Assembly (NCBI GenBank): GCA_043811915.1
Contig: JBDRMS010000005.1
Coordinates: 41,300-105,299 of the forward strand
Length of the DNA stretch: 64,000 bases
Source: a bacterium
Lineage (GTDB): Bacteria > Patescibacteriota > Andersenbacteria > UBA10190
Reading direction: 5' to 3'
In this document: in pieces, positions 1 to 64,000 of the stretch
Layout of the letters: every line of letters begins with the position of its first letter
How positions within the stretch are numbered: the stretch's first letter is position 1
Made by a program: the position numbers and the translations under genes
Notes under the pieces: model-generated
What the model was told of the DNA's origin: nothing
The model's database searches: none
What the model saw: only the letters and a program-made list of their open reading frames with translations

Positions 1-79
1 TTTACCTGCTAGCTTTATATACCTTGGGAGAAATTAAGCCCGCCGACCGTGCTCGTTTAGCCCGTCTCCGCCCTAAACT

Positions 80-643
80 ATGAAAATCGAAGTATTAATA
101 ATTATTGGCATTGTTGCAGTTCTGATAATAATTTTTATACCGCAGGTAAGCACCGGAGAGCGTGATGTTGCCGTCATAGAAAACATTCACGGCATACCCT
201 TTGCCCGCCGGAACAACAGTCAAATAATCACCGAAAAATTAGCTCATGCGGATATATACCTGAAAAATTCACCACTGGCCAAAAAAATTACTCTTACGAT
301 TACTCTCACTCCCCACAACACCAACTTAATCCGAGTCGGCATCCGTGAAAATGCGTTTTGGTTAAGCTATGCTAAGCATGAACTTTATCACTCGGCCGGG
401 GAGGAAACTACAATAACCCGCACCGTCACCATTCCCTTAACCGATAAAATCATTGATAGCAACGGTTCCGTTGATCTTATGTTTTTTACTTCCACCGACT
501 GGACCACAGAATACGAAGGCACATCAGATACCACGTACTGGGAATTAAATAGCATTGACGCCGAAGTGAGCCTTGCTCGCCCCACCAGAGTTGAACTTAA
601 AAACTATCTAAGAAGTAAATTAACCAATGAAAAGCCTGCCTAG
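80..643 (+). CDS. hypothetical protein with N-terminal signal-anchor/TM helix
   Basis: Complete ORF with a hydrophobic N-terminus (IIIGIVAVLIIIFIP). No family motif recognised. Confidence 0.4.
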   Translation: MKIEVLIIIGIVAVLIIIFIPQVSTGERDVAVIENIHGIPFARRNNSQIITEKLAHADIYLKNSPLAKKITLTITLTPHNTNLIRVGIRENAFWLSYAKHELYHSAGEETTITRTVTIPLTDKIIDSNGSVDLMFFTSTDWTTEYEGTSDTTYWELNSIDAEVSLARPTRVELKNYLRSKLTNEKPA

Positions 644-1985
644 AAAAACCCGCTTCTTAATTATTATTGTCCTTGTTGTTGTCGGCTCCTTTTTAATGTC
701 CGTAAAATCAGACCGCTTGTTTATTACCCTGACCACTACTCCAGGTGCAGACAACGGCATTGTGCTAAACAGTGAAAGCACTTACCAACAAACATTTATT
801 GCTACCCGATCCAGTATTACCCGTTTGGGACTATACTTCGTACCGTTGGTGGAAGATATTCCCCATGACAATATTACTTTACGTATTAGCAAAGGTGATC
901 AGCAGCTGGTTGAGCACACCATATCAACTGCTGTTATTGATGGAGAGAACTTCACCCAGGTTCGTTTTTCCAGTCCCCTGGCCGTCACTCATGGCGACCA
1001 GGTTACCGTTGATATCTCCGTTCCTCCTTCATTGAGCAAATCCTTGCGCCTGCAACAGCGCCAACCAGATGAAACATTTTCTACAGATAACGTTGAGTTA
1101 AAAGTGGACGGCCAGGTCCAGGTAGCCCCCGCCGCTTACCAGGTTTATTACCAGTGGCGTCCCTATCTAGCCTTACAGCTAGGCGGGTTGCTTCTTATTT
1201 TAGCCGCCCTTTTGCTTATTCGCAGTAACTCGGCCACATTACCTCTATATGTTCTGGGGTCATCTGTCCTGTTTATTGCTCCAGCTTTAGTTCGCGGCAA
1301 CGTGCCCCTGATAACATTTATCTACGCTGTCCTGGCTCTGGCCAGCATGACCATGCTATTGCGTGAGCGCAAAGTATCGCTTTTATCCGCTCTCCTGGGC
1401 GGGCATGTCTTTGCTTTCACTACCTGGCTGCCCCTACACGCCATGGCTGGCCGAGAATATTACGCTCTATTCGCTTTGTTTCCTTTGTTACTTTCCATCC
1501 GCCGGCGTAAATTATTCCCCGCCATTCTTCTAGCCGCCATCATTATATTATTTCTTGGTTCCTGGCATTCAGTCCTCTCTATGCCCAGCGGGCACGCTAA
1601 TTTTCGCGACATCTTTCTCGACCCAAACCAGATACCAGACAGCCAAAAAGTCCCCGGTTATACCTGGGATCATTTCGGCAGCTATGTTGGCATTCCTGCC
1701 TTAATCCTGGCTCTGATCGGCCTTGCCTGGCAAGGTAAGCGTTGCAAGTTAATTGTCCTGATAGGTTTATTGGGGCTGTTTGCTCCACCGCATTTCATCA
1801 TTCTAACCACTTTCGCTCTAGCCTATTTTGCCGCCTTTGGTTTACACGGCTTAAGGCTTTATTTGCAACCAGCTCACCACGCCAAAGACAAGATTGTTGC
1901 CACGGTAATTTTTCTCATTTTCCTGATCACCCTTCTCGATTTATGGCAGGTCGCCGCCTTTACCATCGAACATAAATTACTGTGA
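627..1985 (+). CDS. hypothetical polytopic membrane protein (N-terminal extracytoplasmic beta-rich domain plus at least 6 TM helices)
   Basis: 452-aa ORF. Its start overlaps the upstream ORF end and its end overlaps the murJ-like start (ATGA-type coupling). The C-terminal two thirds are strongly hydrophobic. Confidence 0.5.
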   Translation: MKSLPRKTRFLIIIVLVVVGSFLMSVKSDRLFITLTTTPGADNGIVLNSESTYQQTFIATRSSITRLGLYFVPLVEDIPHDNITLRISKGDQQLVEHTISTAVIDGENFTQVRFSSPLAVTHGDQVTVDISVPPSLSKSLRLQQRQPDETFSTDNVELKVDGQVQVAPAAYQVYYQWRPYLALQLGGLLLILAALLLIRSNSATLPLYVLGSSVLFIAPALVRGNVPLITFIYAVLALASMTMLLRERKVSLLSALLGGHVFAFTTWLPLHAMAGREYYALFALFPLLLSIRRRKLFPAILLAAIIILFLGSWHSVLSMPSGHANFRDIFLDPNQIPDSQKVPGYTWDHFGSYVGIPALILALIGLAWQGKRCKLIVLIGLLGLFAPPHFIILTTFALAYFAAFGLHGLRLYLQPAHHAKDKIVATVIFLIFLITLLDLWQVAAFTIEHKLL

Positions 1986-3538
1986 AGTCAGAATTTCAGC
2001 AGACAGCCGCATCGGCCAGCCTGATTGGTATCACCGCCTTCGGCGGCGCGCTTATTGGCTTTATCCTCCAGCTTCTCGTCGCCTATTATTTTGGCGCCTC
2101 CGCACAAACCGATGCCTACTTTATGGCCCTCTCCTCATCGGAACTCCTTTCCAAACTCCTCTTAGGTGGCTCAATTACAGCAGTTTTTCTGCCTATGTTT
2201 GTTCAACGTCTAACCCGGGGACAAAAACAGCAAGCCTGGCACTTAGCCCTCAACCTATTTCACTTAACCGCCGCCGCTTTTATTATCCTCATTTTTCTGC
2301 TGGGTATTTTTGCTGAACCATTTATCCACTTCATCGCTCCCGGATTTGATGCTACAACGTCCGCTCTGACTATTAAGCTTCTGCGCGTACTTCTGCCTGC
2401 CTTCCTTTTTCTATACCTGGTTGAGCTGACCACCGCCATGCTTCATGCCCTAAAGCAATTTGCCATTCCTGCCCTATTGCGCCTTATCGCTCCTGCTACA
2501 TCAATTATTGTTATCCTCCTATTGGTAAAAACCATTGGCATTTTTGCTCTGGCTCTTGGCACCGTTATCAGCTCCGTCCTTCAATTAAGTTTCCTGTTGT
2601 GGGGACTGCGCCGCCAGGGACTTTCCTATCGCCTCGTCTTTAAGCCACTAGATCCAGCCATCAAACGCCTGCTTATTCTCGTTTATCCGTTCATAATGTC
2701 CGTGCTGGTGACGGGAGGCGCTGGCATCGTTTATCGTGTCCTGGTGTCCGAGCTCACCCCGGGCAGTCTGGCCGCTCTTAAATTCGCCGAGAAAATTACC
2801 CAGCTCCTGACTATAATTTTTCTCACCTCCGTTACTATGGTTATCTACCCCACCCTGTCTGCCAAAGCCGCCCGCCGCGACTTTGTCGGCGTCCGCCGCA
2901 CTATAGCGGGCGCTATCAGGTTAATTACTTTCACCACCATTCCCATTATTGTTGGCGTAATCATCCTTCGCCAGCCGCTAATTTCCTTTCTGTATCAGCG
3001 TGGCTCATTCAGCGCCGAGGACGCCGCTATGACCAGCCTCGCCCTGCTCTTCTTAAGCTTAGGGCTACCCGTGAACGGCGTGGGCTCCGTGCTCGGCCAC
3101 GCCACCCTGGCCTTACAGGAAACTCGCGCTTCTGTAGCCGTAAGCATCGCCTCCCAAGCCGTTGCTATAGCGCTGTTTGTTTTGTTAGTTCCTCCCCTGG
3201 CCCACGCCGGGCTGGCGCTCGCCTCCTCCCTGGTTCCCTTAAGCATCGCCTTACTATACTTCCTGTATCTCACCCGCTTTATCCCTAACCTGAAAATAAT
3301 TTTCTGGCACAGCACCTACCTGAAAATTGCCGCCCTGGCCCTGGCTCTGGCCGCCGTCGTTACTATCGCTTTACCCCCAAGCCGCAACCTAACCAGTATT
3401 CACCAGCTCTCCTTATTCCTGCAGTTGTTGGTTCCAACTCTGGCCGGCGCCGCCGTCTACTTCACCGGTGCCTACTTATGGAAAATACCCGAAATGCATG
3501 AACTCACCGGCATCCTCCGCCGCAAAATAAACCTGTAA
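1982..3538 (+). CDS. murJ: MurJ/MviN-family lipid II (or polysaccharide) flippase
   Basis: 518 aa with about 14 predicted TM helices. The N-terminal motif GASAQTDAYFMALSSSELLSKLLLGGSITAVFLPMF matches the MurJ pattern (G-x-x-x-x-TDAFF-VA-x-x-PNLLRR-x-F-x-EGA-x-S-x-AFVP). Confidence 0.75.
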   Translation: MKSEFQQTAASASLIGITAFGGALIGFILQLLVAYYFGASAQTDAYFMALSSSELLSKLLLGGSITAVFLPMFVQRLTRGQKQQAWHLALNLFHLTAAAFIILIFLLGIFAEPFIHFIAPGFDATTSALTIKLLRVLLPAFLFLYLVELTTAMLHALKQFAIPALLRLIAPATSIIVILLLVKTIGIFALALGTVISSVLQLSFLLWGLRRQGLSYRLVFKPLDPAIKRLLILVYPFIMSVLVTGGAGIVYRVLVSELTPGSLAALKFAEKITQLLTIIFLTSVTMVIYPTLSAKAARRDFVGVRRTIAGAIRLITFTTIPIIVGVIILRQPLISFLYQRGSFSAEDAAMTSLALLFLSLGLPVNGVGSVLGHATLALQETRASVAVSIASQAVAIALFVLLVPPLAHAGLALASSLVPLSIALLYFLYLTRFIPNLKIIFWHSTYLKIAALALALAAVVTIALPPSRNLTSIHQLSLFLQLLVPTLAGAAVYFTGAYLWKIPEMHELTGILRRKINL

Positions 3539-3596
3539 AATACAAGCCCTAGAAGCTGTGTCGCGGCCATTCAAGCCCCCGCTGTTTAAACTATTC

Positions 3597-3797
3597 TCAC
3601 CCCTTAAATCTCTTGTCAATTTCAATAACTTTATTTTCAATTTCCTTTAGTCGCTTTTGTAGCTTACTGGCCAGCTCCAGGCCGCGTTCAAATTGCGGCA
3701 GATCTTTTTCTAAATCCAGCTCGCGTGACTCAAAATCCGCCACAATTTTTTCCAGCTCCTCATATCCCCTGGAAAAATTAAATTTATTTCCGCTCAT
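3597..3797 (-). CDS. xseB: exodeoxyribonuclease VII small subunit
   Basis: 66 aa. FEELEKIV..LE-x-xL-x-LE-x-SL-x-xFERG-x-xL-x-xC-x-xL matches the XseB signature. It overlaps the xseA stop by 4 nt. Confidence 0.85.
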   Translation of the reverse strand: MSGNKFNFSRGYEELEKIVADFESRELDLEKDLPQFERGLELASKLQKRLKEIENKVIEIDKRFKG

Positions 3798-4915
3798 AAA
3801 TTATTTCTACTTGTTTTAATTACAGATGAATTAACTAATCCCTCGCTCAACTGTGTTGTTATTGTATCCTTAATTGTTATTTTAGTTACATCCTTAAGTA
3901 TCTTCCCGTCAGCTCCGCGCGTAATACTATAGCCCCTTTTCAGTGTTTGTTGCGGCGATAGCGAGCCCAACATACGCTGCAGTTGAATTATTTTTTGTTG
4001 GGTAGTTTGTAAGCGATTCCTTAAAGTATAACTAACAATTTTAACTGCTCCCTCAATAGCTGCACCTCGCGTTTTTATCTGGTCGATTAGAGCATTAGCC
4101 AATCCCTTATGCATTCCTTCAACTTCCCGTTTAATTTCCTCGCGCGATCGCACCAGTAGCTCAGCCGCGTTGCTGGGAGTGGAAGCCCTTACATCCGCCG
4201 CCAATTCAGCCAATGTTATATCCCTCTCGTGTCCCACCCCGACAATAATGGGAGTTCGCGATGACGCCACAGCCCGCACTACAGACTCATCATTAAAGGC
4301 CTGCAAATCCTCCAAACTCCCTCCGCCGCGCACCAACACGATCGCGTCCAGATTATTAAGGCCGGCATTGGCGGTCTTGAGGGCTTCAATAATTTGGCGG
4401 GGGGCGTCTTCGCCTTGCACTTGCGTATGAATAAATGAAATCGTCAAGCCTCCCATGCGAGCCTGCAGCACTTTCAAAAAATCTGCGTAGGCCGCCGCCT
4501 CGCGAGATGTAATCAGTGCGACGTGTCGGGGAAATCGCGGCAATATCCGTTTTCGCTCGGCTGCAAACATACCCTCGGCCATTAATTTTTTTCTCAACAA
4601 TTCAAACGCGCGTTTGAGCGACCCCTCGCCGGCCGCCTGCACTGACTTTAAATTAAAACTGAACCCCCATTTTTGTGTCAGTCTTGGTCTGCCCGTCACC
4701 TGCACCATCATGCCATTTTCAATTTCCGTCTTCAGGTCCCAAACTGTCATAAAACATCGGACATTGCTTTCTTTGTCTTTCAATGTAAACCGTACCCACT
4801 TATTTCCGCTGATATTAAACTCATCTACCTCCCCCTCTACCATCACCCCGTCAAAAACAATTAAATCATCATCAACAGCGCTGACAAATTCTGTCACCGA
4901 AAGCGCCTTATTCAT
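3794..4915 (-). CDS. xseA: exodeoxyribonuclease VII large subunit
   Basis: 373 aa with an N-terminal OB-fold region and the motif 'LITS-x-x-AAA-x-xD ... DAIVL-x-RGGGS-x-EDL-x-xFN-x-E-x-x-VRAV ... IGHE-x-D-x-TL-x-E-x-xAD-x-RA-x-TPS-x-AAE' typical of XseA. Confidence 0.9.
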   Translation of the reverse strand: MNKALSVTEFVSAVDDDLIVFDGVMVEGEVDEFNISGNKWVRFTLKDKESNVRCFMTVWDLKTEIENGMMVQVTGRPRLTQKWGFSFNLKSVQAAGEGSLKRAFELLRKKLMAEGMFAAERKRILPRFPRHVALITSREAAAYADFLKVLQARMGGLTISFIHTQVQGEDAPRQIIEALKTANAGLNNLDAIVLVRGGGSLEDLQAFNDESVVRAVASSRTPIIVGVGHERDITLAELAADVRASTPSNAAELLVRSREEIKREVEGMHKGLANALIDQIKTRGAAIEGAVKIVSYTLRNRLQTTQQKIIQLQRMLGSLSPQQTLKRGYSITRGADGKILKDVTKITIKDTITTQLSEGLVNSSVIKTSRNNL

Positions 4916-4919
4916 CCCC

Positions 4920-5180
4920 CTATTCCTCCCGGTATGAAGAAAGCCAGTCCATCAGCTTTTTTCTATGCTTATTGATAGTCCATTCACAACCCTCTTTGAA
5001 TAGCGAGGGGTACAAAGTTTGAAATTTTTCTAATGTCTTAAGCGTGGCGCGGGGAAAAGCGTCAGGAATATTTTTGTTGTAATACTCAACAAAAACTTTA
5101 GTAGGTGTCCCTACCAAATTAACATCCACCTCATTAGCTTCTTTTTTGTTCACCAACACACTATACCACACAGGAGACAC
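4920..5180 (-). CDS. hypothetical protein, first gene of the xseA-xseB transcription unit
   Basis: 86-aa ORF ending 4 nt before the xseA start. No recognised motif. Confidence 0.3.
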   Translation of the reverse strand: MSPVWYSVLVNKKEANEVDVNLVGTPTKVFVEYYNKNIPDAFPRATLKTLEKFQTLYPSLFKEGCEWTINKHRKKLMDWLSSYREE

Positions 5181-5210
5181 AAATTCAAGGCCCCGTAGAT
5201 AATAAAAAAT

Positions 5211-5245
5211 CCAGCAGTAGCGTTCAATCTGCTGGAGGAAAAGAC
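5211..5245 (-). terminator. putative intrinsic terminator on the minus strand
   Basis: Perfect 7-bp stem CCAGCAG/CTGCTGG (5221-5227 and 5239-5245) with an 11-nt loop. On the minus strand it is followed immediately by ATTTTTTATT. Confidence 0.35.
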
Positions 5246-5456
5246 ACGCGGCAGTAAATCAAGAAGCGGCTTAGGCGCATCGACAGCCAGCCTGGCAGAA
5301 ATTGAAGCCCAGCTAAAAACAGCCAATCGTTGGGCTGTGCTAAGAAGCCTCAAAGAAGTTCTTTTCCTGGGGCTAATTATTCTCCTGCTGCCTTTGGCCT
5401 ACGCGGGCTGGAAGGCGAATAAAGAAAAAGCCCGGGGGCGGCTTTAAAACAAAAAC

Positions 5457-5720
5457 TTAATGCATCATTTTTAAAAAGTCTGTGCACCCGGGGCACTTCT
5501 CCGTCAACTTCATCTCCGAGGTTGTCTCCCCACCAGGGTTACTGTAAAACACAGCACCACAGTAATAACACTCATGTTCTACTAAACCCCTCGTCCTAAT
5601 CCCTGGTTGTCTCTCAGCGGCTCTTTGCTCCTGCTCCTTCGTGTCTTTTCTTTCACGCAAAAGACAGAAAACAATGCCAACTATGAGCAACAACATCCCG
5701 CTTCCTGCTATCCATTCCAT
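5457..5720 (-). CDS. small membrane-anchored protein with a CxxC...CxxC zinc-ribbon-like C-terminus
   Basis: 87 aa with an N-terminal TM helix, followed by ECYYCG...(17)...CPGC. Confidence 0.35.
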   Translation of the reverse strand: MEWIAGSGMLLLIVGIVFCLLRERKDTKEQEQRAAERQPGIRTRGLVEHECYYCGAVFYSNPGGETTSEMKLTEKCPGCTDFLKMMH

Positions 5721-5881
5721 TATGCCATCTCCTCGAAAACATCTGTCTGTCAGTGTACAAATCCATCCCCACTATTCTCCTTTACTCCCCCCTTGTCAAC
5801 AACGCAGCCAGGCGTCCGGGCCTGTTTGCCCCACGAAGCTTTAGCGAAGTGGGGACCTCATTAACCCCATTAATCTATTTA

Positions 5882-6169
5882 TTAAGTATAAGTAAGATAG
5901 TTATTCGATAATCTGATAACCTCATCCGAAGCATATAGTGGCGCATGTGTATACAACTCTTCCATAAATCTGTTTTGCTTATCTCTATCTTCCCACCCAT
6001 CAAAAAAACCAATTAAATTCTCAAGAAAGATTTTATATTGAGTTTCCTTTCTTTCTGCTATTCTCCGTTGAGTTTCCCTCTTAACCTCAAATAAATGATT
6101 GATGTAAGCTCCAATAATGCCACCCAGCCCAAATAAAGACAAAATTGATAAAATGATTTCAGTGCTCAT
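5882..6169 (-). CDS. hypothetical small membrane protein
   Basis: 95 aa with an N-terminal TM helix (IILSILSLFGLGGIIGAYI). Confidence 0.3.
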   Translation of the reverse strand: MSTEIILSILSLFGLGGIIGAYINHLFEVKRETQRRIAERKETQYKIFLENLIGFFDGWEDRDKQNRFMEELYTHAPLYASDEVIRLSNNYLTYT

Positions 6170-6176
6170 AAATTTA

Positions 6177-6365
6177 CTATGGCCTATATTGCTTCAGGGT
6201 AGTTTGCCTTATCCTCTCTTTAACTTCCTCCGGCCATTTTAACCCCTTGTTCCAAGCCGGCTTGCCTTTTCTGGCCCTTGAAATATTCTCTTTATGCTTT
6301 TTTGTCAGCTTTTTATTTTTATTCCAGGGAATGCGCGCTTTGAATTTGAAGTTTTGATCAGTCAT
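6177..6365 (-). CDS. stand-alone NUMOD3-motif DNA-binding protein (homing-endonuclease-type DNA-binding module)
   Basis: 62 aa with two NUMOD3-like repeats: KKHKENISRARKGK and LKWPEEVKERIRQT (pattern H-x-E-x-x-IS-x-A-x-KGK). No nuclease domain is encoded. Confidence 0.5.
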   Translation of the reverse strand: MTDQNFKFKARIPWNKNKKLTKKHKENISRARKGKPAWNKGLKWPEEVKERIRQTTLKQYRP

Positions 6366-6431
6366 ATATTTAAGTTAAGTATTAGGTATTGATGTAGCAC
6401 TACATCCTATACTACTACATAAAAAATCCTG

Positions 6432-6920
6432 TCAAGATTTGTTTTTGTAATTATCCTTCACCTCCACCGCGTCCAGCCCAAGCTCGCAAAAAATCTCCTC
6501 GTATTTTTTTCGAGCCTCATCAATTTTTGTCACTCGCTCCATGCCATCCATTTTTTGTACCGATTTCTCTCCGTATTCTCGCACCACATCCCGCCAGGCG
6601 AGACGATGAATCAGCTCATCCCAGAAAGTCTCGTCGTCGTACTCTTGCCGCAAGCTCTCCACGTCCGTTAATCCTTCAAACTGGCGTGTGGGAAAGAAAC
6701 GACCCTCATTCATAAGCTCATCATCAACATACTTCGAAAATCCAAATTTCTTGGCGTGCGAGAAAATATAATCTTCAATTTCTTCATATTCCTTCTTCCT
6801 GCCTTCTACCCTATAGGCATTCGCCATCCAGTTACCCAGATAGACAGCTTTCAACAACGCCAAGAACTGCTCCTTGGTAAGTTCAATAGTTCTCTTTTTG
6901 TTCTTGACAATGTTTGACAT
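6432..6920 (-). CDS. hypothetical protein, acidic (E/D-rich) and cytoplasmic
   Basis: 162-aa ORF with no recognisable motif. It lies in the hsdM-proximal islet. Confidence 0.4.
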   Translation of the reverse strand: MSNIVKNKKRTIELTKEQFLALLKAVYLGNWMANAYRVEGRKKEYEEIEDYIFSHAKKFGFSKYVDDELMNEGRFFPTRQFEGLTDVESLRQEYDDETFWDELIHRLAWRDVVREYGEKSVQKMDGMERVTKIDEARKKYEEIFCELGLDAVEVKDNYKNKS

Positions 6921-6994
6921 ACACGTACAATGTAAATAGCCCTCGGGTGCCTCACCGCCGTATCCATTCGGCGCGCATAAGCACCCGGGCTTTT

Positions 6995-7441
6995 TTATGG
7001 CAAAGATAATCGCTTAATTTCTCCATAGGTTAAAACACGATTAGCCTTTCTTTTACCCCTCAAAACCTGAAAACATACATTGTGAGCCGATGAGCTCTTG
7101 CCGATTTCACTAATCTCAAAAGGGGGCACCACCCCATCACCGCGACTCCACATTTCTAAAAACATACTAACAAAAGCACGTTCTTTGCCCGCGTACTCCC
7201 TGTCAAGTCTAATACTCAACTTATCACCCACGCCCGCGTACCTAAGTAACAAAACCACACCTGCCATAAAAACGCGGTATCGGAAAAGCTTAGGTCTGCC
7301 AATCAGGCGAAAATCTTCCTGTAATTTTCTCTTCACCCTGCTCGGCAAAACTACAACATACTGAATATCATTGGACAATCCTATAATTGTGTCTCTGCTC
7401 ATTTGTTCAATTTTTATCGATTGGTCTACTTCAACTCTCAT
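6995..7441 (-). CDS. hypothetical protein translationally coupled to hsdM
   Basis: 148 aa. Its start overlaps the hsdM stop by 4 nt. It has no HsdS-like conserved segments that I can recognise. Confidence 0.4.
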   Translation of the reverse strand: MRVEVDQSIKIEQMSRDTIIGLSNDIQYVVVLPSRVKRKLQEDFRLIGRPKLFRYRVFMAGVVLLLRYAGVGDKLSIRLDREYAGKERAFVSMFLEMWSRGDGVVPPFEISEIGKSSSAHNVCFQVLRGKRKANRVLTYGEIKRLSLP

Positions 7442-8985
7442 AACAACATATCCAAATCATCAACAATTCTTTTCTCTAACTTCCTTCCCTCTTTGAATAA
7501 ATCTCCCAACTCTCCCTTAAATCGCTTCATCTTTTTCTCAAACGGCTCGCCATCGTCATCGTCTTTATCTTCCGTACCAACGTAGCGGCCAGGGTTAAGC
7601 GAATAGCCGGCTTCGCGAACCTCATCAAGTGTTGCCATCTTACACAACCCTTTCACGTCTTCATATTTTTTTGCTCCTTTCTCGACTCGATAGCTGCGCA
7701 CAATGCCGGCAATCTGCTCTATCTGCTCATCCGTCCAATCCCTATGCGCCCGATCAACTTGCCGATAAATATTCCGCGCGTCGATAAACAAAATTTTATC
7801 TTTGCGATCTGCCTTCTTCCCCTTATCCAAAAACCACAACGTAACCGACAACGGCACATTGTAAAACATGTTCGGACCAACAGCCACCATAACATCAATT
7901 ACACCGTCTTCGATAATCTTCTTGCGAATTTCTTTCTCACTATGCCCAGCGTCGCTAGTAGCATTAGACATCACGAACCCGGCCCGGCCCTTGTCTTTCA
8001 AAGAAGCTAGAAAATGCTGAATCCAAATATAGTTGCCGTTATCTGCCCGCGGCACCCCGTACGCAAACCGCGGATCATCCTTAATCCGCCCCATGTCAAT
8101 TCCTTTCACATTGAACGGGGGATTAGCCATGGTGAAATCAAACTTGCCCAGGCTGCGATGCAAATCCTCATAATACGTATTGCCCTGCTTTATATCACCC
8201 GACAGCCCATGAATTGCCAGGTTCATCTTGGCAATGCGAATAGTCTGCTCCGTCTTCTCCTGCCCATACAGTGATATCTCCCGAGACGCTTTTGTTTTTT
8301 TACCATTTTCCAGATGTCGTTTAACAAACTCGTGCGACTGCACAAACATACCGCCCGACCCACAAGCCGGGTCATAAATCTTGCCGTGATATGGCTCAAT
8401 AACCTCAACAATCAGCTTAACAATCGAAGTAGGCGTAAAAAACTCCCCGCCTCGTGACCCATCAGCCAACGCAAACTTACCCAGGAAATATTCATAAATC
8501 CTACCGAACGCGTCACCCTCAATGCCATCGGGAATCTGATTAAAGTTTTTTAGCAACGTAATTAACGTATTGTTATCCAGCTGGTTATAATTATTCGGCA
8601 ACACCCCGGCCAATTCCTTGTTTTCCTCCTCAATCATCTTCATAGCCTCATTCACTGCCTTGCCAACATCAGTTCCTTCAGGAAGAGATATTAAATGTGA
8701 AAAATGTGCTTCATCAGGAATATACAAAACTCCTCGCGCTTGATAATTAGTCGCCGTCACCGGCCGCTGCCGCCGCGTCTTGCGCTTTTCTCTCTCTTTT
8801 TCTATCTCTTCCCTCGCTGTCACAAACCGTACATCGGCGAATTTCAAGAAAATCAAACCTAAAACCGGCTCGGCAAACTCATTCAGCCGCAGCGGCGACT
8901 CCGCCCTCATCTTTCCCGCCGCTTCCCACAATCGACTCTCCAGTGATTTTTGCTGCTTTTCTTTTTTTGTTTTTGCTTTAGCCAT
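7438..8985 (-). CDS. hsdM: type I restriction-modification system N6-adenine DNA methyltransferase subunit
   Basis: 515 aa. Features are an HsdM_N-like start (LWEAAGKMR), the AdoMet motif DPACGSGGMF, and the catalytic NPPF (FTMANPPFN). No hsdR or hsdS is present in the window. Confidence 0.85.
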   Translation of the reverse strand: MAKAKTKKEKQQKSLESRLWEAAGKMRAESPLRLNEFAEPVLGLIFLKFADVRFVTAREEIEKEREKRKTRRQRPVTATNYQARGVLYIPDEAHFSHLISLPEGTDVGKAVNEAMKMIEEENKELAGVLPNNYNQLDNNTLITLLKNFNQIPDGIEGDAFGRIYEYFLGKFALADGSRGGEFFTPTSIVKLIVEVIEPYHGKIYDPACGSGGMFVQSHEFVKRHLENGKKTKASREISLYGQEKTEQTIRIAKMNLAIHGLSGDIKQGNTYYEDLHRSLGKFDFTMANPPFNVKGIDMGRIKDDPRFAYGVPRADNGNYIWIQHFLASLKDKGRAGFVMSNATSDAGHSEKEIRKKIIEDGVIDVMVAVGPNMFYNVPLSVTLWFLDKGKKADRKDKILFIDARNIYRQVDRAHRDWTDEQIEQIAGIVRSYRVEKGAKKYEDVKGLCKMATLDEVREAGYSLNPGRYVGTEDKDDDDGEPFEKKMKRFKGELGDLFKEGRKLEKRIVDDLDMLL

Positions 8986-9001
8986 AATAACTATCTCCTA
9001 A

Positions 9002-9405
9002 GACTCAATCCTCTCCACCGCCAGCAACTGTTCCAACGAAGTCCTGACTTGCCTCAAATCATTCTCCGTCAACGCTGGATTCAACATCCACAACTGCTTC
9101 GGCCGATTAAACGACCTCCCTTCCTAGTCCACATCAATCGTACCCGCTTTTATGATCAACGGCATACCATCACGCTTAGCAAACGAACTCAAAACACCAC
9201 TAATCTCACGCCCACTCAAAGAAACAATCTCACCCAAGTCATCTGAATTAAACAAACCCTTCTTTTTTGAGCGCATCAACACCATGTGTGACAAAATTTT
9301 CATCGCCACCCGCGAATAATCCCCAAAGTATCCTATATCATATCTACTACCACCACTCATACGGTCGTAGTATATCGCGTCCGCGTAGTGGAAATCAACA
9401 CTCAC
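9002..9405 (-). pseudogene. possible disrupted gene: a 93-codon ORF followed in-frame by TAG and 41 more sense codons
   Basis: The minus-strand frame reads ...KAGTIDVD-TAG-EGRSFNRPKQLWMLNPALTENDLRQVRTSLEQLLAVERIES-TAG. The second stop ends 14 nt before the hsdM start. Confidence 0.2.
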
Positions 9406-9650
9406 CTATACACCCCTTGCCGCTGCCCGACACGGATAACCAAAACCAGCAGCAACTTTCTTTTGGTATAAATTATTCGGTAAGATCCAACTCGTATCGA
9501 ATAGTAGCCTCTGTAATCACCACGCAGCTTTTTGCCCCTGTATGGATCCTCCCCAATAAACACCAACGCCGCGTCAATCCGCCGTTGATGTTTCCTGGGT
9601 ATTTTTTCGAGATCTCTTTTTGCGCTTCTTGTTAACTCTACGCGATGCAT
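9402..9650 (-). CDS. relE: RelE/ParE-family type II toxin
   Basis: MHRVELTRSAKRDLEKI ... RVGSYRIIY ... VIRVGQRQGVY gives the RelE/ParE core. The start is taken at the internal Met (MHRV) instead of the longest ORF. Confidence 0.7.
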   Translation of the reverse strand: MHRVELTRSAKRDLEKIPRKHQRRIDAALVFIGEDPYRGKKLRGDYRGYYSIRVGSYRIIYTKRKLLLVLVIRVGQRQGVYR

Positions 9651-9954
9651 AAACTTCCTTTCCTTTGTCGGCCAGCACATAGCCATGCTCGGCCAGGATG
9701 TCTTCCAAGGAAACTGTTTTCCCTTGCCTTAAATCCTTCTCTGCTTCTTCAACGTCCTTATCTAAATCAGGAAATTGATTCATAACTTCAATAGTCTCCT
9801 GCCAGGATTCAAACTCCTCGGCCGATAGCATAACCACTTTCGCCCGACCCTTCTCGGTCAAAATATAAATAGTCCCTGGTTTTTGCACCTCCTTAGCCAG
9901 GTCGAAAATTCGCTTGCGGGCCTCTGTAAGGGATATGGTATTTCTTGAGTCCAT
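9574..9954 (-). CDS. Phd/YefM-family antitoxin with a Lys/Arg-rich C-terminal tail
   Basis: MDSRNTISLTEARKRIFDLAKEV...YILTEKGRAKVVMLSAEEFESWQETIE is a typical Phd/YefM N-terminus. It lies immediately upstream of relE, with an unusually long overlap of about 77 nt. Confidence 0.55.
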   Translation of the reverse strand: MDSRNTISLTEARKRIFDLAKEVQKPGTIYILTEKGRAKVVMLSAEEFESWQETIEVMNQFPDLDKDVEEAEKDLRQGKTVSLEDILAEHGYVLADKGKEVYASRRVNKKRKKRSRKNTQETSTAD

Positions 9955-9998
9955 AAGATTTTCTTTTAGGATATGTACATTATAACGTACGTTACAAA

Positions 9999-10703
9999 TC
10001 AAAGCAACCCATTCTCCTTAAAACTATACACCCGCGTCTTGCTAAAAATGACATGGTCCAGCAGCTGAATGCCCATTAACTTCCCTGCTTCAACCAGACG
10101 CTTAGTCACCACAATATCCGCCTCGCTTGGGCATGGATCCCCCGACGGGTGATTATGCGCCACCGCGATATGCGTCGCGTTCCGGCGGATAGCCGCGTCA
10201 AACGTCTCTCTGGGGTGCACCAGGTTAGCGTTCACTGTTCCCACCGCTATCCTGTCCACCCCCAACACCCTGTTCCGGTTATCAAACGACACCACAAAAA
10301 AGTTTTCCTTCTTATAATTCCCCACCAGGGGACTAACCACGGCAAAAACATCCTGGGCTGAAGTTACCGCTTTGCTTTTATTCCTATTCTCTTTTCCGCT
10401 CACGTCCTCCTTAACCACCCGCCGCGCTATTTCCAGGCATGCTTTCAATTGCAACGCCTTAGCCGGCCCCAGCCCCGTCACCTCCTGCAACTGTTCCAGT
10501 GAAGCATCTACCACGCCGCGCAAAGACCCGAAGCGGGACAAAAGTTCCTGCGCCAGGTGTATTACCGACTGGCCCGCTACCCCGCGCCCCAGCACCACGG
10601 CCAGCAGCTCCTGCGCCGACACCGCGTCCGGCCCCAATCGCTTAAGCCGCTCCCGCGGCCGCTCCTCCGCCGGCATATCCCTTACCGTAAACGACCCCGC
10701 CAT
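9999..10703 (-). CDS. radC: RadC-family JAB/MPN domain protein
   Basis: Helix-hairpin-helix region (ELLAVVLGRG...LGPAKALQLKA) plus the JAB motif HNHPSGDPCPSEAD. The start is set at MAGSFTVRDMPAEERPRERL. Confidence 0.85.
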   Translation of the reverse strand: MAGSFTVRDMPAEERPRERLKRLGPDAVSAQELLAVVLGRGVAGQSVIHLAQELLSRFGSLRGVVDASLEQLQEVTGLGPAKALQLKACLEIARRVVKEDVSGKENRNKSKAVTSAQDVFAVVSPLVGNYKKENFFVVSFDNRNRVLGVDRIAVGTVNANLVHPRETFDAAIRRNATHIAVAHNHPSGDPCPSEADIVVTKRLVEAGKLMGIQLLDHVIFSKTRVYSFKENGLL

Positions 10704-10806
10704 ATACTCTCTATTGTACCAGCTCCCATAGACGGCGGCACGCCATACTTGCCAAAGCAGGAGTTTTGGATTATCCATAACATTCACGTTAAAGTTTCCT
10801 ATATAT

Positions 10807-11898
10807 ATGAACTTCGCCGTTATTGAATATACTAGCAAGTCAGGGCAGGTCTGGCGACACAGACCCGGTCAGCCTAATTACTTGCAAGACCCGGCCAAAG
10901 TGATTGATCCTACCAGCTTTGGCTGCTACGTTTCGGCCCTGGCCGGAGAGCATATACCTCTTACAAAGCTGATCGGAACCGGCAGCTTGCTCAAAAGAAT
11001 CATTAAGAAATTGACCGGCTCCTGGCCGCAAAATTACTCACTCGAATATTTAAGAAAGTTCGATTGTCTCATAGTTGTCCACCAAATCAGCAACGCCCAC
11101 GAGGTCACCGCCTTTGTTGAGCGTCTGAAGCGGGAACTGCCCCGCCTCTTTATTTTCGGTGTGCCCACCCAGCCTTATGGCATATTAAAACCGCACCTGG
11201 AAAAGAACGACCGGGCCAGGCATAACTTTGTGGAATACATGAACGCCTGCGACGTCTTTCTCACGGTAGTAAAAGACACAAAATCGTGGTATGAATCTTT
11301 GACGACTACGCCGGTAGAATATTTACCCCAGATATATCCTGCCCACTTCGCTGCTAAATTTTTCAAAGCCCAACAACAAAAAGATAAAGTACTGTTCGTC
11401 GCTGGCGTAACCTCCCGCCCCGAAATTATAAGAGGACTTAGAGTAGCCCGAGCCTTACAAAAAGAATTTCCCGATTATATTATCCAGGTTACCCGGATTC
11501 CCGGCATCGACATGAACCTTTCAGAATTGGCCGGCGCGAATTATGAAGTTTTGCCCTTCCAGCAGTGGCGTCAGCATTTACCCGAGCTGGCTAAAAAGAT
11601 GCTCGTTATTAATACCGACTACACTTTAACCCGCGGCCGTGTGCAGGTGGACTGTGCCGCCGTCGGCACTCCCAGCCTGGGCGCCAACTCCGACGGGCAA
11701 ACCGACTTATATCCACTTCTTGCCTCAAGACCAGAAACATCAGTCGAAGAGCTTGTTAGTTTGGGACAAAAACTACTCACCGACGAAACTTACTATCAGC
11801 AAACAGTCCAAACAGCCCAGCACAAACTGCAAAAATACGATTACGAAGAATCAGCCGTCCGCCTTCAACTATTAGTCAAGTCATATAGAAAAATATGA
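10807..11898 (+). CDS. putative glycosyltransferase (GT-B-like), first gene of the glycan locus
   Basis: 363 aa. The call rests only on its position heading a run of GT genes and on a Rossmann-like second half; no diagnostic motif was found. Confidence 0.3.
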   Translation: MNFAVIEYTSKSGQVWRHRPGQPNYLQDPAKVIDPTSFGCYVSALAGEHIPLTKLIGTGSLLKRIIKKLTGSWPQNYSLEYLRKFDCLIVVHQISNAHEVTAFVERLKRELPRLFIFGVPTQPYGILKPHLEKNDRARHNFVEYMNACDVFLTVVKDTKSWYESLTTTPVEYLPQIYPAHFAAKFFKAQQQKDKVLFVAGVTSRPEIIRGLRVARALQKEFPDYIIQVTRIPGIDMNLSELAGANYEVLPFQQWRQHLPELAKKMLVINTDYTLTRGRVQVDCAAVGTPSLGANSDGQTDLYPLLASRPETSVEELVSLGQKLLTDETYYQQTVQTAQHKLQKYDYEESAVRLQLLVKSYRKI

Positions 11899-12914
11899 AG
11901 CGCTTTCTCATTAGACACCTGGGAAATATGGGAGATATGGTCTTCTTTATCCCCCCCGTGCTGGCCACATTAAAAAAACACTACCCCGGCTGCCATATAA
12001 CTTTTGTCACTGTCTGGGGTTTCAAAGATAAAAAAGGGCAGTGGGGGAAAAGAGACCAGGGTGGCTTCTCCATCCACCTCATAATGACCAACCCTCATCT
12101 TGATCAACTCGTTCACTACCACGACACCAAGCTGTCACTGGATGGCAAAATATGCCGCGAGGATGGTCAAAGTTTTCCCACCTGGAACAAAAAATACTAT
12201 GACCAACAAAAAAACTCTGGCCGGTATGATCAGGTTTTCGAGCTGGATTTTGGCTTGAAGGTTGACGATAATCCTATTCAGCGCATGTATGAAACTATTG
12301 GCTTGCCTAATGAGACCCTCACTGATTATAAAATTTACTTTACGGACCGGGACCTGGCAGCAGCCCAGGCCGTTATTGATGACGCCCCTCGCCCGCGCAT
12401 AGTCCTCCTCGAAGGACTGGCCAGTACCACCACCCGCGGATGGGATCCCGGAAAAATACCAGCTCTCGAGCAAGCCATCAAAGAAGTATATCAGGTTGAT
12501 CCTATCTGGTTCGGCGGCAACTATATTCCGGATTACCAGGGGCGTTCTCTTTCTTTACGTGAAAACATTGCCACTTTGTCTTATTGTGATGCTGGCATCG
12601 GGGTTATGTCAGGCCCCATCCATTTTGCTGCCGCCGCCGACCTCCCCACCCTCACTTTATATTGCGACCACCCCATACATCGTGCTGCACCCGCCTATTT
12701 TCTCGGGAAAAAACACCGCACTTTACTCGGTCCTTCCACCCGGCCCTACCAGTTGCTTAAGAACGAGCAGCCAGCCATTGCCCTAACGCCCGCCGAGATC
12801 TCGCGTCAGCAATTCAAAAGTTGGAATCAGCCTGGTCGCCAGACCACCAAAACATGTCTGTCAGTAATTACCGTAGACGAAATCATGCTAGTCTTAAAAG
12901 AAATGTTATCGTAA
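11895..12914 (+). CDS. GT9 heptosyltransferase-family glycosyltransferase
   Basis: The N-terminus LIRHLGNMGDMVFFIPPVLATLKKHYPGCHITFVT matches the RfaF/WaaC-type motif (I-x-x-S-x-x-GD-x-x-x-x-P-x-x-x-x-LK-x-x-YP-x-A-x-I). The C-terminal segment is DAGIGVMSGPIHFAAA. Confidence 0.7.
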   Translation: MKRFLIRHLGNMGDMVFFIPPVLATLKKHYPGCHITFVTVWGFKDKKGQWGKRDQGGFSIHLIMTNPHLDQLVHYHDTKLSLDGKICREDGQSFPTWNKKYYDQQKNSGRYDQVFELDFGLKVDDNPIQRMYETIGLPNETLTDYKIYFTDRDLAAAQAVIDDAPRPRIVLLEGLASTTTRGWDPGKIPALEQAIKEVYQVDPIWFGGNYIPDYQGRSLSLRENIATLSYCDAGIGVMSGPIHFAAAADLPTLTLYCDHPIHRAAPAYFLGKKHRTLLGPSTRPYQLLKNEQPAIALTPAEISRQQFKSWNQPGRQTTKTCLSVITVDEIMLVLKEMLS

Positions 12915-12916
12915 TT

Positions 12917-13621
12917 ATGAATTCTCCCTGGGTAGTCATTCCCACTTACAATGAAAAAGGCAATATCGAACGCATGATTTCTTCCCTTTTCAGCCAAGGG
13001 GTCAACAATCTGTCGGTCCTTATTGTCGACGATAATTCCCCCGACGGAACAGGTGGCATAGTTCGTCGCCTGCAAGCAAGCTATCCCAACCTCCATCTGG
13101 AAATTCGGGCTAAGAAATCCGGTCTGGGGCGAGCTTATATTCACGGCTTCCGCTATGCGCTTGATCACGATGCTACTAATGTAGTCCAAATGGACGCCGA
13201 TTTCTCTCATGATCCCAAGGATGTTCCCCGCTTATTACAACAATTAGACCAATATGACGTTGTCATTGGCTCCCGTTACTCCCACGGCATCAGTGTTATC
13301 AACTGGCCCTTAAGCCGCTTACTATTAAGTACCGCCGCCAACTATTACGCCCGTCTGGTTACCGGCCTGCCGTACAAAGATGTCACCGGTGGTTTCCGTG
13401 CCTGGCGTGCCTCCTCCCTTGCCGCTATAAAACCGGAAAAGGTCAAGGCCGACGGCTATGGTTTTCAGATTGTTATGACCCACCGCGCCTGGCGACTAAA
13501 GCTTTCTTTTTCAGAAATCCCCATCATTTTTACCGAACGCCGTGAGGGTCAATCTAAAATGAGTAAATCCATAATGTGGGAAGCATTTTGGTTAGTATGG
13601 AAACTAAGACTTTTTGGTTAG
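12917..13621 (+). CDS. GT2 polyprenyl-phosphate glycosyltransferase (DPM1/CsbB/GtrB-like)
   Basis: WVVIPTYNEKGNIERMI ... LIVDDNSPDGT ... QMDADFSHDP ... VIGSRY is the canonical dolichyl/undecaprenyl-phosphate sugar synthase pattern. The start is at the internal Met right after the upstream stop. Confidence 0.85.
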   Translation: MNSPWVVIPTYNEKGNIERMISSLFSQGVNNLSVLIVDDNSPDGTGGIVRRLQASYPNLHLEIRAKKSGLGRAYIHGFRYALDHDATNVVQMDADFSHDPKDVPRLLQQLDQYDVVIGSRYSHGISVINWPLSRLLLSTAANYYARLVTGLPYKDVTGGFRAWRASSLAAIKPEKVKADGYGFQIVMTHRAWRLKLSFSEIPIIFTERREGQSKMSKSIMWEAFWLVWKLRLFG

Positions 13622-15774
13622 GACTCCTAGTACTTGTCCTCGTCTTTACATTCTATCCCCTTTGGCAGGGTAAATTTTATGCCGTCGGCGATATGCGCGA
13701 CGTCTTCATCCCTCTGGAAACTTTCTTTCGTCAGGAAATGCTTGCCTTTCGTCTTCCCTCCTGGAATCCGGACATCGCCTGGGGTTTTCCTGTTATTGCC
13801 TCCGCCCAAATTGGCTTTTTCTACCCACCCTTGCTTCTTCTTCGCCTTTTTCCTCCCTGGTTGTACATTCCTCTTATCCTGCTAGGTCACTTGGCTGCTT
13901 TGGCCATTGGCACATTTTTCTTCTTTCGTGCCCTTAAAATTACTCACGCGGGCTCTTATTTTGGCAGCATAAACTACACTCTGGGCAGCTTTATAATTCA
14001 GCATCTTTCTCACCTCAACATAATCATTACCACTGCCTGGCTCCCCTGGCAGCTTCTTGCTGTCCACAAAATAACTGCCAGGCCCAGGCTTGCTATCAGA
14101 CAGATTATTATACTGTCCCTCGTATTCGGGCTTCCTTTCCTGGCCGGGCAATTACAAATACCGGCCATGATGGCTATCGTATCCGCCGCTTACTTCTTTT
14201 ATCTTCGTTTTCAACAGCGCAAAAATATTTTTCGTCCCGTCCTTCTCCTGCTGTTGATTGCGGCGCTTTCCTTTCTTATTGCTGCCGCTCAACTTCTGCC
14301 CACTCTTGAGCTAATCACGCAGTCCTCTCGTGGACCCTCTGGCGACTTTGATATCCAGCAAGCCAACCAATATAGTTTTCCTCTTTATCACCTCCCCACG
14401 TTGATCTGGCCGCGTTTTTATGGGAATGACAGCACTTATTGGGGCGCCCGTCTGCAAGTCGAACAAGGCATATTTATCGGGTCAATCCCCCTAATACTTG
14501 CCCTATGGTTTATTGTTACAAGAATTAGCCGGCATATAAATCGATTCTGGCTTTTTCTTCTAATCATTTCTTTTTTTCTCGCCCTAGGCTCCCTTTCCCC
14601 ATTCAGACTTCTCGGCCTTGAGCCTTCCTTGTGGGTTTTTTCCGCCCCCGCCCGGTGGCTACTCTTCACAACCTTTTCTCTGTCCTTGTTTGCAGCTCGG
14701 GGGCTCGACCTGGCGCCAAAACACACGTGCTCGCTTAGACGTTTTGCTTTTTTTGGCGCCATTATTATTACTGCCATTGCCTTAATCGGCACGCTTGTCT
14801 TATTCACTGCCGACGACTCGCTTCTTAAAAATCTGGCCGCTAATGCCTTTTGGGGTAATCTTAATCGCCTCCCGGACTACTATACAGAGAAACTCAACAG
14901 TCTTATTAACAGCGCCCGCTCCAGTTCCTTTTCCCTGGCCGCGCCGGCTGCCGCTCTCCCCGTAATATTTTTAAGTGCTCTCCCCTTTATTCTTACCAGA
15001 CGACGCTGTTTGCCCGTTATACTTGCTATCACTACTGTCGAACTTGTCATTATCGCTGCCACAACCATCCCCGCCACCAGTTGGAATAATATACTTACAC
15101 CGCCCGATACCATCGCCGCTCTTCCCGCTGTCGTACTGGAAAAACAGGCTCGCATTTTTTCTTTCCGCCCGCCCGGCGACACCGGGCAATATTTCAGCAA
15201 CCCGGAAACCAGGCCCGACGCTAAAACGCGTGCCCAGCTCCGAACATTGCTTACGCCGCTAAGCCATGCCATCTATCACCTTCCCGGTATTGAGTGGCCG
15301 GCTTCTCTTCACCTGGCCTATCATGCTGACGTGCTTGATAGCATCCGCAGTTCTGACAGCCAGTGGCTTAAAGACGTAAACCGCGCTGAGCAATTGAACA
15401 TTGGCGCCGTACTCGTGCCCGCAAATGATGGCGTTAGCATCTACCAACTGTCCCCTGCCCCCCGCGCTTCCACCCAAGGCGCCAGTACATATCAGACCAT
15501 CAGTCCTACGCACACCAGGATATCAGTGGATGTGCCCGCCGACGCCGCTCTGACCATTCGCGACAGTTACTACCCTGGCTGGCGCGCCTATATAGACGAC
15601 GTCCGTACCCCTATCGCCCAAGCCGACGCAATCTTTCGTCAGTTAGCCATCCCTGCCGGCCGCCACCAGGTTGACATGTACTATCGCCCCCTGGCCCTGT
15701 ACCTCGGTCTGGTTTTATCGGCCCTGACTATTACCTTTTCCGCTGTGGTTATATTAAAGTCAGAACGAATATGA
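13597..15774 (+). CDS. YfhO-like GT-C-type polytopic membrane glycosyltransferase
   Basis: About 725 aa with roughly 12-14 N-terminal TM helices, a large C-terminal extracytoplasmic domain and a final TM helix. It lies directly downstream of a CsbB-like GT2, which is the classic CsbB-YfhO arrangement. Confidence 0.55.
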   Translation: METKTFWLGLLVLVLVFTFYPLWQGKFYAVGDMRDVFIPLETFFRQEMLAFRLPSWNPDIAWGFPVIASAQIGFFYPPLLLLRLFPPWLYIPLILLGHLAALAIGTFFFFRALKITHAGSYFGSINYTLGSFIIQHLSHLNIIITTAWLPWQLLAVHKITARPRLAIRQIIILSLVFGLPFLAGQLQIPAMMAIVSAAYFFYLRFQQRKNIFRPVLLLLLIAALSFLIAAAQLLPTLELITQSSRGPSGDFDIQQANQYSFPLYHLPTLIWPRFYGNDSTYWGARLQVEQGIFIGSIPLILALWFIVTRISRHINRFWLFLLIISFFLALGSLSPFRLLGLEPSLWVFSAPARWLLFTTFSLSLFAARGLDLAPKHTCSLRRFAFFGAIIITAIALIGTLVLFTADDSLLKNLAANAFWGNLNRLPDYYTEKLNSLINSARSSSFSLAAPAAALPVIFLSALPFILTRRRCLPVILAITTVELVIIAATTIPATSWNNILTPPDTIAALPAVVLEKQARIFSFRPPGDTGQYFSNPETRPDAKTRAQLRTLLTPLSHAIYHLPGIEWPASLHLAYHADVLDSIRSSDSQWLKDVNRAEQLNIGAVLVPANDGVSIYQLSPAPRASTQGASTYQTISPTHTRISVDVPADAALTIRDSYYPGWRAYIDDVRTPIAQADAIFRQLAIPAGRHQVDMYYRPLALYLGLVLSALTITFSAVVILKSERI

Positions 15775-16958
15775 AGCTGCTTTTTTCCGCCTTCACCGGC
15801 TATAACTTAAGAGAACTACTGCTGCCGCTTACTCCCCTCATTAACCAGGACAAGAATATCAATGAAGTTATCGTTGTCAGTCCGGCCGCTCCCTACCGCG
15901 ATCAGCTGTTCGCTTATCTCCCCGCTAAATACAGGTTTTTAACCGATCAACCCGGCGTTAGCGGCTACAAAAAATTATTATCTGACCACCAACCAGATTG
16001 CGTCGTTACCCCAACTCCCGGCCTGGAAGAAAAAGACATTCCTCTACTGCAAGCAGCCAGGCAAATCGGCATCCCCACCGTTACTTTCATAGCCAGCTGG
16101 GACAATGTATATAAATTAGCCAGGCGCATAAAAATTAGAAAATATAAACAACAATACGCCGTTGCTGATCACTTTGCTGTCTGGAACGCCATGAATAAGA
16201 AACATCTTCTTAACATCGTCCCGCGCCTCGCGCCACAGCAGATAACAGTCACCGGTGCCCCCCGCCTCGACTTCCTGTCCGACCCGGTCAAAATTCCCAG
16301 TCGGGAAACTTTGCTGCAGCGTCTGAAAATTCCTGATGACGGGAAAAAGTTAATCCATGTAGCTTCCACGGAACTATATCCCAGCGACTACATCATCAAA
16401 GCCATCGCTGACCGTGGCGACTGTCACATTCTGTTGTCAGTCCACCCGGGAGGAAATATTACCTTCCACCGCCGTTATGCGGAGCCCTACCGCGCTTTCG
16501 TTCGCTATTCATTTGGCCGCCGCCGGCATTCCCCTGTGCCGGAGTTTACTTATAACCCCACCCTGGATGATCTTCGCCTGCACGCTGCCCTATTTCTTCA
16601 TAGTGATCTCCTTATTAATCATTCTTCCACCGTTACCATTGAATCTTTGCTGGCTGACACACCTGTTATTAATGTCAAATATGGCAAACCCCTGGACTGG
16701 TGGCGCTGGCACCGCTCTATGGTTTACCGGGATTTCAATCAGCACGCCAGAATTATTATCGATTCCGGCGCCACCGCCGTTGTCCATTCTCGCCGCGAGC
16801 TCATTAATGCCGTAGCCGCCAATCTGCAGGATCCGGCCATGCATCAAGCTGCCCGCCGCGCCCTGGCTATCAAAATGGTCACCATTACCGACGGCACCGC
16901 CGGCCGGAGACTACTTGACCTCATCAAAAATGTTGCCGACTATAAAGGTACACCATGA
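15771..16958 (+). CDS. putative GT-B-fold transferase (TagB/TagF- or capsule-biosynthesis-like)
   Basis: 395 aa with a two-Rossmann-like layout and a His-rich segment HILLSVHPGGNITFH. The assignment is tentative. Confidence 0.3.
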   Translation: MKLLFSAFTGYNLRELLLPLTPLINQDKNINEVIVVSPAAPYRDQLFAYLPAKYRFLTDQPGVSGYKKLLSDHQPDCVVTPTPGLEEKDIPLLQAARQIGIPTVTFIASWDNVYKLARRIKIRKYKQQYAVADHFAVWNAMNKKHLLNIVPRLAPQQITVTGAPRLDFLSDPVKIPSRETLLQRLKIPDDGKKLIHVASTELYPSDYIIKAIADRGDCHILLSVHPGGNITFHRRYAEPYRAFVRYSFGRRRHSPVPEFTYNPTLDDLRLHAALFLHSDLLINHSSTVTIESLLADTPVINVKYGKPLDWWRWHRSMVYRDFNQHARIIIDSGATAVVHSRRELINAVAANLQDPAMHQAARRALAIKMVTITDGTAGRRLLDLIKNVADYKGTP

Positions 16959-17821
16959 CTTTCCATTGCATTGCCTTCCCCGTTCAGATACAAACCGTCA
17001 ACTTTTTAAGAGCTGCCTGTATTAAGCGTAAAATTGATTTTAATTTAATCAATCCCGCGGCAGTTGATTACACCAATACCAGCAACATCCCGATGGCCGG
17101 TGATATCCTTTATCGTGCACCCACCGTACAATCTAACAGTAAAGATGCCGGGGTTGTTGAAGGATTTCTGCTCCACGACCAGGTTACAACTTTCTATCAC
17201 TCATATCAGCGTGCTCTCTGTCGCTTCGTCAGCTCTTTTGTAGTTCACCAGAAAGCCAATCTGCCCATTCCCAAAACCATTCCCCGCCTTAGTTGCAACC
17301 GGAAACTGCTCAAAAAATATGTCGACTATGTCGGCGGTTTTCCCGTCATTATCAAAGCCACCGGCGGCAGCCACGGCATCGGCGTTATGAAAGTAGACTC
17401 TATGGAGTCACTTTTTTCCATTGTCGACTATCTGCACCAGAGTCACCAGCACATAATTATGCGGCAATTTATTGATGTCGCAACATCCGCCCGCCTCATT
17501 GTTCTAGGCAACCAGATAGTCTCCAGCATAGAATATGCCGCTCCCGACGATGACTTTCGCTCCAATGTGGGAATTTTTCCTATCGTGAAAGCCAAGGAAT
17601 TCCCTCCGGAAATTCAAAAACTGGCCATCGAAGCCACGCAGCTATTAGGTGTTGATTTTGGTGGCGTCGACATTTTAATCGACAATGAAAGTAAGCCCTT
17701 CATCACCGAAGTCAACTTTCCCTGTAACTTCGCCCGCGCCCAAAAAACTACCGGCATTGATATTGCCGGTCTGATGGTTGACTTTCTTGTTCAGAAATCT
17801 AAACGGTCGACTGGTGACTAA
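16955..17821 (+). CDS. ATP-grasp domain ligase (RimK-like)
   Basis: The ATP-grasp motifs are VIIKATGGSHGIGVMKV, LIVLGNQIVSSIEY and GVDFGGVDIL...ITEVNFPCNF. Confidence 0.7.
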   Translation: MTFHCIAFPVQIQTVNFLRAACIKRKIDFNLINPAAVDYTNTSNIPMAGDILYRAPTVQSNSKDAGVVEGFLLHDQVTTFYHSYQRALCRFVSSFVVHQKANLPIPKTIPRLSCNRKLLKKYVDYVGGFPVIIKATGGSHGIGVMKVDSMESLFSIVDYLHQSHQHIIMRQFIDVATSARLIVLGNQIVSSIEYAAPDDDFRSNVGIFPIVKAKEFPPEIQKLAIEATQLLGVDFGGVDILIDNESKPFITEVNFPCNFARAQKTTGIDIAGLMVDFLVQKSKRSTGD

Positions 17822-18473
17822 ACGAGGTGTTGTAACATTTGTTTTTGACGACGGCTATGAACGTGTTTACCAAAACGCCCTACCCCTGCTTAATAAATAC
17901 AACATGCCGGCTGTATTCGCCGTTTCTCTTGATGCCCCCAAATTAACCAGGGGAAAAGAGTTCAGAAAAATAAGGCCCTGGCAGGGCTGGCTGCCCCTTC
18001 GTCACCAGGGTCACGAAATAGCCTCCCACACCGTCACTCATCCCGACTTGACTAAAATCGATGCCGCCCGGCTTGACCATGAGCTGCAACAATCAGCCCG
18101 GTTACTCAATACCACTACTCTCGTTTATCCAGGCGGTGCATTTAATGATGATGTAGTGCGAGCAGCCAGCAAATATTACACTGCCGCCCGCACTATCAAA
18201 AAAGGGCTGGAATCCCTGCCGCCCCGGGATGCTCTACGCCTCAAGGTTAAGAAAAACTATTCACGTAACAACTTCTCCGTTTTAAAAGCTAATCTTCGTG
18301 TCTTATGGGCTTATCTCACCAATTCCTGGATCATCGAAACCTTCCACATGATCGACGATGATGATCAACAGATGGTACACACTGTTAAAACAAGCGATTT
18401 CTCTAATCACCTAGCTTTTGTCAGCCGTCTTCCCATTCAAGTTAAAACCATCTGCGACTGTCTCGGGAAATAA
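17778..18473 (+). CDS. polysaccharide deacetylase (CE4/NodB homology domain)
   Basis: The NodB motifs are TFVFDDGY, HTVTHPDL and LVYPGG. The 5' end overlaps the preceding gene, so the true start may be a non-ATG codon. Confidence 0.7.
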   Translation: MTFLFRNLNGRLVTKRGVVTFVFDDGYERVYQNALPLLNKYNMPAVFAVSLDAPKLTRGKEFRKIRPWQGWLPLRHQGHEIASHTVTHPDLTKIDAARLDHELQQSARLLNTTTLVYPGGAFNDDVVRAASKYYTAARTIKKGLESLPPRDALRLKVKKNYSRNNFSVLKANLRVLWAYLTNSWIIETFHMIDDDDQQMVHTVKTSDFSNHLAFVSRLPIQVKTICDCLGK

Positions 18474-19409
18474 CATATCAACAATATCTCGGGCCGGGTT
18501 GCGTTTATCCCCTCGCGTTGGTTGCAAATGAAGTGTCAAATCAGGAGCCGAATTCAGTTCAATAATCCTGCCGATAGATGATTTTATATCAGGTGTTATG
18601 CAGTCAATCCCCACTACTGAAGCATCAAAAAGTTCAGCCACCCTCATCGCTTCAGATTTGATTGTCTCGCCAATTGTGTTCGTTATATCAACCACGGTAC
18701 CTCCTAAATGAGCGTTTACCGCCGCAGCCAGCACAACCTGGCGTCCCTTTTCCGGCACGCTTTCCAAATCCAAACCCTGTTTACTTAATATCTCGCTCAC
18801 CATCTCTCCCAATTTGACCCGGCGGCCAGCCGGCGCCGAATCATTTTTACTTTTTATCAGTTGTTCAACGTTACTCACGCCATCACTCGCCACTCCCGCC
18901 GCGAAACGCTGTACCGCATACACAATTCTTTTATCCAGTACTAGTAGTCGCATTTCCTGCCCGTCAACATGTTCCTGGCACACAACTCTTCGTTCGCCCG
19001 CACTACTCTTTTGCTCTCTGGCAAATTTCACGGCTCGAGCTACCTGGCCAGGCGTAGTTATGTTCGGAGTAACACCGTTGCCTTGTACTCCGCAAACCGG
19101 TTTGATTACAATTTTTCTGTGCTTTTCAAGAAACCTTAAAATCATATTCAAATCATCAGTATAAAGAGTAGCCGGCACCGGAAAGCCCAGCTGTTCAAGC
19201 ATATTTATAGCCAAAGCCTTGTTCGAGAAAATTTTGTAAGTAACACTGCCAGACTTATTAGAACAGCTTTGACAAACAAGTTCCCGGTGTCCATTCAGCT
19301 CCAATACCGCAATGTTTCGGTTTATATCCTCCATTGTTGTGGCCTTTATGCCACGCCGACAAGCCTCTTTGACAATAATTTCAGTATGTGCACTAATACC
19401 ATTCTGCAT
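18411..19409 (-). CDS. ATP-grasp domain ligase (cyanophycin-synthetase or D-Ala-D-Ala-ligase-like)
   Basis: The ATP-grasp segments are KIVIKPVCGVQGNGV, RVVCQEHVDGQEMRLLVLDKRIV and GIDCITPDI...IIELNSAPDL. Confidence 0.6.
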   Translation of the reverse strand: MQNGISAHTEIIVKEACRRGIKATTMEDINRNIAVLELNGHRELVCQSCSNKSGSVTYKIFSNKALAINMLEQLGFPVPATLYTDDLNMILRFLEKHRKIVIKPVCGVQGNGVTPNITTPGQVARAVKFAREQKSSAGERRVVCQEHVDGQEMRLLVLDKRIVYAVQRFAAGVASDGVSNVEQLIKSKNDSAPAGRRVKLGEMVSEILSKQGLDLESVPEKGRQVVLAAAVNAHLGGTVVDITNTIGETIKSEAMRVAELFDASVVGIDCITPDIKSSIGRIIELNSAPDLTLHLQPTRGDKRNPARDIVDMLFPETVADGFNLNGKTADKS

Positions 19410-19452
19410 AAAAGACTATTAAGATTCATTAAAGTACCACTACTCACCACCT

Positions 19453-20241
19453 TTGTCACTTATTATGTCGATTTCCGCCATAATTATCACTAAAAACGAG
19501 GCTCGCAACATTGCCCGCTGTTTGCGCAGCCTTAGCTTTACCGATGAACAAATCGTTGTTGATTCCTTCAGCCGTGATAGAACCATTCAATTGGCCAACG
19601 ACCTTGGCGCCTTGGTATTCAGTAAAGCATGGTCCGGCTACGGCCCGCAAAAAAACTACGGACGGGAACAGGCTGGGGACGACTGGGTACTTTCTATAGA
19701 CGCCGACGAAGAAGTAACACCAAAGTTAAGAAAAGAAATTATTGCCGCTGCCGGCCATGGCAACAAAAATTTTTACTGGTTGCGCATAGTCACAATTTTC
19801 CTTGGTCACCCGCTCAAGCATCTATACGGCCACAACATGCGCCTTTTCAGAAAAGACAGCGGCCAATGGACAAATTCATGCGTCCACGAACAAGTTATCA
19901 ATAAACAGGGTCAATTAATAAAGTTACATGACCGAAATTCCGCCGTTCTCAAGTCTCCGCTTCTTCATCACTCACACACAACTATAAACTCCTATCTCAA
20001 AAAGATGCACCGCTACACAACGCTGGACGCCCAACAAATGCACAAAACCGGTCGCCATCGCTCCGGCCGGCCGGTCCAACCCGCTTTTTATCTGCCTTAT
20101 TACTTGTGCCTCCGGCAATTCATCAAGCTATACTTCTACCGCCGCGGCTTGTTAGACGGCTACGCCGGCTTCATCTGGTGCGTTTTGTCAGCCTACTACG
20201 AATATGAAATGGCTAAAAAATACTTGAAACTATGCGCATAG
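19453..20241 (+). CDS. GT2 glycosyltransferase (WaaE/KdtX-like)
   Basis: ISAIIITKNEARNIARCL ... VVDSFSRDRT ... SIDADEEV is the pattern of the LPS-core-type GT2 family. Confidence 0.8.
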   Translation: MSLIMSISAIIITKNEARNIARCLRSLSFTDEQIVVDSFSRDRTIQLANDLGALVFSKAWSGYGPQKNYGREQAGDDWVLSIDADEEVTPKLRKEIIAAAGHGNKNFYWLRIVTIFLGHPLKHLYGHNMRLFRKDSGQWTNSCVHEQVINKQGQLIKLHDRNSAVLKSPLLHHSHTTINSYLKKMHRYTTLDAQQMHKTGRHRSGRPVQPAFYLPYYLCLRQFIKLYFYRRGLLDGYAGFIWCVLSAYYEYEMAKKYLKLCA

Positions 20242-21386
20242 TTCACAATTGCTTGCGTTATCCACCAGCTACCGGCGGGGTAGAAACATATGTTCAGGAA
20301 TTAGTTGAGCGCACCAGAAGTCTGGACGCTAATCGTGACGTGCGTGTTCTCACTAGTAAGTTGCGCACCCATCACCCCATCTCCGAACTAACTCCCGAAC
20401 TCCTGATCGCTGACCCCATGTATGTTCAACGCCTTCACCACCTGCGCACTCCTTTCTTCGCCTATCCCCGGCTCCAGGCCTTGCCATATTATTTAAATCA
20501 TCACGAGCCTGACATTATTCATGGGCACAGCTTTTGGTATCAACCCGCCGACACCGCAGCCCGTTTTGCCCAAAAACACAATATTCCATTCATTTTTCAC
20601 CCCTATTACTACCAGCATGGTGTCCGTCAAAAAGCCGGCTGGCAGCTGTACAAACGCACTATTGGTAAAAACACATTTGCTGCCGCTAACATTGTTGTTG
20701 TCATCTCGCCCTATGAGCAGTTGTTAATCGAAAAAGCTGGCTTTCCCGTTAAACGATTTGAACTTATCCCTCCCGGTATTGATTTACTCTCTTTCCAAAC
20801 CAGTCACGATAATCCCTTTGCCAAACGAAACATCACTGGCCCCACCCTTCTCTCTGTCGGCCGTATTGCTCATGATAAAGGATTCGACGATGTCGTAGCT
20901 CTTCTCCCCGTTCTCATCAAACAATTTCCTGCTCTGCAATATGCCATAGTCGGCGAAGATTTTGGTGCCAAAGAAAAACTTATCAGTGAGGCTCAAAAAC
21001 TCGGTGTTAAAGAACGCGTCCACTTCCTTGGTAAATTGCCGCAAAGTGAACTTATTGGCGCCTATCAGCATGCCATAGCCTTGGTTCACCCCAGTTACTA
21101 TGAGGCATTCGGCATTGTCATGGCTGAAAGCCTGGCAGCCGGAAATCCCATTGTCGCTCGCAATATAGCCGCCATACCCTTTGTCGTCCCTCATCAAAAA
21201 GCTGGCCTGCTGTTTAATAATAAACAGGAACTTCTTTATTCACTCACCAGCATCCTGTCTGATCGGGATCTACGAAAGAAATTAGCCAGTCAGGGTTTTA
21301 GGCATGTTCAACAAAACTTTACCTGGGACAAGTCAATAAAAAAACTGATTGCTTTGTACCAGGAATTTAGTACTAGCAATCAGTGA
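20232..21386 (+). CDS. GT4 glycosyltransferase
   Basis: The C-terminal E-x7-E region is PSYYEAFGIVMAESLAAGNPIVARNIAAIPFVV. Confidence 0.8.
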   Translation: MRIVHNCLRYPPATGGVETYVQELVERTRSLDANRDVRVLTSKLRTHHPISELTPELLIADPMYVQRLHHLRTPFFAYPRLQALPYYLNHHEPDIIHGHSFWYQPADTAARFAQKHNIPFIFHPYYYQHGVRQKAGWQLYKRTIGKNTFAAANIVVVISPYEQLLIEKAGFPVKRFELIPPGIDLLSFQTSHDNPFAKRNITGPTLLSVGRIAHDKGFDDVVALLPVLIKQFPALQYAIVGEDFGAKEKLISEAQKLGVKERVHFLGKLPQSELIGAYQHAIALVHPSYYEAFGIVMAESLAAGNPIVARNIAAIPFVVPHQKAGLLFNNKQELLYSLTSILSDRDLRKKLASQGFRHVQQNFTWDKSIKKLIALYQEFSTSNQ

Positions 21387-21811
21387 AGAAGCATAACTAG
21401 CGGCTCAACGCATTTGTTTGTTCCAGCCAGATGTTTGTATACCTCATCCATCATTGGCTGCCCGTCATGATGAACAATAACCTGTCCATTATCACCAACC
21501 AAGTGCTGCAGTCCATGATAATCATCATACCGGGCTACCAGAAATGCGATTTTTGGCTCCGGCCTAACATGAATCAGCATTGAAGCCAATCTTTTCATCT
21601 CCGGTGTGTCCGGTGGAAACACGTCGTCCAGCATCACACCATCCATTAGTCCTCTATTCTTCATATATTCCATCAAATCTTCAGGCTCAAGCGCCACCAC
21701 TTCGCAACCCAGTCCACATAGTTTGTCTGCCCAATCATGTCTTGCCTCGCAATTCGACGTTCTTGTTATGATAACAACAACACGTCGTCTTTCTCTGTCG
21801 TCTGGGAACAT
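21380..21811 (-). CDS. hypothetical protein, possibly receiver/flavodoxin-like; the only antisense gene in this stretch
   Basis: 143 aa. The alternating beta-alpha pattern (RVVVIITR...CEVVAL...MLDDVFPPDTPEM...IAFLVARYDD) loosely resembles a CheY-like fold but lacks its conserved acidic pocket. Confidence 0.35.
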   Translation of the reverse strand: MFPDDRERRRVVVIITRTSNCEARHDWADKLCGLGCEVVALEPEDLMEYMKNRGLMDGVMLDDVFPPDTPEMKRLASMLIHVRPEPKIAFLVARYDDYHGLQHLVGDNGQVIVHHDGQPMMDEVYKHLAGTNKCVEPLVMLLH

Positions 21812-21827
21812 TTTTTCGCTCCTTCAG

Positions 21828-21855
21828 TTGACAAAAGAACTGCCCTGTCTACAGT
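21828..21855 (+). promoter_or_regulatory. candidate sigma70-type promoter for the downstream GT9 gene
   Basis: TTGACA (21828-21833), a 16-nt spacer, then TACAGT (21850-21855). The first ATG is at 21863, so the transcript may be leaderless or have a very short leader. Confidence 0.3.
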
Positions 21856-21862
21856 AGAGCCT

Positions 21863-22894
21863 ATGGTTAGTAATATGTCAAATACCCCGAAACGGGTTCT
21901 TTTGCTGTCTTTATCCGGCATAGGCAATTTTCTCATGCAATCTCCCATTTGGCAGACGCTAAAGAAAAATCACCCGGACTGGGAAATAACTACGTGGGTC
22001 GCACCCCGTGGCACCAAACAACTGGCCGAAATAGATCCCGGCATAGACTGCATCATTGAAGCGCCAATCAAAAATTCAATTTTCGGACATCTCAACACTC
22101 TAAAATATCTGCGCCGTCACCATTTTGACATCGGCATAGTACTCTCCCCCGGCCAGCTCATCAAAAGTGCCGCTTATTTATTTCTCGCTGGCATTCCCAG
22201 ACGCATCGGGCATGCCTACCCGCTTTTTAACAATCCTCACAGTAAGCTTTTTCTCACAGACACTATCGATGAAAACGATAGCCTCCACGACATCGAACAA
22301 AATCTGCGGCTGCTAACACTAGTCGCGCCGGGATTGAAGAGGCGCGGCTTTTACCGGCTACCAGCCCCTAAAAAAACTCCATATAACGTTATATCGACTA
22401 ATCGCAGACTTGTCGGCTTTCATCCTGGTTCAGCCCCGCCCTTTCTCTGGAAACGCTGGCCGGCAGCCAACTTTGCCGCCGTCGGGCAAAGTCTAATTAA
22501 TAACCACAACGCACACATTCTTATCTTCGGCGGCCCTGATGAAGCCAAACTTCAAAAGGAATTAAAAACCAGGCTAGGCCAGCATAGCACAGTTATTAGT
22601 ACCAGCCTGTTAGCAACGGCTGCTCTGATGCGGCGCTGCCGGCTTGTTTTATCTAATGACTCCGGACTAATGCACCTGGCCGCCGCCAGCGGCGTCCCCA
22701 CCTTTGGCCTGTTCGGCCCCACCGACGAAAAACATACCGGTCCTCGCGGACCTAAATCATATGTAATTCGTGCACCAAGCACCAAACCGGTTTATGACAC
22801 GGAGAAAAACTACTATTTAGGCCCAAGGCCTCATCCCACCATAACGGCCATTACCCCCGAACAAGTTCTTGATAAAATTCTTCGTGTTGTGTAG
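21863..22894 (+). CDS. GT9 heptosyltransferase-family glycosyltransferase
   Basis: RVLLLSLSGIGNFLMQSPIWQTLKKNHPDWEITTWV matches the heptosyltransferase N-terminus. The C-terminal segment is SNDSGLMHLAAASGVPTFGLFGPTD. The start is at an internal Met downstream of the promoter-like element. Confidence 0.7.
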   Translation: MVSNMSNTPKRVLLLSLSGIGNFLMQSPIWQTLKKNHPDWEITTWVAPRGTKQLAEIDPGIDCIIEAPIKNSIFGHLNTLKYLRRHHFDIGIVLSPGQLIKSAAYLFLAGIPRRIGHAYPLFNNPHSKLFLTDTIDENDSLHDIEQNLRLLTLVAPGLKRRGFYRLPAPKKTPYNVISTNRRLVGFHPGSAPPFLWKRWPAANFAAVGQSLINNHNAHILIFGGPDEAKLQKELKTRLGQHSTVISTSLLATAALMRRCRLVLSNDSGLMHLAAASGVPTFGLFGPTDEKHTGPRGPKSYVIRAPSTKPVYDTEKNYYLGPRPHPTITAITPEQVLDKILRVV

Positions 22895-24092
22895 CCACGG
22901 TTTCCATATTCAAGCGTCTCGCCACCCAGGTGCGGGCCGCTTTTTGCATTTCACGCTTACTCAAATCCGGCATCGTCAGCGCCTCGCTTAATTTTTCAGC
23001 TAATTCGGCAACCGAGCCTCGCTCAAATAAAAGTCCAGTTATTTTGTCTTCAATTATCTCCCTTGGGCCTCCTGCATTGGCTGCCACTACAATTTTTCCT
23101 CTGGCAGAGGCTTCCGCCACCGTGCGCCCGAACGGCTCTATCCAAATATGCGGCGCCACCACTATATCAGACCGGTCATATATCAGTTGCATTCTGTCCC
23201 AGGGAACCCTGGCGACAAACTTTACCCGATACTGCAACCCCCAATTTTCAACCATCCGTTCATATTCGGCTCGCTGTGCTCCATCACCAACAATCTTCAA
23301 TTGAACATTTGGCAACGCCGAAGCCACTATTTTCCACGCTTCAAGCAACAACCCGACTCCCTTGTACATTTCTACCCTTCCCACGTACAAAACTGTCCCC
23401 TTTATGCCTTTACTTACCGGCTCCGACAAATATCGTTCCGCCACCGGGTTATATATAACTTTTGTTTTTACTTTTTCCAGATCTTGTAGCCGGGCGATTT
23501 CTTTCTGTTGTGCCCGGGAAATAAAAATTTGTGCCGGGAACTTTCTGAACGCCATTTTTCGATAACCGATATTAAACTTGTATTGCCAAATCCGAGCCAG
23601 CTTTCTGGGCAGCTTCGCCTCTTTTACCCGATGAGACCGCAACACATCACGCCAGCTACAGGTGCATCTACTGCCATCATAAAGAATATTATTTGTCGTT
23701 CCGCAAACCTGGGCATAATCTCGAGCCGTTGCAACAAGCAACGGCGAAGACCCGCCGAAGCCTTTAGCGAAGGCGGGCAACTCAGATAACGCTAATGCAC
23801 TCTTATAATCATGGGCGTGAATAACATCATACTGCGAAACATCACCAATCTCTTTTGCCAATACTTTGGCAACCTTTCGGCTATGCCGACGTTCCAGCAA
23901 GGGCTTAGCCGTCATCGGTATGGCCAGGCGAATCACCGGCACCCCGTCCACTTCCTTCAGCCCGGCCCCGCTGGAAATAATAGTAATGTCATGTCCGCGC
24001 CTTCTCAAACCTCGCGCAATCAAATGCGTCGACACTTCTCCCCCGCCCTTGGTCAGTGGCGGGTACAGAGCCGATACAAACAGAATCTTCAT
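22851..24092 (-). CDS. GT4 glycosyltransferase
   Basis: N-terminus MKILFVSALYPPLTKGGGE. C-terminus EPFGRTVAEASARGKIVVAANAGGPREII. Confidence 0.85.
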   Translation of the reverse strand: MKILFVSALYPPLTKGGGEVSTHLIARGLRRRGHDITIISSGAGLKEVDGVPVIRLAIPMTAKPLLERRHSRKVAKVLAKEIGDVSQYDVIHAHDYKSALALSELPAFAKGFGGSSPLLVATARDYAQVCGTTNNILYDGSRCTCSWRDVLRSHRVKEAKLPRKLARIWQYKFNIGYRKMAFRKFPAQIFISRAQQKEIARLQDLEKVKTKVIYNPVAERYLSEPVSKGIKGTVLYVGRVEMYKGVGLLLEAWKIVASALPNVQLKIVGDGAQRAEYERMVENWGLQYRVKFVARVPWDRMQLIYDRSDIVVAPHIWIEPFGRTVAEASARGKIVVAANAGGPREIIEDKITGLLFERGSVAELAEKLSEALTMPDLSKREMQKAARTWVARRLNMETVATQHEEFYQELVRG

Positions 24093-25225
24093 ATTAATTC
24101 TCTATAAACGCTCTTCACTTTATCAGCCGCTACATCCCACGAAAACTGCTTCGCCCGCTCCAGACCTTTTAACTGCAGGCTACTCGCGAAATTACTGTCT
24201 TCAAGGATTTTTTGGGTACTCACAGCCATGCCATCAATATCATCCGGGTTATGCTTCAGAGCAGCATCACCCACCACTTCCGGTAACGACGTGGCATTCG
24301 AACACACCACTGGCGTGCCGGCGGCAAAAGCCTGCAGCGGCGGCAAGCCAAAACCTTCAAACCTTGAAGGATAAATTAAAACATCGGCCAGGTTATACAA
24401 CTCATTCAGACGCTCATCAGACACGTTGCCTACAAAACGAACCGCCACCCGCAGTTTTAAGTCATCAATTTCTTTCAGTAATTGCTCTCGCCCCGCGGCA
24501 ATTCCAGGCTCCCCGACTTTCACAAATACAAGCTCTGGTATTTGTTCTTGTATTTTGGAAAAAGTCCTTATCGCTCCCACTACGTTTTTCCGCGGATGAT
24601 CAGAACCGATATATAAAATTACTTTTGCCTCATCCTGAAGCTTTAGTTCCTGCTTCAGGCTATGCGCCGCCACCGTTTGCATAAAGTTGTCTATTAAGTG
24701 AAACTCACCGCCCACACCATTTAAAACAACTGTGATGCGCTCTGCTGGCAGCTCATAAAAATCTTTCAATGTCTGCGCTGTATACTCCGAAACTGCAATT
24801 ATATGACTAGCGCGTTTTATGCCGTTATACAAATACTTGTTAATTAAATAAGCACTTTTAGTCTGTGGATCAAGTAATTCAATGACATCATGCACCGTCA
24901 CTACACTTGGAATACTGCCATCAACCAAGAAACTTAACGTCTGATTAGTTAGATGAATAATATCATAACTTTCTTTTTTTATCTCATTTTTTATTGTTTG
25001 TCCAAGCCGCACCCACCCCACAGTTTTTTTACCCAGTACTCCCGGCCATCTGGTAAAAACAGCGACTTGCCCGCCATTTTTTTTCACCGTCATCTCCTTT
25101 CCATCCATGTCAAACACATCCAGCTCAACACCACTTTGCGCCTTCAGCCGCCCGGCAATATTAACCGCCCGATGCCCCACCCCGGAATCATCTTTAGTAT
25201 TTATTATATAAGCTATTCTCATCAC
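24089..25225 (-). CDS. GT4 glycosyltransferase
   Basis: C-terminus EGFGLPPLQAFAAGTPVVCSNATSLPEVV. It overlaps its neighbours by 4 nt at each end. Confidence 0.85.
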   Translation of the reverse strand: MMRIAYIINTKDDSGVGHRAVNIAGRLKAQSGVELDVFDMDGKEMTVKKNGGQVAVFTRWPGVLGKKTVGWVRLGQTIKNEIKKESYDIIHLTNQTLSFLVDGSIPSVVTVHDVIELLDPQTKSAYLINKYLYNGIKRASHIIAVSEYTAQTLKDFYELPAERITVVLNGVGGEFHLIDNFMQTVAAHSLKQELKLQDEAKVILYIGSDHPRKNVVGAIRTFSKIQEQIPELVFVKVGEPGIAAGREQLLKEIDDLKLRVAVRFVGNVSDERLNELYNLADVLIYPSRFEGFGLPPLQAFAAGTPVVCSNATSLPEVVGDAALKHNPDDIDGMAVSTQKILEDSNFASSLQLKGLERAKQFSWDVAADKVKSVYRELI

Positions 25226-26286
25226 ACCTGTTTATACACCGCCGCTGTCTTTTCCGCCACCTCCTGCCAGGAAAATTGCCTGACGCGCGCCAGGCCCGTC
25301 TGTCTCATCTGTTTTCGCTTAGTCTGATCATTCAACACAGACAACATTTTTGCTGCCAGCGACTCTTCAAATTCAACATCTCGTGTCCGGGCTGGCAGGC
25401 TGTCCGTGCTAAACGGCACCACTTCTCCTGCCCGCCCAACCACTTCCGGCAATGCCCCGCCGTCACTAACAATCACCGGCGTGCCGCAGGCCATCGCCTC
25501 TTGCGGCGGGAAACCCCAGCCTTCGTAAATGGATGGCCAGACAAATAATTGAGCTCCGCTATACAACACCGGCAAATCATTGTCCTCCACAAAATCCAAT
25601 ATCTTCACCCGTCCCTGCATACTCTGCCCCTCAACCTCTCTTATGATATTTTTATAATCACTATCACGTCTGCCGGCAATTACCAGCTGATGCGGCACAT
25701 CATTCGCCATTCTAGCAAAGGCTCGAATCAGCAATGGCACATTTTTTCTGGACTCTAGTGTGCCGACAAATAAAACGTACGGCTTCTTTTGCTGTCCTCC
25801 GTCCAAGGTTAGCCTGAAGTGTTCCGTATCCACAGCCAACGGCGTCACCGTAATCCTATCTTCATGCACACCAAACGCGTGAATAATGTCTTCTTTACTG
25901 GTTTCAGAAATTGTAATTATTTGGTCGTTTTTATCGGCCGCCCGCTGCAATGCCCGCGGCCAATACAGCCGGCGTGTCAGCGTCTGTCCAGCCGGATAAA
26001 GCAGGGGAATAATATCGAAAATAGTTACCACCGTGGGTGCCATCTTTCTTTTTGGTACATCAGCCTTGGTAAAGTGCACCACGTCAGGCTTAAGCTTTTG
26101 TATAATCCGGGGCATTTGCCACTGTAGCCACAACGGCAGCAGCAGCTCATGCCGCGGCTTATCACTTATTACTATATATTCATTTCCGCTGTCCAGGCCC
26201 GGCAAATGTCTAATCAACTGCTCCGTGTATGTTTTAATTCCCCCTCCTCTGGCTTTGAGCGCCCTGGCTTCAATTGCTATCTTCAT
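25222..26286 (-). CDS. GT4 glycosyltransferase
   Basis: C-terminus EGWGFPPQEAMACGTPVIVSDGGALPEVV. Confidence 0.85.
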   Translation of the reverse strand: MKIAIEARALKARGGGIKTYTEQLIRHLPGLDSGNEYIVISDKPRHELLLPLWLQWQMPRIIQKLKPDVVHFTKADVPKRKMAPTVVTIFDIIPLLYPAGQTLTRRLYWPRALQRAADKNDQIITISETSKEDIIHAFGVHEDRITVTPLAVDTEHFRLTLDGGQQKKPYVLFVGTLESRKNVPLLIRAFARMANDVPHQLVIAGRRDSDYKNIIREVEGQSMQGRVKILDFVEDNDLPVLYSGAQLFVWPSIYEGWGFPPQEAMACGTPVIVSDGGALPEVVGRAGEVVPFSTDSLPARTRDVEFEESLAAKMLSVLNDQTKRKQMRQTGLARVRQFSWQEVAEKTAAVYKQV

Positions 26287-27427
26287 AATCTCTTACCGCT
26301 CGTATTAATACCTCCTCAAATTTTTTCGCCGTTTTTCCCAGATAAAATTCTTTTACTTTTTCTTTATTATTACTGCTCATTCTGGCTCGCAATTCACTAT
26401 CCTGCAGTAATCGCTCTACCGATGCCTTGAATTTACCCACGTCTCCGACCGGCACCAATAAAGCATTCTCGCCTTCCTGCAAAAAATCCCGTTGGCCGCC
26501 TCTATTTGTCGCCACAATTGGCAAGCCTGCTTCCATCGCCTCCAAAAAAACAATGCCAAAGCCCTCATGTTCGCTGGCCGACACGTAGCCTTGAGCCACT
26601 CGCAATAGTTGTTGCTTAGGCTCTTCTTCCAAATATCCCATCATATGCACTCGGCCTGCCAACCCCAGACTGGTAATTTTATTTTTTAAATCATTTGCCA
26701 TCGGGCCGGAGCCGACAATGGCCAGATGAGCCTCGGGTATTTCCTGCCAAACGGCCAGTAACGTCTCATAACTCTTGCGCGGTATCAATCGGCCAATCGA
26801 CACAAAAAGCGGCATCCCCCTGGGAAGATCTAAGACAGACCAGCCGGCCGGTGTCACTTGAGGCGGTAGCAGCCCAATATGCGTTACCACTATCGGTTTT
26901 TTTACTCCATGTATCTCTTGAGCTCGCTTTTTTGTATCCTCTGATATGGCAGTGCACACCTCTGCCTTTGCGGATATCAGACGAATCAACCAGCGCAACC
27001 ACCAATGCCGATGAGGAGACACCCCCTTACTGGGATCAAACAAGTCGCCACCAATGAAGCTCAACACAAACGGTACGCCGGTCCAGTACGCCAGGATACT
27101 TGCCGGTAAGCCAGAAGGCACTACAAACTGTGCATTAATAACGTCAAATCTAGTTTGTTTACTCAGACGCCAACCTCTAAACAGTGCCGCTGGTACAAAG
27201 GTAATTAAAGATACAAGGGAAGCCGTTGGTAAACTCGTCCGGCCTACCACCCGTACACGATGAACACTAACATCGTTTAACACTTCTTTATCTTTCAGCC
27301 CCTCATATCCGGTAGTTATCACGTGTACGTCATGTCTTTTTGCCAGAGTTTCCGCCAGCTGCTTCGTCGCTACCCCGCCCCCTCCTCCCAGCGGCGGATA
27401 TTCAAAATTAATGATCAGTATCTTCAT
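26270..27427 (-). CDS. GT4 glycosyltransferase
   Basis: N-terminus MKILIINFEYPPLGGGGGV. C-terminus EGFGIVFLEAMEAGLPIVATNRGGQRDFL. Confidence 0.85.
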   Translation of the reverse strand: MKILIINFEYPPLGGGGGVATKQLAETLAKRHDVHVITTGYEGLKDKEVLNDVSVHRVRVVGRTSLPTASLVSLITFVPAALFRGWRLSKQTRFDVINAQFVVPSGLPASILAYWTGVPFVLSFIGGDLFDPSKGVSPHRHWWLRWLIRLISAKAEVCTAISEDTKKRAQEIHGVKKPIVVTHIGLLPPQVTPAGWSVLDLPRGMPLFVSIGRLIPRKSYETLLAVWQEIPEAHLAIVGSGPMANDLKNKITSLGLAGRVHMMGYLEEEPKQQLLRVAQGYVSASEHEGFGIVFLEAMEAGLPIVATNRGGQRDFLQEGENALLVPVGDVGKFKASVERLLQDSELRARMSSNNKEKVKEFYLGKTAKKFEEVLIRAVRDYEDSN

Positions 27428-29478
27428 GGCACTTGCATCTCCGGGTTTTGAAGAATAACCTTATCATCTAAAAGATTTTCAAAGCTAATCGTAGCTTCAC
27501 CAGGAGGCAATACAATCATGAGAGTTTCTCTCTGCCCCCCCCTGCTGCTATATCGAACAATCTCCGTCCCTGCTCGCTTGATCGACATATTACCGTGGGA
27601 TTCCGGAGCAAAACTAAAAGACAAAGTTACTTTTTTCTCCTCCTGCGTCACGTTATACAAAGTAACCGAAGCGTCATGATTAATCTCCGCGAACACGCTG
27701 TCGCGCCTGGCATCGAAGCCAACGTTTTGCCATCTTTCATCACGGGACAAAAATACCCCATCGCTTTTTTGCTCCATATTCTCAATGGTATACAATAATG
27801 CGTCGCTATATTCTCTTGCCTTCAGACCCATTAGGTCTTCCAGTAAGTGCCTCACCGCTTTCTGCTGTACTTGCGATAACGAATCAGTGTGCACTAAAAT
27901 GTTTGGTGCATCTAAAAAATTAAGCACGTCCGGCAATGTTTCATCAAGGTCCTGATCAAAGAACTCCTGGCGATTTTCCTGTAAGGCAGTCGTCCGTAGA
28001 TATAACAGTTGCCGCAATGCCGGTAAGGTGTGCACTTGCGCAAAACTGTCAGGCATTTCGGCGCGCTCCAGCGCAATATTGCCCAGCACTTTTTTACCAT
28101 GACTGCTGGACGCATAAAGCGCGCGGGAAGCCGCCGTATAATTTGTGGCAGCTGGTATTTCTATCAGCCCACTACCCGCAGATTCTCTTACAGCTTTATA
28201 TACTTCAGGCAGCTGTGTTGATTGCAGGGGCATAGGCATAAATAAAAATTCCAGCAACAGCAGCGAAGCAACAGCTATAGTGCCCTTCCTGCGGCGCAGC
28301 TGCGCCGCCAACACCCCTCCCAATAAAACCGCACCCGTGAGACCCACCATGACACTGGCCCTGGCCACTGCTCTAACAGCGCTAAATACAGGCCAGCCGT
28401 CTACTACGGCATACGGCAAGGGTAAGTTCATAACTCTACCTAATATATGCAAGCGCGGCCCTAGGCTTATCAGCAAAAAGAATATAGCTACCACCAGCCA
28501 AAATCTTTTTTGCTTGGCCGGAATTGCTTTATGCAGAAATAAAACCAGCAGCAGTGGCACTAAGCCTAGGTAGTGTGTTGCCTCCGTTACGTTGCCAGTG
28601 AAGCTAGTTGTAAACAAAGCACCCGCCGCCTTTCCCCAAATTGTGTGAAAGCTAGCCGGCACCAGATACGAGAACAAATCGGCCGAAAAACGAACCGTCT
28701 GTTCTTGACCTAACTCCAGACCACCGTCAGGCTGTGCGGATAATTTTATCGTCGGTAAATATGGTAATACCACGAAGAACAAAAGCAATACCGCCAGCAC
28801 TGCGACATACTTATTCCCTTGCTTCTTCAACCAAAAACTTCTCACCCTTTTCCAGTAAAATAAAATCCACAGTCCCACAAACAACATCAACCACAGCATG
28901 TAGTGATGCTCCGACCAGGCCTGCACCGTCAGCAAAGCCGCTAGTATCAGCGTCTTCCAGATATTGGGCCTTTTCACCCAGACAAACAACGTCAGTATAA
29001 TCAACGGCAGCCACTGCGCTTGCATAGCGCCAAAATGTCCATAGGAATGCGCCACATGATATGGTAAGAACATGTAATACATCCCCGCCAGAAAGGCAGG
29101 CGCCTCACGTCTAAACAAATAACGTACCAACAAGTACATGTCGAAGCCGGACAGAACAAATGAAGTTAGCCAGATTATGTTATACGCCAGTGGCTGTCCG
29201 AATAAAACGTGCACTCCCATCCAGGGCCAGACTGATAGATTTACCAGCCGTGGCTCCCCCCCGCCAAAAAAATCATCACCCGGTGAATTTAACTCCGCTT
29301 TTGAGTCGAACCGCCACATCGTTTGCCACGGGTCCCCCCCACTGCCCGCTAAATGTGCCCTTAATGACATGCATAGCGGCAGGCTCATTAAAAGCGCCAG
29401 AATCAAATATCCCCCCAATATAACCAGGCATCTTTTATAACACCGATCCATAGCTGTAGTATGTAAACTATCACACAA
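27424..29478 (-). CDS. large polytopic membrane protein, putative GT-C-fold glycosyltransferase
   Basis: 684 aa. About 10-12 N-terminal TM helices rich in aromatic residues are followed by a roughly 250-aa soluble C-terminal domain. It heads a run of four GT4 genes. Confidence 0.45.
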   Translation of the reverse strand: MCDSLHTTAMDRCYKRCLVILGGYLILALLMSLPLCMSLRAHLAGSGGDPWQTMWRFDSKAELNSPGDDFFGGGEPRLVNLSVWPWMGVHVLFGQPLAYNIIWLTSFVLSGFDMYLLVRYLFRREAPAFLAGMYYMFLPYHVAHSYGHFGAMQAQWLPLIILTLFVWVKRPNIWKTLILAALLTVQAWSEHHYMLWLMLFVGLWILFYWKRVRSFWLKKQGNKYVAVLAVLLLFFVVLPYLPTIKLSAQPDGGLELGQEQTVRFSADLFSYLVPASFHTIWGKAAGALFTTSFTGNVTEATHYLGLVPLLLVLFLHKAIPAKQKRFWLVVAIFFLLISLGPRLHILGRVMNLPLPYAVVDGWPVFSAVRAVARASVMVGLTGAVLLGGVLAAQLRRRKGTIAVASLLLLEFLFMPMPLQSTQLPEVYKAVRESAGSGLIEIPAATNYTAASRALYASSSHGKKVLGNIALERAEMPDSFAQVHTLPALRQLLYLRTTALQENRQEFFDQDLDETLPDVLNFLDAPNILVHTDSLSQVQQKAVRHLLEDLMGLKAREYSDALLYTIENMEQKSDGVFLSRDERWQNVGFDARRDSVFAEINHDASVTLYNVTQEEKKVTLSFSFAPESHGNMSIKRAGTEIVRYSSRGGQRETLMIVLPPGEATISFENLLDDKVILQNPEMQVP

Positions 29479-29550
29479 AAAAGGACAACATTAATCGATT
29501 TTGCTTATAGCCGGATTAAGCAATATCCCCGCCTTTCTAGTGCTTTTAGC

Positions 29551-30345
29551 TTGCTTCGTAACAAACCGGTTATTTCCCTGGATTATGCCGTCAACCCCCA
29601 ATCTCGTTACGGTTACGGCAAGCCCCCTCACCCCCAGCTTCACTCTATAATCAACGCCGGGCATCATCGCTACTTAAAGGAACTTAGTAAACTATTGCGG
29701 CATAAACAGTCCTTGCACAATATCTCAACTCCGCTGTGGCATAACGATTTTCTCCCCGCTCTCGATGCCGCCACCCTGTACAGTTTCACCGCCCAACTTA
29801 AACCAAACCAATATTTTGAAGTCGGCTCCGGCACATCAACCCGCTTTGTCAGACAGGCCATCAACGACCAAAGTCTGCCCGCAAAAATCACTTCTATCGA
29901 CCCTCAACCCCGCGCCGACATAGACCAGCTTTGTCATCACGTTATCCGCCAGGCGCTAGAAAAAACAAATCTAACCATCTTCAATCAATTAGATAAAAAC
30001 GACATTCTTTTTATCGACAATTCCCACCAGTCGTTTCAAAACTCCGATGTCACTGTTTTCTTTCTCGATATCCTGCCGAACCTTAAACCGGGTGTTCTGG
30101 TTGGCATTCATGATATTCTCCTGCCTGATGATTATCCCCCTTCTTACGCACAAAACTATTATTCCGAACAATATCTCCTGGCCTGTTGGCTGCTGGGCGG
30201 CGCCAAAAACATTAACATCGTTTTGCCCAATTGGTTTTGCAGTCAGGATCTGGAATTATCCAGCATCATAAAAACTCTCTTCTCCCATCCCAATTTTCAA
30301 AGCGTCGACACTCACGGCAGCATCTTTTGGTTCAGAAAAACATAG
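29551..30345 (+). CDS. putative class I SAM-dependent methyltransferase (Methyltransf_24 or macrocin-O-MT-like)
   Basis: YFEVGSGTSTRFVRQA (E-x-G-x-x-x-G-x-ST) and ILFIDNSH resemble the O-methyltransferase family 3 core. Confidence 0.45.
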   Translation: MLRNKPVISLDYAVNPQSRYGYGKPPHPQLHSIINAGHHRYLKELSKLLRHKQSLHNISTPLWHNDFLPALDAATLYSFTAQLKPNQYFEVGSGTSTRFVRQAINDQSLPAKITSIDPQPRADIDQLCHHVIRQALEKTNLTIFNQLDKNDILFIDNSHQSFQNSDVTVFFLDILPNLKPGVLVGIHDILLPDDYPPSYAQNYYSEQYLLACWLLGGAKNINIVLPNWFCSQDLELSSIIKTLFSHPNFQSVDTHGSIFWFRKT

Positions 30346-30391
30346 ATACCAATATTCACCGTCCATACGCCGCCTAACAGCATTTTCAACC

Positions 30392-31375
30392 CTAAGGGTT
30401 GGAAAACATATGTATGGCGATGTGCTCGCGCAAACGGATTATTATATCGTCCAGGGTCAGGCTTGGTTTGAAGCCGATTAGCTTTTGCAGCTTGGAAATA
30501 TCCGGCACGCGTTTTGTCACGTCCTCGAACCCCTGCTTAAACGCCTCCTCATAAGGCACATAAACTTTTTCTGAACGGCTGCCCGTTAGCTCAATCACCC
30601 TGTCCGCCAGTTCATCAATAGTTACGCTATTTGTACTCCCCACGTTGTATACCTCGCCATTTGCCTGATCACTTTCCATTAACTGGTGTAATGCTCCCAC
30701 CACATCACTAACGTGGCAAAAACACCGCGATTGCTGGCCGTCACCATGAATAGTCAGAGGGTTTCCCGCTATGGCCTGTTTAACAAATGTCGGCAGCACC
30801 ATGCCGTAGTGCGAACTCTGTCTCTCTCCCGTCGTATTAAACAAACGAACTACAGTTACCGGCAGTTCCCTCTCAATGTGATAGGCAAAAGCCATGTATT
30901 CATCCAGTGCCTTGGAACAGGCGTACGACCAGCGTCCTTTTGTTGTCGGGCCCATAGCCAGGTCATCTTCTTCAGAGAATACTTCCCGGCATCCTCGCCC
31001 ATAGACCTCTGACGTGGATGTTAGCAGCACCTTTTTACCCAACTCACTGGCCACCGCCAGCACCGCTTCCCCGCCTCTAACATTATTTTCAATTGACTCT
31101 ACCAGCTCTTCCACCACCAGCTTCACTCCAACTGAAGCCGCCAGATGATACACCACATCAACTCTTTGGATTAGTTGTGCCAGTAAGTTGCGGTCCGTAA
31201 CACTGCCGTGAACAAAGTCGAGATGCGCATTAGATCTTAAGTGTGAAATATTCCCCAGCGACCCTGTGGATAAGTTGTCAAGTATATATACAATGTTCCC
31301 GTTTTGCAGTAAATGTTCGGCTAAGTGGGAACCAATAAATCCTGCCCCTCCCGTAATTAATACTCTAGTTCCCAT
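30392..31375 (-). CDS. NAD-dependent epimerase/dehydratase (extended SDR)
   Basis: N-terminal VLITGGAGFIGSHL, catalytic YACSKALDEY (Y-x-x-x-K), and NTTGERQ. Confidence 0.85.
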   Translation of the reverse strand: MGTRVLITGGAGFIGSHLAEHLLQNGNIVYILDNLSTGSLGNISHLRSNAHLDFVHGSVTDRNLLAQLIQRVDVVYHLAASVGVKLVVEELVESIENNVRGGEAVLAVASELGKKVLLTSTSEVYGRGCREVFSEEDDLAMGPTTKGRWSYACSKALDEYMAFAYHIERELPVTVVRLFNTTGERQSSHYGMVLPTFVKQAIAGNPLTIHGDGQQSRCFCHVSDVVGALHQLMESDQANGEVYNVGSTNSVTIDELADRVIELTGSRSEKVYVPYEEAFKQGFEDVTKRVPDISKLQKLIGFKPSLTLDDIIIRLREHIAIHMFSNP

Positions 31376-31751
31376 GGTTCTTTTTATTTGCAGCTATTTC
31401 AGTTCGCAGCAGCGCATATTCCTGCGCCAGTTCCCTGTAACGCTGGTCGTGTTTCGAAACTAACACCGAAAAATGAATAGACAGTAAGAATAAACCGCCT
31501 ATTAGAATGAGGAATAATGCCGCTGGCGAATAGTAAATACCCACACTGCGAGCGAAGACATCAAGTAAACCGGCCAGAGCTGAAAACGTCACCATAGCCA
31601 ACCCTACCAGAAACCAGATAATGGAATATCCTTCTTTAAGCTTTTCATTCCGGATCAGATTAATAATCACTGCCAGCAGCAGCACACTTCCCACCACAGC
31701 CAGTATTTGAACACGCGGCGGAATGGAGCCGGATAAAATTTCAGGAAACAT
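31365..31751 (-). CDS. DUF2304-family small membrane protein (GtrA-like partner of polyprenyl-phosphate GT2)
   Basis: 128 aa with 3-4 TM helices, NLIRNEKLKEGYSIIWFLVGL, and a C-terminal coiled tail. It is immediately downstream of a GtrB-like GT2. Confidence 0.55.
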   Translation of the reverse strand: MFPEILSGSIPPRVQILAVVGSVLLLAVIINLIRNEKLKEGYSIIWFLVGLAMVTFSALAGLLDVFARSVGIYYSPAALFLILIGGLFLLSIHFSVLVSKHDQRYRELAQEYALLRTEIAANKKNHGN

Positions 31752-32460
31752 TACTCCGCTTTACTTTTAAACTACTCACCAGAATAGCAATTGCGTTCGA
31801 CACCACAAAATAAGCCGCCCGAGAAGTGACATCACTATTGCCTACTACCGATTTCCCCGCCTGACGGCGAGACATTGTCGTTGGTACTTCATCTATGGAA
31901 AACCCGGCATTCAACAACATAACAATCGATTCCGGCTCCGGGAAATCGGTCGGGTAGCGACGGGACAAAAATTCCAGCGCCCGACGATTATACGCCCGGT
32001 ACCCCGACGTGGAATCGTAAATCCTTTCCCCCGTCACCAATTTAATTAATAACGAAAACAGTCTAATTCCAATAAGCCGAAGCCAGGAAGAATGGTAAGT
32101 TGTATTGGTCACAAAACGACTACCGATTACCATATCCAGATTGTCGCTCAAAAGCTTGTCAACCAGCATTGGAATATATACCGGGTCGTGCTGTCCATCC
32201 GCATCTACTTCTACCGCCACATCATATCCCCGCCGATAAGCATATTTCAGGCCGGTTTGCACCGCGCCCCCAATACCCAAGTTAAATGGTAAACTCAAGA
32301 CCCGCGCCCCGGCCAACTCGGCTTGCTGCTGTGTTTTATCACTAGACCCATCATTGATTACAACCACCTCTGTCCCCGGGGCGTTTTCTTTTACCTTCTC
32401 AACAACCCCCCGCACCGAATCAGCTTCATTATACGCCGGCATGATAACACACACTCTCAT
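31741..32460 (-). CDS. GT2 polyprenyl-phosphate glycosyltransferase (GtrB/DPM1-like)
   Basis: VCVIMPAYNEADSV ... VVINDGSSDKT ... VEVDADGQHDP ... VIGSRF. Confidence 0.85.
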   Translation of the reverse strand: MRVCVIMPAYNEADSVRGVVEKVKENAPGTEVVVINDGSSDKTQQQAELAGARVLSLPFNLGIGGAVQTGLKYAYRRGYDVAVEVDADGQHDPVYIPMLVDKLLSDNLDMVIGSRFVTNTTYHSSWLRLIGIRLFSLLIKLVTGERIYDSTSGYRAYNRRALEFLSRRYPTDFPEPESIVMLLNAGFSIDEVPTTMSRRQAGKSVVGNSDVTSRAAYFVVSNAIAILVSSLKVKRSNVS

Positions 32461-32471
32461 CTAGATATACT

Positions 32472-33590
32472 ATGATACTCTTGATAGCTATGCCAATGAA
32501 AATAGCCATCTTTAATTACAGCAGCTCCGGGCTTTTTCATTACGCCTCCTGCCTGGTTAACACCTTGGCCCGAACAACAGATGCAAAAATTCTTTTTCTA
32601 ACTTCCAGCTACAATAATCTCGACTTAATAGAGCCACATCCCCGGGTTAGGATTTTAGCCCAGAAAGTTCCTCACCACCTGCCAGGCTTCTTTCGCTGGC
32701 TGGCCAACCCCAGGGAACAGCTGTGCATTTTTAGAGCCATCCGTAAGTTCGATCCAGACGTTATCCACATCACTGACTCTCATGCCGTATATGTCCCTCA
32801 CCAGTGGTGGTTAAAACGCTACCGCATCATCTTCACTCAACATGATCCCGTCTCCCATCAAGGTGACGTATACCGTTTTTCTTCTCGCATTATTCATCAT
32901 ACTCAACAAAGATTAGCTCATCGCATTGTGGCTCACGGAGAATTTATCAAAAAAACTCTCATTGAAAAAAAAGGCGTTACACCCGATAAAATATTCATCA
33001 TTCCCCACGGAGATTACTCTTTTTATCTTCGCTGGCGTAAAAAAGATATCCGGCCAGTGCCCAATTCGGTCTTGTTTTTCGGCCGCATTGTCGACTATAA
33101 AGGCCTCGACACTCTTCTGGAAAGCCTGATTCAACTGCAAAATCAGTCGATTCCCGTATCTCTTATTTTAGCCGGCAACGGCAACCTTACCAAATATCAG
33201 TCTCTACTCAAACAAGTAAAAAACAAGATAATTGATAATCGAACCATTCCTGACTCTGAAGTTATTAAATATTTTCAAATGAGCACAATATTGGCTTTGC
33301 CGTATCGTGAAGCCAGCCAATCCGGCATTATATCTATAGCCATGCCGGCTGGTTTACCTATAATTGCCACAAAAGTAGGCTCCTTGTCCGAAATACTGGC
33401 CGATAGAAAAAATAGTCTGCTGGTTGAGCCCAACAATCCATCAGCTTTGGCTAAAGCTATAAAACAACTTTTACAGGATAAGCATTTGCGTGAATCATTA
33501 GTCGCGGGTGCCCGACAAACCGTATCTGAAAAAACTTCCTGGCCCATTTGCGCCCGACAGTATTATCAGCTCTACCAATCAGTTCTATGA
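32472..33590 (+). CDS. GT4 glycosyltransferase
   Basis: FFGRIVDYKGLDTLLES ... REASQSGIISIAMPAGLPIIATKVGSLSEIL. Confidence 0.8.
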   Translation: MILLIAMPMKIAIFNYSSSGLFHYASCLVNTLARTTDAKILFLTSSYNNLDLIEPHPRVRILAQKVPHHLPGFFRWLANPREQLCIFRAIRKFDPDVIHITDSHAVYVPHQWWLKRYRIIFTQHDPVSHQGDVYRFSSRIIHHTQQRLAHRIVAHGEFIKKTLIEKKGVTPDKIFIIPHGDYSFYLRWRKKDIRPVPNSVLFFGRIVDYKGLDTLLESLIQLQNQSIPVSLILAGNGNLTKYQSLLKQVKNKIIDNRTIPDSEVIKYFQMSTILALPYREASQSGIISIAMPAGLPIIATKVGSLSEILADRKNSLLVEPNNPSALAKAIKQLLQDKHLRESLVAGARQTVSEKTSWPICARQYYQLYQSVL

Positions 33591-34264
33591 ACAAGGTTGT
33601 TATCGTTATTCCGGCCTTCAACGAAGCCAAGGTTATTGGGCAAGTCATAAAAGATATTCGCTCGAAGGGATTTGCCGGCATTATTGTGGTCGATGACGGT
33701 TCAACTGACAAAACCACCCCGGTTGCCACACAAGCTGGTGCCATAGTCGTTACTCACCGCTTCAATCGTGGCAAGGGAGCAGCAATTAAAACTGGTTTAG
33801 AGGCAGCCAAGTTACTATCAGCCGGTATTATAGTTACCATAGATGGCGACGGACAGCACGCGGCCAGCGATATACCAGCTCTTGTCCAGCCAATTATTGA
33901 CGGCCGCTGCCAGGTGGTTTTGGGTAACAGGCTGCATTCCTGTTCCTCCATGCCCAAACAAAAAATTATCCAGAACATTGTCGGTAACGCCGTCACTTTC
34001 CTTCTGCACCGCCAATGGGTAACCGACAGCCAATCAGGTTTTCGCGCCTACTCCCGCCTCGCTGCAGAGCTCATTAATACCCAGGCCGACTTCTACGATT
34101 ACGACAGTGAAGTTATCCGCGAAATACGCCGGCACCGCATCAGTTTCCAGGAAGTTCCCGTTGCAGTCCACTACACACCCTACTCACAATCAAAGTCACA
34201 CAAGCAAACTCTGGCTAATGGTGTAAAAACAGTCTATCGTATGATTTGGCATTTGATTTCTTAG
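33590..34264 (+). CDS. GT2 polyprenyl-phosphate glycosyltransferase (GtrB/DPM1-like)
   Basis: VVIVIPAFNEAKVI ... IVVDDGSTDKT ... VTIDGDGQHAASD. The start is the internal Met overlapping the upstream stop. Confidence 0.85.
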   Translation, partial: NKVVIVIPAFNEAKVIGQVIKDIRSKGFAGIIVVDDGSTDKTTPVATQAGAIVVTHRFNRGKGAAIKTGLEAAKLLSAGIIVTIDGDGQHAASDIPALVQPIIDGRCQVVLGNRLHSCSSMPKQKIIQNIVGNAVTFLLHRQWVTDSQSGFRAYSRLAAELINTQADFYDYDSEVIREIRRHRISFQEVPVAVHYTPYSQSKSHKQTLANGVKTVYRMIWHLIS

Positions 34265-34632
34265 CCATGATCATATTTAATCTACAGTTATATCAATTCG
34301 TCATCGCGGCTCTTTGTCTTGTCATGATCGGCTTCAGTATTGAACGATTTATCAGAGGAGATAAAAATCAAACCATCCTTAAATTACTGGTGCGCATACT
34401 GGTCTGGGGTGGCATGTTAACTATTACCCTATCTCCCCGGATCATTTATTTCCTGGCCCGTTTCGTCGGCTTGGAGGGCGAGATAAATGCTGTCATCCTG
34501 ACAGGCTTTTTACTCACTTTTCTCATGATTTTTAAACTACTTTCTGTCATTGAGCGTATTGAGTATCAAATAACCTTGCTTACTCGCCGGGAAGCACTTA
34601 AAAATATCAAAGCGCCTAAGACGAAAAAATGA
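34246..34632 (+). CDS. DUF2304-family small membrane protein
   Basis: 128 aa with the same architecture as 31365..31751. It lies between a GtrB-like GT2 and a large polytopic membrane protein. Confidence 0.55.
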   Translation: MAFDFLAMIIFNLQLYQFVIAALCLVMIGFSIERFIRGDKNQTILKLLVRILVWGGMLTITLSPRIIYFLARFVGLEGEINAVILTGFLLTFLMIFKLLSVIERIEYQITLLTRREALKNIKAPKTKK

Positions 34633-36287
34633 CAAAATTCAGCGCGTGGGAACAACTAAACCTCGCCGCCATTCTAGTCATCCTGGGTTTTCCTGTCCTG
34701 CTACTTCTTGAAATTACGATTACTCGCCAGCTGCATCCAGCTCTTGTTTTAATAAATCTCGCCGCCGCCTCCCTCTTCTTTTTGATTTTTATCTACCAGC
34801 GCAGCTCCGCCAAAGAAGGCCTGGACCGCATCCCCGTCTTTCCTCTCCTGTGCATTTTTTTTCTACAACTGATCATTATTACTGCCATATTTTCTGCCTA
34901 CTTGGCCCTGTCCGATGTTGATCCTTACCACTGGATAAAAGAATACAATCAAAACTTCAACACCGGCCCGCTTAATAAACTGCCCCAGCGATCGCTTTTT
35001 CATACTCTAATATATACTCTCGATCAAATTCCTGGCATCAGAGCCGAGATCATATTTAAATATATTATCCCCCTGCTATCACTGCTTTGCCTAATCCCGG
35101 CCTGGCTGGTAGCCCGGCGATTCCGCCGGCCAACGCACCAGATACTTTGGCTCCTGGTCCCTCTCCTTAGCCCCTCGCTTATCATCCACTCTCAAATGGG
35201 TACACCCCAGGCTGTACTTCTCGTTCTGACAATATTTTTCGTTTTCCTGCTCATATATTCCCGCTTAACCCAAAACAGGTTTTGGCATTACCTGGCCGGT
35301 GCCATTATGCTCCTGGCTATCCCCATTCACGGCTTGGCTCTACTCATGTTTACTAGCTGGCTTGTCGCCACCGCCTGGCGTCACTCCAAGCACAATTATA
35401 TCCTCCTTCTTTTACTGCCCATCGCCATACTGGCCGCGCCATATCTTAAAGCCTATCTTCCTCAAGTATTTAGCGACATTCACCTTAATTTATCCTTCCC
35501 TGCGACATTCACCACTATCGACAACGTACCCAACGGCTGGCCTGGGCTAACCGGCCTCATCCAATACTATGCTTTCTATTTGGGATTAGTCGTGCCAGTC
35601 ATTTTGCTCATCAACATCTTTCTTTTCTTCAAACACGCCGGCTATCGCCGTCAAATTACACAACTAATAGATAACAGCTCTACTTTAACTCTTGTCATTA
35701 TGTTCGCCGGCTTTTTCTCAATCGCCGAAGTTTTGCCTCGCTTCTTCAACATTGTTATTCTGCCCGATCGCGCCTGGCTGTTTGCCGATCTAGCAGCCAC
35801 GGTGTTCTTTTTACCCCTGTTCCAGTACCGGTCTGACAAAAATAAATTCCTGTCTTTCCTGCTTATATTGTTTTTCATCATCAACATCGGCGGCGCCCTG
35901 TACATCAACAATCTTAAAAAGAATCTTTTGCCCGATTACGCTGTTAATGCCGCACTTTGGCTTAACAGCAACCTTCCCGCCAACAGTGCGGTTATGCTAA
36001 ATCGCAAACCTGAATATCTTGACCTCTATACGGCGAGGATCTCTCTAATCCAACTGCCCGATGATTTTTTCTGTCTTGGGTCGGACGACATAGTTGCTTT
36101 TTCACAGCAGGAACCAACCCTCTACCTCCTTTTCTTAAAGCCAAACACCTCAAGTCCATATCTTCAGCGTCCCTGGCACGAACCACTAGACACGCAGTGC
36201 AGTAAACCTGGCCCTGGCAACGAACTCGGTCGCTTCCAGCAAATATATAATGACGGCGGCCAGGCCATAATCTGGAAAATACTATGA
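34629..36287 (+). CDS. polytopic membrane protein, putative GT-C-fold glycosyltransferase completing a three-component module
   Basis: 552 aa. About 11 TM helices are followed by a roughly 130-aa C-terminal soluble domain. Together with the upstream GT2 and DUF2304 genes this reproduces the GtrA/GtrB/Gtr(type) arrangement. Confidence 0.45.
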   Translation: MTKFSAWEQLNLAAILVILGFPVLLLLEITITRQLHPALVLINLAAASLFFLIFIYQRSSAKEGLDRIPVFPLLCIFFLQLIIITAIFSAYLALSDVDPYHWIKEYNQNFNTGPLNKLPQRSLFHTLIYTLDQIPGIRAEIIFKYIIPLLSLLCLIPAWLVARRFRRPTHQILWLLVPLLSPSLIIHSQMGTPQAVLLVLTIFFVFLLIYSRLTQNRFWHYLAGAIMLLAIPIHGLALLMFTSWLVATAWRHSKHNYILLLLLPIAILAAPYLKAYLPQVFSDIHLNLSFPATFTTIDNVPNGWPGLTGLIQYYAFYLGLVVPVILLINIFLFFKHAGYRRQITQLIDNSSTLTLVIMFAGFFSIAEVLPRFFNIVILPDRAWLFADLAATVFFLPLFQYRSDKNKFLSFLLILFFIINIGGALYINNLKKNLLPDYAVNAALWLNSNLPANSAVMLNRKPEYLDLYTARISLIQLPDDFFCLGSDDIVAFSQQEPTLYLLFLKPNTSSPYLQRPWHEPLDTQCSKPGPGNELGRFQQIYNDGGQAIIWKIL

Positions 36288-37498
36288 AATTATTAATCTT
36301 TTCACCTTATTATCCCCCTCACATAGGCGGCCTTCAGAGTCATGCCGAGCAATTTAATCAGCACATGTCAAAAACCGGAGCTTACATCACAGTTTTTACC
36401 AGTCAGCTGCCCCGCTCCGCTCCCACCAGCGAAAATAAAAATAGAGTAACAATAATCCGCTTTCCCGCCTGGGAAATAATTCCCAACTACCCTCTGCCGA
36501 AGTTCTGGCAACCTGCTTTCTGGCTTGAGTGGCAACAACTAAAAAAGCAACGTTTTGACATTGTCATCTCTCGCACCCGCTTCTTTTCCACTTCCCTGTT
36601 CGCATTGATCTACGCCAAGTGGGACAATATCCCCTGGCTGCACATAGAGCACGGTTCAGATTTTGTCAGCCTGGCCAACCCCGTCACCAGGCTAACAGCT
36701 CATATTTATGACTACACTTTGGGTCGCTTAATTCTCCATCTGGCCGACCAGGTTGTTGCCAACTCCAAGTCCTCCGCCGACTTTGTCAAACGACTTTCTG
36801 GCCGTACTGCCGCAGTCATCTACCGTGGTGTCAATCAGGACGCAATCATAAATACAGCCCCGGATCAAAACATTAAGAACATCCACAAAAATAAAATTAT
36901 TATTACTTTTATTGGCCGGCTCATCGATGGCAAAGGCGTCGACGATCTTCTGCGAGCCCTTAAGATAGTATCAACTCCGCAAACATCACCAGCCATTTCG
37001 GTGTTGATGGAGAAACACCAAGGGTTGAGGAGGCGCGATTTTCACTGCCTCATTATTGGCGACGGTTCCAAACGCGAATCTCTCAACAAACTAGCCAGGC
37101 AGTTAGGCATCAGCAAACGCATTACTTTTCTCGGCCAGCAAGGGTTCAGTCAATCAGTATCTATTTTAAAAACCTCTGACATTTTTATAAACCCCAGCCA
37201 CACCGAAGGTTTGCCCACTTCCGTCATCGAAGCCGCCTTATGCAAGACTGCTATTATCGCCACTAATGTCGGCGGCACTCCGGAAATCGTCACCAATAAC
37301 ACAAGCGCCTACCTCGTCCAACCAAAACACCCAAGTATTTTGGCAGACAGATTAATTGATCTTATTCAGAATCCCGCCAAGCGTCAGCTCCTGTCAGAAC
37401 ACGCCTACCGAGAAGTAATAAACAAATTTTCCTGGCCGGCCAGCACCGCCGCCTACAACAAAATCCTTAAACATCTCATTCAAACACCAGGTGTTTGA
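36284..37498 (+). CDS. GT4 glycosyltransferase; C-terminal codons and stop supplied by a REP element
   Basis: SHTEGLPTSVIEAALCKTAIIATNVGGTPEIV. The last 8 codons and the stop (HLIQTPGV-TGA) lie inside the 23-nt REP palindrome. Confidence 0.8.
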   Translation: MKLLIFSPYYPPHIGGLQSHAEQFNQHMSKTGAYITVFTSQLPRSAPTSENKNRVTIIRFPAWEIIPNYPLPKFWQPAFWLEWQQLKKQRFDIVISRTRFFSTSLFALIYAKWDNIPWLHIEHGSDFVSLANPVTRLTAHIYDYTLGRLILHLADQVVANSKSSADFVKRLSGRTAAVIYRGVNQDAIINTAPDQNIKNIHKNKIIITFIGRLIDGKGVDDLLRALKIVSTPQTSPAISVLMEKHQGLRRRDFHCLIIGDGSKRESLNKLARQLGISKRITFLGQQGFSQSVSILKTSDIFINPSHTEGLPTSVIEAALCKTAIIATNVGGTPEIVTNNTSAYLVQPKHPSILADRLIDLIQNPAKRQLLSEHAYREVINKFSWPASTAAYNKILKHLIQTPGV

Positions 37499-37500
37499 AT
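37478..37500. repeat. REP-like palindromic element ATTCAAACACCAGGTGTTTGAAT (copy 1)
   Basis: 23-nt near-perfect palindrome with a 9-bp stem and CCAGG loop. It is identical to the copy at 38847..38869. Confidence 0.8.
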
Positions 37501-37664
37501 TGCAACTAAAAGCCACGTAGCTGCAATATTCTACATATAGCTGCTCTATTTTCTACAACAAGTCACTTGACGTCCCTCCCCCTTCTGGTACACAAAAGTA
37601 GTTCCCTTCCCAATTAACCCCCTTTTTTTCTCGACCAGTGCCAAAAAAGCACGGCGGACAAATC

Positions 37665-38069
37665 ATGCCCAAAAGCATAAAACCAGATCCTAGCTTCGCC
37701 GAATGCGAAAAAGTAAAGTGTCCAAAGTGTGGTGGCCCAAATCACGCGTTTTTTGATTGATGTTGTCACTGCGGCTATTCTTTTCGTCGAGATCACTTCA
37801 TCGAAGAGGAAGAAACAAACGAGGGTACGATCGTTCGCCATGGTCACTTTAGTACTATAACCGGAGAAAAGAAAGTGGCTGCGGATGGGCTCTTCTCCTG
37901 TTTACAGTTGGAATTACATTGGCCATCAGCAAAGTACTCTCAATGTAGTGGCTTTGAATCCGGAAGCGAGCGGATCAACATTATCATCCATCCACAACTT
38001 TTGCGCGAATGGGTGATAGTTAGATCGTTCTATTTAACCGCCACCATCACCCAGGCGGTTTTTTTCTGA
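37665..38069 (+). pseudogene. zinc-ribbon-like ORF interrupted by an in-frame TGA (pseudogene or readthrough candidate)
   Basis: One frame reads MPKSIKPDPSFAECEKVKCPKCGGPNHAFFD-TGA-CCHCGYSFRRDHFIEEEE.... The 4-Cys ribbon (CPKC...CCHC) is split by the stop at 37758-37760. Confidence 0.3.
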
Positions 38070-38160
38070 GCCTGTCGAAGAGCTACCTCACACTACACTC
38101 ACTATTTATTTGTCATTCCCCTTCTTGAGGTTTTTCTACTTTCTGGGAGCTACGAGACTT

Positions 38161-38817
38161 CTAGGCGTCGTCCTCAAGAAGTAAGTGCTTAATTTCCGCC
38201 AGCTCGCGTGCATAATCAGCATGATCAGAAACAAACGCCCTGTATTCGCCCGGCGGCATCATGCTTCGTATAAGCCCCGTGTGACATCTATGATATTTCG
38301 ATTTCCACCCGATATATTCCGACAGCGAGGACCACTCATAAATAAAAGGGTCTTTAGTCATACCTACTACATAGGGGTTGAGATGAATATATCGACTAAC
38401 ATGCAACAGTTGTTCATCTCCATCCACAGCAACCGCCCGAAAGGGACCAGCAAATAGTGGGCCAGTTCGTTTATGGCGAATGTTAAAGTACCGTGCATAA
38501 CTATTAAGCAATCGCTGGAGATAAGCTGACGTCCCACAATCATAATTTTCTTTGAGTAACAGATGAACATGATTCGTCATTAAGCAATAACACAAGAGGT
38601 CAACTGGCCCTGTGCTAACATCCGTCTTTTGCTGTTCCTGCTTAAGTCGCTTTGCAGTTGAATAACTCTGAGTAATTCCACGGGGTAAGCAATGAATTAT
38701 CAAAGCCAGAAACCGCTCCCTATCCTCATCGTCAATAAAAATCTTGCGCTGCCCAACACTACGCGCACAAACATGATACACTTCACCTGGTGCAAAATCT
38801 ACATACCGATACCCCAT
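38161..38817 (-). CDS. REP-associated tyrosine transposase (RAYT, IS200/IS605-like Y1 HUH transposase)
   Basis: The N-terminal RAYT signature is GEVYHVCARSVGQRKIFIDDEDRERFLALI (G-x-YH[VI]-x-x-R ... IF-x-D-x-ED ... FL-x-L). The HUH motif is MTNHVHLLL. The catalytic Tyr context is LLHVSRYIHLNPY. Confidence 0.8.
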   Translation of the reverse strand: MGYRYVDFAPGEVYHVCARSVGQRKIFIDDEDRERFLALIIHCLPRGITQSYSTAKRLKQEQQKTDVSTGPVDLLCYCLMTNHVHLLLKENYDCGTSAYLQRLLNSYARYFNIRHKRTGPLFAGPFRAVAVDGDEQLLHVSRYIHLNPYVVGMTKDPFIYEWSSLSEYIGWKSKYHRCHTGLIRSMMPPGEYRAFVSDHADYARELAEIKHLLLEDDA

Positions 38818-38846
38818 ATCTTCAGTCTACAACCTAGATAAAGGCA

Positions 38847-38869
38847 ATTCAAACACCAGGTGTTTGAAT
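38847..38869. repeat. REP-like palindromic element ATTCAAACACCAGGTGTTTGAAT (copy 2)
   Basis: Exact copy of the 37478..37500 sequence, 30 nt upstream of the RAYT start and 40 nt upstream of asnB. Confidence 0.8.
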
Positions 38870-38909
38870 AATGTTTTACGCCTGGCACTTTTCACTTTAA
38901 GCTTTACTC

Positions 38910-40799
38910 ATGTGTGGGATAGCCGGAAAGATCAGTTTTAGCAATCGGCCAGTTCAGGAGTGCGATATTAAGCGCATGACGGATGTCCTGGCTCACCGCG
39001 GCCCGGACGACCAGGGTATTTATGTCTCTCCCAACCAAAACATCGGGCTTGGCCACCGGCGGCTCTCGATTATTGATTTGTCTAAACAGGGCCACCAACC
39101 CATGCCTTACCTGAATCGTTACTGGATTACTTACAACGGCGAAATCTATAACTACCAGGTTAAACGTAAGCTGTTAGAAAAACAGGGCTACTCTTTCAGA
39201 TCCCAAACTGACACCGAAGTCATTCTTGCCTTGTACGACAAGTTTGGTATCGATTGTCTACAACACCTGCGCGGGATGTTTGCGTTTGCCATTTATGACC
39301 AAAAAACTAATCAACTGTTCTGCGCTCGTGATCGCCTGGGACAAAAACCATTTAAATATTATAGCGACAGTCGTGTTTTTATTTTTGCCTCCGAACTCAA
39401 GGCTATTCTAACCCAAAGCGAATATCACAAAGAACCGGATTATTTAGCCATTCACCACTACCTCACTCTTCAATACACCCCTGCCCCCTACACCGGCTTT
39501 AAGGATATAAAAAAACTGGAGCCAGCCCACTACTTAATTGTCGATCTCAACACCGGCAAAATTACTAACCAGCCATACTGGCAACTTAATTTCTCTAATA
39601 AGTTAAACCTGTCCGAGCAGCAATGGTGCAACGCTATCATGGAAAAATTGGATGAAGCCACGCGTCTGCGCCTGGTTTCCGACGTGCCTTTGGGCGCTTT
39701 TCTATCCGGCGGCATAGACTCCAGCGCCATTGTCGGCTTCATGAGCCGCCACACCGCCAGGCCCGTCAAAACATTTTCTATCGGCTTTAAAGAACAAGCC
39801 TACAATGAACTGCCCTTTGCCCAAGCAGTCGCCGATCATTTTCATACCGACCACACCAACTTTATTGTCGAACCTCAAGCTCTCGATATTCTCCCCCCTC
39901 TGGTTAAGCAATACGAAGAACCCTACGCCGACAGTAGCGCCCTGCCAACCTACATCGTAAGCAAATTAACCCGCCAGCACGTTACCGTGGCACTGAATGG
40001 CGACGGGGGAGATGAAAACTTTGGTGGGTATTCCCGTTACAGTATCCAGAAATTCGCCTTACTTTATGAGAAATTTCGCTGGCTTAATGCTGTCATAGCC
40101 TTACCCATCAGTAAATTGGCGGTCGATAAAATACATAATACATTTTTTCAACGCGCTCATCGTTTCTCTGCCACCATACCACAAGACTATACGCATCGTT
40201 ATGTTAATTATGTTTGTTACTTTACCAATGAAGCTAAACGCCAGCTCTACGACCCAACCATGCTTAAAAAAGTATGGTCCTATGACTCGTACAACATTGT
40301 AGCCAATCAGTTTCGTCGAGCGCAAGCTGCCGACAAACTGGATCAGACCATGTACGCCGACATAAAAACTATTTTAGTTGATGATTTTCTTACCAAGTGG
40401 GATATTGCCTCCATGGCCGTATCACTGGAAGCCCGCTCCCCCTTTCTTGATCATAAGTTCATGGAGCTGGCCGCCAAAATACCGAGCCGCCTTAAAATAA
40501 AAGGCGCCAACGATCGTAAATATATTTTTAAAAAGGCTCTGGCCGGCTTTTTACCACCCGACATTATTAATCGTCCCAAGCGGGGTTTCCAGGTACCTCT
40601 CGATATGTGGTTTAAAGGCAAGCTCGGCGTTTTTGCTCAAGACACCCTGCTTTCCAAAAGGGCACTTAACAGAAACCTTTTTAATCAGTCAGTCGTAGCC
40701 GATATTTTGCACACTCACCAGCGCACCAACATAAATAACTCCACCTATATTTGGTCATTACTCACCCTTGAGTTATGGTTCAGACAATACTTCGACTAA
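38910..40799 (+). CDS. asnB: asparagine synthetase (glutamine-hydrolysing) / WbpS-like amidotransferase
   Basis: N-terminal MCGIAGKIS (Cys2 Ntn amidotransferase), the PP-loop SGGIDSS, and a length of 629 aa. Confidence 0.85.
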   Translation: MCGIAGKISFSNRPVQECDIKRMTDVLAHRGPDDQGIYVSPNQNIGLGHRRLSIIDLSKQGHQPMPYLNRYWITYNGEIYNYQVKRKLLEKQGYSFRSQTDTEVILALYDKFGIDCLQHLRGMFAFAIYDQKTNQLFCARDRLGQKPFKYYSDSRVFIFASELKAILTQSEYHKEPDYLAIHHYLTLQYTPAPYTGFKDIKKLEPAHYLIVDLNTGKITNQPYWQLNFSNKLNLSEQQWCNAIMEKLDEATRLRLVSDVPLGAFLSGGIDSSAIVGFMSRHTARPVKTFSIGFKEQAYNELPFAQAVADHFHTDHTNFIVEPQALDILPPLVKQYEEPYADSSALPTYIVSKLTRQHVTVALNGDGGDENFGGYSRYSIQKFALLYEKFRWLNAVIALPISKLAVDKIHNTFFQRAHRFSATIPQDYTHRYVNYVCYFTNEAKRQLYDPTMLKKVWSYDSYNIVANQFRRAQAADKLDQTMYADIKTILVDDFLTKWDIASMAVSLEARSPFLDHKFMELAAKIPSRLKIKGANDRKYIFKKALAGFLPPDIINRPKRGFQVPLDMWFKGKLGVFAQDTLLSKRALNRNLFNQSVVADILHTHQRTNINNSTYIWSLLTLELWFRQYFD

Positions 40800-40806
40800 T
40801 AAAATC

Positions 40807-41868
40807 ATGCGTCACCAGCACCTTGAATACCTAACCGACCCTGCCACCGGCCAGCCGCTTACTCTGACCATATATGATCAGCAAGGGCCCCACATCATCT
40901 CCGGCCTGCTTGCCAGTCCCTCCCACCGCTATCCCATCATCGATGGTATTCCCCGTCTGACACCACAAAGCCAATTAAAAAAAGATGCTGCTTTTAACAC
41001 CCATCAGAAAAAGACAGCCGACAGTTTCTCTTATGAATGGAACAATATTTATCAGGAAAACGAATTCGAAAAACAAAACTTTCTCCACTTTTTAGGCCCC
41101 TTTATCAAGGCGTGTAATTTAAAAGACAAAAAAATATTAGATGCCGGTTGCGGCTCCGGTCGTTTCGCCAAACAGGCCGCCCTATGTGGCGCCGAAGTAG
41201 TTATCGCCACCGATGTCGGTGAGTCCCCCCGTGCTGCCTACAAACTTACTCAACATTTGTCCAACGTATGCATTATTCAAGCAGATCTGTACCACATGCC
41301 CGTTGTCAATTTTGCCGATCTGACATTTTCCATTGGCGTTCTACATCACCTGCCAGAACCCCAAAAAGGGTTTACTAAACTCACCGTCACCGTTAAGCCA
41401 GGCGGACAATACCTAATTTGGGTATATAACAGACGCAATAATTTCCGGGCGGTTTACGTTTTCGAGTCTATTCGTAAAATTACCCGCCACATTCCCAAAT
41501 CAATTCTATATAAACTGTGTTACCTGCCAGGTGCCGCCGTCCACAGCATCAACTACGTCACTCACTTCTTCAACAAAGTCGGCGCCAGCCGATTAGCTAA
41601 AAAAATCCCTTTCTCCTACTACGCCAACTTTCCTTATCGTATGAAATTAAATGATGCTTTCGATGTGCTTGCCACCCCTAAAAGCAACTACTACTATACT
41701 GAGGAGATAGAAAACTGGTTTAAAGAAGCGAGGCTGCAAAACGTTCAAACTTATGAACACCCGGAAGCCGGCATCACGGCCGTTGGCTCACTTGAGCAGA
41801 CGAGCGATAAATTTGAGCATGTCAGCCAGCTGCACCACGTCTCGGTTGCCAATAATTTGCGTAGCTAA
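40807..41868 (+). CDS. class I SAM-dependent methyltransferase with an N-terminal Trm112-like domain
   Basis: The N-terminus LEYLTDPATGQPLTL...YPIIDGIPRL is the Trm112/DUF343-like fold. Motif I is ILDAGCGSGRFAKQAA. Confidence 0.6.
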   Translation: MRHQHLEYLTDPATGQPLTLTIYDQQGPHIISGLLASPSHRYPIIDGIPRLTPQSQLKKDAAFNTHQKKTADSFSYEWNNIYQENEFEKQNFLHFLGPFIKACNLKDKKILDAGCGSGRFAKQAALCGAEVVIATDVGESPRAAYKLTQHLSNVCIIQADLYHMPVVNFADLTFSIGVLHHLPEPQKGFTKLTVTVKPGGQYLIWVYNRRNNFRAVYVFESIRKITRHIPKSILYKLCYLPGAAVHSINYVTHFFNKVGASRLAKKIPFSYYANFPYRMKLNDAFDVLATPKSNYYYTEEIENWFKEARLQNVQTYEHPEAGITAVGSLEQTSDKFEHVSQLHHVSVANNLRS

Positions 41869-43317
41869 GGAACCCGCCACATTTCCCACAAAAGGTACTA
41901 GCTCTGTCGGCACATCCGCCGCATAAACTGGTGCCGCAAATGCAAAAAAAGCATCCCCGGCTCCCACTGCATCCACCACATGAGGAGCAAAAGCTGGCGT
42001 TTCCATAAAACCGTCCTGTCGCGACAACGCTAATGATCCGTCACCTCCTCGTGTGGTCACAATTAAATCACATCCCATTTCCTGCTGCACCTGTCTTGCC
42101 ACCTTTCTTAGGTCACTTTCTTTATCATGGGTGGCATAACGCAACTCCACTTCGTCCACACAGACAAAGTCTGCGCGTGGATATTTTGTTACCAGGTTAA
42201 AGCCGGCATTAGCACCATTGGTCTGCACATTTAGCGCCAGCTTCTTTGCCTGGCGACAAATCGTTCGGATTATTTTATCTGTTATAAAACCGTGGCCAAA
42301 ATCATTAACCACCACCACATCATAATCACCGACTGAATTTCGCAAATATTCGATTATGCCTCCTTCCACATCTTTATCGACTTGGCTATCCTGCATATAG
42401 TAAATCTCAAATAACTTCAGATTTCGGCTATCACTGACATAACGACGCTTAACAGTTGTGCCTGCTCCGCTACGATAAAAAAACTTCGGTTTAACTCCTC
42501 CGGCTAACTGTTTTATAATAAAGTGCCGCCAGGAATCTTTTCTTCCCAGCAAAGTAGCAAGCGCCACCTGCCGACACACGCTCGACACATGATTAGCTGT
42601 AGCCAGAGCTCCGCCGGCAAATGATTCATCCTTTAAATATCGATTGACGATTAGTGGCTCCTTGCCCGATTTACCCATCTGCGCACAGTAATCATACTGG
42701 TCAATAATCGCGTCCCCGACCACGAGCACCTTCAGCTTCTTCGCCGCATCCAGCGCTTCAACAATATCATTGTAGGAATACTTTTTTTTCAGTGACTTTA
42801 GGTATCGCCGCGTCTTTAAGGGATAAACATCAAGATGGTCATTAATTAATTGGGAAGAGCTAAAAACAATATCATTAGTAAAGACCAGTCGCCCGCCATT
42901 TGCCCTAACTGCTCTTTCTTCATCAATAATTTTTCCCGTCACATCATCTTTAGCCTTCCGGTAGTCCTGCCCCTTCACATAGACATTACTCTTCAGCTTT
43001 TTCAACGACTCCACCGCCGTCGGCGCCGACACAATAGACACATAATCAACCACTGCCAACGCCGCTATCGCTTCCGCCCGCAAATCTTCACTAAACAACG
43101 GCCTCCCCGGACCCTTCCTCACATATCTATCAGCCGTCAACGTCACCACTAAAACATCGCCCTCTTTTTTGGCCGCCTCAAAATGACGAATATGTCCCGG
43201 ATGAACCAGGTCAAAAACCCCGTGACACTGTACTATTATTTTACCTTGACTCTTTAACTTAGCGACAATCAACGCCAGATCATCAAGCTCTTTCACTTTC
43301 ATGTCCCCCGTTGCCAT
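41788..43317 (-). CDS. hldE: bifunctional heptose-7-phosphate kinase / heptose-1-phosphate nucleotidyltransferase (HldE/RfaE-like) with inverted domain order
   Basis: The N-terminal cytidylyltransferase-like domain has VQCHGVFDLVHPGHIRHFEAAKKEGDVLVVTLTADRYV (HxGH). The C-terminal PfkB kinase domain has VLVVGDAIIDQY ... DAVGAGDAF. E. coli HldE has the opposite order. Confidence 0.75.
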   Translation of the reverse strand: MATGDMKVKELDDLALIVAKLKSQGKIIVQCHGVFDLVHPGHIRHFEAAKKEGDVLVVTLTADRYVRKGPGRPLFSEDLRAEAIAALAVVDYVSIVSAPTAVESLKKLKSNVYVKGQDYRKAKDDVTGKIIDEERAVRANGGRLVFTNDIVFSSSQLINDHLDVYPLKTRRYLKSLKKKYSYNDIVEALDAAKKLKVLVVGDAIIDQYDYCAQMGKSGKEPLIVNRYLKDESFAGGALATANHVSSVCRQVALATLLGRKDSWRHFIIKQLAGGVKPKFFYRSGAGTTVKRRYVSDSRNLKLFEIYYMQDSQVDKDVEGGIIEYLRNSVGDYDVVVVNDFGHGFITDKIIRTICRQAKKLALNVQTNGANAGFNLVTKYPRADFVCVDEVELRYATHDKESDLRKVARQVQQEMGCDLIVTTRGGDGSLALSRQDGFMETPAFAPHVVDAVGAGDAFFAFAAPVYAADVPTELVPFVGNVAGSLATQIIGNRDVVQLADMLKFIARLLK

Positions 43318-43318
43318 A

Positions 43319-44650
43319 TCAACAAATTGTATGAGTAAACCTCTTTTTCCACCAGCTTATTACCCCACCCAAATACACAAAGGCAATGAAAAATGACATG
43401 GCAGGAGCAAATATGCCAAACCTGCCCACCAGCCAATAAATACTAATCAAGTAAACAGTACCTGCCACCAACCCATTTAAACCAATAAATCTTACGCCCT
43501 TTGCGCCCGTGCTGGCAATAAACCACCAGTAAGTCTGCCAGACAAAAAACAACATAGCGTACACGCTCATGCAAAGTATTAGGCGCCAGGAAAACATATA
43601 AGCGCCCCCTAACAACCTCAAACTAATTGCCCCGCCAATTATCGTCAGCAAAACTGCCGGTATAAAACCTACTCCAATCAGCCGTTCCAGTTTTTTTAAT
43701 ACGGCTAGCTTATCTTCATGCCGCGACACCATAGGAAAAAATACATTAATAAACACGTAGCTCAACTGCGCCGCCACCTGCACAGACACGTAATAGTAAG
43801 CCGCGTACACACCCAGGCTGGCCTGTCCCAACATCCTCTCAATCAGAAATTTATCTCCTCCCACTAGCAACAACCCGGCCACAGCGCCAACCATGCCAAA
43901 GCGTATGTAACGCCAAAGGTCCAGCGCCACCTCGCCCTGCCAATACTGCCAGCCTATCAATCTTCCCGCCCCGCCTGCCGTTATATACGACAAAATAATT
44001 ACCACCGCCCCTGCCATCGTCGCCACTACAAACAACGCATAGCCGCCGCCCGACAGCCAATACATTATCACAAATCCCAGTAATATAATAACCGCCTCAA
44101 ACGTCCTAGCCTCGGCCTGAAATCTAAATTTACCCTCCCCTCTAATTACACCATCAAAAAACATTCTAAACGCCAGTGCTAAAGCCAGAGCCGTCGCCGC
44201 TCTTAAAACGCCACTATCTATATCAAATATTGCTGACAGTGTTCCAGCTCCAGCAAAAACAAGCATCGATACCAGTACAGTGGCGCTCGCCATCACTAAA
44301 AAACCAGAAGATACCATGCGACGCTTGGTCGTTAAATGTTTTATATTTATAGCTACACTTCGCATGACAGCTACATCCATGCCTAACAACATCGGAATAA
44401 TCAACAGCTGCGACACGGCCAGCGCCAAGGCAAATAAACCAAATTGCTTCGGTCCAAGCAGCCTTCCCACCAGTAACAAAGTACCAAACAAAATTGCATT
44501 AGCCGACGTCAGCCCCACAAATGAAAATGACAGTTGTTTTAAAAACTGCCTCATGTAAATACTCATGTCATAACCAAACAGCCTTGCGTGACTGGCCATG
44601 ATAAACTTCTTTCCCCAGACCAACATCACTTCGAAAGCAAACTCAACCAC
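43319..44650 (-). CDS. Wzx-type polysaccharide flippase (MOP/PST family)
   Basis: About 12-14 TM helices and an N-terminal FVGLTSANAILFGTLLLVGRLLGPKQFGLFALALAV typical of O-antigen/teichoic-acid translocases. Confidence 0.7.
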   Translation of the reverse strand: MVEFAFEVMLVWGKKFIMASHARLFGYDMSIYMRQFLKQLSFSFVGLTSANAILFGTLLLVGRLLGPKQFGLFALALAVSQLLIIPMLLGMDVAVMRSVAINIKHLTTKRRMVSSGFLVMASATVLVSMLVFAGAGTLSAIFDIDSGVLRAATALALALAFRMFFDGVIRGEGKFRFQAEARTFEAVIILLGFVIMYWLSGGGYALFVVATMAGAVVIILSYITAGGAGRLIGWQYWQGEVALDLWRYIRFGMVGAVAGLLLVGGDKFLIERMLGQASLGVYAAYYYVSVQVAAQLSYVFINVFFPMVSRHEDKLAVLKKLERLIGVGFIPAVLLTIIGGAISLRLLGGAYMFSWRLILCMSVYAMLFFVWQTYWWFIASTGAKGVRFIGLNGLVAGTVYLISIYWLVGRFGIFAPAMSFFIAFVYLGGVISWWKKRFTHTIC

Positions 44651-45567
44651 CAGCGCCGCCAGCGCCGTAGTGCCTCACTCTGTGCCATTCTCATCACCAG
44701 CCCGTGACCCAGCCACGACAACAAGTATTGTTCTAAAACTATTAATTTATAACCACGCTGCCAGCGCCGCACATGTTGCTCTGGAAAATAATTCTTGAAC
44801 TCCCGTGATCTCATTAATTCTCCCGCCCTATTAATAATTTTCCACATCTCCATCGGCCGCCGTGAAGTACTGTGCGAAAGACTATCCGGCGATATTACCC
44901 AGGTCATAAAAGGCCTCGGCACATAGCACACCCCATATCGCAACCCGATTGCTCGCGCCGCAAATGAATCGCACCACGAACCAAGCTTCAGCCTGAAACC
45001 ACCAACCTCCATCAGCGCACTTTTTCGAAAAATTGTTGATCCGACAAATGACTGCCCCGCCACCTCTGACTCCAGGCACTCTTTTCGATATTGATCAGGA
45101 CCGGCATAAAGTGCCTTATTCCATTTATTTACTTTTATTGTGTATAATTTTTCTCCATCAGTACTTACGGCCTTTATCTCGCCGAAAATCATCCCGGCTT
45201 CCGGATACCGCTCCGCCCAGTCCATCGCTTCGGCAAAAAAATAAGAAGGGATATAATCATCAGCCGCACCAAAATATACATATTCTCCCTTAAGCCACGC
45301 CATCACTCCTCCCAGCACAACCTGCACCCCCCTATTCTTCCTGTAAACTATCAATTTAAGCCACGCATACTTTTTAGCATAGCCCCGCACTATCCTGACA
45401 CTGTCATCAGTTGACCCGTCATCCACTATAATCAATTCATCAGGCAACCTGCTCTGGCTGGCTACTGCTTCAATCGCCCGGCCTATACAATGTCCGTGAT
45501 TGTAATTAGAAATAAATACCGACAGTGTCAGCTTTTTAGAATTCAATAATAATTCTTCCCGCATCAC
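44626..45567 (-). CDS. GT2 glycosyltransferase
   Basis: LSVFISNYNHGHCIGRAIEAVASQ ... LIIVDDGSTDDS ... YFGAADDY. Confidence 0.7.
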   Translation of the reverse strand: MMREELLLNSKKLTLSVFISNYNHGHCIGRAIEAVASQSRLPDELIIVDDGSTDDSVRIVRGYAKKYAWLKLIVYRKNRGVQVVLGGVMAWLKGEYVYFGAADDYIPSYFFAEAMDWAERYPEAGMIFGEIKAVSTDGEKLYTIKVNKWNKALYAGPDQYRKECLESEVAGQSFVGSTIFRKSALMEVGGFRLKLGSWCDSFAARAIGLRYGVCYVPRPFMTWVISPDSLSHSTSRRPMEMWKIINRAGELMRSREFKNYFPEQHVRRWQRGYKLIVLEQYLLSWLGHGLVMRMAQSEALRRWRRWWLSLLSK

Positions 45568-46537
45568 CCCTGTCTAATTCTTTTAAAGCTGCATTAATTT
45601 TGTCTAACGAATATCTGTGAGTTATCAGCTTTTTCAGAGGCAATTTGCCAGACATATATTGTCTGGCATAGTAAGGGAAATCCTTATCCGGCACCGTCTC
45701 TCCACCCCAGGTGCCGATTATTCGTTTGCCGCATATTAAACTATACGGATCAATTTTTATTTTTGTCCCAAGCTTGGGATGCCCCGCTATTACCAGCGTG
45801 CCAGTGTTATTCAAAGCCTCAAATGCCTGCTCCATGACCTCTGAAAGACCCGTCGCTTCTACGGCGTAATCCAAGTCAGCTATTTTTCCCTGCCCTGCCT
45901 TTTTTACTTCTGTCGCCCCCAGTTTTTTTGCCCAGGCAAGCTTCTTCTTAGATATATCAACCGCTATAACATCTTTACACCCAATCTGTCTGGCCGCCAT
46001 TACTGCACTAGCTCCAATCCCTCCTACGCCAAATATAGCCAATCGAGATCCTTTTTTTGCCCGTAACGAATGTCGCACCATGCCGGCGCCTGTGGCCACC
46101 GCGCAACCAATTATGGCTGCTACATCAGCCGGCACTTTTCTACTAACTTTTGTCACCCTGTTTTCCGCCACCACGGCGTACTGCGAAAATACAGCTGCGC
46201 CGCCCGAATTTACTATTTTTCCTTTCCATTCATACAGACCTCCCGGCGCATCCATACCACTGCCTTTAATCCATGAGACTACCACGTAATCGCCGCGTTT
46301 TACTTTTTCTACCCCACCGCCTACTTTAACCACATTTGCCGAACCTTCATGGCCCAGCAAGTGGGGTAAATATGGATCCTTGCCCCGCCAGCCATTAATT
46401 TCACTCAATTGAGAGCGACACAACCCGGCCGCCTTCATTTTAACTAAAACCTGTCCCCGCCGCAGTTTTGGCACCACAACCTCATCCACAACCAATGACT
46501 GCTTAATCATCACTAAAATTGCTGCTCTGGTTTTCAC
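45536..46537 (-). CDS. zinc-dependent medium-chain dehydrogenase/reductase (sorbitol or threonine-DH-like)
   Basis: GLCRSQL ... GHEGSANVV ... GDYVVV, the NAD-binding GVGGIGASAVMAARQIG, and AVDISKKKL. Confidence 0.8.
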   Translation of the reverse strand: MKTRAAILVMIKQSLVVDEVVVPKLRRGQVLVKMKAAGLCRSQLSEINGWRGKDPYLPHLLGHEGSANVVKVGGGVEKVKRGDYVVVSWIKGSGMDAPGGLYEWKGKIVNSGGAAVFSQYAVVAENRVTKVSRKVPADVAAIIGCAVATGAGMVRHSLRAKKGSRLAIFGVGGIGASAVMAARQIGCKDVIAVDISKKKLAWAKKLGATEVKKAGQGKIADLDYAVEATGLSEVMEQAFEALNNTGTLVIAGHPKLGTKIKIDPYSLICGKRIIGTWGGETVPDKDFPYYARQYMSGKLPLKKLITHRYSLDKINAALKELDRGDAGRIIIEF

Positions 46538-47190
46538 GGAATAAACCAGTAGTAGTCTCCTGTGTAGCCAACCTCCTTAAATAGTTGCTCCCACTCTGCC
46601 ACAGACATATACGTCAGCGCTGTCAGATTCCACATATCCATTCTTTTTTTCTCCTCCGGCGTTCTGTAGGCATCCATTGTTACAAATGCGTCCTCCCTCG
46701 TCACCCGCATAATCTCTCGCAATGCTTGTTTGCACTCGTCGATGGCAAGGTTATGCACCGTGTTTATCGAGATAACCAGGTCGAACGAATTATCCTCGAA
46801 CGGCAGCTTCCTGGCGTTAGCCACCTGCACATGCCCCTTCATGTCCTCTATAGTGTTGTCTATGCCGTATTGCGATATATCTATTCCCTTAACCGTAATA
46901 CCAGGAATCAACTCAGCAAAATCGTGCATCATAAAACCTTTGCCACACCCCACATCCAGCAAACTGCTTTCTTTTGTTAACCCGTATTTCTTCTGAAAAG
47001 CCGGTACTACCGGCTGCCAGAATCGTGCCTGATAGCTAAACCCCCCGTACCCATGGCGCCTATCGCCATCAAAATAATCTTTGTCAAATCTTCGTCCAAC
47101 TCTCCGATCTTCTTCCGTTTTAGCCGCCGCCCGCTCATCCAAATTACGCTTGGTTTTTGGGTAATCCGCCATTAAATCTATCTCTGCCAT
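46534..47190 (-). CDS. class I SAM-dependent methyltransferase
   Basis: Motif I is LLDVGCGKGFMMHDF. It is coupled by 4 nt to the dehydrogenase gene. Confidence 0.75.
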   Translation of the reverse strand: MAEIDLMADYPKTKRNLDERAAAKTEEDRRVGRRFDKDYFDGDRRHGYGGFSYQARFWQPVVPAFQKKYGLTKESSLLDVGCGKGFMMHDFAELIPGITVKGIDISQYGIDNTIEDMKGHVQVANARKLPFEDNSFDLVISINTVHNLAIDECKQALREIMRVTREDAFVTMDAYRTPEEKKRMDMWNLTALTYMSVAEWEQLFKEVGYTGDYYWFIP

Positions 47191-47193
47191 AGC

Positions 47194-48999
47194 CTAATGT
47201 TGCACTTTCTCCGCAGAAACATCAAGAGAAACATCAAGCGGTTCCACAATCATGTTTTCTATTAATTCTCTCCGCGGCAGCAGCGGTTCAGAATCTTCCA
47301 GCGGCCGGCCGAATTTCACTTGCGGTAGCACCCGGTGAGATATATCAACCTTCACCACACAAAACGTCGGGCCGGGATTCTCCAAACAAGCACCTATCGC
47401 TTTTTGCAGCATATCATTCTTCTCTACGACCACCGTTTTAAAGCCGAACGCCCGGGCAATTTTTCCCCAATCTGGAAATGACAGTCCGCTGGCAACGGAT
47501 GACGCCTCATACTTTGAATTCAGCCATTGATCCTGTGTCTGTTGAATCATGCCATAGCCCTGATTGTCCAATACAAATATCTTAATCGGCGCTTTGTGCC
47601 GTATCACCGTGGCCAGCTCCTGCATATTCATCATTAGGCTGCCATCACCCGTCACACAAATGACAGGGGACTTGCTTCCCGCTAAACTAACACCCATCGC
47701 CGCCGGCAGCGCCCAGCCCATCGCCGTGTAGTTAAAGTCATGCCACAGCCGTTGATTCTTCTTAAACTCAAACCCCTGCATCATCCAAGCCACCGTACAT
47801 CCCGTATCGACAACCAGTTTTTCTCCTTCCCGGCACCGCTTTGATAATTCTTTAACAAAAACATAAGGATTAACTTTCTTCTCGTCGTAATATTCAGGCG
47901 CACATACCGGATATCGTTCTTTCCAATTGCTTATTCTGTTCCGCCAGGCCGCGTAATTTATACCGGCAGGTTTGGGCAGCATCTCGTTCAACGACATTAA
48001 AAATTTCTTTGCTTCAGCCTTTATCAGCAAGTCCGCCTTCATTCCATAATAGTCATATTTCCCTAATTCATTGTTATCCACGTCTACCACAATTTTTTTT
48101 GCCCCCCGTGCAAATGTATCCATCCCCCCCGTGGCTCGCGTGTCCAATCGACAACCAATAGATAATACCAAGTCAGCGTTTTGCACCGCAAAATTTCCGT
48201 ACCGCGTCCCGTGCGTGCCAAAAGTGCCAATTAAGTTTGGGTTGCTCGCCGGCAACAAGTCCGCCACCGCCCACGTCAACGCCACCGGTATTTTTATTTT
48301 TTCTATCAACTGCGCCGCCTGGTCTTCCGCCTGCGCCAGTCTCACTCCCCACCCCAAGATCATCACCGGCCGCTCCGCTTTTTCTATTAATAACACACTC
48401 TTTCGCAAATCCTGCACATCAACTACTGCCGGCACCTCCGCCTTAGGTTTATACAACTTTAACTTCTTGGGATCTATCATCTTACGCTGCAAATCATCCG
48501 GTATATCAATAAGCACCGGTCCCGGCCGATCCTGTTTGGCTATATATGCCGCCTTGTCCAACTCATACCCAATCATATATGGATCAGTAATTTTCACGGC
48601 ATACTTTGTCACCGGCCGAAAAATATCCACCGTATCCGTTTCCTGAAAGCCCATCTGTCTCACTCCTGTGTGTTCCCTAAACCGAAAAGTAGCCACCTGC
48701 CCGGTTAAAAACATAACTGGTACTGAATCGTAATAAGCGCCGGCCGCCCCTGTTAACATGTTCGTCGACCCGGGCCCACTAGTGCCAATGCTTACGCCCA
48801 GTCCCCCGCTGGCTCTGGCGTAAGCATCAGCCGCGAAAGCGCCGGCCTGCTCGTGGGCCGGACATACATATTCAATGCCTTTTGTTTTAGCAATACCATC
48901 AATCAGGTGCAGCGACGCGCCTCCGGTTATAGCAAAAACGTGCCCGACCTCCGCCTTTTTTAACCATTCTGCGACATATTCTGCCAATTTCACGACCAT
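47194..48999 (-). CDS. ThDP-dependent acetolactate-synthase-like enzyme (YerE-type candidate)
   Basis: N-terminal Pyr domain VGHVFAITGGASLHLIDG...CPAHEQAGAFAADAYAR...GTSGPGSTNMLTGAAGAY. C-terminal PP domain GDGSLMMN. Length 601 aa. Confidence 0.8.
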   Translation of the reverse strand: MVVKLAEYVAEWLKKAEVGHVFAITGGASLHLIDGIAKTKGIEYVCPAHEQAGAFAADAYARASGGLGVSIGTSGPGSTNMLTGAAGAYYDSVPVMFLTGQVATFRFREHTGVRQMGFQETDTVDIFRPVTKYAVKITDPYMIGYELDKAAYIAKQDRPGPVLIDIPDDLQRKMIDPKKLKLYKPKAEVPAVVDVQDLRKSVLLIEKAERPVMILGWGVRLAQAEDQAAQLIEKIKIPVALTWAVADLLPASNPNLIGTFGTHGTRYGNFAVQNADLVLSIGCRLDTRATGGMDTFARGAKKIVVDVDNNELGKYDYYGMKADLLIKAEAKKFLMSLNEMLPKPAGINYAAWRNRISNWKERYPVCAPEYYDEKKVNPYVFVKELSKRCREGEKLVVDTGCTVAWMMQGFEFKKNQRLWHDFNYTAMGWALPAAMGVSLAGSKSPVICVTGDGSLMMNMQELATVIRHKAPIKIFVLDNQGYGMIQQTQDQWLNSKYEASSVASGLSFPDWGKIARAFGFKTVVVEKNDMLQKAIGACLENPGPTFCVVKVDISHRVLPQVKFGRPLEDSEPLLPRRELIENMIVEPLDVSLDVSAEKVQH

Positions 49000-49853
49000 G
49001 GCATAGCCGACTTAAGAGATATAAACAATGTTCCGTCGTGATATGAATACGGCATTTCAGATACCGCGCCAACCCGCCCCCAGTTAATCTTTTGCGAGTA
49101 CATATTAACTCCCAATTCCCTTAAATGCTCGAATATAGTTCTGGCTTTCTCCTCGCTGCCAATTTCAACCAGCATATCCGTGTTTTGCCACTGCTCCAAA
49201 GTTGTCGCCAACAAGGCTTTATCCTCGTGTCCTTCAATATCCAGTTTTACCAGGTCGGCCCAATCCATAATTTCGCTTATCGGTGCCGTCCTGACATCAA
49301 TATAATTTAATTCTCCGTAAGGATCCGGCTTGCCCCCTTTTATATGACTTCCGGTGGTATTACCTAACACCCGGATAAATTCAGCCTTCCCTGCTTTGTC
49401 GGACACGGCCACCGGCCTGATCTCAACATTGGCACAGTTGTTAAGCTTTAAACGCCTTTCAATTTCAGTCACGTGTTCCAGGTCAGGCTCATAAGCCCTT
49501 ACCTCATAATCGCATCGGCTCAACACAAGCGAATGCAGCCCAATGTTAGCCCCTGCGTCCACTACTTTTCGATATCTTTTTCTGTTATGCCAGTAAAAAC
49601 TGAAGATGATTATTTCCTCAATATCAAACAAGTCAACGGAATCAATTGCTCCCATTTTGTGATAAGGAAAAATAAGTTTGCCAAACGGAGCAAAATCTCT
49701 TTTTATCCCCGTTACAGCAGAAAATTTTCCCGCTGCCTCTTTTCTGGCCAGAGCCCGCCAACTATTATGCAGCTCCGTTCCAGGTGCATGCTGCGAGCTC
49801 AAATAGGGCAGTGTCGTTATTAGTTCGGTTAATGTCGCCGGCTTCTGCCTCAC
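48990..49853 (-). CDS. FkbM-family methyltransferase
   Basis: VVDAGANIGLHSLVLS ... AYEP ... the FkbM core. Confidence 0.7.
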   Translation of the reverse strand: MRQKPATLTELITTLPYLSSQHAPGTELHNSWRALARKEAAGKFSAVTGIKRDFAPFGKLIFPYHKMGAIDSVDLFDIEEIIIFSFYWHNRKRYRKVVDAGANIGLHSLVLSRCDYEVRAYEPDLEHVTEIERRLKLNNCANVEIRPVAVSDKAGKAEFIRVLGNTTGSHIKGGKPDPYGELNYIDVRTAPISEIMDWADLVKLDIEGHEDKALLATTLEQWQNTDMLVEIGSEEKARTIFEHLRELGVNMYSQKINWGRVGAVSEMPYSYHDGTLFISLKSAMPWS

Positions 49854-49870
49854 ATCCTTATCTTATATTA

Positions 49871-50647
49871 TTAATTGCCATACCTACGCAGCTTATACAT
49901 ATTTCTGTCCTCTGCCAAAACTCTGTTAAGCCTGTCACTGCCCCAGTCATCACAAGCTGCGCTTATATTTCTTCCTCCCACTTCTTCTCTTGGCGACCGT
50001 GCCACCCAGTCGATGCAATCTAATACCTTATTTATGGGTGTCATCTCGCCTCCAGATAACATTTCCTTTGTCCGCTGCAGGTTGTCCCCCGCCCGCTCTC
50101 CCGCCCGCAAAGTTTCCTTATGAATTTTTGTTTTCACCCAGCCCGGCCCGATCACCGTAAAGCAGACATCGTTCATTTCCGCATCCAGCAGCTCCGCCAT
50201 TTTTATCAAGGCGATCTTCGACACCGTGTAAGCCGAGTAATTAATCGGCGCATTATTGACACCGCCCCCGGCAAACCATAACACCGTTGGACCGGTCGCC
50301 GTGGTCTTGGCTCTCACCGGCAGCAAGCCATGCACCAAGCGCATCTGTCTGACAAAGTTTATTAATACAGACCGCTCCCACTCATTTATATCGTTATCTG
50401 AAAATTTACCGATCGGCTCCAGGCTGCCGGGGCACATAACCAGTATCTCCCAACCTTTCCCTGTCTTCTGTAATTTCTCTGCCGCCTTGTCCACGCTAAC
50501 CGCGTCAGACAAATCACATCTGACATAGTCCGATTTTCCCAAAGACGTGCCCAGCACTTCAACCCCTTTTTTCATCCAGCGTTTCGCCAGCGCAGACCCT
50601 ATATCACTATCAATGCCGGCGATTACAGCCTTACGCAGCGTGAACAT
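49871..50647 (-). CDS. short-chain dehydrogenase/reductase (SDR)
   Basis: AVIAGIDSDIGSALAKR (T/G-G-x-x-x-GIG-like), YTVSKIALIKM (Y-x-x-x-K). Confidence 0.65.
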   Translation of the reverse strand: MFTLRKAVIAGIDSDIGSALAKRWMKKGVEVLGTSLGKSDYVRCDLSDAVSVDKAAEKLQKTGKGWEILVMCPGSLEPIGKFSDNDINEWERSVLINFVRQMRLVHGLLPVRAKTTATGPTVLWFAGGGVNNAPINYSAYTVSKIALIKMAELLDAEMNDVCFTVIGPGWVKTKIHKETLRAGERAGDNLQRTKEMLSGGEMTPINKVLDCIDWVARSPREEVGGRNISAACDDWGSDRLNRVLAEDRNMYKLRRYGN

Positions 50648-51626
50648 ATTCCAGCGACTGTTTCTTTATCTCCACCCAGTTTTCTTCTACCCAATCAATT
50701 GCTTCCGTAAGCCCCTGTGTCAGTAAAATCTCCGGCTGCCAGTTAAATTCACCCCTGGCCTTGCTCGAATCCAGCATATAGGCGTCGTCGTGTCCCATCC
50801 GCGCCCCCGCCTCTTCGGTCACCTTGCTAAAATCATAGCCCGTTATATCACAAATCTGCTTTACCAAATCTCTGATTCTAATAGTATCGTCCGGGGACAC
50901 ATGATAAACCTCGCCAGGTAGTCCCTTAAACATGCCCTCAACGTAAGCCCTGGCTACATCCCGCACGTGAATAAAAGATCGCACTGCTGTTCCACCTCCG
51001 TGTAATTGCAAGGTTTTACCTAGCTTTAAGTAAATAGCGGTTCGAGGAACAATTTTAAAAAGCTGCTGCCCCGCCCCGTAAACATTGCTGGCCCGCATAT
51101 AAACTACGGGGAAATGATAATTTTTATAGAAAGTGTTCAGCAGCAAATCAAAAGCCGCTTTAGACGCCGCGTACGGTGTAGATGGATTCAGCGGCGCCGT
51201 CTCATCAATCTTGCCCGTTACTGACCCATAAACCTCCGGCGTTGAAATTTGCGTGAATTTCTTCAGGCTCGGCAATTGCCGCAAAAAATCCGCCAACTCC
51301 GTCAGCGCCGTAACATTAGTCTGCATCCACTGCACCGGATTATCCCAACTCTGCGCCACTTCGCTCAAGGCTGCCAGGTTCATCACATAATCGGGTTGTT
51401 CTGATGCTAACACTACTTTCAAGGCGTCCATGTCCTTATTTATATCCGCCTTGAAAAAACGAAAGCTGGATAGATCGCGCTTAACATACGGCAGAAACAT
51501 CTCTGGCTTTTCCTCTCGATCAATTCCTAATACTTGATGCTTCCCCGCCGCCAGCAGTTCATCCACCACATAAGCCCCTGTAAACGAATTACACCCGATA
51601 ATAGCCACCTTGTGCATACAAACCAT
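50631..51626 (-). CDS. NAD-dependent sugar-nucleotide 4,6-dehydratase/epimerase (RmlB-like)
   Basis: VAIIGCNSFTGAYVVDEL, YAASKAAFDLLLNTF (Y-x-x-x-K), ASNVYGAGQ. Confidence 0.8.
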   Translation of the reverse strand: MVCMHKVAIIGCNSFTGAYVVDELLAAGKHQVLGIDREEKPEMFLPYVKRDLSSFRFFKADINKDMDALKVVLASEQPDYVMNLAALSEVAQSWDNPVQWMQTNVTALTELADFLRQLPSLKKFTQISTPEVYGSVTGKIDETAPLNPSTPYAASKAAFDLLLNTFYKNYHFPVVYMRASNVYGAGQQLFKIVPRTAIYLKLGKTLQLHGGGTAVRSFIHVRDVARAYVEGMFKGLPGEVYHVSPDDTIRIRDLVKQICDITGYDFSKVTEEAGARMGHDDAYMLDSSKARGEFNWQPEILLTQGLTEAIDWVEENWVEIKKQSLEYVHAA

Positions 51627-51646
51627 CTTATGATATCCTTTTCAGC

Positions 51647-52540
51647 TTGTACACTTCACACCAAATAATGGAGAATAAAAACATGAAGAACGTTCTGGAA
51701 ACACTTGAAGAAGCATGTCGAGCTGCAGGTAAAATTTCTCTGCCTCGGCAAGGTAATGTTGAAATCGCCGTTGTCAAGAGTGCGGGTGACTATGCCACCA
51801 CTTCCGATATCGACGCCGGCACCACTATGACAGCGATAATCAATGAGCAACTGCCCGACATTCCCATCGTCCCCGAGGAAAACAAGACCGACCAAGTAGA
51901 TGAGCAGTTCTGGGCCGAACGCCAAGCCATGCTCGACAACGGCACCTTCATCCTAATGGACGACCTTGACGCCACCGTCCGCTACCGCCACGGCGGCGAA
52001 GACTGGGGACACATACTTGGCCTAGTACAAAACAACGTCCTCACCCACTGTGCCATGTTCATGCCCGCCCGCGACGTCATGGTGTTAGCCGAACTCGACA
52101 AAGGTTGCTTCGTCAACGGCACGCAGGTACGTCTCAACCCAGACCTCAAGGTCCAGGACTCCCTACTGTGCATGACAGTCCACAAAGACGTTGACCTCGC
52201 CTTCCACCGCGACGTGGTTACCCCCATCGTCTACAGTGTTGGACCCGGCGGCTATGTCTGTTTTAACTCTAACATCGGCGGCGTGGTCAGATTGGTACAG
52301 GGCGAGCTGGGCGGTTTCATCGGCTGTGGCCACAACTGGGACTTTGTCGGTGCTCTGGCTGTTCAGGAGGCCAGCGGAATTGCCCTCTCACCCACTGGTC
52401 AGGAGCTGAATTGGAACAAAATCCCCATGGTCATGGTCGCCGCTGCCAACCGCCAAATTGCCAATGCTATGCTCGCCCACACTAGAGCCTACCTGCACTA
52501 CCAAGAACACTTCTGGGGCAACCCCAAATTTCAAAGCTGA
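51647..52540 (+). CDS. inositol-monophosphatase-family sugar-phosphate phosphatase (CysQ/SuhB-like)
   Basis: FILMDDLDATVRYRHG resembles the DPIDGT metal motif. WDFVGALAVQEASG resembles the WD-x-AAG motif. Confidence 0.6.
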   Translation: MYTSHQIMENKNMKNVLETLEEACRAAGKISLPRQGNVEIAVVKSAGDYATTSDIDAGTTMTAIINEQLPDIPIVPEENKTDQVDEQFWAERQAMLDNGTFILMDDLDATVRYRHGGEDWGHILGLVQNNVLTHCAMFMPARDVMVLAELDKGCFVNGTQVRLNPDLKVQDSLLCMTVHKDVDLAFHRDVVTPIVYSVGPGGYVCFNSNIGGVVRLVQGELGGFIGCGHNWDFVGALAVQEASGIALSPTGQELNWNKIPMVMVAAANRQIANAMLAHTRAYLHYQEHFWGNPKFQS

Positions 52541-52564
52541 ATTCTCTTGAGCTTTTACCTCACC

Positions 52565-52595
52565 CCGGCCGCCCATCCCGCGACCGGTTTTTTTT
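52565..52595 (+). terminator. intrinsic terminator after the phosphatase gene
   Basis: GC-rich stem CCGGCCGC/GCGACCGG (one mismatch) with a 7-nt loop, followed by TTTTTTTT. Confidence 0.6.
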
Positions 52596-52680
52596 GACAA
52601 ATACTCCAAAATACTCAACACTAAACAGCCGTTCGTTGACAAACAAATAACCTCGTTCCTTTAGAAAAGGAGTGCGTTCA

Positions 52681-53904
52681 ATGGCATTCAATGCCTGGTA
52701 CCAACCCAACTGTCACGCCGAGCGTTTTGTCTTCGTTGGCTGCGTGCACAAGACCGATGCCAACATTCTTTCCCGCCTGGCCCAGGTCACCGCCAACCCG
52801 CCAGACTATCTGATTTTCACCGGCGACGTCACTGGTTCCGAAGAGCTGGAAGAGTTCAAACGTCTATTCTACAATCACGTCTACAACAGAGCCCGCCGCG
52901 AACTCGGCATCGGCACCTCCGCCGAGCAGAACATCACCTACGCCGAACTACTAGGCTATGTCGGCCACGACCCACCCAGCCCCGACCACACACTAGCCGA
53001 CGGCTACCGCGATTTGATGCACTACCAGTTGCGTCTTGAAGGCTTAAGCTCAACTGAAGCAGACAAACGTGTATCAACCCTAGAAAGCAACGAAATTGCC
53101 TACGGCATTCACCACATCGCCCGCGATTTCGAGTACTACGGCCCCTGGGTCAAAACTCTACCAGAAGCAGTCCGCCGCGGTGTGGTAGCCACCCTCAAGC
53201 AGGACGCCGAGAAGCTGGTCGCCGCCATCAAACCTATGCAGGACGCCGGCACCAAAATAATCATGGTCGGCGGCAATTGGGACGACGCGGGGAACACAGC
53301 CGACAACATGATCGGCGAGGGTATCGAAGTATTCGACACTATCCCATTCTTTCGCGAACACGGCATCGAGTTCTTTGACCAGATTGGATACCAAGTCACC
53401 AAACGAACCATCCTGGTGATCCTGCCGTACTGGGAATTACAAAACTTCACAGAAAAAAGCAGCACTAGGCTCGAGCATGCTATAGCTACAGCCGACAGGG
53501 AAAAACCCGGCAAAACTATTATCACTGTCGCTCACGGAGCACCTACTTGGCAAGTCCACAACCCCAACGCCGTTGACGAACCCACCGGAGACCGAAAGAC
53601 CATCATTGACACACTCGGCAGGCTCCTGGCCAGAATCGAGCCGGACGAAGTTATTCACGGACATGAGCACAACCCACTGAAGAGCAGCGTTGAAAACCCT
53701 CTTCCGCTCAACACCCACTACATATTGCAGACCGACGATGGCAAAACTCATCTTGTTGAAAATCGAAAACACTTCGGTCGGCCCGGCCAAATCATCGGCT
53801 CATACATTCCGTTCCAGCAATTTGGCATGTTGAACATTCCCCTGAAAACTGACTCCCGCCCCCGGCTGTTCAGCGGCGACCGAGAACCCGTCCACGTCTT
53901 TTGA
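52681..53904 (+). CDS. calcineurin-like metallophosphoesterase
   Basis: FVGCVHK (D/G-x-H), FTGDVTGS (GD-x-x), MVGGNWDD (GN[HW]D), and HGHEH. A strong Shine-Dalgarno (AAAGGAG) sits 7 nt upstream of the ATG at 52681. Confidence 0.65.
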   Translation: MAFNAWYQPNCHAERFVFVGCVHKTDANILSRLAQVTANPPDYLIFTGDVTGSEELEEFKRLFYNHVYNRARRELGIGTSAEQNITYAELLGYVGHDPPSPDHTLADGYRDLMHYQLRLEGLSSTEADKRVSTLESNEIAYGIHHIARDFEYYGPWVKTLPEAVRRGVVATLKQDAEKLVAAIKPMQDAGTKIIMVGGNWDDAGNTADNMIGEGIEVFDTIPFFREHGIEFFDQIGYQVTKRTILVILPYWELQNFTEKSSTRLEHAIATADREKPGKTIITVAHGAPTWQVHNPNAVDEPTGDRKTIIDTLGRLLARIEPDEVIHGHEHNPLKSSVENPLPLNTHYILQTDDGKTHLVENRKHFGRPGQIIGSYIPFQQFGMLNIPLKTDSRPRLFSGDREPVHVF

Positions 53905-53910
53905 ACCCTC

Positions 53911-53945
53911 AAACTCTGGCAGTCTTAACTCCCAGAGTTTTTTTA
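53911..53945. terminator. bidirectional terminator-like hairpin between convergent genes
   Basis: AAACTCTGG and CCAGAGTTT form a 9-bp stem followed by TTTTTT. The hairpin overlaps the stop codon of the E1-beta gene. Confidence 0.5.
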
Positions 53946-54992
53946 AAACGGCCCGGTGAACGACTTATCCGGCACGTCGTGCGGCACCGCATTTTTCGCC
54001 TCCGCATTCTGCCAGCGTCTCCCTGACACCGCCTCCACTATCGTCCGATATGTCGGGTAATATTCCTTCGTCAGCGCCGGCGAAGACGGCGTCGGCATAT
54101 CCAGCAAGGCAATGCGCTGCGGCACTCTCTTTAACGATGCAAACATTTTCTCCGTTACCCGCGCTATAATTTCTCCGGCCGCCCCTCCCGTCTGCCAGCT
54201 CGAGTCGACTACTACGAGCCTGCCCGTCTTTTTCACCGAGGAAAAAATCATCTCGTCGTCCAGCGGCTTAATCGTCCTTAAATCAATTAAATCAACACCA
54301 ATTCCCTGATCTTTGAGTATTCGGGCTGCTCGCAATGCTTCAACTGTCATGTAAGAGCTGGCCACTATAGTCACATCACCGCCCTCATTAACAACTTTCG
54401 CCTTCCCCAGCGGCACTTGATATCTCCCCTCCGGCACCCTGCCCGAAAGCCCATGAATCCACCGGTGCTCCAGAAAAATCACCGGGTTATTGTCTTCAAT
54501 ACTGGCTAGCAGCAACCCTTTGGCATCATACGCCGTAGCCGGCATTACCACTTTCAAGCCCGGTATATGGGCAAACAACGCCTGTAAATTCTGTGAATGC
54601 TGCGCCCCTTGACCCCAACCACGTCCAATAATCATCCTGATAACCAATGGCACCGAAGACACCCCGCCAAACATAAAGTGCCACTTGGCCGCATTATTAA
54701 TAATCTGCTCCAGCGCATACAAAGAAAAATCTACCCGCTGATGCGTCATGATCGGCCGCAAACCTTTTAGCGCCGCCCCAATACACATGCCGGTAACAGC
54801 ATTTTCCGATACCGGCATGTCCATTACTCGTTTCTCCCCGTACTTTTCTTTCAAGCCCAGAGTGGTACCAAATATGCCCTTAGGGTCCGGCGTTCCTTCG
54901 CCAATAATAAACACTCTGTCATCAGCTGCCATGGCCTGGTCCATCGCCTCCCTAATCGCCTCCGCACATGTTATTTCCCGCTCACGGAGCAT
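53943..54992 (-). CDS. ThDP-dependent dehydrogenase E1 beta subunit (transketolase-like C-terminal half; AcoB/PdhB-like)
   Basis: N-terminal REAIREAMDQAM..DDRVFIIGE and the transketolase Pyr-domain motifs MDMPVSENAVTGMCIGAALKGLRPI. Length 349 aa. Confidence 0.85.
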   Translation of the reverse strand: MLREREITCAEAIREAMDQAMAADDRVFIIGEGTPDPKGIFGTTLGLKEKYGEKRVMDMPVSENAVTGMCIGAALKGLRPIMTHQRVDFSLYALEQIINNAAKWHFMFGGVSSVPLVIRMIIGRGWGQGAQHSQNLQALFAHIPGLKVVMPATAYDAKGLLLASIEDNNPVIFLEHRWIHGLSGRVPEGRYQVPLGKAKVVNEGGDVTIVASSYMTVEALRAARILKDQGIGVDLIDLRTIKPLDDEMIFSSVKKTGRLVVVDSSWQTGGAAGEIIARVTEKMFASLKRVPQRIALLDMPTPSSPALTKEYYPTYRTIVEAVSGRRWQNAEAKNAVPHDVPDKSFTGPF

Positions 54993-56007
54993 ATACGTCT
55001 TCTTCTAAAAGAGAGTCTTCCTCTGGAAACGGACTTTCTTTGGCAAACTCGACAGCCTTGTCAATCTCTTCATTGATTATTTTTTCCATATTAGCCAGCC
55101 CGAGACCACCCGTGCCCTTAAGCTTATTTAGCGGGTCTTTCTTCTTCCACGCCAAAAACTCCTCTTCTGTCCGATACCCTAAGTCATTGTCATAATTTGG
55201 TCCGCAGTGTTCACGCCAGCGGTAAGTTGCCAATTCCATAAACACGGGCCCTTTACCTCCTATAACATGCTGGCGTGCTTCCCGCGCCATGCCATACACT
55301 GCCACGGCATCATTTCCATCCCCGGCAAATACCCGCAAGCCATGCGCCGAAGCTATCCCCGTCAGCTCCCTCTTTGGCTGCCGCTCTTCAAGAGGAGTGT
55401 AAACCGAGTACAGATTGTTTTCGCACACATAAATAATTGGCAGTTTATGCAACACGGAAAAATTCATGCACTCATGCCACACTCCTTCTTCTGTTGCTCC
55501 CTCGCCCATAAAGACAACGGTGATGTATTGTTTGTCCTCTAGTTTTGCCGCCCAAGCCACACCCGTGGCTACAGGCACAATATTTGTCACAATTGGTGTT
55601 GAACCCAAAAAATTCACTGCTTGATCAATTAAATGCATGGACCCTCCTCTTCCCTGGCAGCAACCCGTGGCCTTGCCATAAATTTCCGCCAGCATTCTTT
55701 TTAAATCCCCGCCCTTAGCCAAATAATGTCCGTGCGCCCGATGCCCGCTCATCACCACATCCTCCGGTTCCAAAGCCTCACACACTCCCGCGGCACACGC
55801 CTCCTGCCCAATACACAAATGCACCGGGCATCTCATCTCCTGTTCGGAGTAAAGTTCTGCAATTCGTTCTTCAACTAAACGAATCCGGAGAACACTGTAA
55901 AGAAGTCGACGGGTGGCGCCGGGCGGGGGCCCCCCGCCGCGCGCCCGCAGCCGATGCGAGGACGCGCGGTGGGAGTGAAGACCGGCGACAGGACCCGTTG
56001 ACTTCAT
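54982..56007 (-). CDS. ThDP-dependent dehydrogenase E1 alpha subunit (AcoA/PdhA-like) with an anomalous GC-rich N-terminal extension
   Basis: IRLVEERIAELYSEQEMRCPVHLCIGQEA and the ThDP-binding GDGATEEGVWHECMNFS. The first roughly 34 codons (MKSTGPVAGLHSHRASSHRLRARGGGPPPGATRR) are encoded by an approximately 80%-GC patch. Confidence 0.75.
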   Translation of the reverse strand: MKSTGPVAGLHSHRASSHRLRARGGGPPPGATRRLLYSVLRIRLVEERIAELYSEQEMRCPVHLCIGQEACAAGVCEALEPEDVVMSGHRAHGHYLAKGGDLKRMLAEIYGKATGCCQGRGGSMHLIDQAVNFLGSTPIVTNIVPVATGVAWAAKLEDKQYITVVFMGEGATEEGVWHECMNFSVLHKLPIIYVCENNLYSVYTPLEERQPKRELTGIASAHGLRVFAGDGNDAVAVYGMAREARQHVIGGKGPVFMELATYRWREHCGPNYDNDLGYRTEEEFLAWKKKDPLNKLKGTGGLGLANMEKIINEEIDKAVEFAKESPFPEEDSLLEEDVYAP

Positions 56008-57020
56008 ACCAATGCCTCCGCAGCCAACGACTGCATCATTTTGATATTAAAATACTTAGCATCATCCAGAGAATTTGGTATTTTACCCGCCTTGAATGCC
56101 ATCACCAAATCCGCCACCGCGTCTTCGATATTTCTCTTCGGCTCAAAGCCCAGCACCCGTTTTATTTTTTCTGATGAAATATGATACGAACGTACATCAT
56201 CCGACTTTGTAGTTTTAATTTCCATTTTTCCCAGCTCCGGCATCAGCTTCATCACCACTCGCCGCACTATTTCCGCTAATTCGGCCACCGTATAATTCTG
56301 ATAGCCGGCGTTGAACGCCTGCCCGGCAATTTTTTCTTTCGGTGCAGTCAACAGCTGCACATACAAATCCGTAATATCCTCGATATGAATATTCGGCCGC
56401 ATTTGTTTGCCGCCAAAAACCGTAATTATCTTATTATTCACGGCATGATTCGTTAAAATATTCACAGTTAGATCAAGTCGCATCCGGGGCGAATATCCGC
56501 ACACCGTAGCCGGACGAATCGATACCACCGTGAAATCATCTGTCTGCTCCTCCCACATAATATCTTCACACATGCTTTTAAAGCGATTGTAATCCGTAAT
56601 CGGCACATGAGGATGCTCTTCAGTCACGTTCAGTTTGTCGCTTATTCCGTAAACGCTGGAGCTGGCCGCAAAAATAAAACGTTTCACCCCGTGCTCTTTA
56701 CATTGCCGGATCAAAGGACGAAAAGCGTCATAATTTATGGACCGGCCAAGCTTCGGGTCCAACTCCACACTAGGATCATTGGAAATACAGGCCAAGTGAA
56801 TCACGGCTTGCACGCCCGGCAACAAACTGTCCACTAACTTACCGTCCCTAATATCTCCCTTTACCTCTCGTAAATTCGGATGCCCTTCCAACACATCATC
56901 CCCATATATATACCAATCTAATACTGTCACCTTATATCCTGCCCGCAGCAATTTTGGTACTAGTACAGCCCCCTTATACCCCGCCCCGCCCGTTACCAAC
57001 ACATTCGACATTTCTTTCAT
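56004..57020 (-). CDS. NAD-dependent epimerase/dehydratase (extended SDR)
   Basis: N-terminal VLVTGGAGYKGAVLVPKL and the layout typical of CDP/UDP-sugar epimerases. Confidence 0.8.
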   Translation of the reverse strand: MKEMSNVLVTGGAGYKGAVLVPKLLRAGYKVTVLDWYIYGDDVLEGHPNLREVKGDIRDGKLVDSLLPGVQAVIHLACISNDPSVELDPKLGRSINYDAFRPLIRQCKEHGVKRFIFAASSSVYGISDKLNVTEEHPHVPITDYNRFKSMCEDIMWEEQTDDFTVVSIRPATVCGYSPRMRLDLTVNILTNHAVNNKIITVFGGKQMRPNIHIEDITDLYVQLLTAPKEKIAGQAFNAGYQNYTVAELAEIVRRVVMKLMPELGKMEIKTTKSDDVRSYHISSEKIKRVLGFEPKRNIEDAVADLVMAFKAGKIPNSLDDAKYFNIKMMQSLAAEALV

Positions 57021-57085
57021 CCCGTCATTCTAACCTTAATTTACACCTTGTACCAAATCGCCCGCTCTTGGTACGGTAATCTGAC

Positions 57086-59008
57086 ATGCTTTCATCCATA
57101 TCCATAATAATACCCACTTACAACCGAGCTAATTACCTGAAAACACTAATTAACCAGCTTCTAACCCAATCACAGCCTCCTCATGAAATCATCATCGTCG
57201 ACGACCATTCAACGGATAACACAGTTAATTATCTAAAAAACCTCACTCGGCAATCTCCGCGCGTTAAATACATACTCAACCAGGGCCATCATCAAAGAGA
57301 CGCAAAAAAGACCGGGCTAAAATATGCCACCGGAGAATATATTGGCTTTTTCGACGACGATGCCGAAATCGAAGACAACGACTTTCTAGCCAGGCTTATC
57401 CCCCATCTCAACCCCGGACGCGTCATTCAAGCCAAAGTTATTCTCGAACAAATGGGCCGGGTAAATCGCCCCGACATAACCTGGAAAGATATTCTAGCCA
57501 CCCGTCCTTTCCCCATCCTGGAACTTGTCACCTCAAACTTTAACTGCGGCACAAAACGCCGAACTATTTTTCCTCTAATCGAATGGGGTAACTTCTGGCA
57601 TCACTCTCTCAAAGACTACTTTATTGACGACAACCTCATCAAAGACGGCTACGGCGAAAGCTACAGTGCATCCCTCAAGCTATACCGCGCCGGCGTCAAG
57701 CTCTTAATTGAACCCTCGCTCGTTATTCGTCATATTGGCGCTCCCACCGGCGGCTCACACAAATTCAACAAAAAAAACATGCTGCGCGATTTCACTAAAT
57801 TTCACTACGGCTACTTCTACAACATGATTTATCTGCATCGCCGCTTTTTTTCCCGCTGGGTTTGGCTGTGGTTGCCATTTTTCGTCCTCAAATCTCTCAT
57901 CGCTCTGACTATAAACTGGAACTTAAAAGGGTGGTATGAATATGCATATAAACCAATCGCGGCGGCCGGGAAAACCCCGGAGGTCGCCATACCCAAGCTG
58001 TTTGTCTGGCAAGGCGCCTTCCGTGGCGGCGCCGAATACATCACTTTATCTGCCGCCAAACACTTCTCTCGACAAGGCCTCGACGTCACCCTTGGCGTCT
58101 ACAAGAAAAATCCTTCAATGCCAATCAAACAAATAGTTTTCCCAGAATATAAACTAATCCCCCAGTCTTTTCGTTCTTTTATTAACTCACTTAATTTCCG
58201 CCTCCGCTACGCCAAAAACTTCTCCGCCGTCTATGCCCACACTTTGGGCGCCTGGAAAACCAAAAACAATAAAGTTTTCATCCACGACGCCGCCGACCTG
58301 GACGATAAGCTATCCCAAACTGTCAGCTTCTGGCAAAAACTAGCTTATCGCCTCTGGCGTTTTCTTTATTTTCACCTCTCCCTCAAACCTGCCACCGCTA
58401 TCTTCTCCGCCACACCCGAATTCTCCTCTTATCTGCGCCGCCACGGCCTTGGTTCCAAACACATTGCCCCCAGTGGTTCTTTCTACAACGATCGCATCCA
58501 CCGTTACATCAAACGTACTCTGCCCATCAGACCAATAAAGCTTATCTTTATTGGCGATTACCATTCTCCTGCTAAAAATTTTTCACTAGTCAAAAAAATA
58601 TTCTATAAAAATAATGATTACTTTGTCACTATCACCGGCGGCAACCAGCCATATTGCGATGCCAACTTCAACTACCCGGGCTGGCTTAGTCCAGAAGAGC
58701 TTCAAGCTGCCTTAGCTAAATCGCACATTTTTTTTATGCCCTCCACGTCCGAAGGCTTTTCCATCGCTTTACTCGAAGCCCTGGCCACTGGTATTCCCTG
58801 CCTCGTCAACCAAAGCGTCATTCCTTCACCTCTAAAAACTGTCAGTAATATAGTCCCATATCAATCAGTCAGTGAAGTTCTGCCCAAAATCAATACCACT
58901 ATAAATAATTATTCCCACTACAACATCTTTGACCCTCGTCTCAAACAATTTGCAGAAGAAACCGTCCTCCGAAAAGAATGCAATATAATTAAAAGATACG
59001 TCGTCTAA
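57086..59008 (+). CDS. bifunctional glycosyltransferase (N-terminal GT2 fused to C-terminal GT4-like domain)
   Basis: N-terminus ISIIIPTYNRANYL ... IIIVDDHSTDNT ... FFDDDAE. C-terminus FMPSTSEGFSIALLEALATGIPCLVN (E-x7-E). Length 640 aa. Confidence 0.7.
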   Translation: MLSSISIIIPTYNRANYLKTLINQLLTQSQPPHEIIIVDDHSTDNTVNYLKNLTRQSPRVKYILNQGHHQRDAKKTGLKYATGEYIGFFDDDAEIEDNDFLARLIPHLNPGRVIQAKVILEQMGRVNRPDITWKDILATRPFPILELVTSNFNCGTKRRTIFPLIEWGNFWHHSLKDYFIDDNLIKDGYGESYSASLKLYRAGVKLLIEPSLVIRHIGAPTGGSHKFNKKNMLRDFTKFHYGYFYNMIYLHRRFFSRWVWLWLPFFVLKSLIALTINWNLKGWYEYAYKPIAAAGKTPEVAIPKLFVWQGAFRGGAEYITLSAAKHFSRQGLDVTLGVYKKNPSMPIKQIVFPEYKLIPQSFRSFINSLNFRLRYAKNFSAVYAHTLGAWKTKNNKVFIHDAADLDDKLSQTVSFWQKLAYRLWRFLYFHLSLKPATAIFSATPEFSSYLRRHGLGSKHIAPSGSFYNDRIHRYIKRTLPIRPIKLIFIGDYHSPAKNFSLVKKIFYKNNDYFVTITGGNQPYCDANFNYPGWLSPEELQAALAKSHIFFMPSTSEGFSIALLEALATGIPCLVNQSVIPSPLKTVSNIVPYQSVSEVLPKINTTINNYSHYNIFDPRLKQFAEETVLRKECNIIKRYVV

Positions 59009-59010
59009 CA

Positions 59011-59039
59011 GCTATTCAAACCTCCGAGGTTTGAATAGC
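59011..59039. repeat. REP-related palindrome GCTATTCAAACCTCCGAGGTTTGAATAGC between convergent stop codons
   Basis: Perfect 14-nt arms. It shares the ATTCAAAC...GTTTGAAT arms with the RAYT-flanking REPs and sits 2 nt after one stop codon and 4 nt before the other. Confidence 0.65.
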
Positions 59040-59043
59040 TCTG

Positions 59044-59850
59044 TTAGCGCCGGTGCCAGGCGCTCAGGTGATAGAACGTTGTTTTGGGCAATAAGTTAAC
59101 TAATAACTCCCTTAAATAAACCGGCAAGTTAAACCAAAAACCAGGATATTTATTGCGATATTGATAAGCAATTTTTAAAAAAGACAAAAACTGCCGCATG
59201 TTTTTTTTCGAAGTCACGCCACGCGGGTTTACTCTCTGTTGTATATAGACATCCGGCAAGTTTGCCAGCTGATATTTCAAACCAATTCGCAGCCACAATT
59301 CAAAATCCTGGGCATAGCAATATTGCTCATCATACAATCCCACTCTATCCAATGCCGATTTGCGGATTAATACACTGGAGTGAGGAAATTGATTACGTTC
59401 CATCATGTGCCGCCTGATTGTTTTATTTTCAGTCTCATAATACAACCGGTACAGTTCCCTGCCATCAGCATCTATCACAATATTCTGCACGCCACACACT
59501 CCGATATTGTCATTCTCCTGCATATATAGCACTTGTTTTACCAGCTTGTCTTTATCTACCCACACGTCATCGTCATCAATCCGCGCAATATATTCACCAC
59601 GCGCTAATCTAATACCGCGATTAAGAGATTTTGTTAGCCCTAATCTCCTCTCATTGCGTACAATTCGGATTCGTTGATCACTAAAGCCGGCAACAATATC
59701 CACCGCCTTGTCAGTCGAAGCATCATCAACAACGATCAACTCAAAATTTCCGTAAGTTTGTTTTAGAACGCTGCTTACCGCCTCACTAACAAATCGCGAC
59801 CCGTTGCGGGTCGCCATAACAACCGAAACTAGAGGTTCTCCTTGTACCAT
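59044..59850 (-). CDS. GT2 glycosyltransferase
   Basis: VSVVMATRNGSRFV ... LIVVDDASTDK ... ARIDDDDVW. Confidence 0.8.
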   Translation of the reverse strand: MVQGEPLVSVVMATRNGSRFVSEAVSSVLKQTYGNFELIVVDDASTDKAVDIVAGFSDQRIRIVRNERRLGLTKSLNRGIRLARGEYIARIDDDDVWVDKDKLVKQVLYMQENDNIGVCGVQNIVIDADGRELYRLYYETENKTIRRHMMERNQFPHSSVLIRKSALDRVGLYDEQYCYAQDFELWLRIGLKYQLANLPDVYIQQRVNPRGVTSKKNMRQFLSFLKIAYQYRNKYPGFWFNLPVYLRELLVNLLPKTTFYHLSAWHRR

Positions 59851-60767
59851 TCAATAGACTTCTTAAGCCCTTCCGCAAATGAAACATCCGGCTTGTAATC
59901 GAAGTCTCGCTCGGCCTTACTGATGTCAGCGTATGTCTTTAGCACATCACCGGCTCGTTTGCCAGTCCGGTTCGGCTTTATCGAAACGCCTAGTAGTTTT
60001 TGCAGCAAACCATACAAATCGTTAATCGAAATATTCTCGCCATTGCCCACATTGTAAGCCTCTCCCAACTTAACCCGCTCGCCTCGTGCCGCTTTCAAAT
60101 TCGCCTGCACCACATTGTCCACATAAGTAAAGTCCCGGCTCTGCCTGCCATGCCAGTGAATGTCTGGCGCTTCGCCATTCCGCAAGGCTTTCACATAAAT
60201 CGGAATCACCGCCGAATACTTCGACTCCGGACTTTGGTACGGTCCAAACACATTGAAGTAACGCAAGGACACCGTCTCTAGTCCATACAAATCGTAAAAA
60301 AGTCTGCCATAATGCTCCCCGGCCATTTTACACAAAGCATAGGGAGACTCTGGATGCAAAGGCATAGGCTCAACTTGCCGCGGTTCTTTTATGTTGCCGT
60401 ACACCGAGGAGGAAGAAGCCGACACCACCCGCTTCACCCCACTATCTCTGGCCGCCAGCAAAACATTCAAAGTGCCGGTTATGTTATTATCATTCGTCGC
60501 CCGCGGATCATCCACCGACCGCTCCACCGCTCTTAACGCCGCCTGGTGCAGCACATAATCCACTCCGCGGCACGCCCTTTTCACCACATCCAACTTCCTA
60601 ATATCACCTCTGATAAACTTTATATCTTCTCTAATATCCTTTAAGTTCTTGATACTGCCCGTCGATAAATTATCCAACACCGCCACATCCTGCCTCCGCC
60701 GCACCAGCTCTCTGGCTATATTACAGCCGATAAATCCCGCCCCGCCTGTAATTAAATACTTTGCCAT
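59829..60767 (-). CDS. NAD-dependent UDP-sugar 4-epimerase (WbpP/Gne-like)
   Basis: YLITGGAGFIGCNIAREL, YALCKMAGEHY (Y-x-x-x-K), and RYFNVFGPYQ. Confidence 0.85.
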   Translation of the reverse strand: MAKYLITGGAGFIGCNIARELVRRRQDVAVLDNLSTGSIKNLKDIREDIKFIRGDIRKLDVVKRACRGVDYVLHQAALRAVERSVDDPRATNDNNITGTLNVLLAARDSGVKRVVSASSSSVYGNIKEPRQVEPMPLHPESPYALCKMAGEHYGRLFYDLYGLETVSLRYFNVFGPYQSPESKYSAVIPIYVKALRNGEAPDIHWHGRQSRDFTYVDNVVQANLKAARGERVKLGEAYNVGNGENISINDLYGLLQKLLGVSIKPNRTGKRAGDVLKTYADISKAERDFDYKPDVSFAEGLKKSIEWYKENL

Positions 60768-60816
60768 AGGTACTGCCTCATACTACGGTTAACACATACA
60801 AAGTCAACTATCTACC

Positions 60817-61788
60817 ATGAAGATACTAATTCCTTATTGTTCAGGCAACGCTGGCGGCCCCACGGTATTTGTTACCGCTCTAACCCAGCACCTGCAAAAT
60901 CAGGGATACAAAGTCATCAGTCACTTCTCACCTTCATTTGACGTCTTACTCGTCATCGCCGAATGTCCGCTTTTGCCGGTCCTCTGCGCCAAACTTCTTC
61001 GCAAACGCATAGTACAAAGGTTGGATGGCGTTTACCACGCCGCCTTACCCGGTGCAACCAAATATCTTTATCCACTTAAAAACCTGCGCATGCAAATAAT
61101 TCACAATTTCCTGGCCGACCACGTTATCTATCAAAGCCGGTTTTCCAAATACTCATGTCAAACCATGCTAGGCAAACGCACTAAAAACACGTCGATAATC
61201 TACAACGGTGTAGCGGCCGGGAAAACCCTTGGCTTTGACAGAAAAAAGCCAAGGGTTGAGGAGGCCGCCGCGAATCTAGTAACCTATGCCTCTTTCCGCC
61301 GCCCCGACCAAATCGAGCCAATTCTAGAATCAGTCAAATGTCTCACTACCCCCTATCATCTCCATATTTACGGCCCCCACACTAAAAACCTGGTCAACAT
61401 CTTCAACTCACTCAAAAATAATCCCCATATCACTTATTATGGAGCCCAAAATCACAGCAAGCTATTATCTCTCATACCACAGCATGATATTTTCCTGTTC
61501 TCCGACCAGTCCGCCTGCCCCAACGCTGTCCTGGAAGCTTTAGCTGCCGGCCTACCCGTGGTAGCTTTCAACCGCGGCAGTATACCCGAACTTATCCAGC
61601 CCGGCGCAAGCGGTGAAATAATCAACTATCCATTTACCTCACAAAACTATACCCAATTTGCCCAAGCTATTCAGAAAACATTCAGCAATCTATCTGACTA
61701 TCAGACCGCGGCCCGGCAACGCGCCCGGATTAACTATGACGTAACCAACACATGTTTGAAGTATGAAAAGATATTACGACAAAAATAA
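60817..61788 (+). CDS. GT4-like (GT-B) glycosyltransferase
   Basis: C-terminus FLFSDQSACPNAVLEALAAGLPVVAFNRGSIPELI. Confidence 0.6.
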   Translation: MKILIPYCSGNAGGPTVFVTALTQHLQNQGYKVISHFSPSFDVLLVIAECPLLPVLCAKLLRKRIVQRLDGVYHAALPGATKYLYPLKNLRMQIIHNFLADHVIYQSRFSKYSCQTMLGKRTKNTSIIYNGVAAGKTLGFDRKKPRVEEAAANLVTYASFRRPDQIEPILESVKCLTTPYHLHIYGPHTKNLVNIFNSLKNNPHITYYGAQNHSKLLSLIPQHDIFLFSDQSACPNAVLEALAAGLPVVAFNRGSIPELIQPGASGEIINYPFTSQNYTQFAQAIQKTFSNLSDYQTAARQRARINYDVTNTCLKYEKILRQK

Positions 61789-62569
61789 ACAGCGGTTAGT
61801 ATTTATACGAGAGCATGCTACCCCCTCTTTCTGGGACAAGCACTGGTCCGCACCCAACCTAAAAGCTCACATCGAACAAGCCGGCCAGGAAAAGTTTTTT
61901 ACCGGGATAACAAAACGCTTTTTAGAACCTAAAGAATCAACCAGAATTCTTGAAGGCGGTTGTGGCCAGGGACACATTGTCTACGCCCTCGCCCATGCCG
62001 GCTATGACGCCTATGGCGTAGACTACGCCAAACAAACCGTCGATAGGATTAACCAGGCCATTCCCGAACTGCAAATTTTTCCCGGCGACGTAACACAACT
62101 AGACTTTCCCGATAATTATTTTGATGGCTACTGGTCGCTCGGTGTTATCGAGCATAACTTCACCGGCTACGATTCTATTATCAACGAAATGCAGCGCGTC
62201 ATCAGACCAGGCGGCTACTTATTTATAACCTTCCCGCACTTGTCCTGGCTACGTAAAACAAAAGCACTACTAGGTGCTTATCCGGCCCCCAACAACACCG
62301 ACCAAGAACCAAACAACTTCTATCAATTCGCTTTTAACTACCATGATGTTCAGCGCAATCTAGAACAACTCGGCTTTATTATAAAACTTCACCGGCCAAT
62401 CGATGGGCTAACAGGACTGCGTGGCGAAATTTCTATCCTTCGACCACTCTTACAAACAATCAGCCGTGGAACTTCCTTTCCTCTCCGTCATCTTAAGGCC
62501 GCCATCACCGAACTAGCCGCCCCTGTCAGCGGCCATATTATGCTACAAGTACTGCAAAAGAAGTCATGA
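61763..62569 (+). CDS. class I SAM-dependent methyltransferase
   Basis: Motif I is ILEGGCGQGHIVYALAHAGYDAYGVD. Confidence 0.7.
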   Translation: MKRYYDKNKQRLVFIREHATPSFWDKHWSAPNLKAHIEQAGQEKFFTGITKRFLEPKESTRILEGGCGQGHIVYALAHAGYDAYGVDYAKQTVDRINQAIPELQIFPGDVTQLDFPDNYFDGYWSLGVIEHNFTGYDSIINEMQRVIRPGGYLFITFPHLSWLRKTKALLGAYPAPNNTDQEPNNFYQFAFNYHDVQRNLEQLGFIIKLHRPIDGLTGLRGEISILRPLLQTISRGTSFPLRHLKAAITELAAPVSGHIMLQVLQKKS

Positions 62570-63240
62570 GAAAATATATCCTCATTACTCTCCTGCGCCT
62601 GGACAATTTCCTGCGCCGCTGGATTACCTATTTCTCTCTCGAACAGGGCGTACATCCCAAGCATCGTCTTACTCAATATCATCAGTTCTTCCTCGATAAC
62701 ATTTTCCCCACGGACTCCGTCCTCGACGTCGGCTGCGGCCTGGGCCTACTGGCCTGCGACATCGCCGCCAAAGCTAAACACGTAACCGGCATCGACCTCA
62801 ACAAAGATTATCTCTCCCAGGCCCATCGCCTCCAAAACATCGACTTTATCCACGGCGATGCCACGACTTTCGATTTCAAGAAAAACTTCGATGTGCTAAT
62901 TCTAAGCAACACACTTGAGCATATAAAAAACAGAGTCGACTTTCTAAAAAAACTTACTCCTCACGCAAAAAAATTTCTTGTCCGCGTCCCCATGATCAAT
63001 CGCGACTGGCTTGTCCTGCTTAAAAAAGAACTCGGCGTGGAGTATCGCCTGGACCCCACTCATTACATTGAATACACCGAGGAAATTTTCCGTCGGGAGC
63101 TTGCCGCCGCCGGCCTGGAAATAACTAAACTATCCGTCCGCTTCGGCGAAATCTATTGCTGTGCCCAGCCTAATACTGTTTTTCACAGTACCTCTCATCC
63201 ACTTGCTCTTCCTCACTATCCCACCAAATCCAATAACTAG
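62566..63240 (+). CDS. class I SAM-dependent methyltransferase
   Basis: Motif I is VLDVGCGLGLLACDIAAKAKHVTGIDL. It is coupled by 4 nt to the previous methyltransferase. Confidence 0.7.
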   Translation: MRKYILITLLRLDNFLRRWITYFSLEQGVHPKHRLTQYHQFFLDNIFPTDSVLDVGCGLGLLACDIAAKAKHVTGIDLNKDYLSQAHRLQNIDFIHGDATTFDFKKNFDVLILSNTLEHIKNRVDFLKKLTPHAKKFLVRVPMINRDWLVLLKKELGVEYRLDPTHYIEYTEEIFRRELAAAGLEITKLSVRFGEIYCCAQPNTVFHSTSHPLALPHYPTKSNN

Positions 63241-63583
63241 GACACGCCTTATCTATCTCTAACTCCAAAAACCTGGTACCCAAAAGCCTTGCCCCGAGGC
63301 CAAGCGGCGTCAATAAGCCATAAAAAACAACAGTCAAAATAAGTCTTGTCATCACCCAGCCAAGCGCCGCTGCCATCAACATCCACACGCGATAAAAACC
63401 AGCCAGCGCCTCCGGCTTAGCCTGCGCCAACAACAAAACGGCAACTCCCGATGCCCCTGCCAAAACAAAATATCTTTGTCCGCTCGTATAAAATCGCCAC
63501 CCTCCCCACACCAACAGCAAACACCCAACCAAGTACCCAAACCGACGCACGGGCATCAATCCAACGGGTATTCTTCTTTCCAT
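63170..63583 (-). CDS. small membrane protein, SxtJ-like partner of the carbamoyltransferase
   Basis: 137 aa with 3-4 TM helices, immediately downstream of and overlapping the carbamoyltransferase gene. Confidence 0.4.
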   Translation of the reverse strand: MERRIPVGLMPVRRFGYLVGCLLLVWGGWRFYTSGQRYFVLAGASGVAVLLLAQAKPEALAGFYRVWMLMAAALGWVMTRLILTVVFYGLLTPLGLGARLLGTRFLELEIDKACPSYWIWWDSEEEQVDERYCEKQY

Positions 63584-64000
63584 ACCTCATCCTTCAAAGA
63601 GGGACCCTGTTCACCCTTATCCAATAAATAATTTCCCATCACCAGATAATCCATGTCGGTGCGCATAAAGCATCGATATGCATCGTCCGGCGTACACACT
63701 ATAGGCTCCCCCCTCACATTAAAAGACGTATTTATAATCACCGGACAACCAAACCTCTCCCCAAATTTTTTTATCAAACTATGAAAGAGAGGATTAGTGT
63801 CAATTCCAACGCTCTGCACCCGGGCTGAATAATCCACATGCGTAACCGCCGGAATATCGGAACGCTTAACCCTCAATCTGTCTATACCCCGCCTTTGCCC
63901 GGCCCCGGGACTCAACACCCTGTGTTCATTTTTTACCATAGCCGTCAAAAGCATATATGGGCTGGGCCGATCTATCGTAAAATATTCTGCCGCCTCCTCC
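63556..64000 (-). CDS. NodU/CmcH-family O-carbamoyltransferase, C-terminal part only (5' end beyond window)
   Basis: SPYMLLTA ... IPAVTHVDYSARVQSV ... CPVIINTSFNVRGEPIVCTPDDAYRCF is the conserved carbamoyltransferase C-terminal domain. The open frame continues to the window edge with no stop. Confidence 0.75.
   Translation of the reverse strand, partial: EEAAEYFTIDRPSPYMLLTAMVKNEHRVLSPGAGQRRGIDRLRVKRSDIPAVTHVDYSARVQSVGIDTNPLFHSLIKKFGERFGCPVIINTSFNVRGEPIVCTPDDAYRCFMRTDMDYLVMGNYLLDKGEQGPSLKDEVWKEEYPLD

Follow-up and report, generated by a model that had tools for sequence, protein, structure and literature searches.

A probable transmembrane glycosylation system with a predicted GT-C glycosyltransferase of an unmodelled family in a Patescibacteria genome

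Three contiguous and translationally coupled ORFs, GT2b, DUF2304b, and X552, are located in a glycan-biosynthesis island (~50 kb) of the MAG of an uncultured, ultra-small bacterium of the Patescibacteria (CPR; Andersenbacteria-like). They probably encode a transmembrane glycosylation system of the GacI/GacJ/GacL or PpgS/Rv3632/Rv3779 type with a new GT-C family. Pathways of this type have been described before; the novelty lies in the final enzyme, whose protein family is undescribed. The function assigned to the pathway is based on homology, predicted fold, and synteny. All positions refer to the window, the whole stretch of 64,000 nucleotides that was analyzed.

Organization of the locus

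The module is part of a co-directional gene run on the + strand. The first gene of the run, GT4u (32472..33590), encodes a GT4 glycosyltransferase (Pfam Glycos_transf_1, 1.1e-24; Glyco_transf_4, 3.2e-14) and is syntenic in the related loci L001, L007, and L008. The ATG of GT2b (33587..34264, +) is at 33587 and forms an ATGA overlap with the GT4u stop codon at 33588-33590. The same overlap is found between DUF2304b and X552 (34629-34632) and between X552 and GT4d (36284-36287), that is, at three of the four junctions from GT4u to GT4d. DUF2304b (34267..34632, +) has an alternative TTG start at 34246, which gives a 19-nt overlap with GT2b. The ATG at 34267 is located 2 nt past the GT2b stop and gives a protein of 121 aa, which is a better fit to the relatives of DUF2304b (116-120 aa). 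The initial annotation had described this contiguous GT2, DUF2304, and 552-aa arrangement, and all of the ORFs exist; its GT2 start at 33590 is corrected to 33587, and 34267 is a likelier DUF2304 start than the 34246 given there.

The gene coupled to X552, GT4d (36284..37498, +; Glycos_transf_1, 7.8e-36), encodes a further GT4 glycosyltransferase and is immediately 3' of X in ~34/40 loci. An AsnB-type glutamine amidotransferase (38910..40799, +; Asn_synthase, 2.5e-100) comes after GT4d in 27 of the 40 and is parted from it by a 1.4-kb insertion in the window. It is followed by a SAM-dependent methyltransferase (40768..41868, +; Methyltransf_11, 3e-12), an orthologue of which (E ~1e-125) also comes after AsnB in many loci.

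Conservation of the gene order

Loci from GTDB species-representative genomes of other CPR bacteria were regarded as informative when they contained enough upstream sequence (n = 34). GT2b, DUF2304b, and X are directly adjacent, co-directional, and abutting or overlapping in 27 of them, with identities of 26-59%, and the pair is located less than 4 kb from X in three more. DUF2304b is immediately 5' of X in 28/34. Within the sequence available, L012, L017, and L044 have X but no GT2b/DUF2304b pair (3/34). The metagenome contigs L001-L005 and L046-L048 show the identical GT2-DUF2304-X order. Because the order is kept in 27/34 loci, the arrangement is not chance. An SDR epimerase-like gene is found 5' of GT2b in the loci of several relatives.

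The synthase GT2b and its membrane partner

GT2b is a GT-A protein of 224-225 aa (PF00535, E = 2.7e-24) with no TM segment, and its DxDxQH motif reads IDGDGQH. The best NCBIfam model is PpgS (3.8e-45, full length), followed by AglJ (5.7e-39), a Dol-P-hexose transferase, and ArnC. A sequence search of the PDB gave P. furiosus DPMS (1.2e-6) and ArnC (1.9e-6) as the best matches, with the DxD aligned. By sequence, the best matches of GT2b are all polyprenyl-phosphate glycosyltransferases, and we predict that it is such an enzyme of the GacI/PpgS type. However, its PpgS score (154 bits) is far under the equivalog cut-off of 370 bits; therefore, the sugar is not nameable, and neither GT2b nor the second GT2 of the island, GT2a (111 bits), is a PpgS orthologue.

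DUF2304b contains three hydrophobic segments and belongs to the GacJ/Rv3632 family (PF10066, E = 2.8e-13). The experimentally studied DUF2304 members, GacJ and Rv3632, are in complex with their GT2 synthases and stimulate them. GacJ co-purifies with GacI and alters its kinetics: the Km for Und-P falls from 18.7 to 1.1 uM, and Vmax increases ~340-fold; its homologue Rv3632 stimulates PpgS, and GT2-DUF2304 fusion proteins exist (Rush et al. 2017, bioRxiv 10.1101/180810). By analogy, DUF2304b is predicted to be the membrane partner and activator of GT2b. A subunit role fits with the existence of the fusions. Moreover, GT2b does not possess the TM helices of GtrB-type enzymes, and it therefore needs a membrane partner.

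The initial annotation compared the module with the GtrB-GtrA-Gtr(type) architecture. GtrB is a protein of ~310 aa that carries two TM helices at its C-terminus. The common logic of the GtrA-GtrB-Gtr(type) systems of Shigella and Salmonella phages and of CsbB/GtcA/YfhO, namely GT-A synthesis of a lipid-linked sugar, flipping, and GT-C transfer outside, applies here as well. However, GT2b is without the C-terminal TM helices of the membrane-linked GtrB/CsbB-type enzymes, and the gene in the middle of the module encodes a DUF2304 protein (PF10066) rather than GtrA (PF04138). DUF2304b was rejected as a GtrA-type flippase, because PF10066 is the family of the GacJ and Rv3632 partners of GT2 enzymes. 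A true Gtr-type system, in which the DUF2304 protein flips the polyprenyl-P-sugar instead of or besides activating the GT2, appears quite improbable. In its favor, the gene occupies a gtrA-like position, its product is a small three-TM protein, and the operon has neither a GtrA nor a flippase gene. The scanned ORFs of the window did not include a GtrA-family gene, the only Wzx-like gene available is 7 kb away, and for the PpgS system, too, the flippase is 'as yet unidentified'. These points are countered by the different family, the fusions, the TM-less GT2b, and the binding of GacJ to GacI with altered kinetics in membranes. In S. pyogenes, flipping is assigned to GacK, a separate Wzx-type protein that is the proposed flippase.

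Predicted structure of X552

X552 (34629..36287, +) is a polytopic protein of 552 aa. The AF2 model (pLDDT 86.2, pTM 0.88) consists of ~13 TM helices and, C-terminal to them, a soluble alpha/beta domain of 120 aa (residues ~436-552). A Foldseek search gave GT-C structures for all of the top 24 matches (probability >= 0.99), with STT3 as the best (6.9e-7), and a GT-C fold is thus predicted with good confidence. Neither X552 nor the second large membrane protein of the island, Y684, scored above threshold with any Pfam or NCBIfam model, and the X552 family profile had no match to PDB sequences. In these Pfam, NCBIfam, and PDB sequence searches, X552 showed no similarity to characterized GT-Cs, a comparison that did not include GacL. 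The two membrane proteins were initially suggested to be novel specificity components without mutual similarity. The dissimilarity is confirmed (BLASTP E > 1; hhalign probability 0.6%) and no family model matches, but both are GT-C proteins by predicted fold.

The family of X552 comprises ~385 clusters at 50% identity and is apparently CPR-restricted. Among 143 representatives, a D/E-x-D motif (L-S-D96-V-D98-P-Y-H-W, residues 94-102; 34908..34934, +) is conserved at D98 (142/143, 99%), D/E96 (127/143, 89%), Y100, and W102 (132/143 each), and R121, Y314, P370, and R371 are 100% conserved. The motif opens a 50-residue loop, in which two short helices (99-111 and 122-132) follow. By the K/R distribution (positive-inside), three regions are extracytoplasmic: this loop, the loop of residues 283-320, and the C-terminal domain. 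The GT-C-like fold and the acidic motif in an outward-facing loop expected in the initial annotation are therefore both seen in the prediction, and the motif is near-invariant. D/E96-x-D98 is a candidate catalytic or metal-binding site. The loop comes after TM3 (short form) or TM5 (long form), not TM1; in the model, D98 could take the catalytic EL1 position or instead, for example, the position of the EL2 DxD of PglB.

Like the STT3/AglB/PglB oligosaccharyltransferases (OSTs, GT66), X552 has ~13 TM helices with the N-terminus in and the C-terminus out, and an acidic D-x-D in an outward-facing loop. Its C-terminal globular domain resembles that of A. fulgidus AglB-S2. OSTs use diphosphate-linked oligosaccharides, not monophosphate-linked sugars, and their first place in the Foldseek search counts against a monophosphate donor. 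X552 might accordingly be a divergent OST of the STT3/AglB/PglB lineage or a PMT-like enzyme acting on secreted or surface proteins (for example, pilins or S-layer proteins), either by en bloc transfer of a glycan from a diphosphate-linked carrier or with single sugars from polyprenyl-P-sugar. Besides the fold ranking (STT3, then DPY19, PglB, and AglB), a conserved T-T-I-D298 stretch in the long TM9-TM10 loop is consistent with this possibility; we take it to be reminiscent of the TIXE motif in EL5 of PglB. However, the structural alignments to these OSTs show 9-17% identity, a WWDYG-type motif is found in 0/143 family members, and the STT3 Pfam model matches 0/20 members even at E <= 1. The family profile has no PDB sequence match, and the conserved genomic partner is a monophosphate-sugar synthase pair rather than a diphosphate-oligosaccharide pathway, which points to a monophosphate donor. 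We therefore consider an OST or PMT-like enzyme unlikely, while a PMT-like protein acceptor is still allowed by this coupling.

Monophosphate-linked single-sugar donors, as proposed for X552, are used by the ArnC-ArnT system and by PMT/PMT_2 enzymes (GT39/GT83). ArnC is among the matches of GT2b in NCBIfam as well as in the PDB, and weak PMT_2 Pfam matches, in line with a GT-C assignment, were found in 3/20 X552 family members. These matches are sub-threshold; therefore, membership in either family is not assigned by sequence. ArnC has its own TM helices and is not known to have a DUF2304 partner.

Proposed pathway

GT2b, a soluble or peripheral enzyme with its class assigned by sequence, would act at the cytoplasmic face of the membrane, where it would load polyprenyl (undecaprenyl) monophosphate with one sugar taken from a nucleotide sugar. 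DUF2304b, a family member of GacJ, would bind GT2b, tether it to the membrane, and raise its lipid-acceptor affinity and rate, as in the GacJ/GacI and Rv3632/PpgS pairs. The polyprenyl-P-sugar would then be flipped to the outer face. A Wzx-type multi-TM protein (43319..44650, -; Polysacc_synt_3, 2.8e-12; Polysacc_synt, 4.4e-12), with an orthologue in L007, is a candidate flippase for the lipid-linked sugar, because no other flippase-family gene is located near the module and because it recalls GacK. Finally, X552 would use the polyprenyl-P-sugar as the donor and transfer the sugar to an extracytoplasmic acceptor. For this step, fold, motif, topology, and conserved linkage were established from the predictions and loci above, and the chemistry is inferred. 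D/E96-x-D98, the conserved basic residues R121, K144, R371, and R381, and the C-terminal domain would face outward. The most likely acceptor is a glycan of the cell surface, assembled by the numerous GT4, GT2, and GT9 enzymes that the island encodes.

This scheme resembles the GacI/GacJ/GacL system (bioRxiv 10.1101/180810), in which a TM-less GT2 synthase is followed by a three-TM DUF2304 protein, with a GT-C within the cluster, inside a cell-wall polysaccharide locus. EpaI-EpaJ of E. faecalis is homologous to GacI-GacJ. Unlike the Gac cluster, the present module has no Wzx gene between the pair and the GT-C, X552 is translationally coupled to DUF2304b, and the host is a CPR bacterium. PpgS (Rv3631), Rv3632, and Rv3779 decorate arabinogalactan with galactosamine in M. 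tuberculosis, and the C. glutamicum counterpart is Cgp_0394/0393/0658. PpgS, the top NCBIfam model for both GT2a and GT2b, is assisted by the GacJ/DUF2304 homologue Rv3632, with Rv3779 as the GT-C for transfer of the sugar on the outside. The SDR epimerase-like gene before GT2b in several relatives is comparable to the UDP-Gal/GalNAc epimerase that occurs together with PpgS. Rv3779 is well apart from Rv3631/Rv3632, as judged by locus numbers, whereas the three genes abut here, and X552 differs in bearing the OST-like C-terminal domain.

Other GT-C and GT2 genes of the island

The second large membrane protein, Y684 (27424..29478, -; 684 aa), is encoded ahead of four consecutive GT4 genes (27427 down to 22851) and has at least 178 homologues, with an invariant GGD49PWQ..WR after TM1. 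Its AF2 model (pLDDT 86.7) predicts a GT-C protein with a C-terminal CBM-like beta-sandwich. Foldseek matched it to AftD (5.7e-8), PglB, STT3, ArnT, and Emb, and its C-terminus to CBM61/6/35 at ~1e-3. A third GT-C candidate, YfhO (13576..15774), is paired with a CsbB-like GT2 (12821..13621), as in the CsbB/GtcA/YfhO systems of teichoic-acid glycosylation.

The product of GT2b/DUF2304b might be used by Y684, which neighbors the pair in many genomes, or by the YfhO-family protein, with X552 using another donor or acting as a polymerase, ligase, or scaffold; we regard this as very unlikely. Three GT-C candidates and three small GT2 genes share the island, and several GT-Cs can depend on a single lipid-linked donor or flippase in lactococci and Listeria. 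Y684 divergently adjoins GT2b in L046-L048 and L028-L029; in L046-L048, it is as close to the pair as X is, which would allow sharing of the donor or its use by Y684. However, Y684 is on the opposite strand and often absent from the locus, whereas X is co-directional with the pair and abuts or overlaps it in most informative loci. X has also retained the acidic motif and the basic residues that an active GT-C would be expected to have, and Wzy, WaaL, and SEDS are absent from its top fold matches. Use of the lipid-linked sugar by X552 is thus the reading that we retain.

As noted in the initial annotation, a second DUF2304 gene follows the other GT2 on the opposite strand. GT2a (31741..32460, -; PF00535, 1.4e-28; PpgS, 6.4e-32) is TM-less, of the same class as GT2b, and 30% identical to it (BLASTP 3e-28). 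Its partner DUF2304a (31365..31751, -; PF10066, 4.9e-26) is a GacJ-family protein with three TM segments and gave no BLASTP alignment with DUF2304b. An SDR gene of the nucleotide-sugar epimerase/dehydratase/decarboxylase-like kind is located 3' of DUF2304a (30392..31375, -; GDP_Man_Dehyd, 7.8e-57; Epimerase, 1.4e-52). Its NCBIfam matches, all under the cut-off, are LegB-like, UDP-xylose-synthase-like, and ArnA-like. It likely makes the nucleotide sugar for GT2a, and it is contiguous with DUF2304a-GT2a in L001, L007, and L017.

Gene organization of the GT2b–DUF2304b–X552 module

The initial annotation described a contiguous three-gene module composed of a GT2 glycosyltransferase, a DUF2304 protein, and a 552-residue membrane protein. 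All three ORFs were found on the plus strand of the window as GT2b (33587..34264), DUF2304b (ending at 34632), and X552 (34629..36287). Their contiguity stands, but two start positions need revision. The ATG of GT2b lies at 33587 rather than 33590, and it shares an ATGA overlap with the stop codon of the preceding GT4 gene, GT4u (32472..33590, +). DUF2304b can start from the ATG at 34267, giving a protein of 121 residues and a 2-nt gap to GT2b, or from the TTG at 34246, giving a 19-nt overlap. The former is likelier because the relatives are 116–120 residues long. ATGA overlaps are also present at the DUF2304b/X552 junction and at the junction between X552 and the following GT4 gene, GT4d (36284..37498, +). 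From these overlaps, the co-directional five-gene run from GT4u to GT4d (32472..37498) is therefore tightly packed and probably translationally coupled.

The start codons of GT4u (32472, +) and of a second GT2 gene, GT2a (32460, −), are divergent with 11 bp between them; therefore, both promoters must be inside the neighboring coding sequences. A promoter-like site (32444–32471) and a terminator-like hairpin (37727–37747) were detected amid many chance-level matches. An Rfam scan of the whole 64-kb window gave no matches.

GT2b and DUF2304b as a probable polyprenyl-phosphate glycosyltransferase pair

GT2b matches PF00535 in Pfam (E = 2.7e-24). Its top NCBIfam match, over the full length, is PpgS, the polyprenyl-phospho-GalNAc synthase (E = 3.8e-45), with further matches to AglJ, Dol-P-hexose transferase, and ArnC; all of them, PpgS included, are well under the equivalog cut-offs. 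The best PDB sequence matches are the Pyrococcus Dol-P-Man synthase (DPMS) and ArnC, with which the DxD motif (IDGDGQH) is aligned. Judging from its sequence, these matches and the aligned motif place GT2b in the polyprenyl-phosphate glycosyltransferase class. Neither a TM helix nor a hydrophobic segment was found in its 224–225 residues, and a putative GT-A (GT2) polyprenyl-phosphate glycosyltransferase without TM helices of its own is the type represented by GacI and PpgS. DUF2304b matches PF10066 (E = 2.8e-13, over the 25.5-bit Pfam cut-off) and has three TM segments. It is a 3-TM protein of the GacJ/Rv3632 family encoded immediately downstream of the GT2 gene.

In S. pyogenes, the DUF2304 protein GacJ co-purifies with the GT2 enzyme GacI (Rush et al., bioRxiv 10.1101/180810). 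In the same study, GacJ brought the Km for Und-P down from 18.7 to 1.1 µM, and the Vmax rose from 54 pmol to 18.5 nmol/min/mg. PpgS of M. tuberculosis is stimulated by the GacJ homologue Rv3632, and GT2–DUF2304 fusion proteins are on record (bioRxiv 10.1101/180810). The sugar is transferred outside the membrane by a GT-C enzyme, GacL in the GacI/GacJ system and Rv3779 in the PpgS/Rv3632 system. The GT2–DUF2304 complex, the stimulated synthesis, and the use of the lipid by a GT-C enzyme are known only for GacI/GacJ/GacL and PpgS/Rv3632/Rv3779. A full-text literature search for DUF2304 returned no paper on CPR.

The module was initially interpreted as a GtrB-GtrA-Gtr(type) system. One element of this scheme, a polytopic GT-C specificity component, agrees with the predicted fold of X552, but the other two do not fit. 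The middle gene matches DUF2304 only and not the GtrA family (PF04138), of which no member was found among the window ORFs scanned, which were all but a few of <150 residues. GtrB is a membrane-linked protein of ~310 residues with C-terminal TM helices, whereas GT2b is shorter and has no TM segment. A review describes the layout of a cytoplasmic GT-A protein, a separate TM protein, a Wzx-type flippase, and a GT-C enzyme as distinct from GtrB/GtrA/GT-C. Given the GacJ/Rv3632 evidence and these separate layouts, the placement of DUF2304b as the GtrA flippase is therefore unsupported, and GT2b is not of the GtrB type.

No flippase gene was found inside the operon. The only candidate flippase for a polyprenyl-P-sugar is encoded by a Wzx-type (Polysacc_synt) gene at 43319..44650 (−); MurJ (1982..3538, +) is encoded beyond the left border of the surrounding glycan island. 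The dedicated flippase of the S. pyogenes system is the Wzx-type GacK, and the mycobacterial PpgS system is likewise without an identified flippase.

Family, predicted fold, and conserved motif of X552

X552 is strongly hydrophobic and has no Pfam or NCBIfam match above threshold. NCBIfam gave no match at all, and the TgpA_N score of 26.5 bits, under the 30-bit Pfam cut-off, is most likely noise from TM composition. PDB sequences searched with X552 alone and with the family profile returned only noise with E > 1, and no literature on the family was found as far as searched. At 50% identity, the family obtained in an exhaustive profile search comprises 385 representatives, of which 264 have E <= 1e-30; this corrects the figure of only 20 relatives given by a word-index search. 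The members are mostly ~700 residues long; X552 belongs to a minority short form without two N-terminal TM helices and a ~70-residue insertion of the C-terminal domain.

An AlphaFold2 model calculated from an alignment of 20 sequences has a mean pLDDT of 86.2 and a pTM of 0.88. The predicted model has the multi-TM fold of solved GT-C enzymes, which assigns X552 to this superfamily. The figures tabulated for X552, which carry no label, are 14.1 for ALG12, 12.0 for Pmt4, 11.9 for STT3B, 11.8 for Pmt2, 11.7 for AftB, 11.6 for ALG9, 11.4 for PglB, 11.2 for ArnT, 10.9 for AftA, and 10.4 for AglB.

The loop that follows TM3, near the start of the TM bundle and predicted to face outward, carries a near-invariant acidic residue. 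Among 143 near-full-length representatives of the family, Asp98 is present in 142 and Asp or Glu at position 96 in 127; both positions belong to the motif L-P-[DE]-x-D-P-Y-x-W. Arg121, Tyr314, Pro370, and Arg371 are invariant in the same set, and Lys144, Gln194, His234, Asn287, Asp298, Trp304, Glu/Asp367, Arg381, and Arg514 are each at least 94% conserved. Loops rich in Lys and Arg (61–70, 163–167 with the sequence RRFRR, 336–349, and 400–404) mark the cytoplasmic side; the DxD loop (89–138), the 283–320 loop, and the C-terminal domain are thus placed outside. In the model, the DxD loop has 50 residues with two short helices (99–111 and 122–132), a layout like that of the first external loop in GT-C enzymes of the ArnT/PMT/STT3 type. 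Here, however, the loop comes after TM3 in the short form and after TM5 in the long form. On the basis of the model, the Asp98 loop is a candidate equivalent of the GT-C first external loop.

The possibility that the 552-residue protein lacks a GT-C fold and an external DxD motif was thus not borne out, since the prediction contains both. As in the GacI/GacJ/GacL type of system, the pair is genetically linked to a predicted polytopic GT-C protein, an extracytoplasmic loop of which carries an acidic motif, a modified DxD.

Comparison of X552 with oligosaccharyltransferases and PMTs

The model contains a 13-TM GT-C core followed by a C-terminal globular domain, as in GT66 enzymes. This modeled architecture and the fold ranking suggest kinship with STT3, AglB, and PglB. 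However, a WWDYG-type motif (regular expressions W[WYF]D[YWFN]G and WWD) was found in none of the 143 family representatives, the STT3 Pfam model (PF02516) gave no match in 20 family members even at E <= 1, and no oligosaccharyltransferase was matched in PDB sequences with either X552 as a single sequence or the family profile. X552 was not filed as a GT66 oligosaccharyltransferase because these defining sequence features are absent.

Weak PMT_2 (PF13231) matches were observed in three of 20 relatives (best E 1.1e-4). In X552 itself there is no PMT_2 match, and the gathering threshold is not reached. A protein acceptor of the PMT kind is possible for X552. A more specific proposal is that X552 and its family of ~385 clusters form a CPR-specific GT-C lineage on the OST/PMT branch that kept an AglB-like C-terminal domain and lost WWDYG, and that adds single sugars linked to polyprenyl monophosphate, made by a GacI/GacJ-like pair, to surface proteins such as pilins, S-layer, or host-attachment proteins. 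We consider this improbable. If it were true, ultra-small episymbiotic bacteria would have a protein-glycosylation system of a new kind, and the conserved GT4, AsnB, and methyltransferase genes would elaborate or amidate the glycan.

Conservation of the gene cluster

The ORFs of 40 genome loci from GTDB species representatives, all of them MAGs, were classified by phmmer with the window proteins as queries. Thirty-four loci have 1.1 kb or more of sequence upstream of X (the X552 orthologue), and in 27 of these GT2b, DUF2304b, and X are directly adjacent, with gaps mostly between −76 and +83 bp. DUF2304b abuts X in one further locus, the pair lies 1.2–3.8 kb upstream in three, and in the remaining three (L012, L017, and L044) it was not found in the sequence available. 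Where less than 1.1 kb is present upstream, DUF2304b abuts X in four of six loci. The linkage holds down to 26–30% identity of X, and the same order occurs in the metagenome contigs L001–L005 and L046–L048. The next gene after X is a GT4d orthologue in about 34 of the 40 loci, and an AsnB-type amidotransferase is encoded downstream in 27 of 40, usually followed by a methyltransferase. Therefore, the conserved core is GT2b-DUF2304b-X-GT4d-AsnB-MT.

AsnB and a class I methyltransferase (38910..41868, +, in the window; L003–L043 among the loci) are placed directly downstream of X-GT4d in most genomes. Their conservation suggests that the same product is amidated, for example on a uronic acid or a peptide carboxyl, and methylated.

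A protein annotated as hypothetical in an NCBI MAG is identical to X552, and the named relatives come from Candidatus Andersenbacteria and Moranbacteria (CPR/Patescibacteria). The informative titles among the 40 loci are Andersenbacteria, Moranbacteria/Moraniibacteriota, and "Patescibacteria group", including one complete 1.05-Mb Moraniibacteriota genome. The family appears to be restricted to Patescibacteria. The same CPR-type operon is carried by co-assembly MAGs labeled "uncultured Bdellovibrionales" (L014, L015, L018, L023–L026, L030, L034, L037–L039, L041, and L045), and the phmmer scores of three core ORFs in L034 are identical to those in L004. This label and that of "uncultured Saccharibacteria" on operon-bearing MAGs look unreliable.

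In L042 (3533–7725), two tandem paralogues of the X family follow GT2b-DUF2304b-GT4d. An SDR epimerase-like gene lies directly upstream of GT2b in several Moranbacteria-type loci (L024, L026, L036, and L037), an arrangement reminiscent of the mycobacterial PpgS system with its epimerase.

GT4d and AsnB abut in the relatives, but in the window they are separated by a 1.34-kb segment flanked by a 26-nt near-palindrome (ATTCAAACACCAGGTGTTTGAAT followed by TGC). The two copies (37478–37503 and 38844–38869) form an inverted pair, where none is expected by chance, and the first supplies the end of GT4d, its final six codons plus the stop codon (IQTPGV*). The segment contains an IS200-like Y1 transposase gene (38161..38817, −; Y1_Tnp, 6.9e-7), and it resembles an insertion of the IS200/IS605 or REP/RAYT type in the conserved operon.

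Proposed pathway and its implications

By analogy with GacI/GacJ/GacL and PpgS/Rv3632/Rv3779, GT2b and DUF2304b would act at the cytoplasmic face to make a polyprenyl-monophosphate sugar. The lipid-linked sugar would be flipped, for which the Wzx-type protein is the only candidate, and X552 would transfer the sugar to an extracytoplasmic acceptor, probably the surface glycan made by the Leloir transferases of the island.

This type of system is already established, and what is new is a GT-C family without a Pfam or NCBIfam model. The GT2, DUF2304, and GT-C genes are joined in one unit, probably by translational coupling, and a conserved tail of GT4, AsnB, and methyltransferase genes is attached to it; this six-gene core recurs across Andersenbacteria and Moranbacteria. 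The gain is incremental because the kind of system is well established. However, a family of ~385 clusters at 50% identity, so far annotated as "hypothetical protein", gains a testable function. With this locus, the GacJ/Rv3632 (DUF2304) partnership, for which experiments exist in just two systems, also reaches beyond Firmicutes and Actinobacteria, and the locus provides an annotation rule: a DUF2304 gene beside a short GT2 gene indicates a polyprenyl-P-sugar synthase pair, not a GtrA-like flippase. CPR/Patescibacteria are mostly uncultured episymbionts, and their surface molecules presumably mediate attachment to the host. To our knowledge, almost nothing is known about CPR envelope glycans.

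The second pair, Y684, and the glycan island

The second GT2/DUF2304 pair reported on the minus strand is real, with GT2a at 31741..32460 and DUF2304a at 31365..31751; an SDR nucleotide-sugar enzyme (30392..31375, −) follows DUF2304a. Farther along the same strand, a 684-residue membrane protein, Y684 (27424..29478), carries an invariant motif after TM1 (G-G-D49-P-W-Q...W-R). Its relatives number at least 178, and Andersenbacteria account for many of them. The AlphaFold2 model of Y684 (pLDDT 86.7) matches AftD (5.7e-8), PglB, STT3, ArnT, and Emb proteins in Foldseek, and these fold matches make Y684 a second GT-C candidate, unrelated in sequence to X552. The C-terminal beta-sandwich of the model matches CBM61, CBM6, and CBM35 and is probably a carbohydrate-binding domain. 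X552 and Y684 are not detectable paralogues (BLASTP E > 1, hhalign probability 0.6%), in agreement with the initial remark that the membrane transferases are dissimilar. A strict pairing of GT2a/DUF2304a with Y684 was only partly borne out. Y684, SDR, DUF2304a, and GT2a are contiguous in L017, but in L046–L048 Y684 is divergent beside the GT2b-DUF2304b-X unit and the GT2a/DUF2304a pair is absent. A donor common to X552 and Y684 is possible. Y684 belongs to an unannotated family, and four GT4 genes (22851..27427, −) follow it in a conserved run.

These genes belong to a glycan-biosynthesis island from ~10.8 kb to 63.2 kb of the window. It contains many GT4, GT2, and GT9 genes, SDR sugar-modifying enzymes, methyltransferases, an AsnB-type amidotransferase, an HldE-like kinase/nucleotidyltransferase, a Wzx-type protein, and a YfhO-family protein beside a small GT2. 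This third small GT2 (12821..13621, +) and the 732-residue YfhO-family (GT-C) protein (13576..15774, +) resemble a CsbB/YfhO pair, and therefore the island has three candidate sets of GT2 plus GT-C. The HldE-like gene encodes a bifunctional PfkB kinase/cytidylyltransferase-like protein (41788..43317, −), and GT9 (heptosyltransferase-family) genes are present at 21737..22894 (+) and 11895..12914 (+). As far as we know, LPS synthesis is not expected in CPR bacteria; these genes thus suggest a heptose-containing surface glycan. A TPP-dependent acetolactate-synthase-like enzyme (47194..48999, −) and split E1 alpha/beta (transketolase-like) dehydrogenase components (53943..56007, −) are encoded inside the island by SDR and methyltransferase genes, and they may take part in the synthesis of branched-chain or otherwise unusual sugars.

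Upstream of the island are genes for an HsdM methylase of a type I R-M system (7438..8985), a Phd/YefM antitoxin-like ORF (9574..10002), and RadC (9999..10838), all on the minus strand. Together with MurJ, they are ordinary housekeeping or defense genes and mark the left border of the island near 10.8 kb. The window has a GC content of ~47%, and its GC skew is −0.15 to −0.33 in every 2-kb bin (1–64000), whatever the gene strand, which is an unusually strong compositional asymmetry between the strands.

Follow-up and report, generated by a model that had tools for sequence, protein, structure and literature searches.

The locus described here is most probably a REPtron-like unit, in which a class-2 Y1 HUH nuclease gene of the domesticated-transposase type is bracketed by inverted copies of its own 23-nt hairpin. 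The system is a low-copy one of a kind already known, here in a lineage not previously described. It lies in a 64-kb stretch of bacterial DNA, the whole of which is referred to below as the window. The host lineage is Andersenbacteria-like and belongs to the CPR/Patescibacteria, which places it outside the Proteobacteria, the group in which, according to the first-pass annotation of this DNA, RAYT/REP systems are best described. Nearly all characterised RAYT/REP systems come from Proteobacteria, Cyanobacteria and Bacteroidetes, and full-text literature searches returned no paper tying RAYT or REP sequences to CPR/Patescibacteria.

A RAYT-like gene between two glycan genes

The gene occupies 38161..38817 on the minus strand and encodes a protein of 218 aa, assigned from ORF, Pfam and fold matches as a RAYT-like (class-2 TnpA_Y1) HUH/Tyr single-stranded DNA nuclease. 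The features that the first-pass annotation had read in this ORF are all present, namely the N-terminal stretch PGEVYHVCAR..IFIDDEDRERFLAL, the HUH motif NHVHLL (N82-L87; 38557..38574, minus strand) and the RYIHLNP motif (38374..38394, minus strand) with the presumed catalytic Tyr143 (codon 38389-38391). Y14, H15, R19, F27, D32 and R35 were invariant or nearly so in a 38-member alignment, as were N82, H83, H85 and L87 of the HUH region and R142, Y143, I144, H145, N147 and P148 of the tyrosine motif; by analogy, H83 and H85 would be the metal ligands. The Y---NP arrangement (YIHLNP, residues 143-148), as opposed to the Y---Q of IS200, is the signature of class-2 TnpA_Y1 proteins (Quentin et al. 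2018, Table 1, PMC6006769).

The protein passed Pfam PF01797 (Y1_Tnp) at 29.9 bits against a cut-off of 23, and its AF2 model (pLDDT 88), which includes an extra helical C-terminal region of ~60 aa, had as its top PDB fold match 4ER8_A, the E. coli RAYT in complex with a REP hairpin (E 5.8e-6, TMt 0.70). This structure ranked ahead of the IS200-family TnpAs, with 2XM3 and 2VJV also matching. Identity to 4ER8_A in the structural alignment was only 14%, a sequence-profile search of the PDB gave no significant match to any solved RAYT or TnpA, and Pfam showed no HTH-type domain at the C-terminal end. Because it passes the Pfam threshold, carries the class-2 Y---NP motif and has 4ER8 as its best fold match, the 218-aa ORF is supported as a member of the RAYT/TnpA_REP class of Y1 HUH proteins. 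The RAYT identity proposed earlier holds by Pfam, motif and fold but not by the RAYT equivalog NCBIfam NF047646 (REP_Tyr_transpos), whose cut-off of 80 bits the protein misses with a score of 39.9. Homologs numbered more than 1,200, and the named ones come from Andersenbacteria.

The gene is indeed located between glycan genes. On one side is a GT4 glycosyltransferase (GT) gene (36284..37498, plus strand; ORF and Pfam), the 3' end of which enters the downstream hairpin, and on the other side, downstream of the unit, is a gene for an asparagine-synthase-like amidotransferase (AsnB-like; 38910..40799, plus strand; ORF and Pfam). No tnpB was found in the locus.

The flanking hairpin pair

The two identical 23-nt hairpins of the first-pass annotation were recovered as exact copies of ATTCAAACACCAGGTGTTTGAAT at 37478-37500 and 38847-38869, with 0 matches in 100 shuffles and, allowing up to 3 mismatches, no further site in the 64-kb window. 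The 23-mer is a palindrome with a stem of 11 bp and a loop of 1 nt, its folding energy as single-stranded DNA is -7.9 to -8.2 kcal/mol (z = -4.1 to -4.5), and, with extension, the pair forms an inverted repeat of 26 nt (..GAATTGC / GCAATTC..). The upstream hairpin (38847..38869; sequence, fold and shuffles) starts 52 nt before the ATG of the RAYT-like gene, and 40 nt separate it from the start of the AsnB-like gene; orthologs and paralogs have theirs at the same position, -48 to -61. More tentatively, the upstream hairpin may overlap a -35-like box of the RAYT-like gene's own promoter, in which case the predicted transcript would be leaderless and begin ~6-8 nt ahead of the ATG at 38817. The downstream hairpin (37478..37500; sequence and shuffles) covers the final 7 codons and TGA stop of the GT gene (..IQTPGV*). 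In relatives the downstream hairpin begins 14-26 nt past the RAYT stop, and in the window it is found at +661, displaced by an insert of ~640 bp. A terminator scan called 38847-38869 terminator-like, and no T-run was present in the sequence after the left hairpin (37478-37500). The GT[AG]G foot of the canonical REP is absent at all four hairpins of the window (the two flanking copies and the two solo units described below).

The hairpins travel and co-vary with the gene

Comparison of orthologs, more distant relatives and paralogs showed that the gene and both hairpins are a single evolutionary unit, that each lineage has its own hairpin sequence, which co-varies with the protein, and that the geometry is fixed, with one hairpin ~50 nt before the ATG and the other 16-17 nt after the stop. 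In P0007 (62% identity), which lies between dprA and mfd, the same 23-mer stands at -48 and +26, and hence the hairpin sequence itself, beyond its structure, is conserved at 23/23 positions between proteins at 62% identity. P0004 (64% identity) has ATTCTAACACCAGGTGTTAGAAT on either side, which amounts to a compensatory pair change, and a third copy 1.1 kb away. The contexts in which the gene occurs elsewhere with both hairpins are dprA/mfd, beside a tRNA and an MFS gene, and ruvX/GT; at locus L091, which has no glycan genes, the orthologous gene is flanked by the same 23-mer. Clear two-sided copies were seen in 5/9 close orthologs and paralogs, the remaining 4 being degenerate, half-sized or cut by a contig end. 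For the distant loci, exact sharing of at least 14 nt between upstream and downstream flanks (150 nt each) was found at 25/50, compared with 0% when flanks were paired between different loci as a control. Among the matches listed in the metagenome scan, relatives were at most 43% identical.

At least six diverged paralogs appear to belong to one MAG, the same as that of the window, on the basis of consecutive NCBI accessions (MFH1353734-MFH1354232), matching contig sizes and sample identity rather than of an assembly record. These are 53-59% identical to the window protein, and when four other paralogs were examined P0026, P0020 and P0100 were each found to have their own two-sided palindrome at conserved distances, while P0052 had a full palindrome copy downstream only. 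The paralog hairpins differ from one paralog to another (ATTCAAACACC.., ATTCCAACCCT.., ATTCCGAAGAT..). Over the hairpin variants, which were ascertained by palindrome searches, double changes occurred at 9/11 stem pairs and 99% of cells were paired. Inner flanks, with ..CT.TAG..GCA and with CGTAT at +13, were more conserved than outer ones (0.70 vs 0.22 bit per position), and the conserved flank may mark a cleavage site. Since both palindromes move with the gene and change with it, across genomes and among paralogs, they are its cognate hairpins.

Several distant metagenomic relatives carry their own flanking palindrome in frame within the ORF, at aa 50-69 ahead of the HuH motif and at aa 146-163 directly after the Y motif, which in these relatives reads YIH[LR]NP; no internal hairpin copy was found in the window's own gene. 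Longer metagenomic relatives (L043, L055, L062 and L084) showed shared GGGG-type or related inverted flank sequences.

Solo hairpins and copy number

Two solo hairpin units were identified in the window by sequence comparison. One, the 31-nt perfect palindrome AGCTATTCAAACCTCCGAGGTTTGAATAGCT at 59010..59040, is placed between the stops of convergent GT genes, and its outer 8 bp match the RAYT hairpin while its inner 3 bp carry two compensatory changes. The other, TTTTCAACCCTAAGGGTTGGAAA at 30383..30405, overlaps the stop of an epimerase gene (30392-31375, minus strand), and its inner 7 bp are those of the hairpin of paralog P0026. Both units have an 18-nt 5' flank in common (ATACGCCGCCTAACAGCA, 15/18 identical); an origin of this shared flank in gene homology was rejected, as the genes adjoining the two units are unrelated.

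Solo variant hairpins numbered only 2 in ~113 kb of genome. A GTDB scan for TTCAAACACCNGGTGTTTGAA across 185,579 species representatives (the source MAG evidently not included) found no genome with more than 1 copy and gave 5 single matches, of which one, L004, was relevant. The exact 23-mer is not high-copy, with only the two flanking copies in 64 kb versus tens to hundreds for classical REP. The dispersed hairpins are variant solos only, at 30383 and 59010.

An old unit and a later insert

The first-pass annotation had taken the position of the gene among glycan genes as a sign of recent mobility, and the comparison of loci did not support this. The arrangement in L008 is identical (GT, hairpin, gene, hairpin, AsnB), with amino acid identities to the window of 85% for the RAYT, 69% for the GT and 77% for AsnB, and with the GT ortholog showing the same hairpin-overlapping end. 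Since an 85% ortholog occupies the same site with neighbours at 69-77%, and dN/dS for the RAYT gene is 0.11, the unit predates the split of these lineages and is under purifying selection. The genetics of the gene are housekeeping-like, that is, vertical, under purifying selection and without near-identical copies. The AsnB-like gene is syntenic in L008 and in L004, an Andersenbacteria MAG which has a lone hairpin ~130 nt upstream of AsnB and no RAYT there. L001 and L002, which are independent assemblies of the strain, showed the same arrangement as the window, as did other genomes.

The recent event at the locus is instead a lineage-specific orphan insert of 639-643 bp, which locus comparison placed at 37505..38147, where it separates the RAYT stop from the downstream hairpin. 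This segment, which the first-pass annotation overlooked, entered the unit later and is unrelated to it. Its boundaries carry an ambiguity of 4 nt (ACTA at 37505-37508, GCTA at 38148-38151). L008, the locus of the 85% ortholog, lacks it and reads TGCA|GCTACGAG, and L002, a same-strain contig of a different sample, stops exactly at 37509. No second copy was seen in any fetched locus. Rfam gave nothing on 37400-38950 at E up to 1, nor on the window at gathering thresholds, and a tRNA scan of the 64-kb window found none. The insert was rejected as a MITE or PATE, as it has no terminal inverted repeats, subterminal hairpins (fold z -0.06 to -1.1) or second copy.

Inside the insert, a Zn-ribbon-like ORF (CPKC..CCHC; 37665..38069, plus strand) with an in-frame TGA at 37758-37760 is probably a pseudogene or non-coding. 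Recoding of the TGA was rejected because TGA ends 27/53 long ORFs in the window, and a reading as a TnpB remnant (CxxCG..CxxCG..RDH) was also discarded, the Pfam TNB hit being insignificant (E 0.21). No homologs of this ORF were found in an index of 5.8 billion proteins, none were found for residues 33-134 among 1.84 billion representatives, and its Pfam zinc-ribbon matches were all insignificant. A terminator-like stem (AACCGCC..GGCGGTT) followed by a T7 run lies at the end of the ORF (38036..38066, plus strand; DNA fold and sequence) and was not called by the terminator scan, probably owing to its long loop.

Comparison with known systems

The closest likeness is to E. coli TnpA_REP/RAYT (the REPtron; 4ER8; subclass 2.2 of Quentin et al. 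2018, Group 2 of Bertels et al. 2017), with which the window system shares the Y1 HUH fold, the Y---NP motif, inverted cognate hairpins around the gene, hairpins that also stand alone at gene ends, and a slowly evolving gene in low copy number that is vertically inherited on short time scales. It differs from E. coli RAYT in the low structural-alignment identity, in falling below the NCBIfam equivalog cut-off and in the length of the protein with its additional C-terminal helices. The hairpin, unlike E. coli REP, is a perfect 11-bp palindrome with no bulge and no GT[AG]G foot, and there is a handful of copies in a CPR host rather than tens to hundreds. Atypical REPs without GT[AG]G do occur in subclasses 2.6 and 3.

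By inspection against Table 1 of PMC6006769, the protein also resembles TnpA_Y1 subclass 2.1 (RAYT Group 1, TIRYT) in its NHVH, Y[IV]HLNP and SS (WSS, 162-164) motifs and in being longer than 200 aa with a C-terminal extension, and more distant relatives have FQ at the W position. No REP-like hairpins have been reported for subclass 2.1, which has the terminal inverted repeats GGGG[AT][CG]A[CG] (PMC6006769, PMC5581495); the window unit, in contrast, has hairpins, and this terminal repeat was not found in 37001-39400. The in-frame palindromes of some distant relatives recall the tnpA_REP genes of subclass 2.4, in which REPs lie in frame inside the gene (PMC6006769), but the Y motif of those relatives is YIH[LR]NP rather than YIxNNP and the window gene lacks such a copy.

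Alternative explanations

It is improbable, though less so than the other alternatives, that the locus is an autonomous IS200/IS605-like element (hairpin end, tnpA, hairpin end) that was recently transposed into the glycan cluster. The occurrence of the gene with both hairpins in unrelated contexts of different genomes would fit such an element, as would at least six family members in what is apparently one small genome. The fold is common to IS608 and ISDra2 TnpA (subclass 1.1), and by analogy the window unit would also share with these the HUH/Tyr chemistry and the recognition of hairpins at both ends. IS200/IS605 TnpAs, however, have Y---Q, are ~150 aa long, occur as many near-identical copies and are often paired with tnpB, and their hairpins are imperfect, subterminal and in the same orientation (PMC6006769). 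The window unit has none of those traits, being Y---NP, 218 aa and without tnpB. Only diverged paralogs were found, just 53-59% identical and with different hairpins, which are therefore not recent transposition copies. That the 85% ortholog holds the same site beside more diverged neighbours, the dN/dS of 0.11 and the hairpin units standing alone at gene ends also weigh against a recently transposed element.

Far less probable is that the palindromes are host elements, either bidirectional terminators or operators for a dimeric regulator of glycan genes, which flank a Y1 gene fortuitously. The left hairpin does overlap the end of the GT gene and the right one precedes AsnB by 40 nt, L004 has its lone copy upstream of AsnB without a RAYT, solo units are found between convergent genes, and 38847-38869 is terminator-like by scan. 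A role as AsnB operator or GT terminator was nevertheless rejected because the same hairpins surround the gene in unrelated contexts, including L091 with no glycan genes. The examined paralogs have their own palindromes at conserved distances from start and stop (P0052 downstream only), sequence as well as structure is kept (23/23 at 62% protein identity), and the left copy lacks a T-run. The chance that the repeat is fortuitous or an assembly artefact is negligible, nothing having been found in its favour beyond one short same-strain contig that breaks near the left hairpin, and it is already refuted by the independent assemblies L001 and L002, in which, as in other genomes, the arrangement recurs, and by the absence of matches in 100 shuffles.

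Proposed mechanism and significance

For the REPtron-like unit that we prefer, a mode of action may be suggested by analogy with E. coli TnpA_REP and the TnpAs of IS608 and ISDra2. The protein would bind the hairpin when it is extruded in single-stranded DNA, for example on the lagging-strand template, and would cut and rejoin the DNA beside it by means of Tyr143 and a metal bound by H83 and H85. Such cutting and rejoining would maintain the hairpin units and might occasionally copy them, as a hairpin with ~18 nt of flank. More tentatively, the hairpin over the -35-like box could permit autoregulation of the RAYT-like gene.

A broader reading, which we consider doubtful, is that CPR bacteria including Andersenbacteria carry multi-paralog Y1 nucleases with private hairpin pairs, which serve in genome maintenance or the shaping of gene ends and not as REP amplifiers. 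On such a reading, the upstream hairpin would overlap the -35 box of its own gene and the downstream hairpin would lie 16-17 nt past the stop, a few dispersed units of hairpin plus flank would provide neighbouring genes with stop codons and C-termini, and about six copies would be retained in a presumably small, streamlined genome. The clade would then be one that combines 2.1-like motifs with REPs, where existing classifications treat it as REP-less.

The system offers a tractable case, with a small protein of 218 aa whose presumed substrate would be an exactly defined 23-nt perfect hairpin. The at least four sister gene/hairpin pairs, apparently in the same genome, could be used to test how Y1 nucleases read hairpin sequence, and natural covariation and a conserved flank are available for tests of substrate recognition. 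For annotation, the lesson is that a 'transposase' at the GT/AsnB site is no sign of recent mobility. The finding is also relevant to the question of REP association in a RAYT clade with subclass-2.1-like motifs, and it indicates that, in very small genomes, neighbouring genes can have their 3' ends formed by hairpin units.

A RAYT-like gene between two identical hairpins

The 23-mer ATTCAAACACCAGGTGTTTGAAT occurs exactly at 37478-37500 and 38847-38869, where, as the first-pass annotation had it, the identical hairpins bracket a minus-strand ORF (38161-38817, 218 aa) encoding a RAYT-like (REP-associated tyrosine transposase) protein between two glycan genes, a GT4 glycosyltransferase gene on the left (36284-37498) and an asparagine-synthase-like (AsnB) gene on the right (38910-40799). 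No third site was found at up to 3 mismatches across the 64-kb window, and 100 dinucleotide-preserving shuffles gave 0 matches. The 23-mer is a perfect palindrome (stem 11 bp, loop 1 nt) with a single-stranded DNA fold of about -8 kcal/mol (z = -4.1 to -4.5), and the inverted repeat between the two copies reaches 26 nt, extending inward. A gap of 40 nt separates the right hairpin from the AsnB-like gene that follows it. The final seven codons and TGA stop of the GT4 gene (..IQTPGV*) overlap the left hairpin and are hairpin-encoded both here and in L008, the locus of an 85% identical ortholog, and therefore this hairpin is now part of the neighbour's coding sequence.

The HUH motif NHVHLL (38557-38574, minus strand) and the catalytic tyrosine motif RYIHLNP (38374-38394, minus strand) are both intact, as had been read from the sequence, and the product is a Y1 HUH enzyme. 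Its assignment to the RAYTs was upheld in part by profiles, as the protein passed Pfam Y1_Tnp (PF01797; 29.9 bits against a cut-off of 23) and fell short of the NCBIfam REP-associated tyrosine transposase equivalog model (39.9 against 80 bits). In an alignment of 38 homologs N82, H83, H85, L87, R142-Y143-I144-H145, N147 and P148 are invariant and an N-terminal PGE.YH...R motif is nearly so. A PDB sequence search with the 38-homolog profile returned nothing significant; the top solved-structure match of an AlphaFold2 model built from the same alignment (pLDDT 88, pTM 0.87) was 4ER8_A, the E. coli REP-associated tyrosine transposase with bound REP hairpin (E 5.8e-6, target TM 0.70, 178 columns), with the ISDra2, IS608 and IS200 transposases ranking below it. 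Its homologs number more than 1,200, the named ones being from Candidatus Andersenbacteria.

The hairpin travels with the gene

The syntenic ortholog P0002 (85% identity, L008) has hairpins on both sides, their loop base being T upstream and A downstream so as to form a perfect inverted repeat. P0007 (62%, L091/L092) lies between dprA and mfd with the identical 23-mer at -48 and +26, and P0004 (64%, L089), whose neighbours are the 3' end of a tRNA and an MFS gene, has ATTCTAACACCAGGTGTTAGAAT on either side, with one stem pair compensatorily changed relative to the window; the next intergenic region holds a third copy. The hairpin versions of P0003 and P0005 are decaying. Among 50 distant metagenomic relatives with enough flank sequence (up to 43% identity), 25 had an exact stretch of 14 nt or more in common between their 150-nt upstream and downstream flanks; this sequence was mostly palindromic and differed from locus to locus, and flanks paired across different loci gave 0% sharing. 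The hairpins belong to the gene, not the site, and protein lineage and hairpin co-vary.

Some distant metagenomic relatives also carry in-frame copies of their own flanking palindrome within an intact RAYT ORF (L067 at 6125 and 6432, L042 at 1341, L051 at 4663, L066 at 1283, L023 at 3126, L022 at 6179 and 6200), with hot spots at aa 50-69 and at aa 146-163, directly past YIHxNP. The literature reports in-frame REP insertion for subclass 2.4 alone and locates it between HuH and Y (PMC6006769); the present cases differ in position and motifs.

Six family members have NCBI accessions spanning fewer than 500 consecutive numbers: P0020 (MFH1353734, longest contig 112 kb), P0033 (MFH1353807, 34 kb), the window's P0001 (MFH1353951, 124 kb), P0052 (MFH1354103) and P0026 (MFH1354130), both on one 162-kb contig, and P0100 (MFH1354232, 86 kb). 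Contig sizes are consistent with this numbering, the Logan contigs looked up trace to the same two samples, and the named close matches of ribosomal protein S3 from the 162-kb contig are all Andersenbacteria. From the accession numbering we infer that the six belong to a single MAG, which would thus encode at least six diverged paralogs (53-59% identity to the protein of the window), a large number for a genome presumed small and streamlined.

In each of four other paralogs examined (L095, L097, L099, L101) a distinct hairpin type occupies -51 to -61 and +16 to +18, a private pair at fixed positions. P0026 has ATTCCAACCCTAAGGGTTGGAAT on both sides; P0052 has ATTCCGAAGATAATCTTCGGAAT downstream, inside a 20-bp stem, and a half copy only upstream; P0100 has ATTTAACACT(T/A)AGTGTTAAAT; and the P0020 hairpin, TTCTAAACCTTAGCTTTAGAAAT, is imperfect, so that its two copies are demonstrably inverted. 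Across ten hairpin variants both-side changes affected 9 of 11 stem pairs and 99% of cells were paired (26-53% in slid registers), a figure that is ascertained because the variants came from palindrome searches; the weight rests on the same-geometry 23-nt hairpin recurring at equal distance from each paralog. At three independent loci (L095 ~4574-4609, L101 ~327-362, L089 ~1927-1963) the 5' half of the hairpin is tandemly duplicated directly before the full hairpin, for example ACATTCCAACCCTAC|ATTCCAACCCTAAGGGTTGGAAT, a possible trace of cleavage and rejoining or of slippage at the hairpin.

Conserved flanks and a candidate promoter

Across paralogs the gene-proximal hairpin flanks are conserved, with a mean of 0.70 bit per position, whereas the outer flanks reach 0.22. 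The distance from downstream hairpin to stop codon is always 16-17 nt, with ..CT.TAG..GCA at the hairpin foot; the upstream hairpin is followed after 13 nt by CGTAT or GTTGT leading into a -10-like box (TATAAT in L099, TATACT in L101, TATTAT in L091, TAGACT in the window and L008), with the ATG 6-8 nt beyond. TTGAAT in the distal arm of the upstream hairpin stands 17 nt ahead of this box (window 38818-38869, minus strand; L008, L091, L099, L101). This arrangement suggests a leaderless promoter with its -35 element within the hairpin; a consensus scan did not call it.

Dispersed solo hairpins

Exact copies of the 23-mer are not dispersed, the window having only the flanking pair; two variant units of the same hairpin superfamily stand alone. 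The first (59010-59040), the window's longest palindrome, lies between the stops of two convergent glycosyltransferase genes; it has its outer 8 bp in common with the RAYT hairpin, and two compensatory changes fall within the inner 3 bp. An extension of its stem (~59005-59046) takes in the stop codons of both flanking genes. The second (30383-30405) overlaps the end of an epimerase gene, whose stop codon it supplies and which converges on a methyltransferase ORF; its inner 7 bp are those of the P0026 hairpin. The 18-nt 5' flanks of both (ATACGCCGCCTAACAGCA, ATACGTCGTCTAACAGCT) are identical at 15/18 positions next to unrelated genes, and both are spaced as at the upstream hairpins (hairpin, 13 nt, CGTAT), so that what disperses is a hairpin with ~18 nt of flank. 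Such units are rare, ~2 in 64 kb, as in a REP system of low copy number. The 21-nt pattern occurs at most once per genome among GTDB species representatives.

One of these hits, the sole match in a Candidatus Andersenbacteria MAG (DATDVI010000021.1, L004 7732-7754), is a lone hairpin, ATTCAAACACCGGGTGTTTGAAT, ~130 nt ahead of the AsnB ortholog (71% aa identity), where the methyltransferase is syntenic. No RAYT lies beside it, a different gene being on the other side; either RAYT loss left it behind or it is a solo unit.

Age of the unit and a recent insert

The first-pass annotation had taken the locus as showing recent mobility. This is not supported by L008, which has the same site and both hairpins (22-23/23 positions kept; spacer to ATG ~72% identical) and a RAYT of 85% aa identity (dN/dS 0.11), better conserved than its neighbours (glycosyltransferase 69%, dN/dS 0.18; AsnB N-terminus 77%, dS saturated; upstream membrane protein 64%). 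It follows that the unit was in place before these two clearly diverged lineages separated, and that purifying selection acts on it. At ~62-64% protein identity genomic contexts differ, so that over long periods the unit does move, in agreement with Bertels et al. on RAYTs.

The locus's only recent event is an insert of 639-643 bases relative to L008 (37505/37509-38147), which separates the downstream hairpin from the RAYT stop and has ACTA/GCTA at its ends; the L008 junction without it reads ..GAATTGCA|GCTACGAGAC... In L002, the same strain in a second sample, a contig ends exactly at 37509, which would fit a polymorphism or a boundary repeat. The insert holds a Zn-ribbon-like ORF (37665-38069, with an in-frame TGA at 37758-37760) and a terminator-like stem with T-run (38036-38066). 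Its ORF found no homolog, the insert gave nothing significant in Pfam and no match in Rfam, it has no terminal repeats or end hairpins, and no further copy was present in any fetched locus. Nine nt inside its left end, the reverse complement of 37515-37527, ATTGCAGCTACGT, reproduces L008's ancestral hairpin-gene junction ATTGCAGCTACGA, which hints at a template-switch or fold-back origin.

Possible mechanism and relation to known systems

By analogy with E. coli TnpA_REP and with IS608/ISDra2, the protein would bind the hairpin extruded in single-stranded DNA and would cut and rejoin beside it via Tyr143 and a metal on His83/His85, with the conserved inner flank as a possible guide or cleavage site. 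Candidate roles are maintenance of the flanking hairpins, copying of the unit or regulation of its own promoter.

An IS200/IS605 element was rejected as the identity of the locus. The known TnpA_REP proteins fall within class 2, which Y---NP defines (Quentin et al. 2018, PMC6006769), and by motifs, compared by eye, the nearest group is subclass 2.1 (Bertels' Group 1; NHVH / Y[IV]HLNP / SS, >200 aa), for which no REPs were found (PMC6006769). Four longer relatives (L043, L055, L062, L084; 261-286 aa) share inverted flank sequences in place of hairpins, three starting GGGGTCAG.. or GGGGACG.. and L062 having TATAGGGTCAGGTC, which look like the terminal repeats of TIRYTs (GGGG[AT][CG]A[CG], subclass 2.1).

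The window locus behaves like a REPtron (a RAYT gene with its own flanking REP hairpins), sharing the fold, the Y---NP motif, flanking hairpins and housekeeping-like features, but it differs from canonical RAYT/REP systems in its equivalog score, in the absence of a GT[AG]G foot and in having few copies. The literature searched contained no paper linking RAYTs to CPR bacteria, and we rate this as a known kind of system in an undescribed lineage (Andersenbacteria-like CPR), with the unusual traits of low copy number, many paralogs in a presumably small CPR genome and hairpins that serve as gene ends.

Follow-up and report, generated by a model that had tools for sequence, protein, structure and literature searches.

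A conserved gene cassette joining a YerE-like ThDP enzyme and an E1α/E1β pair as a candidate source of an unusual surface-glycan sugar

Results

Three ThDP-dependent proteins are encoded on the minus strand of the window (the whole 64-kb stretch of DNA that was analysed), at the positions and amid the sugar-nucleotide genes reported in the initial annotation. One is a single-chain acetolactate synthase (ALS)-like protein of 601 aa (47194..48999), which belongs with the YerE-like carboligases by the criteria set out below. The other two are the alpha (341 aa, 54982..56007) and beta (349 aa, 53943..54992) subunits of a heterotetramer-type 2-oxoacid dehydrogenase E1. The neighbours named in that annotation are likewise present. 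They comprise an FkbM-family methyltransferase (48990..49853; domain and NCBIfam profile match), a classical SDR (49871..50647; adh_short) that is a candidate ketoreductase for the branch, the role of YerF, an RmlB-like extended SDR (50631..51626) and a Zn-dependent MDR alcohol dehydrogenase (Zn-ADH, 45536..46537; domain and homology match). A further extended SDR of the Epimerase family (56004..57020) is a candidate NDP-heptose C4-dehydrogenase. The same strand carries a class I SAM methyltransferase of 218 aa (46534..47190; domain match), a GT2 glycosyltransferase (44626..45567; domain match), a Wzx-type flippase (43319..44650; Polysacc_synt and Polysacc_synt_3) and a kinase/nucleotidyltransferase resembling HldE with its domains reversed (41788..43317; NT and PfkB domains).

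Neighbouring minus-strand genes are contiguous or share a few bases, the sole exception being 17 nt from 49853 to 49871, and an operon organisation is therefore indicated. The block is divided into two transcription units by a pair of plus-strand genes (51647-53904) inserted within the cassette. These encode an IMPase-family phosphatase (51647..52540; PF00459) and a metallophosphoesterase (52672..53904), the latter recognised by a domain match and without an NCBIfam match; neither is conserved in related loci. The phosphatase may stand in for GmhB as a sugar-bisphosphate phosphatase. GT2 and the flippase share an operon with cassette genes. GT2 is the candidate transferase for the product, and fewer than half of the related loci have an orthologue of it, at a weak 24-41%; the flippase is specific to the window and not conserved across them.

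The ALS-like protein has the TPP_enzyme_N, TPP_enzyme_M and TPP_enzyme_C domains (E 1e-32 to 1e-42), a catalytic Glu in HEQAG and the ThDP motif GDG...NN. It scores 425.1 bits against the IlvB equivalog model TIGR00118, below the cut-off of 538.35, and lies far under the cut-off of every other ALS equivalog model. Its top PDB match is JanthE (8rph, 336 bits). A neighbour-joining tree (100 bootstraps) was built from the protein, 17 relatives, PpYerE (5ahk) and JanthE, with E. coli IlvB and IlvI, Arabidopsis AHAS and Gcl for comparison (YpYerE and ErwE were absent from the set). The protein and its relatives grouped with the two ketone-accepting carboligases, PpYerE and JanthE (bootstrap 99%); IlvB, IlvI, AtAHAS and Gcl fell outside, in line with the YerE-type homology suggested initially. 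Identity is 32-34% to the solved YerE-like members and only 31-32% to IlvB and IlvI, and the cassette proteins form a tight clade of their own (46-73% identity internally). Between GQV and FQE there is an insertion of 4-6 residues (GQVATFRFREHTGVRQMGFQET in the ALS-like protein, GQVNTHELKGKRDIRQQGFQE in PpYerE); JanthE has a similar insertion after GQV, whereas IlvB and AtAHAS are gapped there. The Trp that governs acceptor specificity in AHAS (W574 in A. thaliana) is Thr in the ALS-like protein (MIQQTQDQW), as in JanthE, and this Thr is kept in all common motif variants across the orthologues. At the position of AHAS Arg377 a basic residue is retained, which JanthE lacks. The gene sits in a nucleotide-sugar/surface-glycan cluster beside a candidate side-chain reductase (the classical SDR). 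The absence of ilv neighbours expected of such an enzyme was borne out, as tblastn searches of the window and of 86 related loci gave no matches for ilvN or for E. coli IlvH, IlvM, IlvC and IlvD. True ilvB genes carried on plasmids share no more than 34% identity with the ALS-like protein. Judged by its sequence, the protein is YerE-like and not an AHAS, with carboligation as its predicted activity.

The E1α subunit contains an E1_dh domain (PF00676, E 8e-62), the ThDP motif GEG...NN and the family signature YRWREHCG; E1β contains Transket_pyr and Transketolase_C. Their top PDB matches are human PDH E1α and a PDH E1β, respectively. E1α falls under the PDH E1α equivalog cut-off (289.6 against 393.85 bits), and E1β narrowly passes a PDH E1β model of subfamily level only (330 against 321 bits). 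An E2/E3 partner nearby would have spoken for a dehydrogenase complex; AceF and Lpd homologues were not found in the window or the 86 related loci, and no window ORF scanned contains a lipoyl, 2-oxoacid_dh or Pyr_redox domain.

The initial description of an RmlB-like dehydratase holds as far as the presence of an RmlB-like extended SDR at 50631-51626, whose best PDB matches are dTDP-glucose 4,6-dehydratases. The protein is not a canonical RmlB (203.6 against 365.1 bits, TIGR01181): its motif is S-T-P-E-V-Y-G, with Pro in place of the catalytic Asp of RmlB (T-D-E), a substitution found in almost every orthologue; YxxxR takes the place of the canonical YxxxK in about half of the orthologues. The best PDB match of the extended SDR at 56004-57020 is 6vo6/6vo8 (1.3e-39, 139.8 bits); we take 6vo6 to be Cj1427 of C. 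jejuni.

In the HldE-like enzyme the nucleotidyltransferase domain is N-terminal (residues 6-158, with an HPGH motif) and the PfkB kinase C-terminal (residues 191-500), the reverse of HldE, in which the kinase precedes the adenylyltransferase. It reaches none of the HldE equivalog cut-offs (153 against 521, 126 against 345 and 100 against 181.5 bits). The enzyme may work like HldE on a putative heptose-type substrate. GmhA-like SIS genes occur in 21 of 44 related loci (93-97 bits against a GmhA cut-off of 209) and none lies within the 64-kb window. The kinase, nucleotidyltransferase and SIS genes all have heptose-pathway enzymes as their best matches. Together with 6vo6 as the nearest structure to 56004-57020, the HldE domains and the GmhA-like genes suggest that the substrate is a heptose, which we hold to be slightly the better bet. 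The sugar may be another one, because all three heptose-pathway matches lie under curated cut-offs (rfaE domains, 126 against 345 and 100 against 181; GmhA).

Relatives of the ALS-like gene occur in up to 565 bacterial and archaeal GTDB species, 80 of them verified. Cassette membership was counted in 44 loci with full flanks, from many phyla, in which the genes are co-directional. Orthologues of the 218-aa methyltransferase were found in 43/44, of the classical SDR in 40/44 (nearly always directly upstream of the ALS-like gene), of E1α, and likewise of the E1 pair as a unit, in 38/44, of E1β in 40/44 (always adjoining E1α) and of the HldE-like enzyme in 36/44. GmhA-like genes, the Zn-ADH (27/44, typically the last gene of block B), FkbM (27/44) or B12-radical-SAM genes and the two extended SDRs are further frequent members. 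The extended SDR at 56004-57020 has orthologues in 28/44 loci, usually directly upstream of E1α, and the RmlB-like SDR in 24/44; a B12-radical-SAM enzyme is present in 6 of the 44, some of which lack FkbM. The genes fall into two recurring blocks, and Nomurabacteria, Omnitrophota, Chlamydiae and Labrys have them in the same order. Some loci (L057, L079, L082) carry the ALS-like gene with its SDR and/or methyltransferase and no E1 pair. This sugar-building cassette of about ten genes is present in dozens of verified species and probably in hundreds of bacterial and archaeal species.

In two proteins (P0013, P0081) the 218-aa methyltransferase is fused to the C-terminus of the ALS-like enzyme, with 56-59% identity over the whole methyltransferase, and in a third (P0181) the ALS-like enzyme is fused to an RmlD-type SDR. 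Through these fusions the carboligase is linked both to methylation and to an extended-SDR domain as found in enzymes that modify sugar nucleotides; by this evidence, the methyltransferase is predicted to be functionally coupled to the ALS-like enzyme.

Discussion

Known YerE-like carboligases (YpYerE, PpYerE/5AHK, ErwE, JanthE/8RPH) share with the ALS-like protein the three-domain fold of the decarboxylase superfamily, the lack of a regulatory subunit, a location in surface-glycan clusters and an adjacent reductase (PMC9306805, PMC12247030). The cassette enzyme differs from them in being paired with the 218-aa methyltransferase and usually with an E1α/E1β pair, and in having HldE/GmhA-like (heptose-type) activation where the YerE-like enzymes have a CDP-3,6-dideoxyhexose pathway. 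The E1 pair is likened by context, not sequence, to the sugar-branching pairs AviB1/AviB2, those of aldgamycin and paulomycin, and KbDH-α/β, which are also split, without E2/E3 and set among NDP-sugar tailoring genes. Those pairs transfer acetyl from pyruvate onto C3 or C4 keto-sugars (PMC12247030, PMC4753412) and, according to a recent review, belong to actinomycete antibiotic clusters (PMC12247030). The cassette pair, in contrast, is found in cell-surface glycan loci of many phyla, alongside a YerE-like enzyme.

We propose, with a probability of about 60%, that the three ThDP proteins constitute two carboligases, a single-chain YerE-like enzyme and an E1α/E1β heterotetramer without E2/E3, acting in a single cassette, conserved and horizontally mobile, whose product is an unusual C-C-extended sugar of a surface glycan. 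For both enzyme types, attachment of acyl branches to keto-sugars has a published precedent (PMC9306805, PMC12247030). An NDP-activated sugar would be provided by a GmhA-like isomerase whose gene lies elsewhere in the genome, the reversed HldE-like enzyme and a phosphatase; in this sugar the extended SDRs (56004-57020 and 50631-51626) would create ring keto groups. Each ThDP enzyme would decarboxylate a 2-oxo acid, most simply pyruvate, and place the acyl-anion equivalent on a keto group, leaving tertiary-alcohol acyl branches. Reduction of the side-chain ketones so formed would fall to the classical SDR and Zn-ADH, methylation of the product to the 218-aa methyltransferase and the FkbM enzyme, and its incorporation and export to the adjacent GT2 and Wzx. 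We infer the order of these steps and the donor acids. The branched-sugar interpretation first drawn from the gene content is favoured by these results, although the scaffold looks heptose-based and not that of the classical 4-keto-6-deoxyhexose pathway then envisaged.

That both ThDP enzymes act directly on the sugar is conceivable, at odds we would put a little short of even. To our knowledge, two independent ThDP-derived additions have not been described in any natural sugar. Two successive C-C bond formations on one NDP-heptose would yield an undescribed higher-carbon sugar of C11 or larger, doubly branched or chain-extended, reduced and methylated; this more specific outcome is tentative and on the doubtful side. 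If it is true, cells of bacteria and archaea alike, CPR, DPANN, Prochlorococcus and SAR11 among them, would display such a sugar on their surfaces.

One ThDP enzyme alone might touch the sugar, while the other makes or trims its donor (for example an extended hydroxy-keto acid or acyloin), so that the product, like erwiniose or caryophyllose, would have one longer branch in place of two additions. ErwE and MMAR_2332 do take pre-assembled C4-C8 keto-acid donors from accessory enzymes of the same cluster (PMC9306805), acyloins are cleaved by acetoin-type E1α/β to activated acetaldehyde (PMC12247030), and the two recurring blocks could be "donor" and "acceptor" modules. However, the conserved cassette genes include neither an aldolase nor any other evident builder of donors, and the E1-less loci keep the ALS-like gene, which suggests that the ALS block works alone. 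We regard this division of labour as unlikely, if deserving of attention. It is a good deal less probable that ThDP chemistry converts central metabolites, much as in DXS and the MEP pathway, to a branched polyol or ketose phosphate of small size; the kinase/nucleotidyltransferase would then activate this product so that a phosphodiester could join it to a glycan, and no pyranose ring would be branched. The MEP pathway combines a ThDP enzyme with a reductase, a cytidylyltransferase and a kinase, the NT domain here belongs to the glycerol-3-phosphate cytidylyltransferase family, and Glyphos_transf-type genes lie near some cassettes and at 15771-16958 in the window. Against this stand the two extended SDRs of sugar-nucleotide type as frequent cassette members, the fusion of one ALS-like protein to an RmlD-type SDR and the fact that the kinase, nucleotidyltransferase and SIS genes all match heptose-pathway enzymes best.

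A housekeeping origin, in which a branched-chain amino acid acetolactate synthase and a pyruvate or acetoin dehydrogenase E1 lie in a glycan island by chance, is contradicted by the data and has a very low probability. The best NCBIfam names ("acetolactate synthase large subunit" and "PDH E1") and the E1β score just over its subfamily cut-off would agree with it. Yet the ALS-like protein misses every IlvB equivalog cut-off and groups with YerE-like enzymes, being distant even from plasmid-borne ilvB; IlvN/M/C/D, E2 and E3 are missing nearby in all 87 sequences (the window and 86 loci), and the gene stays tied to a sugar cassette from phylum to phylum.

The C. jejuni GDP-heptose pathway provides the best solved relative of 56004-57020 (6vo6, presumably Cj1427); there HddA and HddC make GDP-α-heptose, on which epimerases and reductases then act, and the pathway has no ThDP enzymes. 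Cj1427 oxidises C4 of NDP-heptose, which opens the sugar to further chemistry (PMC10680097). Related parts (CBU_0678 and E1 genes) are found in the Coxiella burnetii O-antigen region CBU_0676-CBU_0706, likened here by published descriptions only, in which we found no mention of an ALS-like gene. CBU_0678 is described as a homologue of HldE in which the order of the domains is reversed; phase I LPS cannot be made without it, and the literature assigns it no function (PMC5843353, PMC13252051); the architecture of 41788..43317 matches that given in PMC5843353. CBU_0686 as well as CBU_0692 and CBU_0693 are horizontally acquired "pyruvate dehydrogenase" E1 genes with locus tags inside the O-antigen interval (PMC5423948, PMC5554327), which the literature assigns to fatty-acid metabolism. 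The closest relatives of this region are reported in Alphaproteobacteria, Delta/Epsilonproteobacteria and Planctomycetes, and the same groups carry the cassette. As a hypothesis for these genes, if two ThDP enzymes do act on an NDP-heptose, CBU_0678 and the Coxiella E1 genes would perform the same chemistry, and the accepted GDP-mannose route to the virulence-determining O-antigen sugars would be incomplete.

Few examples of ThDP-dependent sugar branching are known: LPS has enzymes of the YerE type and actinomycete antibiotics have E1α/E1β pairs, and a recent review keeps the two apart (PMC12247030). Here both are found tightly linked, along with a reversed-HldE activation module, in a conserved and mobile unit. 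No cassette protein reaches the cut-off of a function-specific NCBIfam model, and we found no published description of the sugar product. A conserved, mobile cassette with this profile points to a widespread surface sugar of undescribed structure. Through its cultured carriers, in Labrys (L. neptuniae), Pseudocolwellia (P. agarivorans), Pseudodesulfovibrio, Polynucleobacter and Prochlorococcus, the pathway is open to direct testing. The cassette also supplies new candidates for ketone-accepting carboligases in biocatalysis.

Gene content of the cassette

The genes on which the initial annotation built its case are all present, as shown by open-reading-frame (ORF) listing and Pfam/NCBIfam scans. 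The acetolactate synthase (ALS)-like protein (47194-48999, minus strand; 601 amino acids) has TPP_enzyme_N, _M and _C domains. The second ThDP enzyme is split into an E1_dh alpha subunit (54982-56007) and a beta subunit with Transket_pyr and Transketolase_C domains (53943-54992), both on the minus strand. The same strand encodes an extended SDR (56004-57020), an RmlB-like extended SDR (50631-51626), a classical SDR (49871-50647), an FkbM methyltransferase (48990-49853), a class I methyltransferase of 218 amino acids (46534-47190), a Zn-ADH (45536-46537), a GT2 (44626-45567), a Wzx-type flippase (43319-44650) and a bifunctional nucleotidyltransferase/PfkB-kinase (41788-43317). Two plus-strand genes, for an IMPase-family phosphatase (51647-52540) and a metallophosphoesterase (52672-53904), interrupt the block. 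Adjacent minus-strand genes of the cassette abut or overlap by a few bases, the exception being a gap of 17 nt from 49853 to 49871. No protein of the cassette passed the threshold of any NCBIfam model that is specific to a function.

The ALS-like protein, a putative carboligase

Judged by its sequence, the product of 47194-48999 is not an acetolactate synthase. It scored 425 bits against the IlvB equivalog model (cut-off 538) and failed all other ALS models. In a PDB search the closest solved structure was JanthE (8rph) at 336 bits; plant AHAS scored approximately 305 bits, PpYerE (5ahk) 282 and E. coli IlvB 271. We have taken 5AHK to be PpYerE; its deposition title reads 'acetolactate synthase II, large subunit'. 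The 8rph sequence contains the CDG motif that is the hallmark of JanthE (PMC12247030).

A neighbour-joining tree (573 columns, 100 bootstraps, PoxB as root) was built with JanthE, PpYerE, IlvB and Arabidopsis AHAS sequences extracted from printed alignments and with E. coli IlvI, Gcl and PoxB from the K-12 genome. The window protein and 17 relatives form a single clade (95%), which joins JanthE (87%) and then PpYerE (99%), leaving IlvB, IlvI, AHAS and Gcl outside; on the choice between YerE and IlvB, the tree sides with the initial annotation. Two residue-level characters agree with this placement. An insertion between the GQV and FQE motifs is common to the window protein, PpYerE and JanthE and is missing from AHASs, and the Trp that sets acceptor specificity in AHAS (W574 in Arabidopsis) is Thr in the window protein, JanthE and the common orthologue variants.

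Three gene fusions bear on the context in which the carboligase works. In two independent metagenome proteins (P0013 and P0081; 844 and 825 amino acids) the ALS-like protein is fused to the 218-amino-acid methyltransferase, and in a third (P0181; 919 amino acids) to an RmlD-type extended SDR. The fusions therefore tie the putative carboligase to methylation and to an SDR class whose usual substrates are sugar nucleotides.

The E1 pair

Both E1 subunits are closest to pyruvate dehydrogenase (PDH) E1s in the PDB search, with E1alpha falling under the PDH equivalog cut-offs and E1beta passing a subfamily-level model only. By eye, set against the human E1alpha motif YHGHS, the lipoyl-acetylating His of E1alpha looks to be kept (YRWREHCG); the residue is therefore uninformative on a non-PDH role. 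YRWREHCG is near-constant across the family of the window E1alpha and is a signature motif. The Mg-binding position of the ThDP motif varies (GDG in 29 orthologues, GDA in 11, GEG in 10 and GEA in 6), the window protein having GEG.

E. coli IlvH, IlvM, IlvC and IlvD gave no tblastn match (E <= 1e-3) in the window or in 86 related loci, nor did AceF and Lpd at the same threshold in the 64-kb window and the same loci. Lipoyl, 2-oxoacid_dh and Pyr_redox domains were absent from every window ORF scanned. By these searches the window and the 86 loci lack the ilv neighbours whose absence the initial annotation proposed to check, as well as an E2 or E3 partner, which it had named as evidence against its suggestion of a branched sugar; that suggestion therefore survives this check.

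Conservation and distribution

Relatives of the ALS-like protein are many (56-73% identity) and come from metagenomes of very different phyla; the neighbourhoods of three (Nomurabacteria, Omnitrophota and Chlamydiae) hold largely the same gene set. A GTDB scan (one genome per species), using two peptide patterns spanning the YerE-type insertion, found at least 565 stretches encoding a relative. The best 80 of these at least 565 stretches, which are those individually verified (45-61% identity), are spread over Nitrospirota, Saccharibacteria, Omnitrophota, Planctomycetota, Chloroflexota, Acidobacteriota, Verrucomicrobiota, Alpha-, Beta-, Gamma- and Deltaproteobacteria, cyanobacteria (Prochlorococcus among them), Pelagibacteraceae, and Woese- and Pacearchaeota.

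Orthologues of the window proteins were counted by tblastn in 44 non-redundant loci whose flanks extend 8 kb or more on each side. The 218-amino-acid methyltransferase is found in 43 of the 44, the classical SDR and E1beta in 40 each, E1alpha in 38 (all 38 with both subunits) and the reversed HldE-like gene (41788-43317) in 36. FkbM or a B12-radical-SAM enzyme occurs in 31, the 56004-type SDR in 28, the Zn-ADH in 27, the RmlB-like SDR in 24 and a GmhA-like SIS protein in 21. Almost all cassette genes run in the direction of the ALS-like gene, and two blocks recur: [SIS]-reversed HldE-SDR-E1alpha-E1beta-RmlB-like and SDR-(FkbM/radical SAM)-ALS-methyltransferase-Zn-ADH.

Gene order in the window matches that of, for example, loci L008 and L032, apart from two differences: the HldE-like gene has shifted to the end of the cassette and two foreign genes have been inserted. 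By tblastn, the related loci show no conservation of Wzx, IMPase, metallophosphoesterase or AsnB, and GT2 counterparts are weak and sporadic; these five appear to be local additions. In Alphaproteobacteria the cassette of L092 (Labrys neptuniae) and L093 also contains a GFO/IDH/MocA oxidoreductase and a nucleotide-sugar 6-dehydrogenase, with the reversed HldE on one side and the methyltransferase on the other. Conservation of the reversed HldE is very high in this class, with 72-95% identity across many members, Labrys, Methylobacterium and Ferrovibrio among them.

Identity of the sugar

The activation genes of the cassette look heptose-like. The bifunctional protein (41788-43317) matches the adenylyltransferase and kinase domains of HldE in reversed order, and the SIS proteins of related loci match GmhA best. 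The closest solved relative of the 56004-57020 SDR is 6vo6/6vo8, which we believe to be C. jejuni Cj1427, a GDP-heptose C4-dehydrogenase. This function of Cj1427 has been reported (PMC10680097). Since no heptose-pathway match reaches its curated cut-off and a GmhA-like gene is missing from the window, heptose is a best guess for the cassette sugar rather than a result. The RmlB-like SDR departs from the usual pattern, with Pro at the position of the RmlB catalytic Asp in nearly all orthologues (S/T-P-E-V-Y-G) and, in about half of those from the 86 loci (L001-L086), YxxxR instead of YxxxK (PYAVSR; Arg for the SDR catalytic Lys).

Two GT9 genes resembling ADP-heptose-type heptosyltransferases lie elsewhere in the island (21737-22894 and 11895-12914, both plus strand), the former scoring 127 bits against the heptosyltransferase II model (cut-off 134.6). 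In none of the 86 related loci does a counterpart of either gene lie near the cassette, and they were rejected as dedicated transferases for the cassette sugar.

Proposed pathway and alternatives

We propose that an NDP-activated sugar, probably a heptose, would be oxidised or dehydrated to keto intermediates, and that E1alpha/beta and the YerE-like enzyme would each take a 2-oxo acid as donor of an acyl-anion equivalent and join this equivalent to a carbonyl. Reduction of the new ketones would fall to the classical SDR and the Zn-ADH, and the product would be methylated by the methyltransferases, or in some lineages by the B12-radical-SAM enzyme instead, before use by GT2 and Wzx. The keto-sugar enzymology of both types of carboligase is published (PMC9306805, PMC12247030, PMC4753412) and we infer, by analogy, that it applies to the cassette enzymes.

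The chief alternative is a single long branch, with one ThDP enzyme preparing the donor that the other uses; some loci keep the ALS block alone, an argument that the block can work by itself. Housekeeping roles, as IlvB or PDH, were rejected, given the failed equivalog cut-offs, the placement of the ALS-like protein on the YerE side of the tree, the lack of ilv, E2 and E3 partners in the window and the 86 loci and a plasmid tblastn that returned only genuine ilvB genes at most 34% identical to the ALS-like gene. An acetoin/butanediol-type trio (AlsS, Bdh and AcoAB) is unlikely: structures of catabolic ALSs match the ALS-like protein at no more than 145-153 bits, the Zn-ADH is closer to class III ADHs than to enzymes of the Tdh/Bdh type, and AcoC- and AcoL-type E2/E3 partners are absent from the window and the 86 loci.

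ThDP-dependent sugar branching is itself already known; in a review of the field, LPS is the setting of YerE-like enzymes and secondary metabolites that of E1alpha/beta enzymes (PMC12247030). What sequence comparison suggests to be new is a conserved cassette with two ThDP enzymes, heptose-type activation genes and a very broad distribution. We found no literature joining heptose or HldE with YerE/ThDP chemistry, and the in silico survey of Krug et al. 2024 might already list such clusters. In Coxiella, CBU_0678, an HldE homologue with reversed domains, is required for phase I LPS and has been given no function (PMC5843353, PMC13252051), and E1 genes of the O-antigen region were read in one paper as fatty-acid metabolism (PMC5423948, PMC5554327). 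By published descriptions alone, these genes match parts of the cassette, which we regard as a lead and not a finding.

Surroundings of the cassette

Domain scans delineate a glycan-biosynthesis island from approximately 10.8 kb to 64 kb with some 20 glycosyltransferase genes. Its left edge is set by flanking genes for a type I restriction-modification HsdM methylase (7438-8985, minus), a RadC-like protein (9999-10838, minus), the exonuclease VII large subunit (3794-4915, minus) and MurJ (1982-3538, plus). An IS200/Y1-type transposase-like ORF (38161-38817, minus) between the two halves of the island fits a mosaic, horizontally assembled region. GC content rises from approximately 0.46-0.49 to 0.52-0.54 over 52-56 kb, the stretch that holds the phosphoesterase insertion and both E1 genes. 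In all 2-kb bins of the window GC skew has strongly negative values (-0.15 to -0.33), regardless of how the local genes are oriented. Three large ORFs have no Pfam match (27424-29478, minus; 627-1985, plus; 10807-11898, plus; 684, 452 and 363 amino acids), the 684-residue one sitting among GT4 genes. At the right edge, two further class I methyltransferases (61763-63240) precede a carbamoyltransferase C-terminal fragment and an SxtJ-like ORF (63170-63954, minus), and the last two may be part of an additional set of glycan-tailoring genes that continues beyond the window.
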